Origin: Eledone cirrhosa
Lineage: Eukaryota
NCBI GenBank assembly: GCA_964016885.1
Contig: OZ024748.1
Span: forward strand, 39,060,001-39,124,000
Reading direction: 5' to 3'
DNA: 64,000 bases
In this document: one piece after another, positions 1-64,000 of the stretch
Layout: the number at the start of each line of letters is the position of its first letter
Position numbering within the stretch: the first letter of the stretch is position 1
Translations under genes and position numbers: made by a program
The notes under the pieces: model-generated
The model's database searches: none
Seen by the model: only the letters and a program-made list of their open reading frames with translations
Told to the model about the DNA's origin: nothing

Positions 1-487
1 AAGATGTGTCGTGATTAAAATGATTGGAATTTTACCTTGCCTTCAGATTTTCATTTTGATATATATACACATATATATATATATATATATATATACGCGT
101 GTGTTCATTAAGTTTCTTGAGAGCAGGTGGTGTGCTCTAACCAAGGGCTCCTAGTTGCATTAACCCAACATTCTACTTAAGATGATATGTGTGTGGAGGG
201 TTAACTCTAGTAGTAACAATAGGCAACTATTTCATGGTTGACTTCTACGAGATGTAGAGAAACGATTGGTGAGGTCAACAGAAGGTCAACAAATAACATA
301 CGGTGGCTGATCTCTATAGTATCATGTAGAGAAGCAAGGTGTGTGAAGGGTCAATAGTAGATAAAGGTCAACAAATAACATACGACGGTTGACCTCTACA
401 GTATCAGGTTTAAATAATTTATTTGTTCTGACATACAATCACCTTACCTTCCTTCTTTTATTATGATCGTCTCACATAGCATAGGGG

Positions 488-647
<160 letters not shown>

Positions 648-689
648 CATATATATATATAAATATATATATATGTATACCTAAATACA

Positions 690-1386
690 TATATGTATAC
701 ACAGACGTACAGTAGTATGTATATATATACATACATGCACATATATATATATATGCACGTATCGGTTTACCGAACATTTATTATAATGCTTGGTTTGTTT
801 GTTTGTCATGTATATATATATATACATACTACTGTACGTCTGTATACATATATGTATGTACGTATACATACATACATACTTACATTTAAGTAATGCCGTA
901 CTAAGAGTGAGAAATGAAATTTCGTTTCATTCTATTCCATTTATGGTTTTCGGTGTGCCCGGCCGACTGAACTCACTCGATATGCAAATTAGGCTGCTCA
1001 GCCGTTAATATGCATAAGGAAAGTATATACTTTCAGACGTTCAACCATCTGGCAGGAAGGTATACGATGCTGACGATAGCTAATAAGCTTGAAACTAGTA
1101 CATCGTTCCTGTGTCAGTGGTGAACAAAAAGGTGACGTGATTGCCTAAACACTGTACGGCGTAATTCGGGCTGTTTGTTTGTTTACAAACAAACAAACCG
1201 AGCATTATAATAAATGTTCGGTAAACCGATACGTGCATATATATATATGTGTGCATGTATGTATATATATATATACATACTACTGTACGTCCGTATACAT
1301 ATATGTATGTACGTATACATACATGCATACTTACATTTAAGTAAGTGCCGTACTAAGAGTGAAACTGAAATTTCGTTTCATTCTAT

Positions 1387-1390
<4 letters not shown>
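690..1390 (+). mobile_element. Non-coding retrozyme-like element, family A (~450 bp unit, partial tandem plus inverted 5' fragment)
   Basis: catactactgtacgtc...ttcgtttcattctattcca occurs at ~825-938 and again at ~1275-1390; ~690-806 is an inverted copy of ~1186-1300; contains a hammerhead; related copies at 10483-11122 and 43553-44437. Confidence 0.75.
1043..1122 (+). ncRNA. Type I hammerhead ribozyme (family A)
   Basis: Stem I acgatg/catcgt, extended by ggcaggaa/ttcct..gtc; CUGACGA 1070-1076; stem II agct-aata-agct; GAAA 1091-1094; palindromic stem III A-CUAG-U; predicted GUA cleavage after 1100. Confidence 0.9.
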
Positions 1391-1451
<61 letters not shown>

Positions 1452-1566
1452 TAGGAACGAGTAGGACCCCGACGGCTGAGCTCAAGCTGTTTCGACGGCT
1501 AATTCTGGACCAGAATTTGCCGTCAAAACGGCTTGAGCTCAGCCGTCGGGGTCCTACTCGTTCCTA
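1452..1566. repeat. Near-perfect palindrome (~55 bp arms) at the end of an interspersed repeat
   Basis: taggaacgagtaggaccccgacggctgagctcaag ... cttgagctcagccgtcggggtcctactcgttccta; a non-palindromic relative lies at ~55910-56045 in the opposite orientation. Confidence 0.85.
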
Positions 1567-1730
1567 TTACCCACTCTACTACCCTAAGTATTGAGTACTT
1601 TGGTGCGTTATGGTCCATCTGGTTCCTTACCACATTTCCTTCGTTATATATATATATATATATATATACATACATACATACATACATACATACATACATA
1701 CATACATACATACATACATACATACATACA

Positions 1731-1761
<31 letters not shown>

Positions 1762-2289
1762 GTGTGTGTCGGTATTTGTGTATCTGTCTGTGTTTGTGTG
1801 TAAATCCCATAAACATGCAGTGCATTCAACTTAAATACATCAGCCTTTTCTTTCTTTCTTTTTCTTTCTTTCCTTTCTTTCTTCCCTCCTTTATTTCCTC
1901 ATTACAATCTTTAATGACCATAAAATATGTTGTCAACTGCCATTACTTAACTTACACTCCAAATGATTCACCCTTTTCATCATTCTACATTATCTACATC
2001 GTCATTGTTGTCGTCTATTGTTACGAGGTTACGAGCAAAGAGGTTAGTCTCCTCCAGAAATGGGCGCAGAGCTAGATATCTCTGGAAAGGTCGAGCAGAA
2101 CTGACGAACGTATAGATCGCCTTTTACGTATTACATTCTCCACCCCACGGCAGTTTATTATACGTGGAGGCGCTTGGCCTCATGGTAAGAGAGAGGGACT
2201 TACGATTGTAATGTCATTGGTCTCATTCCTCGACTGGGGTTGTGTTCTTGAGCAAAACAACTTCATTTCATGTTGCTTCGTATGAATAA

Positions 2290-2372
<83 letters not shown>

Positions 2373-2653
2373 TATGATTTCTCCCGAATGAAACAGTTCT
2401 GATCCTGTAGAAGCCATTTATATATATGTATATATATATAAACGTTTGAATATGTATAATAAAGCCAAAACAATGCAGGTATGGACATAGAAAAAAGAAT
2501 GCAATTGCAAAAGATATTGTTGACGATTCGTCTTTTACCTTAGATTTATTTAAATGTCCTTAATTTTCGAGATAATATCTCTTCTTCAGAGAGAAATAAA
2601 GGTCTCAAACTAGCGTTCTAAATATCTTGCCAAGCCATGCTGTCAGCATGGCT

Positions 2654-2705
<52 letters not shown>

Positions 2706-2878
2706 TGAATCAGTCTAATCGATTCGGATTGGTTTGTGGCAGTTATTCATAGAGCAACATCGATAAAGGTTGGTACGACTAACTCAGGGACATATGTGGA
2801 TATATTCATGTGTATGTATGTGTCCGCATGTATCTGTGTGTTTCTCTCTCTCTCTATATATATATATATATTTATACA

Positions 2879-3022
<144 letters not shown>

Positions 3023-3111
3023 TTTATATTTATATATATATATACATATATTTATATTTATATATATATGTATATATATATATATATGTATATACAACCA
3101 TATATTTATAT

Positions 3112-3142
<31 letters not shown>

Positions 3143-3226
3143 ATGCAGACATATATATATATATACATGCATATACATATAAACATACATATTATATATA
3201 TAGAGATAGATAGATAGATAGATATG

Positions 3227-3290
<64 letters not shown>

Positions 3291-3300
3291 GAGTGAGAGT

Positions 3301-3344
<44 letters not shown>

Positions 3345-3388
3345 TATGTATGTATATGTATATATATATAGAGAGATATATAGATATC

Positions 3389-3930
<542 letters not shown>

Positions 3931-4179
3931 ATAGATATGTTTCTTTATTAGCCACAGGGGCACAAAAGAAGGGGATAAATACAAAGGGGGAAGTTTACAT
4001 ACAATAAAAACGTGTAAAATATTATCACAAATGCAATTTAAAAATTAGTCGATTTTCCCCAATAGGGGGAGACATTACATATGGGTAACACATACCCCCG
4101 AAAAATAAAATGTGCAACCCTCATCTCCAGGAGTACGAAGAGTTTGTACTCCTTTCCTCTCCTCCTCTTTTTCCTCAAC

Positions 4180-4992
4180 CTACAGGCTGATATAGAGAGA
4201 AGGCCCATTCACTCGGGCCATTCTCGCCACTTTCACCCACCTTTCATAAAACTTGCTGGGGTACAGCACCTCTCTCTCCATCCTGATTCTTCTTCCAAAG
4301 TGGTATTTGAAAAAAAGAATCAGTTGTTGGCCGGAGAGAAAGGTGTCTGACCTCAGCCCTTTCAACCTTGTCCACCATACAACCTCTTTCGCCATAGCTA
4401 TCACACAAAGGAAAACCGCCTCTCCTTCGTTTTTGAAGGAGGGTGGCGGTTTGATCATGACAATGGACTCGGTGGTCAACCGGATTGGTCCCACCCGCGA
4501 CAATAGTCGTTCTACATAGCCCCACAGGTCGGTGACGCCCGGGCATTGTATGAATGAGTGCGCGGCGGTTTCTTCGTCTCGCACGCACCTCGGACAGATC
4601 TTTTTTGCAGGGTCCCTGCCCGGGCGCCCATGTCTGTAGAGCTTGTCTCGAACTGGTAGAGCTCCTCGGTAGCACTGCCAGGCCAGGGACTTTTGGAAGT
4701 TGTCCATCGGTCCCGGGCGGAAGGTCCTACCGAACAGACTGGCCAGTTCATCTTCCTCTACGCCTAGAGTTTCACCGAGCGCGTCGTCGCATTTGATGCG
4801 GATCAACCCTCTATAGAATGACGAAGTGGAGTGTCCACTGATCGCCGGGTCCGCCTGCCAGAGGGCTGTGAGGGCCTGAGCACATTCGATGTGCGAGTCG
4901 CCTATTTTCCTCGGTCTTTGCTTGACCCAGGACTCCAGCTCCGTCAGCGAGACAAGTCCTGGGAATGCTCGCCTCACGAACGAGGCCCACAC
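4180..4992 (-). pseudogene. LINE ORF2 C-terminal region with zinc knuckle
   Basis: ALPVRDKL...CPRC...ETAAHSFIQC, typical of L1/Tx1. Confidence 0.88.
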
Positions 4993-6637
4993 CGGTTGTC
5001 CGGTGAGGGTAGAGATACCGCAGCCTGAGCGCGTGTTTGCGCATCGTCAGCCACTGCTTCCCCAGCCCTCCGTTGGAAGGTTGTTGGCAGCAGATGCATC
5101 TTCTCACCAAAGGAGCCCGCCGCTTCCAAAGGAATTGGAAGAGCGCGCGCTCCATTTTGGCGAGCGTTTTGGCTGGACAAGGCACGACGGTCAAGCGGTA
5201 GTAGATGGCGGACGCTATAAAAGTGCTCGCCGCCTCCGGTCGACCTTTCAAGGATAGTTTGCACTCGGCCCACTTCTGGGTGAGTGCAAACACCTTGGCC
5301 GACACCTCGTTCCAGTTTTTCTCCACCTGGAGATCCGGACCAAACCAGAACCCCAGCAGCTTTACCGGTCCTTCCGCCCAGCGTCCGACGACGCCATCGG
5401 AAGGCATCGGTTTGCCTCTCCACGATCTGAGTTGTAAACCGATGGACTTGTCCCGGTTCAGCTTCGCTCCTGTGAACCTTTCGTATTCCTTCAGTAAGGT
5501 GCCGACTTCCTCGATTTGCGAGGCGCTCGACAACATTACTGTCACGTCGTCGGCGTAGGCCATCGCCGCTTTCCGCAGTCCCGGTTCCAGAGGGATGCTC
5601 TGCAATAGCTCCAACTTCCGCAGTAGTGGCTCGAGAGTCAGTACGTACAGAAGGGAGGAGAAAGGGCATCCCTGTTGAATGGATCGCGTGATATGGAACG
5701 GCTCCGAGAGGTAGCCGTTGACCTTGACTCTTGAGCAGATGTTGCTGTTGTGCATTGCAGCAATCCAGCCCCTGAACACGGGTCCGAAGCCTGCCGCCTC
5801 GAGCACCGCATCCAGGTAACGACGGGAAACTCTATCGAAAGCCTTAGGCTGATCCAAGTTGATCAGGGCCCCACCGAAGCCGGGTTTACACCCTACCCTC
5901 TCTATGATGTATCGCATGAGGTGGAGGTTGTCGTGTATGGACCTGGTCGGGATTGCGCATGTCTGCGCTTCCCCCACCAGGTTCTCGACGACAAGCGCCA
6001 GCCTCTTTGCCAACACCTTGGCCAAAATCTGTAACTCTGTGTTTAGCAGAGTTATGGGCCGGAAGTTGCCTATGTCATCTCCCTTATTCTCGTCCTTCCT
6101 GACTAGTGTGACTACGCCCCCGGTCACAGAACTGGGAATTCTCCCGTTCTGTTGCCAGTTGCAATAGACCGCTTCCAGGAGACCTGAGAATAAGTCCGGC
6201 ATTGCTACGTAAAATTCGTAGGGTAGACCGTCGAGACCTGGAGATTTGCGTTTGCCGCATTGGCTCAGCGCGTCCCCTATCTCAGCGGCTGAAATCGGCT
6301 TTTCGCAGAACTTTGCCTCGCTGTCCGAGAGTCGCGGTAGGCCGTCGAGGTATGGACCGAAATCCATAACCCCTCCCGGCGCGCCGCCCCTCCCGAACAG
6401 TTGAGCAAAATGCCGCTGAAAGGCCGCACACATCTGCTTCGGTTCATGTATCACGCGTCCGTTTTGGTCCTTCAAAAACCGAATCGTGGACTTGTTGCCA
6501 CTTTTTGCTTCTGTCACTCGGGCCCAGCTAACAGCTTTGGCTCCCTCGTTTCCCAGAGCACGTATTTTGCTTCTGTAAACGCAGCCCTCGTGCTTTGCGT
6601 CGAAGAACTGGTCCAAGGCCTTTCTCGTTGCTAGCAC
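4811..6637 (-). pseudogene. LINE ORF2 reverse transcriptase domain
   Basis: KSPGLDGLP, NFRPITLLN, LDQPKAFDRV, IQQGCPFS, AYADDVTV; frameshift near 4990. Confidence 0.95.
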
Positions 6638-6713
6638 GCTGACTACATTGCCACTTCTAATTGCCTCTTCTATCTACCAGTTCTTTCTTGGTTCTATTTC
6701 TATCTAACGCTAA

Positions 6714-7607
6714 TTATTTACTAAAAACTAACGAGTCTAATCTAACTGCCCTCTTGAGAGAGTACCGCCATCTGTTGTTGACAATGGCCCCTGTCAAGTG
6801 CTGTTTAACTAAAGTGCTAAGCCGTCTACTGTAGGCTTTGCATGTTGGTAACGACAAGTTCAGCTTCCAGCAGCCGGGTCCTTGTCTATGGGTTCTATCA
6901 AGGTTGACCATGCGGGTCACTAGTTTGTGATCTGAATAGGCAACCATGAACATTTGTGGACAGCATAACATGTCCCTATCCTTATTTCTAACTAGAACCC
7001 TATCTAGGTACGATCTAGATGTTCCGCTACGATTAGTCCACGTCCACAGTGGCACAGTCGTAAAATCTAGTCGATATCTGTCGGCCAGGTCAAATCGGTC
7101 GATTAACTGTTTGAGGCTGTTACACCATCCTTTAACGGTACATGCTCCCACATAGTCCCAACGTGCATCTAGGAATCCATTCCAGTCCCCCACTAAAAGC
7201 AAGGAGCGGGACGTTCCCAGAAAAGTCTCTAGACGTTTGAAGAAGTCTGGCCGCGGTGTCTCGGATGGGGCATATGCGGCCACCCACCTGAAGGCTCCAC
7301 CTTCACTACCGTCAACGTCTAGGACCACCAGTCGACCCTCCGGGTCCAGATGTACCGTTTGTGTTACGAGGCCCAGGTGTTTCCGCAGTAAAACGGCAAC
7401 CCCGCCCCCACCCCCCGGCCGACAGAGAGATTCGTAGTTCTCAAAGTCATCGAAGATGGGGGCCAGCTGTCGCTCGCTGTGGATCCTGGACTCGCAAATG
7501 GCTACTACATCCATACTGTGCGACCTGAGGTCGTTTAAGAGTTTGCCCTGTTTCCAGGGCATCCCCAGGCCGCGTACATTCACACATCCAACTCTTATAT
7601 TGGCCAT
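6714..7607 (-). pseudogene. LINE ORF2 apurinic-like endonuclease domain
   Basis: Motifs NVRGL, AICES, GDWN, SYLDRVLV, YSDHKLV. Confidence 0.92.
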
Positions 7608-7809
7608 GTTGGTGCTGAAAAGTTAAAAGAGGAAAAGAGATCATTCAGCCTTCGTCTCCTGGGGACCAGGCTGCACGATTTCCATGGGGGTGTTAGAGGG
7701 GTTGTCTGGGTGGGTGGTGGTTTCCGCCGGGGTGGGGACGGAGATGTTTGGTGGGGTGGGGGTGTCTGGGGTGAGGGTGGGGAAATTGTTTAAAGGACGC
7801 GGTTAATGG

Positions 7810-7901
<92 letters not shown>

Positions 7902-8122
7902 AAATGCCTTAAATCAACAGCATGCTGTTTACAACACGACACGTCAAATAGAGATTAAAGACACAAAGCAACACAACTTTGACCTTCTAGTCACGCATCA
8001 TCACGTGACTAGTCAACGTATTTTAAGTTTTGTTTTTCAATTATTTCTATTGGTTTTAATCTTTTTATATTTTACTCAGTGTTTTTTCTGTAATTAAAGA
8101 GTTTAAGGTGAACAACGGCCAT

Positions 8123-8268
8123 CATAATCGTACACTCATAGTTAAGCATAATCGTACACTCATAGTTAAGCATAATCGTACACTCATAGTTAAGCATAAT
8201 CGTACACTCATAGTTAAGCATAATCGTACACTCATAGTTAAGCATAATCGTACACTCATAGTTAAGCA
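8123..8268. repeat. 24-bp minisatellite, 6 perfect copies
   Basis: (cataatcgtacactcatagttaag)x6. Confidence 0.97.
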
Positions 8269-8399
8269 AAACACCAATGAAGCATAGACAAACTAAAACT
8301 GAATACTAACCAATACTTATTACTAATTTTTACTTATTCCGATTTTAAACTATTTTTCACTGGGAACAATTTGTCAGCATTTTCTTTTCCTTTTACTAA

Positions 8400-8921
8400 T
8401 ATATATAGGCATAGGTTAAGAATAACGTTCGCGAAAATGAAAGTCAATTTTCTGACAAGTGAATGTGTTTTTTGTTTTTTTTTACAATGAAAGTTACGAT
8501 ACACTGTTTGTTTATTTACAACAGGTCTCTATAGTGATATGGTGTTAATTAGTATTGCGTGTGTGATTATTTTTTCTTATATATATATGTGTGGGTGTGT
8601 ATATGTGTGTATATATATGTGTGTCTGTATGTATATATATATGTGTGTTTGTATATATATATGTGTTTGTGTCATCATCATCGTTTAGATGTTTTTACCC
8701 AAATCCCTTATCATTCTCTGTCCTTCTTATGACCCGGCCTTAATTTCTTTATAGTTGGTGCCAACTTTGGCAAGATATTACAAAAACATCTAAACTATAG
8801 AGACCTGTTGTAAATAAACAAACAGTGTATCGTAACATTCATTGTAAAAAAAACAAAAACACATTCACTTGTCAGAAAATTGACTTTCATTTTCGCGAAC
8901 GTTATTCTTAACCTATGCCAT
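8400..8921. repeat. Inverted repeat, ~130 bp arms (8400-8532 / 8795-8921)
   Basis: ggcataggttaagaataacgttcgcgaaaatg...aacaggtctctatag recurs as its reverse complement. Confidence 0.9.
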
Positions 8922-9249
8922 ATATATATATATATATGATTATTAAAACCAGTTACTACAATAATTCCATATTAGATACGTACGTTTCGTTAGCCCTGGA
9001 GACGAACTTATTTACTCAAAAAGGAAATAAAGAACAGGTAAAGAGAGAATAGCCCTCAAAACAAGGGCAGATAATTTAAATGATATAAGGGAGACTATTT
9101 GACCGAAAAGAAGGTTAACAAACGCTAAATTAGCTAATACATATGAGGGGACTAGAAAAAATTCGATAAATTAATGTAGAACAATTTGGGGAGGCAAAAA
9201 CGCATACATTAAGGAGGCCAGTTCTTTAATAGTTACTTTGTAGGTGAGA

Positions 9250-9972
9250 ACATCATGAGACAACCTCTGTATCTGTGTTGAGTGGTTTGTTGTTGTGGTG
9301 GTGATTATTCAATATCAACCATTTCTTGTCATTGCATAATTTGCAAACTTTGAGCCTATTCATATATGGTCAAGAAGTTTCTAGTATCTTCCATTTGATG
9401 GAGAAGTCTAAATTCTTGTTTTTGAGTGCCTTAATTTATTCGCTAAATTTCTGTTGCTTCTTTTATTTGGGTATCTTAATGTCATTTCATGATTGTGGAA
9501 ACGATTTAAACCGGATCTCAGACATACCAGAATATTTCCAGGATTCCGTTCAAAGGTGTTGACTCAATGGAGAGACCTCAACTTCGTATATTTTCACTGG
9601 AATGTTGGACTGTTGATCCAGCAGGGCTTTTACAAGAATGACTATATACTTTGGGGCTCTGTTGTTTGTGAAGGAAGAGTAACTTCAAATTCCTGGCACA
9701 GGAGCATCCAATTTTGACCGTATGACGGTTAAAAGTCTGGTGATATTTGCTTTATTTCTAGTTTTTTCTTATTGGTATTTGGGGGAGTGTCTTGGAGTGT
9801 AGGAAATATTCTCAGAGAAGCCGGTATTGCGTAAGGCTGAATTACAGTAGGGTCTGCCTCCCCTATCAAAAATGGTGTGGTTTGAAGAGAAACTAGAGAT
9901 CCACTTGCTAATATTCTTACCTAAATGTTTTAAGACTATGAGGCGGGCAGAAAATCTTCGATACATACGCAA
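9250..9972 (-). mobile_element. Decayed Penelope-like element (post-RT region and GIY-YIG C-terminus)
   Basis: KNISKWISSFSSNHTIFD..YCNSALRNTGFSENISY matches the PLE at 36200-36340; manual translation gives SIKWKILETS*PY..VCKLCN near 9330-9400. Confidence 0.75.
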
Positions 9973-10272
9973 GGTTTATATGCCGCGAAGCATTTTGTCC
10001 GATACTCTAACTATTCTTCTATAAGCTATAAAATTATTCGGAGATTAAAACCGCTACATAAACGTTACATTATGTTCCCTATTCTACCAACACTTACTAA
10101 CTATTTGGCTAAATAACAACGGCAAACGATATAGATTACTAACTGTTAAATAACGAGGGAGGAAGGGGGTACGTAGAAATATATCAAGGGAAATAACTTT
10201 CATCGTCAAGGGAAACTACTCTTAGACTCTGCACTATTGCTTTATTATATATATATATATTTGTGTGTGCGT

Positions 10273-10355
<83 letters not shown>

Positions 10356-10482
10356 TGTGTGTGTTTGTGTGTGTCTGTGTGTGTTTGTGTGTGCGTGTTT
10401 GTGTGTGTTTGTGTGTGCGTGTGTGTCTGTGTCTGTATCTACACACATATGTATATACATATATATATTTATATATATATAT

Positions 10483-11122
10483 ATAAGTATATACACGTAC
10501 ATACATATAATGTATACAGACGTACAGTAGTATGTATATATATATATATATACATACATGCACACACATATATATATGTACGTATGGATTCACCGAACAT
10601 TTATTATAATGCTCGGTGTGTTTGTAAACAAACATCCCGTATTAAGACGTAGTGTCTAGCAACCACGGTTGCTCTTTTGTTCAAAACTGACAAAGGAACG
10701 CTGTACTAGTTTCAAGCTTATTAGCTATCGTCAGCAACGTATACCTTCCTGCCAGATTGTTGAACGTATATACTTACCTTATGCATATTAACGGCTGAGT
10801 AGCCCAATTTGCATATCGAGTGGGTTAATCGGCCGGGTGCACCGAAAACGATAAACGGAAAAAAATGAAACGAAATTTCATTTCCCACTCTTAGTACGGC
10901 TGTTACTTAAATATAAGTATATACACGTACATACATATATATGTATACAGACGTACAGTAGTATGTATATATATATATATATACATACATGCACACATAT
11001 ATATATGTACGTATGGATTCACCGAACATTTATTATAATGCTCGGTGTGTTTGTAAACAAACATCCCGTATTAAGACGTAGTGTCTAGCAACCATCGTTG
11101 CTCTTTTGTTCAACACTGACAT
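10483..11122 (-). mobile_element. Retrozyme-like element, family A, ~1.5 units of a 430 bp repeat
   Basis: 10483-10692 is directly repeated at 10913-11122; hammerhead in between. Confidence 0.8.
10679..10765 (-). ncRNA. Type I hammerhead ribozyme (family A)
   Basis: Reverse complement: acgttg CUGACGA uagcuaauaagcuu GAAA cuag UA cagcgu. Confidence 0.9.
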
Positions 11123-11205
11123 ATATATATATAAACACTGACATATATATATATAAATCAGGAAAGAAGAGTGACGCGGTTTGCTATACAAAAAAGGTTT
11201 TTAAT

Positions 11206-11324
11206 CTCATTGCTGACAATTGTTTCTCTGAACTGGTAGGTCTAGAGATCGCTATCCGCTTATTTTCGCATTACTCGATCGCCAATACAAAATTATAACC
11301 AGTCAGTTCATCGGAGCTTGCGAG
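11206..11324 (-). ncRNA. Hammerhead-like fold with long stem II and CCGAUGA (U4C) core
   Basis: Reverse complement: gcu CCGAUGA acugacuggu...accaguucaga GAAA caauug UC agc. Confidence 0.6.
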
Positions 11325-11397
11325 AATGGGTTCACTACCCGGAGTACCATAACTGGACTACACCTAAGTGGACTGCATATAACTATTATTTGTTACC

Positions 11398-11507
<110 letters not shown>

Positions 11508-11625
11508 ATATATATATCAAAAATTAATTTAACTAAATTAAATTAAAAGAGTCATGTCTGAGGCATGCGTCATATCCACTGTAGAATAAGCTCAAAGATT
11601 CCAATGAATAGATCCGAGCATTTTA

Positions 11626-11929
11626 TATCAACTAGAAACTGATTGACATATATATATATTTAAAATAAACACATGAAACAATCACAGGGGATAATTTGTA
11701 AAGTGTGTAATCACTCACAGCTAGGTAGGTAACTAATTAAAGTTTAACTAGAACTTCAAATATTACCTTTTAATCATTTTTTAAAAGGTAATATTTGAAG
11801 TTCTAGTTAAACTTTAATTAGTTACCTACCTAGCTGTGAGTGATTACACACTTTACAAATTATCCCCTGTGATTGTTTCATGTGTTTACTTTAAATATAT
11901 AAATATGTCAATCAGTTTCTAGTTGATAT
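11626..11929. repeat. Near-perfect palindrome, ~145 bp arms
   Basis: atatcaactagaaactgattgaca...aatattaccttttaa | ttaaaaggtaatatt...tgtcaatcagtttctagttgatat; one arm also occurs singly at ~28043-28107. Confidence 0.92.
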
Positions 11930-12088
11930 CTGTATATATATTTATATATATACACTATTTATATATATATAACTATTTTTCCCATTTTGACGCTATAGTC
12001 ACTTATATATTATGGAATACTGTTGGCTTTTTGCTACAATATTTTCTATACCTTTCATTTATATATATTTATATATATATATATATAT

Positions 12089-12127
<39 letters not shown>

Positions 12128-12129
<2 letters not shown>

Positions 12130-13227
12130 GATTCCACTACAGCAATGAAGAGGCGGATTTTCAGGTCTCTATGAAGGTCCGACTTCCACACCGATCTCAA
12201 GCTGTGACACGCCGCCCAGGCCTTGCTCTTCCTCTCAACCACATCATCTTCCGTATTCCCAATCTTTGCTCCCAAATACAGGAAGTCCTCAACCAATTCC
12301 AGCGGCTTCCCGCCTACATTAGTGATCCCCTCTGGATTCTCAACATTCTCTACCAGATATTTTGTTTTAGTCTCATTCATTCTCAGCCCCACACTCATCG
12401 ACACAGTCTCAACCTCCCGCATCAAATCCTCTGCCTCCTTCACTGTATTTGTCACCAAAACTATGTCGTCGGCAAATTCAGCATCCGATACCTTTTTCGC
12501 CCCAACTCTCCTGCTCTGAGCCGGTGCTACAGTAAAGCCAGAGTCCTGGTGTTTCTCCAGTGCAAGGCGCATACAATAGTCCACTACGATGATAAAAAGG
12601 TAGGGAGCCAATGTATCTCCCTGGAGCACTCCAGCCAGTATCTCAAAGAACTCTGTCATCCCATCAGGTGTAATGACTTGGGCTTTGGTGTTGGTGTAGA
12701 GCAGTGATATCAGGTCCACTATCCTCTTGGGGATTCCATAAGCCTGTAAGATCTTCATCAGGCAGTAACGGTCCACAGAATCAAAGGCCTTCCTAAAGTC
12801 AATGAAAACCATGCTGCTGTATGGGTCTGAGACTTGGACACTGACCAAGAGACTCACTCAGATGGTGGATGGGTGCTACACGAGAATGCTGAGGATGGCT
12901 CTGAACATTAATCAGTATACACTGAGGATGAAAAACCCAGAGCTGTATGGGAGCATCCCAAAAGTCAGCTCAAAAGTGACACAGAGGAGACTGAGGTTGG
13001 CTGGACATGCTCACCGACATCCAGAGTTGACATTGCACTCAGTGCTCCTTTGGGAGCCCCTACATGGACACACTAGAAGAGGAAGACCAAGGTTAACATA
13101 TGTTGATGCCCTAAGGACAGACACTGGTCTGTTGGAGATGCAGGATATGGCAGCGATAATGAGGGACAGAGACCGCTGGAGAGAACTCGTCCATGGATCT
13201 CGGGAATTTTACCCGCCTTAGATGTAG
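12128..13227 (+). mobile_element. RTE-clade LINE fragment with 5' inversion and TSD
   Basis: Minus-strand RT (FIDFRKAFDSV, GVLQGDTLAP, FADDIVL) at 12128-12810; plus-strand C-terminus (LLYGSETW..RRGRPR..DRDRWR) at 12811-13221; atatatgcagat at 12121-12132 and 13228-13239. Confidence 0.9.
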
Positions 13228-13349
13228 ATATATGCAGATGTATCTAAGGGAAGTAACTCTCTTCAACATTCCCCTGTTCTAAAACCACGTTTTTGAGATT
13301 AATAAACTTTACTTTTTAACATTATTTCTCTTCATATGTAAAAATAAAT

Positions 13350-13535
13350 AATTGTTTCTACTTTTGGCACAAGGCCAGCAATTAGCCAGTGTATTACTGG
13401 TACTTTATTTTATCGACCCCGTAATGATGAAAGGCGAAGTTAACCTCGGCGGGATTTGAACTCAGATCGTAAAGGGACGTAACTATGCTGGAAAGCATGG
13501 CTTCCGACCCTCTACCGATGCGGACAATCCACTCT
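13350..13535 (-). mobile_element. tRNA-derived SINE
   Basis: B-box-like gagttcaaatccc and conserved cctttcat...ggggtcgataaaataaagtaccagt; at least 8 copies in the window. Confidence 0.85.
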
Positions 13536-13548
13536 ACATATAAATAAG

Positions 13549-14688
<1,140 letters not shown>

Positions 14689-14733
14689 TAAACAAATAAT
14701 GAACAAACAATTCCTTATATTAAACAAAAAAAG

Positions 14734-14888
14734 TTCATTATTTAACGATCGTTTCTAGGATATATATGTGTTATAATTGGTATGCATATTCAACAGATCT
14801 ATGTACAAAATTATACAAAATTATACAAATTATCAAGATTAAATATACATACCAAACACATATATACGCCGTCTTCAGAAATAATGAA
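14734..14888 (-). ncRNA. Type I hammerhead with ~115 nt stem II (family B)
   Basis: Inverted copy of 19614-19768. Confidence 0.8.
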
Positions 14889-15697
14889 GTATATTTATTG
14901 ATAATAACAACAATTCAAAATTTCAGTTCAAAATTGACCAATGAAAACACAAAGGGTTAAATGCAGTTCGGTGTGTGTATATACATGTAAAACCCTTACA
15001 CATATTTTACAAAAATGTATGTATAATTTGTATACGCATACTAAAATGATGGATGCAAATACGAAATTTCAAGGTTAATGTCTCTGTGAGCTTACAATGC
15101 GCAGATAAGATACTTATGAAATCAAGTATATAAATATATTTTTTCATACTCACACATATCAGTACAATCACACATACACGCGCGTATATGCATAAATATA
15201 CACATAACCACGAACATACAAACACACACACACCCCCACTCACATTTATATATGTGGAAATAAAATCATAAGCACATGGATATTAATTCACTCACATAAA
15301 ACACTGGCACACACATTTTTCTAGATCAAGATACAGAAATTAGGTGGGAGGGGGGGGAGGGGTCAGTATTCAACTGTCTGAGCAAACTGTCTAATATAAA
15401 TGTATCTATAAATTAAGAAAAATAAAAAAATAAAACAATAAAATATAATAAATATAATATAATATACATACACATACAGATATATACACATACATACATG
15501 TACGCACACATAGAAATATTTACGCATACACACATACACACATACATATACAGTCATACACACACATACACTTACACGAACATACACATACACATATATA
15601 AAGATATATATATACACACACACACACACACGCAACACATACACACATACACATATATATAAAAATAAATAATAAAGATATATATCTATATATATAT

Positions 15698-15742
<45 letters not shown>

Positions 15743-16146
15743 CACACACATACATCTAAATATACATACACATACATACACACATACATGTACATACATG
15801 TACATACATATACGCACATCGATATACATATATATATATATACATATATATATATACACACACATAGACATGTAGATACATACACACACAACTTACATAC
15901 ACACATATATATATATATACATGTATATTCATACATAGAATTAGATATATACTCATACATACTTATGCACTTACTTATACTCATATATACAAATACATAC
16001 GCATCTATATATGCATATATATATAAAAAAAAAAAAACCACAACCTCATCCAACTCAGACATACAAATAAAAATAATAATAAAAAGGCATATGTATATAC
16101 ATACACACACGCATTAATAGAGATATATATATAGAGACACATACAT

Positions 16147-16182
<36 letters not shown>

Positions 16183-16183
16183 T

Positions 16184-16219
<36 letters not shown>

Positions 16220-16334
16220 TACACTCATACATATATATATATATATATATACACATAGATATCCACACACTCATACCACCATAAATACACATACAAACAC
16301 CCACATATATATATATATATATATACATACACAC

Positions 16335-16375
<41 letters not shown>

Positions 16376-16634
16376 TAAAAAACAGACATGCACATATATA
16401 TATACATTAATTACACTTATATATACACATATTATAAACACGTACAACCTCACTTATACATACATACACATAAGTTATATTATAATAATAAAGAATAATA
16501 TATATATATATATATATAAATATATATACATATACATATATATACATACATACATACACATACATACATACATATAAACATATACATACATAAATACACA
16601 CATACTAATAAAGACATATATTCACACATAGACA

Positions 16635-16682
<48 letters not shown>

Positions 16683-17796
16683 TATATACATATATACACA
16701 CACATATATACACAGACACATATATACACTCACATATATATATATGTGTGTGTGCGCACACACACATATGTACACACACACACACAAATACACATAAACA
16801 CATACATATGCATACAAGCACACACACACATACATATATCACATAGATACGAAGATAAACATATAAATAGAGAGACATACATATATATACAACACCCATA
16901 CACACACATACATACACACGCATATACATATACATATATATATACATATATATATTCCTATATATACATGCATACACATATATACACATATATACACATA
17001 CATACACATATACGTACACACATTCACATACACATACATATATAATGCATATATACACATATATACATACATATACAACCTCATATATACACACGCAATC
17101 TTACATTCATATTTGCATGCGCATCTATGTATTTTTATATTTAGATATAAATACCCAAACCTATATAGACACCTACCTACATATATATTCATACATAGAC
17201 GCTTACAAATACAGATGATAATAGTATGGGGGAAAGGGGGGGTTTGGAGAAGGGGATCAAAGTAAATATATGTTTCAAGAAAGATATAAAATTTTCCGTA
17301 TTTTTATCCAATGTATGTTCTTACATATTTTCAGTGTTAGGAAGTACTATGCATCTCAAAATAAATAAGTATATCATTAATCATATGTTAACTAAACCAA
17401 AGATAGTCAACATATTGATTTCTAAGGTGTAAATTAGTTAGGTTTATAATATTTGAAGCAGAATTTTGAAGTCAAACAGTAGTAGATTATTAATTACAGT
17501 ATAACTAAATTAAAGTTAATAACGTTATGGTATCAATATTAGGAAATGAATTTAGTAATAGGGAAAAAAATAAAATAAAGTATTACATCGGTAGTAGAAT
17601 ATAAATTATATGTTAACTAAATTAAAAATTATATATTTATTTCAATAGTATATGTTAATTAGGTATACAATACATAAAGCAGATACTGTATTTCATCAAT
17701 AGCATAATATAATTATATGCAAATAGAAATCAAAACTAATACGCATACATATACATATACATACACATACACATATACATACATATACACACACAC

Positions 17797-17853
<57 letters not shown>

Positions 17854-18752
17854 TATATACATACACATACACATACACACACACACATACACATACACGT
17901 ATACATATACATATCCTTTTTCAAAAAAAATTGCATAGAATATATTAACTAGGTATATATCCAAAACGCATCCCATTCTATGATTACATGACATTCTGCA
18001 ATTCGTCTGTACGAGGATACTAATTTTAAGCAAATTAAAATTAAAATTTTTAGGTTGATTAAAACTAAAACCAAATAATAAATATATTTCTAAAATGTAT
18101 ATTAATTAGGTCTATAATACTAAAAATTATTTCTCTGTCATTGGATACACGATATTATTTTGTTATATTTTATCTGTAAAAGAGTTATAATAAAAGGTTT
18201 AAATAAATTAAAATTAATCTTTATTAAATTAATCTGTATGTATATACATATGCCTTTTTATTATTATTTTTATTTGTATGTCTGAGTTGGATGAGGTTGT
18301 GGTTTTTGTTATTTTGTTATATTTTATCTGTAAAAGAGTTATAATAAAAGGTTTAAATAAATTAAAATTAATCTTTATTAAATTAATCTGTATGTATATA
18401 CATATGCCTTTTTATTATTATTTTTATTTGTATGTCTGAGTTGGATGAGGTTGTGGTTTTTTTTTTTTTTATATATATATGCATATATAGATGCGTATGT
18501 ATTTGTATATATGAGTATAAGTAAGTGCATAAGTATGTATGAGTATATATCTAATTCTATGTATGAATATACATGTATATATATATATATGTGTGTATGT
18601 AAGTTGTGTGTGTATGTATCTACATGTCTATGTGTGTGTATATATATATATGTATATATATATATATGTATATCGATGTGCGTATATGTATGTACATGTA
18701 TGTACATGTATGTGTGTATGTATGTGTATGTATATTTAGATGTATGTGTGTG

Positions 18753-18801
<49 letters not shown>

Positions 18802-19613
18802 ATATATATATAGATATATATCTTTATTATTTATTTTTATATATATGTGTATGTGTGTATGTGTTGCGTGTGTGTGTGTGTGTGTATATATATATCTTTA
18901 TATATGTGTATGTGTATGTTCGTGTAAGTGTATGTGTGTGTATGACTGTATATGTATGTGTGTATGTGTGTATGCGTAAATATTTCTATGTGTGCGTACA
19001 TGTATGTATGTGTATATATCTGTATGTGTATGTATATTATATTATATTTATTATATTTTATTGTTTTATTTTTTTATTTTTCTTAATTTATAGATACATT
19101 TATATTAGACAGTTTGCTCAGACAGTTGAATACTGACCCCTCCCCCCCCCCCTCCCACCTAATTTCTGTATCTTGATCTAGAAAAATGTGTGTGCCAGTG
19201 TTTTATGTGAGTGAATTAATATCCATGTGCTTATGATTTTATTTCCACATATATAAATGTGAGTGGGGGTGTGTGTGTGTTTGTATGTTCGTGGTTATGT
19301 GTATATTTATGCATATACGCGCGTGTATGTGTGATTGTACTGATATGTGTGAGTATGAAAAAATATATTTATATACTTGATTTCATAAGTATCTTATCTG
19401 CGCATTGTAAGCTCACAGAGACATTAACCTTGAAATTTCGTATTTGCATCCATCATTTTAGTATGCGTATACAAATTATACATACATTTTTGTAAAATAT
19501 GTGTAAGGGTTTTACATGTATATACACACACCGAACTGCATTTAACCCTTTGTGTTTTCATTTGTCAATTTTGAACTGAAATTTTGAATTGTTGTTATTA
19601 TCAATAAATATAC

Positions 19614-19768
19614 TTCATTATTTCTGAAGACGGCGTATATATGTGTTTGGTATGTATATTTAATCTTGATAATTTGTATAATTTTGTATAATTTTGTACA
19701 TAGATCTGTTGAATATGCATACCAATTATAACACATATATATCCTAGAAACGATCGTTAAATAATGAA
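19614..19768 (+). ncRNA. Type I hammerhead with ~115 nt stem II (family B)
   Basis: Stem I uucauuauuu/aaauaaugaa (10 bp); CUGAAGA; stem II uauauauguguu/aacacauauaua plus ugguauguauauu/aauaugcauacca; GAAA; cgaucg; UU. Confidence 0.8.
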
Positions 19769-19953
19769 CTTTTTTTGTTTAATATAAGGAATTGTTTGTT
19801 CATTATTTGTTTAATATTTTATCTTGACTCTGTATACCGTTTATCTTTCACCGAAAGTCGTTTTTCATTGCATCTCTTCTTTCCATGATATCCGGAATAC
19901 ATTGAGTTCTTCATACGGATTGGACACTACCGTAAACTCTTGGTAGATTTATC

Positions 19954-20015
<62 letters not shown>

Positions 20016-20020
<5 letters not shown>

Positions 20021-20140
20021 AAGGCGGGTAAAATTCCCGAGATCCATAGACGAGTTCTCTCCTGCGGTCTCTGTCCCTCATTATCGCTGCCATGTCCTGC
20101 ATCTCCAACAGACCAGTGTCTGTCCTTAGGGCATCAACAT
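20016..20140 (-). mobile_element. RTE 3' end fragment in (TA)n
   Basis: Reverse complement of 13100-13222. Confidence 0.85.
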
Positions 20141-20269
20141 ATATATATATGCAGATGTATCTAAGGGAAGTAACTCTCTTCAACATTCCCCTGTTCTAAA
20201 ACCACGTTTTTGAGATTAATAAACTTTACTTTTTAACATTGTTTCTCTTCATATGTAAAAATAAATAAT

Positions 20270-20455
20270 TGTTTCTACTTTTGGAACAAGGCCAGCAATT
20301 AGCCAGTGTATTACTGGTACTTTATTTTATCGACCCCGTAAGGATGAAAGGCGAAGTTAACCTCGGCGGGATTTGAACTCAGATCGTAAAGGGACGAAAC
20401 TATGCTGGAAAGCATGGCTTCCGACCCTCTACCGATGCGGACAATCCACTCTACA
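20270..20455 (-). mobile_element. tRNA-derived SINE (duplicate of 13350-13535)
   Basis: Near-identical sequence and flanks. Confidence 0.85.
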
Positions 20456-20516
20456 TATAAATAAGTATATATACATACACATACACACACACGCACACAC
20501 ACACACACACATATAT

Positions 20517-21195
20517 CTAAGTATCTAAGGCGGGTAAAATTCCCGAGATCCATGGACGAGTTCTCTCCAGCGGTCTCTGTCCCTCATTATCGCTGCCATA
20601 TCCTGCATCTCCAACAGACCAGTGTCTGTCCTTAGGGCATCAACATATGTTAACCTTGGTCTTCCTCTTCTAGTGTGTCCATGTAGGGGTTCCCAAAGGA
20701 GCACTGAGTGCAATGTCAACTCTGGATGTCGGTGAGCATGTCCAGCCAACCTCAGTCTCCTCTGTGTCACTTTTGAGCTGACTTTTGGGATGCTCCCATA
20801 CAGCTCTGAGTTTTTCATCCTCAGTGTATACTGATTAATGTATAATGATTAATGAAATATCTGGTAGAGAATGTTGAGAAGCCAGAGGGGATCACTAATG
20901 TAGGCGGGAAGCCGCTGGAATTGGTTGAGGACTTCTGTATTTGGGAGCAAAGATTGGGAATACGGAAGATTATGTGGTTGAGAGGAAGAGCAAGGCCTGG
21001 GCGGCGTGTCACAGCTTGAGGTCGGTGTGGAAGTCGGACCTTCGTAGAGACCTGAAAATCCGCCTCTTCATTGCTGTAGTGGAGTCTGTGCTGCTGTATG
21101 GGTCTGAGACTTGGACACTGACCAAGAGACTCACTCAGATGGTGGATGGGTGCTACACGAGAATGCTGAGGATGGCTCTGAACATTAATCAGTAT

Positions 21196-21198
<3 letters not shown>
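20517..21198 (-). mobile_element. Second RTE fragment with 5' inversion
   Basis: 3' part on minus strand 20525-20841; upstream part on plus strand ~20850-21198; acacacacatatat on both flanks. Confidence 0.88.
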
Positions 21199-21256
<58 letters not shown>

Positions 21257-21257
<1 letters not shown>

Positions 21258-22110
21258 TAGCAAATGACCCCCCGTCCATTGGACGGTGTCAGTTCTTGGT
21301 AGGGCTGCAATGTTAATGGTCAATTTCCGTGTTGTATGTTTAACTTGGAGGATAATTTTACCTGATCAACTCTTTCAATAAAAAAAAATGAGACGGTATT
21401 CAAAAAGAGCAAGTTTTATTTACAGATATGTGTCATTAAAATGTGAACATAGAGAAATGTATCGTTAGCCGTGTCGGTTGAACAATGTGTATTTTAAAAC
21501 ATCCATCATGTACACACACAAACACATACACACACATACACACATACACACAAACACACACACATACGCACACAATCCCAAGACGTGACGTTGTGGAAGG
21601 GGGGGGGGGGGAGTTAAGAAGTGTAATAAATAAGTTAAAATTATAAACGCTGTATTTATCATATTCGCGTCACACACACTCCTCTCTTTCTTTATTTTAC
21701 TCTCTCTCTCTCACTCCTCTCTTTCTATCTCCCTCTCACACATCCTTCTCCCTCTGGCCGTTATGGAAATTACACACACACACACACACACACACGCACG
21801 CACAAACACATACACACACATATACACACGCACATACACATACAATCCCATAACGTCGTGTTGTGGAAGGGGGAGAGTTAAGAAGTGTGTAAAAAGAACG
21901 CTCTCTCTCTTTATGGCCGTCATGGAATTTGTCTATAAGATTATAAAATCGAAGATTGTGACTTCGAAATTAATGATTATGAAATAATTTGTTCTTCATG
22001 TTACAAACGGTAGCCTATTTTGGCTATGTGGTTAATTTGACAGAGATGGATGGAATATTTTCCAAGTGAAACTCTTTTACACACACACACAGAACGGGAA
22101 TTATATATAT
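21257..22110 (-). mobile_element. Non-autonomous Helitron-like element (copy of 13637-14635)
   Basis: Same hairpin plus CTAG end and same body. Confidence 0.7.
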
Positions 22111-22182
22111 AACACTGATTCTCTTTTTTCTGTGATATCATACTCTGCTCTATGAGAGAATCGAGTGCTCAAACGGCCTACC

Positions 22183-22270
<88 letters not shown>

Positions 22271-22284
22271 TATTTATTAAAATA

Positions 22285-22360
22285 ACAGATTAAAGTTTAA
22301 GCAAAGAATCGCTGCTTTCACCCTTAACGGGATCTTCTGAAACTAACAAAGTCAATCTGT
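22285..22360 (-). ncRNA. Hammerhead-like fold with CAGAAGA (U4A) core (family G)
   Basis: Reverse complement equals 57618-57693. Confidence 0.6.
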
Positions 22361-23008
22361 AAACGCAGAACTGGATATTTCAAAAAACGTTGCAACCGGA
22401 GGAAGACAGGAAGACGATACTTTGGTTCGTGGTAACGTTCGCTGGCAAAGAACGGGAAAAAACGAATAATAATTAATAGGAGCGGTGAAAAACAATTACG
22501 CGCAGAGACAAAACCACGTTTATGGTATAAAAGAGGTCGTAGACTAATGTTCTCTTAGGTGGTGCATAGAGACGTTCTCTGGCAATGAACGAAAAAACGA
22601 AGATAATAAGTCATATGTGGAGCGTGGAGAACAATAGCACGCAAAGACAAAACCACGTAAATGGTATAGCAGAAATCGTAGACTAAAATTCTAACTAGGA
22701 GACCAAATGAATCTCCGCTACAGAGTTAAGAACAAAGTAAATAAATACGATACAGAAGTAATAGAAACAAATAAATACATACACGCAAACAGATACGTAC
22801 ATACACAAGCATACGCAAAATCATCAGCACCGTATACCCATCTGCCAGATAGTTGAACGTTCGAAAGTATACACACATACTTACATTTAAGTGCCGTACT
22901 AAGAGTGAGAAATGAAATTTCGTTTTCATTTTATTTCAACTTATATATATATATATATATATATATACAATATTAAATAAATGGAAACTATATTTATAAA
23001 ACCATATT

Positions 23009-23074
23009 TATTTCATTATATATATTTCAGGGATAACATATTAACAATATGCTATGCCTTCCTCAGACAAAATA
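23009..23074 (-). ncRNA. Type I hammerhead (family C)
   Basis: Inverted copy of 27400-27465. Confidence 0.82.
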
Positions 23075-24457
23075 CAATATAAACAGTTTTATAGATAAAT
23101 AGATTCGACATACCGTAACAACATCTACTTGCATTTGAGAAGGTTGATTTGGTTGTGACAAAATTGTACACAGAGAGAAAGAAAGAGAGAGAGAAAGAGA
23201 GAAAAAGAGAGAAAAAAGGAAAGAAAGACAGAAAACGAAGAAAAAGAAAAAGAAGAAATGCATGGAACAAAATGGAAAGATAGATAAAGAGAAGAACTTC
23301 ATGTAAAGAAACAGAAAGATATATATATATATAGAGAGAGAGAGGAAATAGAGATAGATACATATATAGAAAGCTAGGTAGAGGGACGACTGTTGAATAA
23401 CGTATCAATGATACATTTATTTATTTATTTATTTATTTAGCTCTAGTATTAATGTAAGGGAGATATATGGAGGGAAAACCAGCTGTTATATAGGGAGAGA
23501 AAAAATATAGAGAGAGAAAAAAAGAGAGAGAGAAAATTCAAAAACATCCAGACACAGGCGAGGCGTACAAACCTCTGTTTTAATGTAGAGGTACTAGTAT
23601 CTACAAAACCAGCCTCTGCATTGCAAATATCAGTATTCCTGAATGAGATATGTATCCACAATGTGTGAAAATTAATGATCTTATGTTTAGTTTTTTAAAA
23701 AAATTTCTATGTTTATGTGATAATTACAAACATGTATGTGAATGTACATGATCAATTCTGCAAACCCTAAGTTCACGGAAAGTATTCTCAATGCGGTATA
23801 AAAATTTAAGTATACATATATGTGTATATAGAGTCAATATTACTATTTCCGTCTCTACTCTACAAGATTATCTATCAAGCAAAGATAGAGCAGATTTCAA
23901 TATACTAATAAAAATAAAAATAAAAATATATCGGAAACAAAACTAAACTAAAAATAACAATAATAATAATAAGTAATAATAAAATAGAAAACTAAGAAAT
24001 ATTACGAAAGAATATAACATATTAAAAATATTACATATTAAAAAATTTACATATTAAAAATATAAAAAATAAAAATTAGGAAATACTACAGTAATAAAAA
24101 TAAAATAAACCACAAAGATCAACCCTTCAAAATTAATTGACAATATATTGCCAAGTTCATTATAAACATCAGAGTCGAAAAACAGATAAAGCCAAAAATT
24201 ATCTATCAAATCGCATCTAGCAATGATCATTTCAAAAAGTATAGGATGCCCAATTTGGTCTACATGTGTTCTTATATTTAATATAGAAGTTTATCTAGTG
24301 TAACGTTTATTCGAAATATTTGGAGCATCAACTTTTAGGATAGCTTAATTTTTCATGAAGAATGTTTAAATAAATAAAATAAAAATAAAAAGAGTAAAAA
24401 GAGAATCAAAGATTTATCGGCTAGTTTCCCATATAATTATAAATCAAACTAAATATA

Positions 24458-25123
24458 CTACATTTTAAATTTAAATTTATATTTAAACGTTGAGTTTAAT
24501 CTATGTTTGCAACAACTGAATAAATTTGTCCGTAGATTAAGGGAATTTTTAGATTTTAGTATAAAGAATATCTCCTCTGCGCAGAGGTCACATGTCTCAG
24601 AGGATGAATTAAAAGGAATCCCTCTTGAGACTATATTCCAAGCCGTCGAATATCTAACGTTATCTAGCTTAAGTTGCCATAGTACGCCTGATAGTGCCGT
24701 TGAAGATTTTTTACTTGGATCTGTGAAAGAATTCTTGTGGTTATTATAGCGAAGTTTAAATTCCGTCGATGTGGAACCGACGTAGTTAAAAGAATTAGAG
24801 TCAGTATTAACATTACAATTGTATACTATATTTTTAACTAAGCAGTTGTTATTTAACGGACATTTAGATCTATCTCTACAGTTACATTTGTTAACTTGTA
24901 TATTATTTATGCTGTTATCACTAGGTTTTAAGTTCCTATTATTTATTCTATTGATATTTTGTGCTAAATTTTTGGTGGATGAGTAGGTTAATTTAATTGT
25001 ATGTCTATTGAAAATTGAGTGATATCTATGTGTTCTAGGGAAGCGATTATCAAGAGCTTTAAAAAATAGTTTAGCGATGTGGGTTTTAATGTTTAGTGAG
25101 AAGGGGGGGGGGGGGCAAACCAA
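24458..25123 (-). pseudogene. PLE linker plus GIY-YIG endonuclease
   Basis: PPFS..KTHIAKLF..RFP..H..IFNRHTIKLTYS; CNCRDRSKCPLNNNCL; IVY..YVGST..FKLRYNNH; CDLC..E; CKH. Confidence 0.92.
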
Positions 25124-25253
25124 ATTATGTTCCTAGTTTTATTTCTTTTTTGGCCTTTGGAATTATTGTAATGCTTTCTATTATAGTTAAGGATGTTGCC
25201 GTAATTAAAAAAGTTGTTACTTTGTTTAGTTTGTCTATCATTATCTATGTACA

Positions 25254-25413
25254 GAGGGTCGGACGCCATGCTTTCCAGCATAGTTACGTCCCTTTACGAT
25301 CTGAGTTCAAATCCTGCCGAGGTTGACTTTGCCTTTCATCCTTACGGGGTAGATAAAATAAAGTACCAGTAATGCACTGGGTAATTGCTGGCCTTGTGCC
25401 TAAAGTAGAAACA
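25254..25413 (+). mobile_element. 5'-truncated SINE inserted in the PLE, with 14-bp TSD
   Basis: attatctatgtaca at 25240-25253 and 25414-25427. Confidence 0.9.
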
Positions 25414-27399
25414 ATTATCTATGTACACAATCTTATCAGCATATCCTGCTCTAGCTAATGCTTCATTGTAGTATTGGGCTTTTTCGTCGAAAATCTTTCT
25501 ATTCGACGAGATCCTAGAGATACGTTTTTGGACAGAGTTTACTATAGTGTATATATAACAGCATAAATAATATACAAGTTAACAAATGTAACTGTAGAGA
25601 TAGATCTAAATGTCCGTTAAATAACAACTGCTTAGTTAAAAATATAGTATACAATTGTAATGTTAATACTGACTCTAATTCTTTTAACTACGTCGGTTCC
25701 ACATCGACGGAATTTAAACTTCGCTATAATAACCACAAGAATTCTTTCACAGATCCAAGTAAAAAATCTTCAACGGCACTATCAGGCGTACTATGGCAAC
25801 TTAAGCTAGATAACGTTAGATATTCGACGGCTTGGAATATAGTCTCAAGAGGGATTCCTTTTAATTCATCCTCTGAGACATGTGACCTCTGCGCAGAGGA
25901 GATATTCTTTATACTAAAATCTAAAAATTCCCTTAATCTACGGACAAATTTATTCAGTTGTTGCAAACATAGATTAAACTCAACGTTTAAATATAAATTT
26001 AAATTTAAAATGTAGTATATTTAGTTTGATTTATAATTATATGGGAAACTAGCCGATAAATCTTTGATTCTCTTTTTACTCTTTTTATTTTTATTTTATT
26101 TATTTAAACATTCTTCATGAAAAATTAAGCTATCCTAAAAGTTGATGCTCCAAATATTTCGAATAAACGTTACACTAGATAAACTTCTATATTAAATATA
26201 AGAACACATGTAGACCAAATTGGGCATCCTATACTTTTTGAAATGATCATTGCTAGATGCGATTTGATAGATAATTTTTGGCTTTATCTGTTTTTCGACT
26301 CTGATGTTTATAATGAACTTGGCAATATATTGTCAATTAATTTTGAAGGGTTGATCTTTGTGGTTTATTTTATTTTTATTACTGTAGTATTTCCTAATTT
26401 TTATTTTTTATATTTTTAATATGTAAATTTTTTAATATGTAATATTTTTAATATGTTATATTCTTTCGTAATATTTCTTAGTTTTCTATTTTATTATTAC
26501 TTATTATTATTATTGTTATTTTTAGTTTAGTTTTGTTTCCGATATATTTTTATTTTTATTTTTATTAGTATATTGAAATCTGCTCTATCTTTGCTTGATA
26601 GATAATCTTGTAGAGTAGAGACGGAAATAGTAATATTGACTCTATATACACATATATGTATACTTAAATTTTTATACCGCATTGAGAATACTTTCCGTGA
26701 ACTTAGGGTTTGCAGAATTGATCATGTACATTCACATACATGTTTGTAATTATCACATAAACATAGAAATTTTTTTAAAAAACTAAACATAAGATCATTA
26801 ATTTTCACACATTGTGGATACATATCTCATTCAGGAATACTGATATTTGCAATGCAGAGGCTGGTTTTGTAGATACTAGTACCTCTACATTAAAACAGAG
26901 GTTTGTACGCCTCGCCTGTGTCTGGATGTTTTTGAATTTTCTCTCTCTCTTTTTTTTCTCTCTCTATATTTTTTCTCTCCCTATATAACAGCTGGTTTTC
27001 CCTCCATATATCTCCCTTACATTAATACTAGAGCTAAATAAATAAATAAATAAATAAATGTATCATTGATACGTTATTCAACAGTCGTCCCTCTACCTAG
27101 CTTTCTATATATGTATCTATCTCTATTTCCTCTCTCTCTCTATATATATATATATCTTTCTGTTTCTTTACACGAAGTTCTTCTCTTTATCTATCTTTCC
27201 ATTTTGTTCCATGCATTTCTTCTTTTTCTTTTTCTTCGTTTTCTGTCTTTCTTTCCTTTTTTCTCTCTTTTTCTCTCTTTCTCTCTCTCTTTCTTTCTCT
27301 CTGTGTACAATTTTGTCACAACCAAATCAACCTTCTCAAATGCAAGTAGATGTTGTTACGGTATGTCGAATCTATTTATCTATAAAACTGTTTATATTG

Positions 27400-27465
27400 T
27401 ATTTTGTCTGAGGAAGGCATAGCATATTGTTAATATGTTATCCCTGAAATATATATAATGAAATA
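27400..27465 (+). ncRNA. Type I hammerhead (family C)
   Basis: uauuuugu CUGAGGA aggcauagcauauu..aauauguuaucccu GAAA uauaua UA augaaaua. Confidence 0.82.
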
Positions 27466-27592
27466 AATATGGTTTTATAAATATAGTTTCCATTTATTTA
27501 ATATTGTAAATATACTCCAAATATTTGTCGAGTGCTTTTATATCAGTTATAAATATTTACTAGTTGTAACACAACAATTTAAATACAACTTT

Positions 27593-27638
<46 letters not shown>

Positions 27639-27645
27639 ATATGTA

Positions 27646-27790
<145 letters not shown>

Positions 27791-28180
27791 TATTTACGTA
27801 TCGAGAAAGAGAAAAAAAGGGGAGGATAGGTGATACATATAGTTATTTGCCAAGTACCGTATGCCAAACGTGCTCGATACTAGTGCCGGCTGTATTAAAT
27901 ATTCGAAGTGTTAATATTTAGTGGGCTAGAGAGTTAGCAGAGCGTAAGCACGTTGGAAAGTAAGAAATCGGAGAATAGACCGTTAAAACATGTTTATTTA
28001 AAATAGACCGTTAAAACATGTTTATTTAAAACAGCACCTAAAAACAATCACAGGGGATAATTTGTAAAGTGTGTAATCACTCACAGCTAGGTAGGTAACT
28101 AATTAAAATTGCGAGCAATGAACCTTGATGTGGATTTAACCCCAAAAACTCTTTCCGAGCAATATAAGGAACACTTTTGA

Positions 28181-28240
28181 TTATTTATGCCCTTGAGAAG
28201 CCCAACTGGGCGAAACGTACGTAGGTGCTGTTTTAAATAA
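28181..28240 (+). ncRNA. Type I hammerhead with U3:A8 core
   Basis: gccc UUGAGAA gccc-aacu-gggc GAAA cguacg UA ggugc; outer uuauuua/uaaauaa pairing. Confidence 0.7.
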
Positions 28241-28282
28241 ACATGTTTTAACGGTCTATTCTCCGATTTCTTACTTTCCCAC

Positions 28283-28374
<92 letters not shown>

Positions 28375-28520
28375 ATATATGGGGAGGGTCATATTGTTAT
28401 AATATTGCCAGAAATATATATATCACCCCACCCCAAATATAACAATATGCTTCAACACACGATTTCGTATCAAAAACCTTGTAAAACACATTCATCGGCG
28501 TTATATATATATATGTATAT

Positions 28521-28604
<84 letters not shown>

Positions 28605-28684
28605 TAGAAAGTGAGGTTTTTTTTTTTTTTTTGTTTTTTTTTACAAATTGAAAAATAACCGAGGTGTCCTACACGAGTGAAAGT

Positions 28685-28977
28685 ATAAAGAAAAAGAGAT
28701 GAAATCGAAAATGCAACTGGAGTCTTATTTTTTTTTTTAAATATATATATTTATTTGGTTCCTTTACCGGTTTCGCAGTTCTTCTGCTTTTCAAAAGTAG
28801 AGTTGAGATGGAGGGTCTGTGGTTTTTCTCACAGATGTGATAAAAACCACAGACCCTCCATCTCAACTCTACTTTTGAAAAGCAGAAGAACTGCGAAACC
28901 GGTAAAGGAACCAAATAAATATATATATATTTTTTTTAAATAAGACTCCAGTTGCATTTTCGATTTCATCTCTTTTT

Positions 28978-28983
<6 letters not shown>
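28685..28983. repeat. Near-perfect palindrome, ~145 bp arms
   Basis: Same peptide MVPLPVSQFFCFSKVELRW predicted on both strands. Confidence 0.92.
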
Positions 28984-29018
<35 letters not shown>

Positions 29019-29396
29019 GATATCCACGGTAAGTTGTGGGGTCTAGTCTGCATGAAGAACTCAGTGTAATCCATATGTTGAAAATGTTGTAGGTTAAAAT
29101 AAATCCCGGAAAACAATAAAACATTAAAAGGAATAATGCATTATTGCTTTTGACAACAGCTGGTGATATGCATGTAAGTAAATATTCTCTTTATCTGATA
29201 TTTTGTAACTAACCTTACATAGATCGATATCGAAGTATATTTACGATGTATTATCATCACCTAGAAACGATTGTAAAGCAGTGAAGTATATTTCTAATGA
29301 CTTGATCTTTTATTTCATTGTTTTAACTTATATCATGACTGTTTTCCTTTTAACGTTTTATTGTTTTCCAGGATTTATTTTAACCTACAACATTTT

Positions 29397-29466
<70 letters not shown>

Positions 29467-29540
29467 GGTGTCCCAAATAAATGTAAACATACTTCAAAAT
29501 CATTCTAATAAATAAGCGTATACATTTTGGGGGAATTTCC

Positions 29541-29636
<96 letters not shown>

Positions 29637-29792
29637 TGAGAGTGAGAGAGAGAGAGAGATAGAGAGAGAAAGAGAGAGAGAGGGAGAGGGGAGAGACAGA
29701 GCGGTAGAACATTGGAAGGTAATATCCGTAGTAGTAAAGCACTCAGTCCATGGGACGAGTTAGGTAGAAGTTGTAATACAACAGTTAGTTCA

Positions 29793-29848
29793 CCATACCG
29801 AGAACAATTGTTTCACCTTAGCGGATCTTCAGTTCGTAATGGATATGG
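29793..29848 (-). ncRNA. Type I hammerhead (family F)
   Basis: cgaa CUGAAGA uccgcuaaggu GAAA caauug UU cucg; one stem I mismatch. Confidence 0.7.
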
Positions 29849-30309
29849 TTATACGGAACAGGAAAGTCAACCGTATGAACACGCATGCGCAGAAACGGTG
29901 ACGTCACCCAGGCAATAAAAAACTGCGTGCGAGAGGTATAAGGGAGATAACTGCGAAAGTCCGAAAGGTTCTAGTTGATAAGAAAATTAGGATGTTGTTC
30001 TTGTTCAATCCGGAGCTTTGTAGTTAAGTAAGATATGTTTCTAGGCATGTGGACAACGTGTGAAGAATTCATTCCTTGAGTTTAGGCAATCGCTATTGTG
30101 CAATCTCTTTAGAATATTTATTCGTTCATCAATACATAGTCCACAAGACAGATTGCCCCTTGCGTATGGCTTGGACTTAGTGATGGCTTTCCATCGAATG
30201 GGGTAGCCTATACTTGAGTCCTTGAGGGACCATACGTGGCTCGCGAGTTTCGTGGATGATCGTTTGGCCGGGTGCCTAAAGGTCGACTGATGGTTCAGGA
30301 AGCGTATAA

Positions 30310-30365
30310 CCATGTCCATTACGAGTTGAGGATCCGCTAAGGTGAAACAATTGTTCTCGGTATGG
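30310..30365 (+). ncRNA. Type I hammerhead (family F), C3U mutated
   Basis: cgag UUGAGGA uccgcuaaggu GAAA caauug UU cucg. Confidence 0.6.
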
Positions 30366-30401
30366 TGAACTAACTGTTGTGTTACCGCTTATATATATAT
30401 A

Positions 30402-31322
<921 letters not shown>

Positions 31323-31343
31323 TTATATTTATAAAACCATATT

Positions 31344-31408
31344 TATTTTATTATATATATTTCAAGGGCGACCAAGCCAATCTTGGTGCGCTTTCATCAG
31401 ATAAAATA
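31344..31408 (-). ncRNA. Type I hammerhead (family C)
   Basis: uauuuuau CUGAUGA aagcgcaccaag..cuuggucgcccuu GAAA uauaua UA auaaaaua. Confidence 0.85.
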
Positions 31409-32309
31409 CAAAATTTGTTTTATAAATAATGACGTACCCATGGAAATCACACCTTAACGGGCGGAAATTCGCTGAATAGTGGAAACTTATTAGGGGTAAT
31501 TCAAAGTTATGTGTGAATATGCAAATGAATGTATGAAAAATTGAAAAAACAACCGTTTATTTAAATTACGCTGGGGAAAGATAGGGAAGAAAGAGAAGAA
31601 AGAGAGAGAGAAAAAATTACTATTATGAGATAGATAGAGATAGAGAGAAGAAAGAAATTTATCAGAGGATGAACTCATGTAACGTAAATAAGTCTTAAGT
31701 TTATATTAATGTTATGTATATTTACTATTATTTTGTTGTTAGAATTCTAATATAATATAATATTTACTATTATAAGTATATAGAAAAAAGGCATACGTCA
31801 AAACGGCCGGTGGCAAAAGTGAAACTAATTTTTGACAGTTACGTATGTCATTACTTTCAATTTGGATTGTGAATTTGGTCGTTTTGACGTATGCCATATA
31901 TATATATATATATAAATACTTCTTTTGGATGTATTTTTTGAATTTACGTAGAAATTGCGCCAAAGTAGGTTTAGTTGTTGCAAACTGTGGTGAGAAAGTT
32001 TGGGGACCACTGGGCCCTGGTTTGAACGTCTGAGAGATAAGACAATGTGATGATAATGATGATGGCTATCACATTTATACTGGCTTTGAAAGTGGTTTCG
32101 AAATATGATCATATACATATATATATATATAAGTTTAAGCGGGGGGTAACCACAGTAAGTAAAGTACTCAATACATAGAGTATAAATATTTAATATAAAA
32201 AGGCTTCTACAGGACTAGAACTGTTTCATTTGCTAGAAATCATCATATATGTATGTGTGTGTGTGTAAACAGGAAACTTCTACAACCCACCACACCCCTA
32301 GACATGGGT

Positions 32310-32447
32310 TTATTTATTTCTTTCAACACACAATGTCATTATTTAAATAAGGATTTTCAATATTTATTTATTTCAACACACAATGTCATTATTTAAATAA
32401 CGATTTTCAATATTTATTTATTTCAACACACAATGTCATTATTTAAA
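32310..32447. repeat. ~49-bp tandem repeat, about 2.7 copies
   Basis: tttcaacacacaatgtcattatttaaa occurs three times. Confidence 0.85.
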
Positions 32448-33448
32448 AAAAAAATTTCCGTACACACAATACACAAAAAAAGAATTAAAAAAAATTATCA
32501 CGTACACGCAATACTAATTAACACCATCAACAAACAAATTCACAATCCAAATTGAAAGTAATGACGTACGTAACTGTCAAAAATTAGTTTCACTTTTGCG
32601 ACCGGCCGTTTTGACGTATGCCTAGAAAAAATAAATATATAGAAACATAAATATATATAAAAATATATTGAAAAATAAATTAAAATAAATAGATATAATG
32701 TAGAAAATAGGAGAATCGATAGATAGAAAAATATAGATAGAAGAATAGATATATGAGTGGATAGATGGGTATAACTTGTTATAGATAATTGTTTTAATAA
32801 GTTATGAGGGATACTGGTTTATATTTAGTGTAAGTAATTAAGTTAACTGAGTTAATAAAAATATGTTAATGTTTTAAATTTGGAAGATACTGAAAATCCC
32901 AGTTTTGTTTTTTTATTAGTTAGTATGAGACCATTTTGACTAAGATATAAATGTTGAAAGATATATTTAGCTAGAATTAGTTATTGGTTATAACTCTAAT
33001 ATTAAATATTAAAAAAGATTAAAAATATTAAAAAATATTAAAAAATATTAAAAATTTTTTTAAAATATTAAAAAATTAAAAATTCTGGAAAAAAAATTTG
33101 TTTATCTCAGAAGATACTCAAAAAAATCCTTTTAAAAAATAAAAAAATAAAAATATTTAAAAAATACCTAAACTATTTGAAATGTTAAAAAATATTTTAA
33201 AATATAAAAAAAATTTTTATAAATATTTATAAAAATAATTTTTAAAAATCTTTAAAAAAACTTTTAAAATATCTTAAAAATCTTTTAAAAGAAATCTTTA
33301 AAACAAAAATCTTTAAAAAAATCTTCAAAAAAATCTTTAAAAAAATCTTTTTAAAAAATCTTTCATGTTTAGTCCAGTTAACTGCTGAGTGGCCTATATC
33401 AGTTATAAACATTTGTTTGTCGGAATTGCAACAAATTAAATACAACTC

Positions 33449-33534
<86 letters not shown>

Positions 33535-33857
33535 TGTAATAAACAACATAACGCAATTATTCCATTTACCAGTGGTTTCTTAAAAGCAAAAAATGTTGCT
33601 TTCAATCATCAGAATGAAAAAATCCTGGTGTATTTATTGATATTGGATTCTAAAAACAAAAATGCAATCTATATGAAAGTGAGGCTGGAGAAAGAAGAAG
33701 CAAAGGAAAAATAAAATAAAAACACACATGCAAACACACACACAATTATATACATACACACATATATATATATATATACATACACACATACATACACACA
33801 CACATATACACATATATATGTGTATATATATACATACATATACACATACATACATAT

Positions 33858-33921
<64 letters not shown>

Positions 33922-33960
33922 GATATTAATAAATGGAAACTATATTTATAAAACCATATT

Positions 33961-34025
33961 TATTTCATTATACATATTTCAGGGATACCAAATTAAATTA
34001 TGGTATGCCTTCATCAGACAAAATA
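33961..34025 (-). ncRNA. Type I hammerhead (family C)
   Basis: Inverted copy of 34350-34414. Confidence 0.82.
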
Positions 34026-34349
34026 CAATATATAACAGTTTTACAAATAAGCTTTGACGTACCCTATTAAAATGCAGCCATTATTTTTAGAAGCCATCCG
34101 GATAGTGAGTTGTTTATATTATTTTAATAAGTCATACTGTTAAGGACAATTAGAAAAAGACGGAGAGAAAGAAAAAGACGGAGAGAGAGAAAGAAAAAAC
34201 GTGGAGAAATATCGTCTTTTTCTAATTGTCCTTAACACTATGACTTATTAAAATAATATAAACAACTCACTATCCGGATGGCTTCCAAAAATAATGGTTG
34301 CATTTTAATAGGGTACGTCAAAGCTTATTTGTAAAACTGTTATATATTG

Positions 34350-34414
34350 TATTTTGTCTGATGAAGGCATACCATAATTTAATTTGGTATCCCTGAAATA
34401 TGTATAATGAAATA
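34350..34414 (+). ncRNA. Type I hammerhead (family C)
   Basis: uauuuugu CUGAUGA aggcauacca..ugguaucccu GAAA uaugua UA augaaaua. Confidence 0.82.
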
Positions 34415-34542
34415 AATATGGTTTTATAAATATAGTTTCCATTTATTAATATCGTATATCTACTCCAAATACTTGTCGAGTGCTTTATATCAGTTATAAA
34501 AATATTTACTTGTTGTATCCCAACAATTTTAAATAGAACTTT

Positions 34543-34582
<40 letters not shown>

Positions 34583-34707
34583 AATATAAATTAGCGAGAA
34601 TCGTATTTCAGCACAGGAATTAACGAAAATCAACGTCCGATATGTGTGGCAAGCGCTCGATGATTCATGTGAATCAGAGCTACAACCTACGTTAAGGGCC
34701 AAACACA

Positions 34708-34743
<36 letters not shown>

Positions 34744-34867
34744 GTTCTATTTAAATTGTTGGGATACAACAAGCAAATATTTTTATAACTGATATAAAGC
34801 ACTCAACAAATAATTGGAGTAAAAGTACGATATTAACAAATGGAAACTATATTTATAAAACCATATT

Positions 34868-34932
34868 TATTTCATTATACATATTTCAAGGACACCAAGT
34901 TAAATTATGGTGTGCTTTCATCAGATAAAATA
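34868..34932 (-). ncRNA. Type I hammerhead (family C)
   Basis: Inverted copy of 35052-35116. Confidence 0.82.
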
Positions 34933-35051
34933 TAATATAGAGCAGTTTTATAAATAAATGTTGACATACCCTTAAAGAATGCAACCATTACTGTAATGGT
35001 TGCATTCTTTAAGGGTATGTCAACATTTATTTATAAAACTGCTCTATATTA

Positions 35052-35116
35052 TATTTTATCTGATGAAAGCACACCATAATTTAACTTGGTGTCCTTGAAA
35101 TATGTATAATGAAATA
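35052..35116 (+). ncRNA. Type I hammerhead (family C)
   Basis: uauuuuau CUGAUGA aagcacacca..ugguguccuu GAAA uaugua UA augaaaua. Confidence 0.82.
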
Positions 35117-35547
35117 AATATGGTTTTATAAATATAGTTTCCATTTGTTAATATCGTATATATATATATATATATATATAAAGCTTTCATGAGCGCCCTT
35201 TTTTTTAGGTAAAAAGAAATTCAAACACACACACACAACACACACACACACACACACACGCGCACACACACACAAGCACACAAATAAACATACATATCTT
35301 TACTTTCTTTATTCAATAGAAAATTTGAATTCTGACACCCCAGCGAACTAACCATATTCACTGAACCAGAACAATTCTCCCATCCCATTTCTCTTGACCA
35401 TTATCTTTTACTTATCATAAAATTCTCTAAAAAGGCTACAGAATGGATTTCCAAATAAGGGCGCGATAATTTAATGAAAACTTGTTCACGTGACAGCCAT
35501 AATTTCATTTATAACCAATCAAATTACGTTTATTAAAAAAAGCCTTC

Positions 35548-36594
35548 GTGAGCCCCCTTTTTTTAAGTAAAAAGAAATTCAAACCATCATATATGAAAAA
35601 ACCACCTGTGACACCCCACCCCCCTTGTTTGAAGAACTTTATGATACTACCTGGGAAAAGTAGGACCAGCTTTATCCAACTGGATATCGCAGGCTACTAC
35701 TCCTCAATCTCACCCATAGTACTCAATAAGACCCTATTTTTAGCGATGTCCAATACGGACCTAACCCGAGAGGAGGTGAGCATCATCCACGCCGCACAAA
35801 AGACCTTGATCCGTTTCGATGGAGACCTGTGGACCAGGAGTGATTGGCCAAATAACTTTGACATCACGATGGGCTCCAGCGACTCCGCACAGGTAACGGA
35901 CCTGGTTGGGCTCTTCCTGCTGAAGCACATAAAATATGAAATCCCCTGCCTGGGCGGCGGATTATATCGTGACGATGCTCTCTTCACAGTCTATGACCAC
36001 AGCACCACTATGGTGGAGAGAATGAAGAGGCGTATTCGCCATTTCTTTAAGAACCAGCTCAGTATCGAATTAGACCCAAATAGAAAGGTAGTTAACTTCC
36101 TAGACACCACCCTAAACCTGAACACCGAGCAATACTATCCCTACCACAAGCCCAACGAGAAACTTGTGTATGCTAACGCCAAGTCAAACCACCCTAGATC
36201 CATAACCAAGGCCGTGGTGAAGAGTGTCTTGGACAGGATCTCCAGCCTGTCTGCAAATAAGGAAATCTTCGATAACAACGCGGAATATTACAACGCAGCT
36301 CTAAATAAGGCGCCACATGGCCAAAATATATCATATAGTCCGAGGCGCCGGGATGGAGATGGCCCAACGGACGCCCCCACCCACGTTGTCTGGGAGGTGG
36401 CGAATCCTAACAATACAGGCAGAATGGCAACAACTAAGCACCATGAGCCCGACACCACCACATGGGCGAGGGTGACGAGTACGCATAACCATGGGGGGAA
36501 ACCCAATACGAGTAGCGGTCTCAGGGGTGATACTAACCACCCCGGGCCCGACGCCACCAGCCGCCAGACACGTGGGGGGACCATCCCATCGTAG
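35548..36594 (+). pseudogene. PLE reverse transcriptase (partial)
   Basis: YRDD catalytic motif and flanking PLE RT motifs; the first ~25 codons are flanking DNA. Confidence 0.92.
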
Positions 36595-37006
36595 AGCTCC
36601 ACGCGCGGGCAACAACCACCCCACATATTCGGGCCGAGAAGGTAGCAAAACACATAGCGCCCAAAGGGGAAGCAATAATGCGGGAACCACTAGCAACCCA
36701 ACAACTCCCCGACAGCCCACCCACATAGGAGTAGACGCAGAAAAATCACGTGGTACAACCCACCCTACTCAGCGGCCCTAAAGAACAGCTTGGCCCGCTC
36801 GTTCTTTTGAGCACTTGATAAATGCTTCCCGAGGGACCATAGATACCACAAGATCTTCAACAGACACACTGTGAAGCTCGCGTATTCTACCACGAGAAAT
36901 GTGGCCCAACACATAGCTAGCATCAACCGAAGTAGACTTAAAAACCATACACAACCAGAAGCTTCCAATATAAGCACCCGGCAGAACCACGTGGAAGGAA
37001 AGAAGG

Positions 37007-37609
37007 GTGGTCCCAGTGCCCACCCAAGAAACCCAAACAGACCCAGGGACCACCCCCCCCCACACACACACACCGGGACCGGGGGAAGACCACCATATAA
37101 CACGTAACGGGAACCCCACACTAGGCACGCAGAGATCGACCACCTTCTGCAACTGCAGAAACCCCGAATTATGCCCCCTTGGTAATGAATGCCTTAGAAT
37201 GAACCTAATATACGGATGTAGAGTAAAAAACCCCAACTCTGAACACCTTTACATAGGAGCCACATCAACGAGCTTTAAAGATCGATGGTATAACCATCGC
37301 CATTCCCTCAATGGGGAGGACAAATGGAAAAGTACAGCTCTTTCCGATCTGATCTGGAAGCTTAAACTGGACAGGACCCCGTACTCTCTGGTCTGGTCCA
37401 TAATCAGGAAAGTACCACCTGATAAAGGGGGATCTGGCCTCTACAAACTATGTCTGAGCGAGACCCTTGAGATACTAAGAGGTGGAAGCAGCCTGATAAA
37501 CCTCAAGACCGACTTCTTCGGGACATGTAGACACCTCAGGGCCGGGACCTTCCTCAAGCTATATGGACAGCAACAACACCATAGGTTGGGAACTCCACTC
37601 AAGCTATAG
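37007..37609 (+). pseudogene. PLE GIY-YIG endonuclease (frameshifted from RT)
   Basis: CNCR..CPL..CL, LIY..LYIG, TALSDLIWKLK, LCLSE, CRH. Confidence 0.92.
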
Positions 37610-38893
37610 GGACCCATCCGGAGACATGCAGACACCTCAGGGCCGGGCCCTTCCTCATGCTATGTGGATAATAACAAAACATTGGGATGGGAACTTCCCT
37701 CTAGCTTTAAGGACAGCAGCCCCACCATACCACTGCCTCGATCGACCCCTGTGACAACACATACTTGTGCATATGTCCATACATAGATACTGTTATTTAA
37801 GATTGTACATGCACAGATACTTACATGTGTGTGTGCGGATGGGTGGGTGTGCGTGGGCACGTGGGTGTGTGTATGTGTACGTGTGTGTATGCGGATGTGG
37901 GTGTGTGGGTTTATAATGTGTGTGTATGGGTGTGTGTGTGGGGGGTGCTTAGGGGATTCACCTGAGCCTGTGCCTCTGCGTGTGTGCTTGGGACGATGTG
38001 AGTTGACATACACGCATGGGAGCTCCATGCCAAAATGGGAACTGTAGTCCTCTGCATTTCCGGATTTTAACACTCGGGTTATGGGGTATTACACTCCACC
38101 CTTGTCTCATTTGCTCTTAAAACGCACCACACCATGATAGTCTAAAGATTGATTCTGACACAGCCTTTCTAATTCGGTCAACATCTTCCAAATCTTTCTA
38201 ACTTTGAGATTGGTTATAACACACACACATTTTATTTGACTATCTTATTTTATTCTTTTATTATCTTATTCCTTCTACCATTTTATCATTTTTTTGTTTA
38301 TTTATTTGCTTATCTTATTTTATTTTATCTTATTTTATTTTACTCTATTTTACTTTTTTATTTCTTTATTTTATTCTTATTTTTTAGTCTTTTACCTTTT
38401 CATTTCATTTTATTGTTCTCTTCATTTTTTTATTTTTTTAGTTTATTTTATTGCCTTTTATTTCCCCATTTTACTGTATCTTATTTCTTAGTACGCTTGG
38501 CACCCCCCCCCCACCACCACCACGAGAAATGGTGGCAGGATAGATGCCAACACACACACATAGATCCTTCTAAAATTAGCAGCAGCCGGACTTAAGCTGA
38601 CACAAACACCAACACCACTACAACATAAGGGTAGAGGTCAGATATACTTAACAATAACAAAAACAACCACTACAGATTGCTTCGCCTCAGAAATAATCTC
38701 TTGACAGAGGAATGTTCTCACAACTGATCAATGGGAGGAGAGGATGTCCTTTGACGCTGAAATTCGTTTGTTTGAATTCATATGATTCCAGTTCCTCAGA
38801 GAAATAACAACCCAACCAGGAACTTGACATATCAGAGTATTGACGAAGTTAAGCACCTCAACATGTGTACCCGTCTCTACCACACTAATTCGG

Positions 38894-38948
38894 ACTGCCT
38901 GAAGAGGTCACAGCCAAAGATGGCTGTCACCGAAATATATATAGCAGT
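38894..38948 (+). ncRNA. Type I hammerhead (family D)
   Basis: acugc CUGAAGA ggucacagcca-aaga-uggcugucacc GAAA uauaua UA gcagu. Confidence 0.9.
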
Positions 38949-39016
38949 AATTAACGAAGCCAAATTTTAAATATTTGACTTATCTATTTTATTTTATATA
39001 TATATATGTATATATA

Positions 39017-39745
<729 letters not shown>

Positions 39746-39752
39746 AATATAT

Positions 39753-39801
<49 letters not shown>

Positions 39802-39946
39802 ATACTTTGGGAGGGGCATGTTGCCAATAAGAAACACACGCACCAGTTGCTTTCACTTCAATTTATTATAATACATTTATAAATTTAGGAATTTATAAAT
39901 TTCCGGTTGGTTGGTTGGTTGCTCAACCAGATGGTTGTTTATATAT

Positions 39947-39990
39947 TGTCAAAGTTCTTTCGTCACACATTCTGTGACCTCTTCAGTGAC
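39947..39990 (-). ncRNA. Type I hammerhead (family E)
   Basis: Inverted copy of 41970-42012. Confidence 0.72.
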
Positions 39991-40063
39991 TGGGGATTCT
40001 TTTCTTTGTTTTTGTTCCTATCCTTTGTTCTGTCCTACGCCATCATGTTTCTGTATATATATA

Positions 40064-40502
40064 TTAGAATTTAGCTTCTAGCGTAGCTGTATACAGATAT
40101 GCATTCGTATTTCTAAAGAAATATAGTATGTTTATATATAAACATTTAGAAAGCCGTAGCTATGCAAAAGCACTGGCAGCTAACGCCGCCTTGCGGTGTC
40201 CAGCAGAAGCAAGGATGAGAATCGTCGATTCATTTCGAACTGAACTGGTTCTCTTCAGGACAGTTCCTTTCGCTCTTGCAACAGCTGGACTTGAAAACAG
40301 GCGAGAATATATAGTTTTTTCGTCTGTGTAAATGTGGTGATTAATCTCATTTGCAAATGAAGCTGTATAACTTGGCTCGACTTATAATAGAATAGAATTA
40401 GAATTTAGCTTCGAGCATAGCTGTATACAGAAATGTATTAGAATTTCGTATTTCTAAAGAAATACGGTATGTTTATAAAGAAATATTTAGAAAGCCATAG
40501 CG
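40064..40502 (-). mobile_element. Retrozyme-like partial tandem (~333 bp unit)
   Basis: attagaatttagcttc...atttagaaagcc at ~40064-40160 and ~40396-40500, hammerhead in between. Confidence 0.7.
40220..40265 (-). ncRNA. Type I hammerhead
   Basis: aacuguc CUGAAGA gaac-caguuca-guuc GAAA ugaa UC gacgauu. Confidence 0.8.
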
Positions 40503-40653
40503 GATTTGTTTGGCCGATTTGGCTTATATCCCCGCAAATTGAGATTTGAAGTTAAGTCTAATATATCTTATTACTGCTCTGAGTGGATAATTTATCAATA
40601 TATCTTATCCTTTTATTGAGATGCTTACCTTAGAGACAGTTAACTTAATAGAG

Positions 40654-40746
<93 letters not shown>

Positions 40747-41615
40747 AATAGACATAAAGACACACATACGCACAGCTAAAAGTATGCGCAGTCCAGGTAC
40801 ACAGCTTATAAAGACAAACTGGGGTAAAACAGAACAAAGAGGAGACATTAGTGGCTGAAGAGGTCACAGAATGTGTGACGAAATAACTTTAAAAATTAAC
40901 AACTTAACAAACATCGGTTATTAAAGTAATTGACGGAAAAATTAGTTGATTAACTAATAATAATAAATTGAAGTAAAACTCTACTTGTGCATATGACCGT
41001 CCCAAAGTATAACACTATATGTCTCAACACACGTTTTCACATAAAAAATCTTGCAAAACAAATACAAGAAGCGAATTATATATATATATGTGTGTGTGCA
41101 CGTGTGTCTGTGTGCTTATGTGTTTGTGTGTGTGTCTGTCTATGTGTATGGGTCTGTGTGTCTGACCGTGTGTGTGTGTGCATGTGTGTGGGGGGTGTCT
41201 GCTGTATGTCTATGTGTGTGTGTGTGTGTGTGTCTGTGTGTCTGTGTGTGTGTGTCTGTGTGTGTGTCTGCGTGTCTGTATGTGTGTGTGTGTGTCTGTG
41301 TGTGTGTCTGTGTGTGTGTGTCTGCGTGTCTGTATGTGTGTGTGTGTGTGTCTGTGTGTGTGTGTGTCTGCGTGTATATGTGTGTGTGTGTGTGTGTGTC
41401 TGTCGGTGTGTGTCCGTCTGTCTGTCTATGTGTGTGTGTGTGGGTATGTGTAGATATTCGCGTACTCATCCATACATATATATATATATGTGTGTGTCTC
41501 TATGTGTGTGTGTGTGTCCGCGTATCTGTGTGTGTGTATGTGTCTGTCTGTGTCTGCCTGTCTGCCTGTCTGTCTATGTGTGTGTGTGTGTCTGCCTGTC
41601 TGCATGTCTGTCTAT

Positions 41616-41647
<32 letters not shown>

Positions 41648-41969
41648 CTGCGTCTGCCTGTCTGTCTGTCTGTCTATGTGTGTGTGTGTATGTGTAGATA
41701 TTCGCGTACTCATCCATACATATATATATATGTGTGTGTGTCTGTGTGTGTGTGTCTGTGTGTCTGTGTCTGCCTGTCTATCTATGTGTGTCAGCCATAT
41801 ATATATATATGTCAGCCATATATATATATATATGTGTGTGTGTCTGTCTCTCTGTGTGTGCGTGTATGTGTGTGTATGTGTAGATATTCACATACTCAGC
41901 CATATATATATATATGTGTGTGTCTGTCTGAACAAAGGAGAGGCACAAAAACAAAGAAAAGAATCCCCA

Positions 41970-42012
41970 GTCACTGAAGAGGTCACAGAATGTGTGACGA
42001 AAGAACTTTGAC
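41970..42012 (+). ncRNA. Type I hammerhead (family E)
   Basis: guca CUGAAGA g gucaca-gaaug-ugugac GAAA gaac UU ugac; degenerate copy at ~40851-40892. Confidence 0.72.
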
Positions 42013-42220
42013 AATATATAAACAACCATCTCGTTGTGGAACCAACCAACCAACCGGAAATTTATAAATTCCTAAATTTATAAATTTATTATAATAAATT
42101 GAAGTGAAAGCAACTGGTGCGTGTGTTTCTTATTGGCAACATGACCCTCCCAAAGTATAACAATATCGGTTTCAACATACGTTTTCAGATAAAGAATCTT
42201 GCTAAACAAATTCAGAAACG

Positions 42221-42262
<42 letters not shown>

Positions 42263-42389
42263 ATATATATATATATAAATATATATGTGAAGTAATTCCG
42301 TCGGAAAAGTCCAGGAAAAAAAGAGTGCTCTATGTAGGTAACAGAGCTTAATAGTTATGTAATAAACAACATAAGGCAATTATTTCATT

Positions 42390-43142
42390 TACCAGTGGTT
42401 TCTTAAAAGCAAAAAAATTTTGCTTTTAATCATCAGAATAAAAAAATCCTGGCGTATTTATTGACGTTGGATTTTAAAAACAAAGATGCAATCTATATGA
42501 AAGTGAGGCTGGAAAAGGAAGAAGGAAAATAAAAATAAAATAAAAACACACATGCAAACACACACACACACACACAATTATATACATACACATATATATA
42601 TATATATATATATACATACACACATACATACACACACACATACACACACACACACACACACATATATGTGTATATATATACACATACACATACATACACA
42701 CATAAATATCAACATATCCATACATACACATACAAATATACAACCACACACATATATATATATATATATACACATACACATACATAACCATACACACATA
42801 CATATACATACATTCATACATACATACACACAATCATACGTATATACACACGTACATACATACACATACATACACACATATATATATATGCATACATACG
42901 CATGCACAAAAATATAAATATATATTTGATGCCTGTATCGCTGTCAACATATTTTTTCTTATATTTATTTGTGTGTGTGAGTATGTAGAGGTGTGTGTAT
43001 ATATTTCTATTTTTGTGCATGCGTATGTATGCATATATATATGTGTGTATGTATGTGTATGTATGTACGTGTGTATATACGTATGATTGTGTGTATGTAT
43101 GTATGTATGTATGTATATGTATGTGTGTATGGCTATGTATGT

Positions 43143-43191
<49 letters not shown>

Positions 43192-43325
43192 GTTGTATAT
43201 TGGTATGTGTATGTATGGATATGTTGATATTTATGTGTGTATGTATGTGTATATGTATGTGTATGTGTATATATATACATATATATATGTGTGTGTGTGT
43301 ATATGTGTGTGTGTATGTATGTGTG

Positions 43326-43371
<46 letters not shown>

Positions 43372-43552
43372 ATTGTGTGTGTGTGTGTGTTTGCATATGT
43401 GTTGTTATTTTATTTTTCCTTTCCTTCTTCCTTTTCCAGCCTCACTTTCATATAGATTGCATCTTTGTTTTTAAAATCCAACGTCAATAAATACGCCAGG
43501 ATTTTTTCATTCTGATGATTGAAAGCTAAATTTTTTTGTTTTTAAGAAACCA
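42390..43552. repeat. Inverted duplication, ~500 bp arms rich in microsatellite
   Basis: ~42395-42915 mirrors ~43005-43552; single relative at 33530-33870. Confidence 0.85.
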
Positions 43553-44437
<885 letters not shown>

Positions 44438-44448
44438 AAATATATATA

Positions 44449-45225
44449 TCTATATATATAAAACAGAGGATGTCTGTGTGTCTGTTTCCCTAAAACTCGA
44501 GAAGTACCCAACCGGTTTTCTTCAAACTTTATACATGTAACTCGTTGACCCCGGAAGTGTTTTGAGCCAAAAAAATTTCAAATTTTCAATGCCCTGGGGA
44601 CCGCATTAGGCGATTTAGCGATCTCTTTCTCTTTCTCTTTTTAGATAGATACATAGATATGACGTCGCGCCTTCATAATATCTGTCTGTATGCCTGACTG
44701 TCTGCATTACGTCATCATGACGCGATCAGTGTGTGTGTGTGTATATATATTCTTATGCCAGGGAACGTCTTCACGAACCAAAGTATCGTCTTCCTGTTTT
44801 CCAGATTGATTTTTTTAGTTTAACAAGATCCCGTTAAGGTTGAAAGCAGCGATTCTTTGCTTAAACATTAATATGTTATTTTAATATAGATATTCGTGTA
44901 CAGATATTTTTGCATACACAAAAACAAAATATAAACAAACAAGGCCAAAGATTACATCAATTAGTCTTAGCGTATGTACTTCATACTGCTTTTAGGTAGA
45001 ATATCCCGTTAAGGGTGAAAGCAGTGATTCTTTGCTTAAACTTTAGTCTGTTATTTTAATATATATATATATATAATTTTATATTTATGGACAGATATTT
45101 TTGCATACACAATAACAAAATATAAACAAACGTATTTATTTCACGAGGTTCGATAAGGATAAATATATATCACATATTTAAGAACCCTATAGCAAATCCC
45201 GAGCAACGCCGGGCCATTCTGCTAG
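44449..45225 (+). mobile_element. Non-autonomous Helitron
   Basis: 5' A|TCTATATATATAAAACAGAG; 3' hairpin cccgagcaacgccggg then CTAG|T; relative at 56490-57305. Confidence 0.85.
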
Positions 45226-45226
45226 T

Positions 45227-45360
<134 letters not shown>

Positions 45361-45550
45361 TACTTCTACAAGGCACTACCTAGCATTTATAGAGGCTATG
45401 AAAGAAAATGTCACTTGACATTTAACCTTCTCTTCCAGGTGTGTATATACCTATACAATTGACAAGGTGTCTAACTTTGTCAATTGTTTACGTGCATACA
45501 CACCCTCCATTATTTACGTATTCTCACAATCACCTCTGTGTTTATGTACA

Positions 45551-45658
<108 letters not shown>

Positions 45659-45751
45659 CATACATAGACATATATATATGTATATATATACATACATATA
45701 TAAAATAAAGTTAAATAAAAGTCAAATGATTAAAATTTAGCTTCGTTTATT

Positions 45752-45808
45752 ACTGCTATATATATATTTCAGTGACAGCCATCTTTGGCTGTGACCTCTT
45801 CAGGCAGT
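45752..45808 (-). ncRNA. Type I hammerhead (family D)
   Basis: acugc CUGAAGA ggucacagcca..uggcugucacu GAAA uauauaua UA gcagu. Confidence 0.87.
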
Positions 45809-45936
45809 TTGAATTAGTATGGTATAGACAAGTACATATGTTGTTTAGGTGTATGATATTGTCAATACTCTGATATGCCCAGTTCCTTGTTGGGTTGTTA
45901 ATTCACTGGGGAACTGGAGTCATATCTATATAGATC

Positions 45937-46016
<80 letters not shown>

Positions 46017-46046
46017 CATACATTCATAGATGTATAGATATATATC

Positions 46047-46126
<80 letters not shown>

Positions 46127-46139
46127 GAGAGAGAGAGAA

Positions 46140-47492
46140 ATTAATAAAAACAATGAATAAAAACAAAGAAACAGTTCCTTATATTAACAAATTCATCATT
46201 TTACGATCGTTTCTAGGATATATATGTGTGTGTTGGTATGTATATCATATAGATCTATGTAAACATTTTACAAACCATCAGAGGAAATATACATACGATA
46301 CACATATATATGCTGAATATATGAAATAATGATATTTGTTTATTGAAAAACACCAACAAAGATTTAATATAATAAGTCTGTTTGGGAACAGGTTTTTAAT
46401 TGACCAATAGAAGAGTAGTAAGTGGTCAAGTTGATAGAATAGTAGTAGTAGAAATTTAATTTAGGAGTAGAGGAATGCAGACTTAAGTTTTGAATGGAAA
46501 TAATACTTTGAATGAAAAGATTACTTTGGGGATGAAAAGAGGTCAAGCCGGTGAAAGGTACACGAAAATTTTATGTTATTAAAGAATAATGCTAATGTTA
46601 AAATCGAAGGAGAATAAAATTTTAGGATAAATGTGTTAGTGAGAAATACCAATCTTATTAAAATCATAAGGAATTTACATCTATAAAAAGAAATTAAATT
46701 AATTTAATAAATTTATATTAATTCATATAGATGTGATAAATAAGAGCTAGATGTTATTAAAGAATGTTGTTAAAAACGGAGGAAAAAAAATTGAGGGGTG
46801 GGGTAAATGTATTAGTGAGAAATAACAAACTTATATAGACTACAAGGAATTTAGATACATAACAGGAAATTAAAATAGTTTATATGTATACTTATAGGTA
46901 TTAATTTTAGGAAAAGATAGCTGTAACAGGGAAATAAAATTATGAAGTTCTCAGTAGTAAAATACTAATTATAGGTTAACTAAATTTAAAAAAAGCTAAT
47001 TATAAGAATTTGTAATATAAAAGTGTATATTAATTAGGTTTATAATATTTGAAAGTTCTTCTAATTCTATGATTGCACGATATAATTAATTCTCGTTGCT
47101 TATTTAATAGGATATCCTTAGATTTCATTATTTCAAAAAGTTCCTGGGAACATAATCTACACTCATATCTGTTATTTTGATAAGGGGTGGCCCTTCTGAG
47201 CACACTCCAGGTCAGGTTATAATCGATATACTTTTTTCTATAATTATTAATTATTTCAGCCAAGGATGTTATATTAGCTAATGCGGCATTTCTAAACTGT
47301 GTTTGTGGGTATTAAATCTTACTTTAAATTGGTTAGAAGTAGCTCCTATATATGAATAAGTTGAGTCCTTAGTGCTAATTTTACATTTATATACTATGTT
47401 ATTAATAAGGCAATTTCCTTTTAATGGGCAATTTGCATTGTTTCTCAAGGATCAATTTCCCCCTCGTCCTTCTGTATATGAAAGTCTGCTGT
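46140..47492 (-). mobile_element. PLE (Naiad-type) GIY-YIG end plus 3' UTR
   Basis: Manual translation NCPLKGNCLINNIVYKC..YIGATSNQFKVRFN.H (47300-47450); LTWSVL..PY..CRLCSQE..SCNH (47030-47263); decayed family-B hammerhead at ~46190-46330. Confidence 0.85.
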
Positions 47493-48641
47493 TCAGGTTG
47501 GTGGTTTGCGACTTCTTTGCGATCTCCGCAGTGTTGGGGCGGCACTTTGGGTTTCCTCTTCCTCGGAGTCCGTTGACACAGTGATTCTACGGACATCCAG
47601 GACATTACGTGGTACTCCGTCCAAGAACACATTGTTCTGGGAATTTACGGCCGTCACCGTTCCCCTTCCCCATTGAGATATGCAACGTGCATATGGGGGC
47701 TTAACCCAGACTTCTTCGCCCACCTGCACGAATGCACTCTCTCTCCCCACTGGCCGTTGTGATGGCGTGCACGGGTGCCGCCACTCGTATCTGAATACTG
47801 CTCTGTGTGGCACCGATTCCTCGACCTGTCTCACCCGAGGGGACATGTTGTACCAGAACACTGCCTCCATTGGTGAGATATGGCCCCGCTCCGCCATTGC
47901 CTTGATCGTCCGGTGGTGTCGCTCTACAATTCCATTCCCGCTCGGCCTGTGCGCTGCTCTGAAGAAACGGTCCACCTTCCATCCATCGAGCATCACCCTC
48001 AGCGCCTCCGAGCGCAACGCTGCGCTATTGTCCATCAGCAGTTCGTCCACAGGACCCCGCTCCAAGAACACCTCTCTCAACGTCCGCATGATTTCCTCGG
48101 CCGTTCCAGTCTTCATCTCCCTCCATATCGCCATCCGTCCTGATCCACTGTCGACCATCGAGAGGTACGTTCCCTGTTGGTAGTGCGTTACATCCACCGC
48201 CAATCGTTTCCAGTCGCGATCCACCGGGAGGCTTCCCGTTTCGTGCACACCCGGGGCGGGATCAATGGACTGACATCGGACGCAGCCTCTAACCACCCTT
48301 TGAACACTGTGTCTGTTAACGTCCGAGTCGATTCTCCTGGCTAGGAACAGGCTCCTATCCACTCCCATGTGGTGCATGTCATGCAACCCTTTCAGATCCG
48401 ACGCGGTCAGCCGACACACGGCAGCTATCTCATCATCTACCTCCTCCGGTGCTTCCATCCAGGCTTTATTCACCCTAGTTAAGACGTCCGCCCTATTTTT
48501 CTCTGAGAGCACGAAAACTACACTCAGCCTCAGGTCGAACTCGGTGGCCAGCTCTCCTAAAGTTCCCAGGCGGCGCTTTATCAGCATCTCCGCCGCCCCT
48601 CTCGTTCGCACTCTCTTCTCACTGGTGAGCACTGATCTCAC
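47493..48641 (-). pseudogene. Gypsy RNase H end plus integrase
   Basis: LHDMHHMGV..CVRCQ, LAVDVTH, LMDNS, SGNGIVERHHRTIK. Confidence 0.92.
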
Positions 48642-48906
48642 CCATCCGAGTACAGTAGCCGAGTCGGTGCGTATCTCGATGGATGCGCATTCCCCACCTC
48701 AGAGCGAGGTTCACCCCTCTCAACACTGCGTCCAGTTCGGCTACATTGATGTGGTTGCAGTCGTCCTTCTTCCTAAGCCAGGCTGCATCCTCGACCTCAA
48801 CACCTCCTATCTCCAACGTGACACCCAGCGCTATGCTGCTGGCATCGCACCATACGGTCCCGCTCTGTGATTTGGGAACATACCACCCTCTCCACGATCT
48901 CCTGCA

Positions 48907-49476
48907 TCATGGCCATCTCTTGACATAGCTGCATGCCGTCCGGAGCCACCCAGCAATCGGGTAGTCACCCACCAACTTTCCACACACCGAGAAAAGCTCC
49001 CGCCTACTCATACTTGGGCCCAGTTCTGGAACTTCATTTCCCCTCTGGAATACCAAGACGCCCGTCCTGTCTCGCCGTAGCCTAAGTCCCAGCGCGGCTC
49101 CTCCCTCCAACGCTTCTGACGGCTTCGCAGCCAGTCCATACCCCTGTAAATGGCTCGTGACCTCCGCCGCCGACACCACAAACTCGTCCACTAGGATGTC
49201 GTCAATGTAGGAGTTAGTGGCCCTCTTCATCTTGTCGGCCTTTCCCAGAATGGCCTTGAGGACCGCCGCCATGATCTTCGGTGCGGAGCTCAGCCCGAAA
49301 CCGAGCCTGGTCAGGCAATGTGTCCGGCACTTATACCTGACCAGCTGATACTGCCAGAGCTTCTCATCTATATGCAATTGCAAGTATGCCGACTTTAGAT
49401 CTACGATTGCTGAACCCCCCGTCATGCGTCTCCACTCACGCAGGGTTTCCCCCACAGACATCCGTGACCTCACCAC
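48907..49476 (-). pseudogene. Gypsy reverse transcriptase
   Basis: VDLKSAYLQL, RLGFGLSSAP, YIDDILV. Confidence 0.92.
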
Positions 49477-50382
49477 TCGTGTGGCATGACACGTGCTTGT
49501 TCAGCTCCCGAAGGTCCAGCACCGGCCTCACCTTGTTCTTCGTGGGTTGAGCCACCGCCATTAACGGCAATACTCCGCACTTCACCTCCTCTTTCCAGGG
49601 AAGCAGTATGCCCTCCTCAATCCATCTCTCTACCTCTCGCTCGAACTCGCCCCTAATGTTTCCCTTCAATGTGTGTTGATAGCAGCCCACTTTGGTCTTC
49701 AGTGTTGGTGGTTCTCCCTTCCAGTACCACTCAACAACCCATCGCTGCCTATCGAACACGGCCTTGAAGTCTTTGTCCTGCACAGTGTAAGCGGGGTATT
49801 TCTCCTCGTGGGCCTTCTGGTTCGCCTGTCGCGTACTCACAGCGCATACCGATGCAACGGCGCCAAACGACACACCGACGTTGTTCACTGTGACGCCTCC
49901 TAGACGGCGAATTGCGTCCATGCCCATAACCACGCCGATCCCATCCACCACGCTGTCTACTACGATGGCAGAAAGCCTTATTTTCCTTCCCCGTACCGCT
50001 ATTTCCATCTCGCTGCGATCTCGGCATTCAATTTTCCTGCCGTCGACTGCCCTTACGCTGCTCTTCCCTCTTCACCTCTGCCCCACCCCCGCGATCACCA
50101 GTGTCGTCGTAAAACCCGTGTCCACGAGGGCTCGCTGTGGCTTTCCCCTCACGAAGACATCCACCACGGGCAGCGCCTCTACTCGTAACGGGCAACTACC
50201 GGCGCAGTAGTTCCCCTTGGATCGTTTCCCTGGTCGCAGTTAGTAGCGATGTGGCCTGGTCGCTTACACCGGTAGCATATTATTTCCGGCCTTGACTCTC
50301 TGCAGTCTCTAGCCATGTGCGGGCCCTGGCACCGAAAACAGCGACCTCTAAACGTTCGCGGGCGACCGCGTGCCGTGGTTGC

Positions 50383-50787
50383 CTACCTTTCACCATTTCG
50401 CTGCCAGCTGTCTTGATCCTCTGTAGTTGCTATCGCTGCGACACTCTTCTTGGCATCTTCTGCTATGATCCGGGCTATTTCCACCAGTGAACGCATTTCC
50501 ATTTCTTTGTAACCCGGGACTTGCTGCAGTTTCACCGCTATGTCGTCTGGAAATCCATTTATGAACGCCAACCGCACCGTGCGTTCGCATTCCACCTGAT
50601 ATCCAGCCAACATGGCCAATCGCCGTATTTCCGCTGCGAAAAGGTCAACGCGTTCACCGTTCCATCTAATTCTTGCCAGCTTAGCGAAAGCGGCTAACGG
50701 TCTCTCTGCGAACGCTTCCATCATGCGCCTCTCAATCTTTTGCGCATCTCTTTGGCTGTGTTCGTCCAACTCAAGGAAGAGTACCAA
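50383..50787 (-). pseudogene. Gypsy gag (N-terminally truncated)
   Basis: DALVLFLEL, W.GERVDLFAAEIRRLA, LAFINGFPD, upstream of the zinc knuckles. Confidence 0.8.
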
Positions 50788-51607
50788 CGCGTCTCACTTC
50801 TATATATGCTTGATTAACAAATGTCGGCTCTCTTGTCGAATTTGACACAGTCCTAAAAGCGACTGATCTGCGGATTGTGTCTTCCTTTATTTCAAGGGGT
50901 GAGTTAATTCTAAACCCACCTCTTTCTTCGAAAGTTACAAATTTTCTCCCTTGCTGGAACATATCTCTTGCGTTGGAGATATCAAGATTTATAAAATATT
51001 GTTTTTTGTTCACTGTTTCAGGGAAAGACATTTTCTTTTTTTGTGTGGTGTTACTGTTGATGTTGTTGTTATCGTTGTTGGAAATCTCAGTTCCTTGTCG
51101 AGGTGAAACTTTATGTGTAGATGTATCTGTAGAGTTGTTGATGTCTTTTTCATGTGTATGTATGTCAATGGGTTTAATTGCTGTGTTTTCCTGTGTGTTA
51201 TTGTTATTTTTCTCAGCTTCGACGGTAGAAATTTAAAAATTTTCAAGTGTTAAAATATTTTTCTCTTTGGTGACAGTTGTATCTATGGCGACGTCCATAG
51301 TAGCAGAAGCAGATATAACGTTAATATCTGCCTCTTTCTCTCTCTTTTTTCTCTTAACGTTGTCCAGCGTTCTTGTGTTGCTCAAGTTATTTACTTTGTA
51401 AAATCTGATATTTTAAAACAAATTTTTAAAATAAAATGTTCGCCCTGCAGGGGCGAAAAATGGGATTGCCCCCCAACTGACAATTCAGGTTGGGGGTTAA
51501 TCTACAAAATAATGTTTTTTCAAACAATTAGTTCGGTTTTTTGCATAGAAATTAACAAAAAAGCTTACCGGCGATGTTCCACACGTCAGACAGAAAGAGA
51601 GATAGGT

Positions 51608-52658
51608 AGATAGATATGTTTCTTTATTAGCCATAGGGGCACAAAAGAAGGGGACAAATACAAAGGGGGAAGTTTACATACAATAAAAACGTGTAAAATG
51701 TTATCACAAATGCAATTTAAAAAGTTAGTCGATTTTCGCCAATAGAGGGAGACAGTTTATATGGGTAACACATACCCCCGAAAAAATGTGCAACCCTCAT
51801 CTCCAGGAGTACGAAGAGTTTGTACTCCTTTCCTCTCCTCCTCCTTTTCCTCAACCTACAGGCTGATATAGAGAGAAAGCCCATTCACTCGGGCCATTCT
51901 CGCCACTTTCACCCACCTTTCATAAAACTTGCTGGGGTACAGCACCTCTCTCTCCATCCTGATTCTTCTTCCAAAGTGGTATTTGAAAAAAAGAATCAGT
52001 TGTTGGCCGGAGAGAAAGGTGTCTGACCTCAGCCCTTTCAACCTTGTCCACCATACAACCTCTTTCGCCATAGCTATCACACAAAGGAAGACCGACTCTC
52101 CTTCGTTTTTGAAGGAGGGTGGCGGTTTGATCATGACAATGGACTCGGCGGTCAACCGGATTGGTCCCACCCGCGACAATAGTCGTTCTACATAGCCCCA
52201 CAGGTCAGTGACGCCCGGGCAGTGTATGAATGCGTGCGCGACGGTTTCTTCGTCTCGCACGCACCTCGGACAGATCTTTTTTGCAGGGTCCCTGCCCGGG
52301 CGCCCATGTCTGTAGAGCTTGTCTCGAACTGGTAGAGCTCCTCGGTAGCATTGCCAGGCCAGGGACTTTTGGAAGTTGTCCATCGGTCCCGGGCGGAAGG
52401 TCCTACCGAACAGACTGGCCAGTTCATCTTCCTCTACGCCTAGAGTTGTCTCGAGCGCGTCGTCGCACTTGCTGCCGATCAACCCTCTATAGAATGACGA
52501 AGTGGAGTCTCCACTGATCGCCGGGTCCGCCTGCCAGAGGGCTGTGAGCGCCTGAGCACATTCGATGTGCCAGTCGCCCATTTTCCTCGGTCTTTGCTTG
52601 ACCCAGGACTGCAGCTCGGTCAGCGAGACGAGTCGTGGGAAGGCTCGCCTCACGAACG
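51608..52658 (-). mobile_element. Tx1/L1 LINE 3' fragment, same family as 3930-7790
   Basis: Near-identical to 3930-4982. Confidence 0.95.
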
Positions 52659-54409
52659 GGGTTAGGGTTAGGGTTAGGGTTAGGGTTAGGGTTAGAGTTA
52701 GGGTTAGAGTTAGCTTTAGAGTTAGGGCTAGGGTTAGTGTTAGGGTTACAGTTACGGTTATAGTTAGGTTTAGAGTTAGAGGTAGGGTTAGTGTAAGACC
52801 AGTTCATAGGTAAGGTTACGTTTAGTATCAGATGGCGTTGATTAGTTAGAAATAGGGTGAGGGTTCATTAGAGTTAGGGGTTTCATTAGGGTTAGGGTTA
52901 GAGTTGGGGTTATAGTCAGAGTTAAGGGTACAGTTAGACGTAGGGTTAGAGTTAGGGTTAGTGTTAGGGATAGAGTTAGCGATAGAGTTAGGTTTAGAGT
53001 TAGGGTTAGAGTTTGGGTTAGAGTTAGGGATAGAGTTAGGGTTAGAGGTAGGGTTAGAGTTAGGGTTAGAGTTAGGGTTAGAATTAGGGTTAGAGTTAGG
53101 GTTAGAGCTAGGGCTAGAGTTGGGCTTAGAGTTAGAGGTAGGGTTAGAGTTGGGTTTAGAGATAGGGCTGGGGTTAGTGTTAGGTTTAGACTTAGAGGTA
53201 GGGTTAGAGTTATGGTTAGAGTTAGGATTAGAGTTAGGGTTAGAGTTATGTTTAGAGTTTGGGTTAGGGTTAGGGTTAGGGTTAGGGTTAGGGTTAGAAT
53301 TAAACTTAAATTTAGAGGTAGGGTTAGAGTTAGGTTTAGAATTAGGGTTAGATTTAGGGTTAGAGTTAGGTTTAGACTTAGAGGTATGGTTAGAGTTATG
53401 GTTAGAGGTAGGATTAGAGTTAGGGTTAGAGTTATGTTTAGAGTTTGGGTTAGGGTTAGGGTTAGGGTTATATTCAGAGTTAAGGGTAGAGTTACAGGTA
53501 GGGATAGAGTTTGGGTTAGAGTTAGGGTTAGATTTAGGGTTAGGGTTAGGGTTACAGTTAGGGTTAGAATTAGGGTTAGAGTTAGGCTTAAGGTTAGGGT
53601 TAGGGTTAGGGTTACAGTTAGGGTTAGAATTAGGGTTAGAGTTAGGCTTAAGGTTAGAGTCAGGGTTAGGGTTAGAGTTCGGGTTAGAGTTATGTTTAGA
53701 GTTAGAAGTAGTGTTAGGGTTAGGTTTAGAATTAGGGTTAGATTTAGGGTTAGTGTTAGGGTTAGAGTTAGGGTTACAGTTAGGGTTACAGTTAGGGTTA
53801 GAATTAGGTTTAGAATTAGGGTTAGAGTTAGGGTTAGGGTTAGGGTTAGGGTTAGGGTTAGAGTTATGGTTAGAGTTATGTTTAGAATTAGGCTTTGAGT
53901 TAGAGGTAGGGTTAGAGTTAGGGTTAGAGTTAGGGTTAGGGTTAGAGTTAGGGTTAGAGTTAGGTTTAGAGTTAGGGTTAGAGTTAGGGCTAGAGTTAGG
54001 GGTAGGGTTAGATTTAGGGTTAGTGTTATGTTTAGAATTAGGCTTAGAGTTAGAGGTAGGGTTAGAGTTAGGGTTAGACTTAGGGTTAGACTTAGGGTTA
54101 GGGTTAGAGTTAGGGTTAGAGTTAGGTTTAGAGTTAGGGTTAGAGTTAGGGCTAGAGTTAGAGTTAGAGTAATGTTTAGAATTAGGCTTAGAGTTAGAGG
54201 TAGGCTTAGAGTTAGAGGTAGGGTTAGAGTTAGATTTAGAGTTAGGGTTAGACGTGGGGATAGAGTTAGGTTTAGAGTTAGAGTTAGGGTTAGGGTTAGA
54301 GTTAGGGTTAGGGTTACAGTTAGGGTTAGAGTTAGGGTTAAAGTTAGGTTTAGAATTAAACTTAAATTTAGAGGTAGGGTTAGAGTTAGGTTTAGAGTTA
54401 GCGTTAGAT
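52659..54409 (+). repeat. Degenerate interstitial telomere-like hexamer array (TTAGGG/TTAGAG variants)
   Basis: Five perfect TTAGGG from 52662, then ~285 variant hexamers. Confidence 0.95.
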
Positions 54410-54984
54410 TATACTTATATATACATATATATACACATATATATACATATACACACACATATATACACATATACATATATATATATCTATATGTATATCT
54501 CTCTCTCTATATATATACAAAAGTTTAAGCAAATAATCGCTGCTTTCACCCTTAACGCGATCTTCTAAAACTAACAAAGTCAATCTGTAAACGCAGAAGT
54601 GGATATTTCCAATTTATTTTAATAAATATTTGCTCTAGTGTTATATATTTGATATATATTTATCCTTATCGAGCCCTCCTTGGATTTTAGTCTTCAAATT
54701 TATTATTATTACTATATATATATATATCCTGTTGACCTAAGTGGCAACGGGAATATTTCAACTTTGAAAAGAAGAATAAAGCTTCGAGCTGTTTTAACTT
54801 TTGACTACTTTAAGTAAACTGGTGAGACATATATGTCAACGAATCGCTATTATATAAGGTAAGGTGTGAAGTTAACTAACTATTATTAACAATGTAAAAG
54901 CAAACGTATCCTGTTCGGTTTGTATCGGCAATAATAATAACTTCTGATTTAGGTACAAAATAATGATAGAAATAACAATAAGTT

Positions 54985-55135
54985 TTACTATAGGCACAAG
55001 ACCAACAGTATAAGAGGGGGGAGAGGCAATTAAATCGACCCCAGTGTATTACAGTTACTTTATTTTATCGACCCTGTAAGGATGAAAGGCAAAGTTAACC
55101 TCGGCGGGATTTGAACTCAGTTTGTAAAGGACCGT
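54985..55135 (-). mobile_element. tRNA-derived SINE
   Basis: ttttatcgaccc..ggatgaaaggcaaagttaacctcggcgggatttgaactcag. Confidence 0.8.
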
Positions 55136-55344
55136 AAAAAATAAGGATTTCTTTATTACATTCATTTATTTCGTGGATCGTGGGTTGTCTCCCCTTCCCG
55201 CTTCGTGTCGCTATGATACTTCCTCAGCCAAAAACTGCTGGAATTCCAAATTTGGCGGACATTCGAGGCGAGAGAGAGTAACTTTACGGACACGATTTTT
55301 GACAGCGGTAAGAAATTATTTTCTTATATCAAAGTTTAACGGGC

Positions 55345-55469
55345 TTCCACTGATGATTTATAAGTGCCCACCTAAGTATATTCTTACATGAATATATATT
55401 AGGCTTCTACATAAACTGGAAACATTCTCCCAACTTGTAGAAAACTTATAATGAAACAATTGTTTGGAA
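55345..55469 (+). ncRNA. Type I hammerhead with branched stem II
   Basis: uucca CUGAUGA u-uuauaagu...acuuauaa-u GAAA caauug UU uggaa; two internal hairpins. Confidence 0.82.
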
Positions 55470-55650
55470 AGAGATATACTTTAACTTTAATTATATCTCA
55501 TAAAATAATACAACTGGTTTTTCCACATTATACATATTGTTAGCACCCCAAACACTTAAATTGGGTTTATATTTAAATATAACCTACTGTTTGTTGAGTG
55601 AGATGGTTACCAGTCATAGTTTAGCTTTAAACTATCTCTGTTATTGTATT

Positions 55651-55679
<29 letters not shown>

Positions 55680-55681
<2 letters not shown>

Positions 55682-55852
55682 CTAAGGCGGGTAAAATTCC
55701 CGAGATCCATGGACGAGTTCTCTCCAGCGGTCTCTGTCCCTCATTATCGCTGCCATATCCTGCATCTCCAACAGACCAGTGTCTGTCCTTAGGGCATCAA
55801 CATATGTTAACCTTGGTCTTCCTCTGCTAGTGTGTCCATGTAGGGGCTCCCA
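55680..55852 (-). mobile_element. RTE 3' end fragment in (TA)n
   Basis: Reverse complement of 13050-13222. Confidence 0.88.
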
Positions 55853-56489
55853 ATATATATGTATATGACTCTACGTAACGTGTACATAAATATGCAATAT
55901 ACAAAGCAAAGAGGGTGTGGTAAGGAACCAGGTGGACCAAAATGCACCAGAGTACTCGACACTTTGGGGAGTAGAGTGGGTAAAAGGAAAAGAGTCAGGA
56001 CCCCGACGGCTGAGCTCCGGCCGTTTCAACAGCTAGATCCGAATTCGAATATATATATATTATAAGAACAGATTAAAGTTTAATCTGTTCTTACAATAAA
56101 TATTTGCTCTACGAGTTTATATATATATATATATCCTCTACGGTTCTTATATATTTGATATATATTTATTCTTATCGAGCCCTGTTTGGATTTTAGTCTT
56201 TAAATTTATTTTTATTACTATATGTAAATATATATATTATAAGCGTAAATATGCAAGAAAAAACGTGTAAAACTGTTAACTTCGGACCAATTATTTTTTT
56301 TTTTTGCTTCTATTTAATCATTTACGAAAGGTGGACAGCGTTGTTATTATTCTCTGAAAGTTTCTTTACCATTTCTCATACTTAAACTCGTTTCACTTTC
56401 CAACTTCTCACGATGAACGTGACCGTCTTACATTCCGCATATGTTTCATCCTTTCATTACGTAAAAGTAAAATGTTTAATATATATATA

Positions 56490-57305
56490 CTAGCAGAATG
56501 GCCCGGCGCTGCTCGGGATTCTAAACTTAGATTGGCATGTTTATCCCTCCTTTCTGAAACAGTTTCGTCGTATGTTCATCAATTGATGCAGGAGTCCTCA
56601 TAAAAAGTGAAGTCGCCTTGGGTGAATAGGCAAATAATTTTCCATTAAGATTTTTCAAAAGTATGTAATTGCGTTCCCTCTCTTTTTTGTTGTTGTTTTT
56701 GCTGCTGTCGAGCCTCGTGAAATAAATGTGTTTGTTTATATTTTGTTATTGTGTATGAAAAAATATCTGTACACAAATATATAATTATATATATATGGAT
56801 ATTAAAATAATAGATTAAAGTTTAAGCAAAGAATCGCTGCTTTCACCCGTAACGGGATCTTCTGAAACTAAAAAAAATCAATCTGTGAACGCAGAAGTAA
56901 ATATTTCGAAAAACGTTGCAACCGAAGGAAGACAGGAAGATGATACTTTGGTTTGTGAAGACATTCCCTGGCAATGAACGGGAAAAAACGAACATAATAC
57001 GTCAGCAATGAAAAGAATATATATATATATACACACACTATATATACATATATATACACACACACATAGATAGCGAAGTCATAATGTCGTAATGCAGACA
57101 GCAGATATACAGACATATATTATAAGGGCGCGACGTTCGGCGCCTAATGCGGTCTCTAGGGCATTGAAAATTTGAAATATTCTTTGCTCGAAACACTCAC
57201 ACGACCATAAGTATTACAAGTGTAAAGTTTGAAAACAATCAGTTGGGTGGTTCTCGAGTTTTAGGGAGTCAGACAGACAGACATTCTCTATTTTAGATAT
57301 ATAGA
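56490..57305 (-). mobile_element. Non-autonomous Helitron
   Basis: Minus-strand TC start at 57305; hairpin cccgagcagcgccggg plus CTAG at 56490. Confidence 0.85.
56810..56885 (-). ncRNA. Hammerhead-like fold (family G) inside the Helitron
   Basis: aguuu CAGAAGA ucccguuacgggu GAAA gca..ugc UU aaacu. Confidence 0.6.
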
Positions 57306-57362
57306 TATATATAATACAGAAGATTATTCTCTCTGTCTATCTCTCTCTCCCTCCCTCCCTTC

Positions 57363-57418
<56 letters not shown>

Positions 57419-57425
57419 GTGTATG

Positions 57426-57478
<53 letters not shown>

Positions 57479-57617
57479 ATAATAATAATAGTAATAATAA
57501 TAAATTTGAAGACTAAAATCCAAAGAGGGCTCGATAAGGATAAATATATATCAAATATATAAGAACCGTAGAGCAAATATTTATTAAAATAAATTTGAAA
57601 TATCCACTTCTGCGTTT

Positions 57618-57693
57618 ACAGATTGACTTTGTTAGTTTCAGAAGATCCCGTTAAGGGTGAAAGCAGCGATTCTTTGCTTAAACTTTAATCTGT
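57618..57693 (+). ncRNA. Hammerhead-like fold with U4A core (family G)
   Basis: acagauu..aguuu CAGAAGA u-ccc-guuaa-ggg-u GAAA gca-gcgauucuu-ugc UU aaacu..aaucugu. Confidence 0.62.
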
Positions 57694-57695
57694 TA

Positions 57696-57737
<42 letters not shown>

Positions 57738-57742
<5 letters not shown>

Positions 57743-57801
57743 TTATGTATTTTGAAGTTTTATCTCAGGTTTTGTAACCCAACAATTTTAAATAAAACTT
57801 T

Positions 57802-57863
<62 letters not shown>

Positions 57864-57929
57864 AAAGTTTTATTTAAAATTGTTGGGTTACAAAACCTGA
57901 GATAAAACTTCAAAATACATAAGTACATA
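57738..57929. repeat. Inverted repeat (~68 bp arms) around (TA)n, PLE tail-like
   Basis: Arms resemble the tail at 34500-34545. Confidence 0.85.
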
Positions 57930-58199
57930 TGTACTTACCGGAAAAAGAAAGAAAGAGAAAAAGAAAAAGAGAAGGTCATCTCAAGTTCTAGTTGACACTA
58001 TAGATATACACGTGAACATTCTTGATCAACTCTGTAATTTCTTATTTCACATGAAAAAATTTTTCCCTTGCGTTATAAAAGATTTTTCTATATATATATA
58101 TACATACATACATATACATAAAAATATATATTAATATTAATATTCCTGCCCTCACATACATGATTATCGTTCATGTATAGAATAGACAACAGATATCAA

Positions 58200-58698
58200 T
58201 ATATCAAAACGCTAAGAATACTTTCATCACTCCCTAGAGTGTCTAGGGCCTTAAAAGAACACAGTATGCCCCCCATATCAACCACAGAAATCAACCCTTC
58301 CAATTCATCTGACAATATATTGCCAAGTTCATTAGAAGCAATCAGAATCAAGAGCAAACAAAAAACAAAATTATTCAACAAGACTTATTTAGCAGAAATC
58401 ATTTAAAAGATTTAGGAGACCCTGTTGTTCTACAGATGCTCTTATATTTAGTATAGAAGTTTATCTAGCGTAAAATTTATTCAATAGATTGGGAGCGTCT
58501 ACAATTTAGGGTAGTTTAATTACATCATTAGTATATATTTATGAAGAAGGTTTAAAAAAGAAAAAGTTGAACGAATCGAAAGATTTATCGTCAGGTTTCA
58601 TAATTAATTAAATAAATATCTTAACTAAATATACTACATTTTAAATTTATATTTATATTTAAACGTTGAGTTCAATCTATGTCTGCAGCAACTGAATG
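58200..58698 (-). mobile_element. Diverged 3' portion of the PLE family at 22966-25550
   Basis: Homologous to 24100-24520, e.g. atactacattttaaattt..aaacgttgag. Confidence 0.8.
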
Positions 58699-58922
58699 GT
58701 GGTCAGGGTGGCCGTGATCTTTTGTGTGGTTTTCGCCACGAGTGACCCTCTGAGGTTTCCCCCTTTTGGGGGAATTTTTGTTGTTTGAATTTTTTTTTTT
58801 TTCTAACTTGTTATAACCTTTTTACACGGCCAAAACCCACTTTGTATTGTCGTGTACTGTTCTGTGCCGTCTGTAATGTTTTTCTTCCTGTTAGCCCTTG
58901 TGGCCAATAAAGAAACTATTAT
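58699..58922 (+). mobile_element. 3' end of a Tx1-related LINE
   Basis: Ends cccttgtggccaataaagaaa, like the Tx1 3' ends at 3524-3960. Confidence 0.55.
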
Positions 58923-58925
58923 TAA

Positions 58926-59325
58926 GGGTCGGACACCATGCTTTGACGCATAGTTACGGCCCTTGCCATTCTGAGTTCAAATCCCGCCGAGGTTAACTTT
59001 GCCTTTCATTCTTACGGGGTCGATAAAATAAAGTACCAGTCACGCACTGGGGTCGATTTAATCGACTTTCCCCTCCCCCAGAATTGCTGGCCTTGTGCCT
59101 ATAGAAGAAATCATTATTATTATTGTTCTGGGCGGTGGATTGGCAGTATCGGTAGAGGGTCGGACGCCATGCTTTCCAGTTAAGTTACGTCCCTTTATGA
59201 TTTGAGTTCAAATCCCGCCGAGGTTGACTTTGCCTTTCATCCTTACGGGGTCGATAAAATAAAGTACCAGTAATGAACTGGTTAATTTCTGGCCTTGTGC
59301 TTAAAGTAGAAACAATTATTATTAT
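58926..59325 (+). mobile_element. Two tandem tRNA-derived SINEs with (ATT)n tails
   Basis: ~58926-59125 and ~59130-59325; A-box-like tggcagtatcgg and B-box gagttcaaatcc. Confidence 0.87.
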
Positions 59326-61092
59326 TGTTCTTTGAGACTCAGTCATTGATGTTATTTAACTGGAAAGTTTATTGAAATGAATATCAAGCCGCTACCTGCA
59401 GCCTCAGATATTCAGGACGTATTGGAGGGTTCTTGCTGTTCCCAGTAAGCATGCCTTTTGAAGTGTTCCAAAAAGCGGGGCTGGACTAATCTTCTTTAAC
59501 AATCCTTGGAAACTCTTTGAGATAGTACCTAGTGCGCCTATGACAATCGGGACGACCTTGATTTCATGGCAGTTCCAAATCCTTTTTAACTCTGACTTTA
59601 AGTCCTGGTATCGGTTAATTTTCTCCCTCTCCTTTTCTTGTACTCTCGTGTAAAATGGGCAGACTACATCTACAATCAGGCACGATCTTTTTTCCTTGTC
59701 CAAAACCACCAGGTCAGGTCTATTGTGTTCTAATTTCTTGTCCGTCTGTATCCAAAAATCCCACAGCACCTTCACCTGATCGTTTTCTATCACCGACTCT
59801 GGCTTATGCTCATGCCACTTCTCAGAATGTGGTAAATTGTTTCCTTTGTGTAGATGACAGTGGATCACCCTGCCCATCACATCATATCTCCAGCCTTTAT
59901 AGTGAGTCTGGGCTAGGTCTTTACACTCGGATACAATGTGAGTCTCAGTCTCCTCTCTCTCCACAGATCCTACACATTGGACTAGCCTCCTTGTAAATAT
60001 GGCGTTTCACCCACTTCGTTCTGAGGGCCTGCTCTTGCGCAGCCATTAGCATTCCTTCTGTAGCTTTTTTAAGGTCTCCTCGTTTTAACCAGTTCCATGT
60101 CTGTGGATCTCTAAATTCAGTTTCTAAAGAAGGTACTATGAAGGGATATTTCATGAAGGTTGCTCTTTCTCCTTGTTGTTATTTCCTCCTTGGACATCCC
60201 CTGGTCTATTGTCTTCTCCTTCAGTACAATTTTGAGCATTGGCTCCTTACTGTCAGTCAGGTATTTGTGCAGGTTGTTTTTCTCCATCTGAACACAGTCC
60301 TCTATGCTGATAAGACCTCTTCCACCTTCAAATCTCCTTAAGTAGAGTCTATCGATATCACTCCTCTTGTGGAACATGTTGTAGATAGTCAATAGCTTCC
60401 TAGTCTTTCTATCCATTTCTTTTTGTTCAGCAACATTCCATTTCAGAATAGACACAGCTCGGGAATTCACTGCACTTATGACATTCCTACTGTTCAGGTG
60501 TGACTTTAATACGCTCCTTACTCTCCTTATGTACTCAGATCTTATCAATTCCTTCATTTTTTTGTTCTTGATGTCATCTGCCTCCAGAACACCTAAATAC
60601 TTGTATCCTTCTTCAGTGTCAATTTCTTTTATCATCTCATCTGTTGGTACCTGGATTCCGTTGCTTCTGCTCAATTTACCCCTCTTCATCACTAGGACTC
60701 CACACTTATTAATACCAAATTGCATACATTACGGACAGTGTCAACAAGCACATCCAACTCCTTCTCACTCTTCCCGAAGAGCTTAAGTTCGTCCATGAAG
60801 AGGAGGTGATTGATGGTAAGCTCTCCTTTTCCCAACTTGTATCCTGCTCTCACTTTTCGCAATATAATGGTCAGGGGTATCAAGGCAAGGACAAACAGCA
60901 GAGGGGACAAACTCTCTCCCTGGAAGATAACTCTCTTGATCTTCACGCCTCCCAAGGATTCTCCACTCGATGTTAACTCTGTTTCTCAGGACTTCATACT
61001 TTTTCTCAACAACTGTCTGATGTTATCTGCCACCTTGAAGATCTCTAGGCTTTTGGTGATCCAAGAATGAGGTACCATGTCGAATACCTTTT
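59326..61092 (-). mobile_element. R4/Dong-like non-LTR retrotransposon with restriction-like endonuclease, 5'-truncated
   Basis: RT IFQGESLSPLLF, NHLLFMDELKL, YKYLG; AAQEQAL; CRIC..ET..HIVSEC; LWDF.IQTD..HNRPDLV..IVDV.CP..K..RY; LQKACLLGT. Confidence 0.92.
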
Positions 61093-61127
61093 AGCAGTAG
61101 CAGTAGTAATGTTATTATTAAAATTGC

Positions 61128-61318
61128 CAGTGGATTGGCAGTATCGGTAGAGGGTCGGACGCCCTGCTTTATAGCAAAGAGTTAGGGCCCTTTATGTTCT
61201 GAGTTCAAATCCCGCCGAGGTTAACTTTGCCTTTCATCCTTACGGGGTCGATGAAATAAAGTACTAGTAATACACTGGGATAATTGCTGGCCTTGTGCCA
61301 AAAGTAGAAACAATTATT
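61128..61318 (+). mobile_element. tRNA-derived SINE
   Basis: Same family as 59130-59325. Confidence 0.85.
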
Positions 61319-61636
61319 AAAATTGCCTTTTCTATATCCTACACTGTTACGTAAACCCTCCCTTTTCTATCGCCTCTCTCTCTTTCTTTCTGCCTCAATA
61401 CATACATACATACAGACAGACACACACACGCTATCTATCTAGGACATAATTATTCCACGATCGACAAGTAACAGTACACAATAGCGCACTTATGACAGGC
61501 CAGAGATTTACGTGGGAGGTGATCTACCATAAATAACATCAATTCTACGAAACATCTGCCAAACCAACAAGAAACAGCCATGGACTTCTCCGATCTGTAA
61601 GAAAATCTTCTTTTCAATATTTCTTTCGAAATTATA

Positions 61637-61703
<67 letters not shown>

Positions 61704-61979
61704 ATATATATATATATATAGCGGCGATGAATTAGTTTTGCGAGGTTTTTTATATGAAATCGTGTGTCGAAACAAATATTGTTATACTTGGGGAGGGTCA
61801 TATTTGTGTAATATTGCCAGAATTAATAACAGAACACACTCACTGTTTGGTTGGTTTTCGCTTCTCGCTGTCTTTTATATCGGTAATCTAACTTACTCGG
61901 TCCTCAATGCTGCCATTGACTGACCGACGGTCAAAAATAATACAGATACAATATAGACACAAACACATATATATAGTTT

Positions 61980-62021
61980 ATCATAAATCTTTCGTTGCAC
62001 ATCTGCAACATCGTCAGTGGT
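61980..62021 (-). ncRNA. Hammerhead related to family E, weak stem I
   Basis: cca CUGACGA u guugca-gaug-ugcaac GAAA gauu UA uga. Confidence 0.6.
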
Positions 62022-62416
62022 GTTATATTTTCCTCCTGTTGTGTTGTATGTCTACGCCATTTTTATTCAGTCTGTCTATATATTTATTTATTTATTTGCT
62101 TGTTTGTTTATTTTATTTCGTCTTCTTTGCGTATGCGTTTGCGTGTGTGTATAGTGTTATGTTTGCTGTGTGATGGGTGACTAGTGTGTGTTTATGTGCT
62201 TGTTGTTATTGTGCTTGTGTATGTATTTATTTATTTATTTATCTTATTTTATTTACTTATTTATACTTCTCTTAGGTCAGTATTGTTTGTTTGGGTGTTG
62301 TTGTTATTCCATTCATTCTTTCTGTTTAGCTTTGGTCTTCTAATTTCTATTTCACTGGCCTCTCTGATTTGCCTATCTGCTGGGTCATTTCTATGTTTAG
62401 ATATTATTCTAATTTC

Positions 62417-62521
62417 TATGTTGTCTATGTTACCGTCATGTTGTTGTCTAGCATGTTCGTATAGTACTGAGTACTATACGAACATGCTAGACAACAACAT
62501 GACGGTAACATAGATAACATA
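62417..62521. repeat. Near-perfect palindrome, ~52 bp arms
   Basis: ..gtctagcatgttcgtatagtact-g-agtactatacgaacatgctagac.. Confidence 0.92.
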
Positions 62522-62552
62522 TTCTGGCAATATTACACAAATATGACCCTCC

Positions 62553-62602
<50 letters not shown>

Positions 62603-62627
62603 ATATATATATGTATATATGTATATA

Positions 62628-62721
<94 letters not shown>

Positions 62722-62725
62722 CATA

Positions 62726-63338
62726 CAGGGGTTGGACAAAATAATGGAAACACCTAGCATCATAGAATCATAATTTTGAAATATCTATAAAACCGTCAAA
62801 AGCTTGTTTATTTTTATTGTTCTCGAGGTGGTCATTAATTTTGGTAGTAATTTTGGTAGTAATTTTGGTAGTAATTTTGGTAGTAATTTGGCAGTAATTT
62901 TGGGAGCTGTACTTTTGTGATCCTTTCTAACAATTCGCGTAAGAGGCCGACGGTATCTATCTGAAAGTTTTGGTTTTCTTCCGGAGTTTTGTTTCGACGA
63001 GGAGGTTTTTCCCTCTTTCTCAAAGACTGTCATTACTTTCGAGACAGTACTTCTTGATACACCAAACATTTCGGCTGTTTTCGTTACGCTAGCGCCTGCC
63101 ATACGAGCACCAACAATTTGACCTCTTTGAAAGTCCGATAGATCTGTCATTTTAATGAATTTTAATTACCTTTTTCTGATGATATCTGGAGAGAAACAGC
63201 AATTTAAACAAATCATATTAAGCAACACTAATAATAAATTAAAAAAAACATAAAAATAAACAATCTTTTGACGGTTTTATAGATATTTCAAAATTATGAT
63301 GCTATGATGCGAGGTGTTTCCATTATTTTGTCCAACCC

Positions 63339-63341
<3 letters not shown>
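62726..63341 (-). mobile_element. Internally deleted Tc1 transposon with ~90 bp TIRs
   Basis: TA-CAGGGGTTGGACAAAATAATGG termini; ORF 62785-63150 DLSDFQRGQIVG..VSRSTVSKV..SGRKPKLS; internal 12-bp tandem. Confidence 0.93.
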
Positions 63342-63375
<34 letters not shown>

Positions 63376-63381
63376 ATGTAT

Positions 63382-63455
<74 letters not shown>

Positions 63456-63500
63456 GTGACGAAACATAAGTCAATTGCATGAACTCATAATCCTTTATTT

Positions 63501-63555
63501 ACTGCTATATATATTTCGATGATAGCCATTGAGTGGCTATGACCTCATCAGGCAG
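63501..63555 (-). ncRNA. Type I hammerhead (family D)
   Basis: acugc CUGAUGA ggucauagcca-cucaa-uggcuaucauc GAAA uauaua UA gcagu. Confidence 0.88.
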
Positions 63556-63624
63556 TTAGTAAGTTCTTAGATATGCCAGCTCTGTGCTTATGGTGTTGAT
63601 TCTTTCAGAGCCTTGGGGCATATC

Positions 63625-63686
<62 letters not shown>

Positions 63687-63755
63687 TATATAGATATATA
63701 TAATGTATAATGTATATATATAATGTATAGCTATACACTGTATATATAATCATAC

Positions 63756-63821
<66 letters not shown>

Positions 63822-63825
63822 CATA

Positions 63826-63970
63826 TTCCAGCATAGCTACGTCCGTTAACGATCTTAGTTCAAATCCCGACGAGGTTGACTTTGCCTTTCATCCTTACGG
63901 GGTCGATAAAATAAAGAAGCAGTAATGCACTGGGTAATTGCTGGCCTTGTGCCAAAAAAATGAAACAATT
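63826..63970 (+). mobile_element. 5'-truncated tRNA-derived SINE
   Basis: gttcaaatccc..cctttcatccttacggggtcgataaaataaag. Confidence 0.82.
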
Positions 63971-64000
63971 ATATATAATATATAATATAGATATGTAATA

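What the first reader, a model, noticed from the sequence alone, without database searches (positions are those of the whole stretch)
690..1390. Family A: coding-free 430-450 nt partial-tandem unit with a hammerhead, a candidate circRNA-forming retrozyme
Seen: three loci (690-1390, 10483-11122, 43553-44437, plus a fragment at ~22840-22940) share one unit, start at different points in it, and two exceed one unit length. The core, stem II and A-CUAG-U are invariant while flanks diverge. Known: non-LTR retrozymes are tandem hammerhead repeats that yield small circular RNAs. Inference: these are cDNA copies of a circular or multimeric self-cleaving RNA mobilised by PLE enzymes.
Basis: partly seen in the sequence, partly recalled or inferred. 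Interest (0 to 1): 0.82.

Follow-up and report, generated by a model that had tools for sequence, protein, structure and literature searches.

The report
Protein-free Penelope parasite carrying a hammerhead
This 430-450-base repeat codes for no protein, carries a hammerhead ribozyme motif and shows the insertion marks of Penelope-like jumping genes, so it is likely a small parasite of those elements (a known kind, called a retrozyme), but whether it forms a circular RNA is untested.

Summary
The repeat family and its hammerhead are real. Three loci and a fragment share a non-coding 430-451 nt unit with a type I hammerhead (predicted cut 1100/1101). Core, stem II and stem III show no variant in contigs of four public runs (0 of 26 positions against 40 of 288 elsewhere).

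Copies differ at their 5' ends, but six of seven arms with an intact 3' end stop at one of two fixed sites about 57 nt apart. Two loci are head-to-head inversions in (AT)n with the extra 57 nt on one arm only. That is the Penelope-like element (PLE) 'tail' signature, and the window's coding PLEs share it. Each locus has one hammerhead with a palindromic, dimer-type stem III, so none can release a unit-length RNA itself.

The unit closes on itself with no ORF, so it is not just the end of a coding PLE. Verdict: a non-autonomous PLE or non-LTR retrozyme, probably in an octopod. The template is longer than one unit or closed; circle versus uncut multimer is unresolved. New member of a known kind.

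The parts
672..806 (-). Locus 1 inverted arm, 5'-truncated (unit +80 to about +215), ending at the short 3' site and running into (AT)n
807..1390 (+). Locus 1 direct arm, 584 nt = 1.29 units of 451 nt, ending at the long 3' site
1064..1106 (+). Type I hammerhead: 6-bp stem I, CUGACGA, U-U then 4-bp stem II, GAAA, palindromic ACUAGU stem III, predicted cut 1100/1101; helix I is predicted to extend (1049-1054 with 1112-1117)
1334..1390 (+). 57-nt 'tail': present on the direct arm, absent from the inverted arm; it is also the sequence that follows the short site inside the tandem
495..671 (.). (AT)n/(AC)n tract at the left end of locus 1 (target site, inferred)
1391..1449 (.). (AT)29 tract at the right end of locus 1
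10483..11121 (-). Locus 2, single arm of 1.49 units of 430 nt; 5' end 12 nt downstream of the cut position, 3' end at the short site; (AT)n on both sides, 22-nt duplication at the 5' junction (11112-11157)
10698..10740 (-). Locus 2 hammerhead, predicted cut 10704/10703, U-G in stem I
43553..43666 (+). Locus 3 left piece (+54 to about +165), joined to a broken hammerhead of another family (D); same 5' breakpoint as the inverted piece
43889..44111 (-). Locus 3 inverted arm (+54 to +283), ending at the long 3' site (58-nt tail)
44110..44435 (+). Locus 3 direct arm (+319 through the cut site to +221), ending at the short 3' site; hammerhead at 44185-44227 with an A-C mismatch in stem I
22818..22940 (.). 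Fragment: inverted arm (about 22886-22818, third subfamily, stops just after CUGAUGA) head-to-head with a direct arm (22872-22940) ending at the long site
982..989 (+). ATGCAAAT octamer kept in loci 1-3 (also 10807 minus strand, 44111); possible promoter element, a lead only
   Evidence: 9 occurrences in the window, 3 in family A

Best explanation
Family A is a non-coding 430-450 nt repeat with a type I hammerhead motif and Penelope-type insertion marks, and it is likely a non-autonomous parasite (non-LTR retrozyme) copied by the reverse transcriptase-endonuclease of a coding Penelope-like element. SHOWN: the unit, the motif, the (AT)n flanks, 5' truncation, two fixed 3' ends about 57 nt apart, head-to-head arms with the extra piece on one arm only, and arms that run through an intact cut site for up to 1.49 units. 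INFERRED: a source copy elsewhere with two or more hammerheads is transcribed. A PLE protein nicks both strands of an (AT)n tract and starts reverse transcription internally at two sites, one per strand. The two unfinished cDNAs are joined head to head at 2-nt microhomologies. The template must be longer than one unit or closed. I put an uncut multi-unit transcript slightly ahead (about 50%) of a circle re-ligated after double-hammerhead cleavage (about 40%) and template jumping (about 10%). The ribozyme would cut only as a dimer through ACUAGU pairing, so the single-hammerhead loci in this window are likely dead ends for making a monomer or circle.
For: (1) Tail signature: in 8 of 10 palindromic insertions examined, one arm ends within 4 nt of the microsatellite and the other carries 57-107 extra nt; this includes both family A pairs (57, 58 nt) and three family B pairs (88-90 nt), one of which holds a PLE endonuclease ORF. 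The other 2 do not have this form. Published PLE insertions show partial tandems, an inverted 5'-truncated copy and a one-sided tail (PMC8557442; PMC3846280), and the tail matches two internal RT start sites in vitro (PMC11167929). (2) The long 3' end recurs in contigs: 67 contigs of run X1 and 3 of X4 go into (AT)n behind 944, and 53 more X1 contigs do so in the variant form behind 931. (3) Coding PLE remains lie in the window: RT 35638-36393 and EN to 37570; EN at 24488-25126 and 25530-25985. (4) Short form: contigs of X1 and X5 bridge 944-980, and the share that runs on into unlike sequence is 0 (X1, 10,412 contigs), 0.04, 0.01 and 0.24 (X6, 5 contigs). (5) Constraint on the ribozyme: 0 of 26 core/stem II/stem III positions vary against 40 of 288 others, Fisher p=0.025. 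(6) The unit folds strongly as a circle, z=-8.0 and -8.3 against 40 shuffles, GC 36-38%, like described retrozymes (PMC7229834).
Against: No autonomous partner was found: a profile search of the window gave only family A and low-complexity hits, and no genome is held. No locus with two hammerheads was seen. Position 10.1-11.1 is U-U, not the usual G-C (PMC4209133). The stem I pair 1067/1103 is not strictly kept: T at 1067 is commoner than G at 1103 in X1 and X5, which implies many U-U copies. Rfam gave no hammerhead match. The antisense strand also folds well (z=-7.6, -6.1), and part of the folding comes from (TA)/(TG)-rich palindromes. The constraint test misses 8 hidden substitution rows and 1 hidden indel row, and variants are not independent. 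Tails here are longer than the published 30-40 nt. Only 20 of 224 loose-end rows were shown, so a rare coding parent could be hidden. In the 2026 preprint only 1 of 9 retrozyme dimers cleaved in vitro.
Confidence: 0.8

Rival explanations
1. One reading: the insertion template is a 430-450 nt circular RNA made by double self-cleavage and ligation at 1100/1101. PLE RT starts at a fixed site on the circle and runs round more than once. This is a sub-case of the best explanation.
For: All 3 arms that reach the cut site cross it intact, and 2 exceed one unit with a seamless junction. The repeats within a locus are of the same subfamily. The ribozyme is constrained. Circles were shown for coral, mussel and axolotl retrozymes (PMC7229834), and a circle was proposed to explain PLE partial tandems (PMC4209133).
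Against: The same facts fit an uncut multimer. In the one in-vitro PLE system, unprocessed RNA was the dominant substrate and hammerhead mutants inserted normally (PMC11167929). No two-hammerhead source locus was seen. Staggered starts are explained by 5' truncation.
Confidence: 0.35
2. The copies are 5'-truncated ends (pLTR plus tail) of a long coding PLE, and the short tandem is an accident of truncation.
For: Families B and C in the window lie 1.3-1.4 kb downstream of PLE endonuclease ORFs with the same end architecture. Most dispersed PLE hammerheads are such stumps (PMC4209133).
Against: After the tail, the sequence returns to the hammerhead within about 110 nt along the same path in loci 1 and 2, which belong to different subfamilies. 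Contigs of two organisms bridge that stretch, and no foreign junction is among the 20 loose ends shown. An origin by internal deletion of a PLE remains possible and is part of the best explanation.
Confidence: 0.12
3. A DNA-level repeat (minisatellite, MITE or Helitron-like foldback) whose hammerhead is incidental.
For: Palindromic loci and AT-rich hairpins.
Against: The inverted arms have variable inner ends and unequal outer ends, unlike terminal inverted repeats. They share the one-sided tail with PLE-linked families. The hammerhead descriptor gave 0 hits in 100 shuffles.
Confidence: 0.05

Closest known systems
Metazoan non-LTR retrozymes (Cervera and de la Pena 2020, PMC7229834; mussel 350-390 bp repeats; axolotl dimer-type hammerheads; Li et al. 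2026, bioRxiv 10.64898/2026.07.22.740005)
   Same: Non-coding repeat unit, GC under 45%, type I hammerhead of canonical size (helix I 6 bp, II 4 bp, III 2 bp with palindromic loop), highly self-paired, coexisting with PLEs.
   Different: Unit slightly longer than the 170-400 nt given for invertebrates (within the 51-972 bp of the preprint). Loci here are dispersed, hold 1.5 units or less and one hammerhead each, so none meets the preprint's 'active' definition. Here the PLE link comes from insertion marks; the preprint used co-occurrence and pLTR homology. No RNA data.
Endonuclease-positive Penelope-like elements: pLTR, inverted 5'-truncated copy, tail (PMC8557442; PMC3846280; PAc in vitro, PMC11167929)
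   Same: Partial tandem, head-to-head inversion, one-sided tail, two 3' end sites, (TA)n targets, hammerhead in the repeated end.
   Different: No ORF. Tail 57-58 nt instead of 30-40. Hammerhead has canonical helix sizes, not the min-HHR type (long helix II, short helix I).
Non-autonomous Chlamys PLEs such as MRC1 (PMC8557442)
   Same: Non-coding PLE derivatives forming pLTRs and head-to-tail copies.
   Different: Green algal; most Chlamys lack canonical hammerheads; they resemble an autonomous family at the 3' end, whereas no partner was identified here.

Membership tests
Non-LTR retrozyme | Type I hammerhead motif in the unit | tested here: met
   3 of 3 main loci. Departs by U-U at 10.1-11.1; no Rfam match.
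Non-LTR retrozyme | Short non-coding unit, GC under 45%, highly self-paired | tested here: met
   430-451 nt, GC 0.36-0.38, z about -8; no PLE protein hit.
Non-LTR retrozyme | Tandem of at least two units with complete hammerheads | tested here: inconclusive
   Not met at any of the 4 loci in the window (longest 1.49 units). The rest of the genome is not held and contigs are too short.
Non-LTR retrozyme | Self-cleavage | not testable with these tools
   Only motif and constraint.
Non-LTR retrozyme | Expressed as unit-length linear and circular RNA | not testable with these tools
   No run with raw RNA reads was available to lay.
Non-autonomous Penelope-like element | Partial-tandem and head-to-head inverted, 5'-truncated insertions | tested here: met
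   loci 1 and 2 partial tandem; loci 1, 3 and the fragment inverted.
Non-autonomous Penelope-like element | Tail at one end only; two 3' end sites | tested here: met
   (57 and 58 nt, longer than published); long site seen again.
Non-autonomous Penelope-like element | Insertion in (TA)n or AT-rich targets | tested here: met
   All intact 3' ends abut (AT)n; perfect (AT)n of 6 or more units is 6.6% of the window.
Non-autonomous Penelope-like element | Sequence shared with the end of an autonomous PLE | tested here: inconclusive
   None within the window; genome not held.
Autonomous PLE (pLTR fragments) | RT plus GIY-YIG ORF between the repeats | tested here: not met

The most novel reading that the evidence does not exclude
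Family A is an abundant circular-RNA retrozyme of octopods whose genomic copies record PLE target-primed copying directly off the circle. A PLE protein dimer would start at two fixed sites on the RNA, one for each DNA strand, and roll past the re-ligated ribozyme junction. That would tie retrozyme circles to PLE enzymes by insertion marks rather than co-occurrence, and give a 430-nt substrate for testing whether circles cause PLE partial tandems.
Probability: 0.3. Interest if true: 0.68.

Novelty: new member of a known kind. Interest (0 to 1): 0.4.

Why it matters
Two questions are open in the papers read: which enzyme moves animal retrozymes (PLEs are proposed from co-occurrence and pLTR homology, mainly in vertebrates), and how PLE partial tandems arise (circle, uncut multimer or template jump). 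This family shows the PLE insertion signature on a retrozyme-type unit in an invertebrate. It is short enough for a clean in-vitro test with circular against linear template. I found no description of cephalopod retrozymes in the library (searches; no 'hammerhead', 'ribozyme' or 'retrozyme' in the main text of the O. vulgaris repeat paper). The kind of element is known, so it is not surprising in itself.

Tried and rejected
Rfam: nothing at gathering threshold in the window; no hammerhead family among 122 weak matches in 600-1500. The miRNA-like hits there come from (TA)/(TG) repeats and are rejected.

Expression: no RNA holder listed; this is no evidence either way. Run X4 is of unrecorded kind and was not used for expression. 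Depth figures were not used as copy numbers. The short 3' site (about 882) lies at the edge of the laid stretch and could not be seen there.

Intron idea: AAG|GTAAGT in loci 2 and 3 (GA in locus 1 at 1019-1020) and a pyrimidine-rich CAG at 1115-1117 would enclose the ribozyme in a 99-nt intron. None of the 5 joints listed skips it; not pursued.

Promoter: the octamer at 982 occurs 9 times in the window. The newt satellite 2 snRNA-type promoter was seen only as a citing passage, and that an octamer belongs to such promoters is recalled. A lead only.

Differences between the two repeats within a locus (about 3-4%) do not separate circle from multimer. L1-type twin priming on one RNA was considered; the one-sided tail shared with coding PLEs fits two RT start sites better.

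The motif was absent from JGI metagenome and IMG/VR contigs. No genome is held. No earlier finding by place or sequence. Supplements of the other papers were not opened.

Full report
SETTING. The window is 35% GC and rich in (AT)n microsatellites and retroelement remains. The only named relative of a PLE reverse transcriptase in it is from Argonauta hians (1 of 15 hits, 43% identity). An octopod host is therefore likely; this is an inference. No whole genome is held.

OBSERVATION. Three loci and a fragment share one unit. I number the unit from the predicted cut (+1 = first base after GUA, locus 2 numbering, 430 nt). Locus 1 is an inverted arm (806 to about 672; +80 to about +215) joined head to head to a direct arm (807-1390; 584 nt, period 451). 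Locus 2 is one minus-strand arm of about 640 nt (+12, through the cut site, to +221). Locus 3 has a piece at 43553-43666, an (AT)n tract, an inverted arm 44111-43889 (+54 to +283) and a direct arm 44110-44435 (+319 to +221). The fragment at about 22818-22940 is also head to head. No PLE protein matches these loci at E<=10, and the longest stop-free frame is 85 codons.

THE RIBOZYME. Each main locus has one type I hammerhead: 6-bp stem I, CUGACGA, a U-U then 4-bp stem II, GAAA, ACUAGU, A. A strict descriptor found 14 motifs in the window and none in 100 block shuffles. Two are family A; the locus 3 copy failed on a stem I mismatch. Stem III has two pairs around a 2-nt palindromic loop. That architecture is described as inactive alone and active as a dimer (PMC4209133, main text read). 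Rfam does not recognise it. In contigs of four public runs laid on 870-1240, no listed variant falls in the 26 positions of core, stem II and stem III, against 40 of 288 elsewhere in 895-1225 (p=0.025). Variation within the motif sits at N7, in loop II and at one stem I pair. Caveats: 9 variant rows were hidden; that stem I pair is probably often U-U; U-U replaces the usual G10.1-C11.1. Cleavage is untested.

THE ENDS. The 5' ends scatter, but six arms stop at one of two sites: about +215-223 or +276-283. Two arms fit neither (43553-43666 and the fragment's inverted arm). In both inverted pairs, one arm has the short end and the other carries 57-58 more bases. The long end recurs outside the window: 67 contigs of run X1 and 3 of X4 pass into (AT)n behind position 944. 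The same one-sided extension (57-107 nt) is present in 8 of 10 palindromic insertions I examined, including three of hammerhead family B, one of which encloses a PLE endonuclease ORF; 2 did not have this form. Partial tandem, inverted 5'-truncated copy and one-sided 30-40 bp tail are the described marks of PLE insertion (PMC8557442, passages; PMC3846280, passages). In vitro, a PLE protein nicks and extends both strands of AT-rich DNA and starts at two internal RNA sites that delimit the tail (PMC11167929, main text read).

NOT JUST A STUMP OF A CODING PLE. In families B and C the hammerhead lies 1.3-1.4 kb behind an endonuclease ORF. In family A the tail leads back to the hammerhead along the same short path in loci 1 and 2, which differ at about 10% of positions. 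Contigs of runs X1 and X5 (two organism labels) bridge that stretch. The share of laid contigs that runs on into unlike sequence is 0 in X1 (10,412 contigs), 0.04 in X4 (124), 0.01 in X5 (55) and 0.24 in X6 (5). The well-supported loose ends are unit variants or (AT)n; two single-contig ends in X6 are foreign (20 of 224 rows shown). A rare coding parent is not excluded, and none was found in the window. At least three subfamilies exist; the fragment's inverted arm carries the variants of the third.

MECHANISM. Most likely a PLE protein acts in trans on the unit RNA, nicks (AT)n, starts at the two sites and leaves truncated cDNAs that are joined head to head (inferred). All three arms that reach the cut site cross it intact, so the template was uncut or re-ligated. 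The sequence cannot separate these. For an uncut multimer: unprocessed RNA was the dominant substrate in vitro and ribozyme mutants inserted normally. For a circle: the ribozyme is constrained, the unit folds strongly (z about -8 as a circle, with the antisense strand nearly as strong), and circles are shown for coral, mussel and axolotl retrozymes (PMC7229834, passages and sections 14 and 17). I put them at about 50% and 40%, with template jumping at 10%. Locus 2 begins 12 nt after the cut position, which would fit an RNA whose 5' end was made by cleavage, but it is a single case. With one hammerhead each, these loci could not release a monomer; a source with two or more is inferred. Expression could not be tested.

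COMPARISON. It works like a non-autonomous PLE and fits the description of non-LTR retrozymes. The tandem-of-two, cleavage and circRNA criteria remain open. A 2026 preprint argues that animal retrozymes are non-autonomous PLE derivatives from co-occurrence and pLTR homology, mainly in vertebrates; only 1 of 9 dimers cleaved in vitro (10.64898/2026.07.22.740005, parts 1-3 of 5 read, supplements not seen). Searches and a term search in the O. vulgaris repeat paper (PMC13282606, passages) showed no cephalopod retrozyme; the library is incomplete. Earlier notes of this scan describe similar PLE-type insertions in other genomes; they are unchecked and are not counted as support.

VERDICT. Observation partly confirmed, interpretation partly supported. 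New member of a known kind. Its value is the PLE insertion signature on a short retrozyme-type unit, with longer tails than published, which makes the circle-or-multimer question testable. Interest 0.40.

Noticed in passing
window 1452-1644, 11518-11932, 22968-27594, 28605-28980, 33920-34545, 34740-35156: Six more head-to-head palindromic insertions in (AT)n, each with a 78-107 nt extension on exactly one arm. Tails are two to three times the published 30-40 nt, and no such pair had two equal ends, which suggests the two RT start sites are always used one per strand.
   Followed up: partly
window 23017-23066, 27408-27457, 31352-31400, 33969-34017, 34358-34406, 34876-34924, 35060-35108 (B); 38899-38943, 45757-45803, 63506-63551 (C); 33567-33612, 42390-42436, about 43510-43553 (D): Three other type I hammerhead families. 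B and C have palindromic AT-rich stem III and lie 1.3-1.4 kb behind PLE endonuclease ORFs. B and D also show two 3' ends (+49-52 or about +137; +37 or about +103).
   Followed up: partly
window 43500-44113: A family D hammerhead is cut off inside stem III and joined to a family A piece whose 5' breakpoint and adjoining bases equal those of the inverted arm 560 nt away. Either a later local inversion-duplication or an A-to-D template switch in one event; unexplained.
   Followed up: partly
window 35515-37609 (+); 24458-25132 (-) and 25548-26015 (+); 9238-9939, 30017-30319, 47033-47544 (-): Broken PLE RT and GIY-YIG coding remains in RT-then-EN order with a cysteine-rich linker; candidates for the helper family, clade not determined.
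   Followed up: partly
window 52659-54420: About 1.8 kb of degenerate (TTAGGG)-like repeats next to a 1-kb LINE piece (51607-52661) that is 96% identical to 3928-4985.
   Followed up: no
window 3928-7622 (-), 12069-13221 (-), 47493-50071 (-), 59404-60728 (-): Other retroelement remains: a near-complete frameshifted LINE with endonuclease-like and RT frames, RT fragments of another LINE type, and an LTR-type pol region (type labels from recall).
   Followed up: no
window 982-989 and 1016-1024, 1107-1117: Octamer kept in all three loci; splice-donor-like and acceptor-like sites flank the ribozyme (donor intact in loci 2 and 3). Possible promoter and intron; no support found.
   Followed up: partly
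runs X5, X6, window 870-1240: The family, with the same subfamily variants, is held under two further organism labels (29 and 19 of 29 bins). Related species, mixed samples or transfer cannot be told apart.
   Followed up: no
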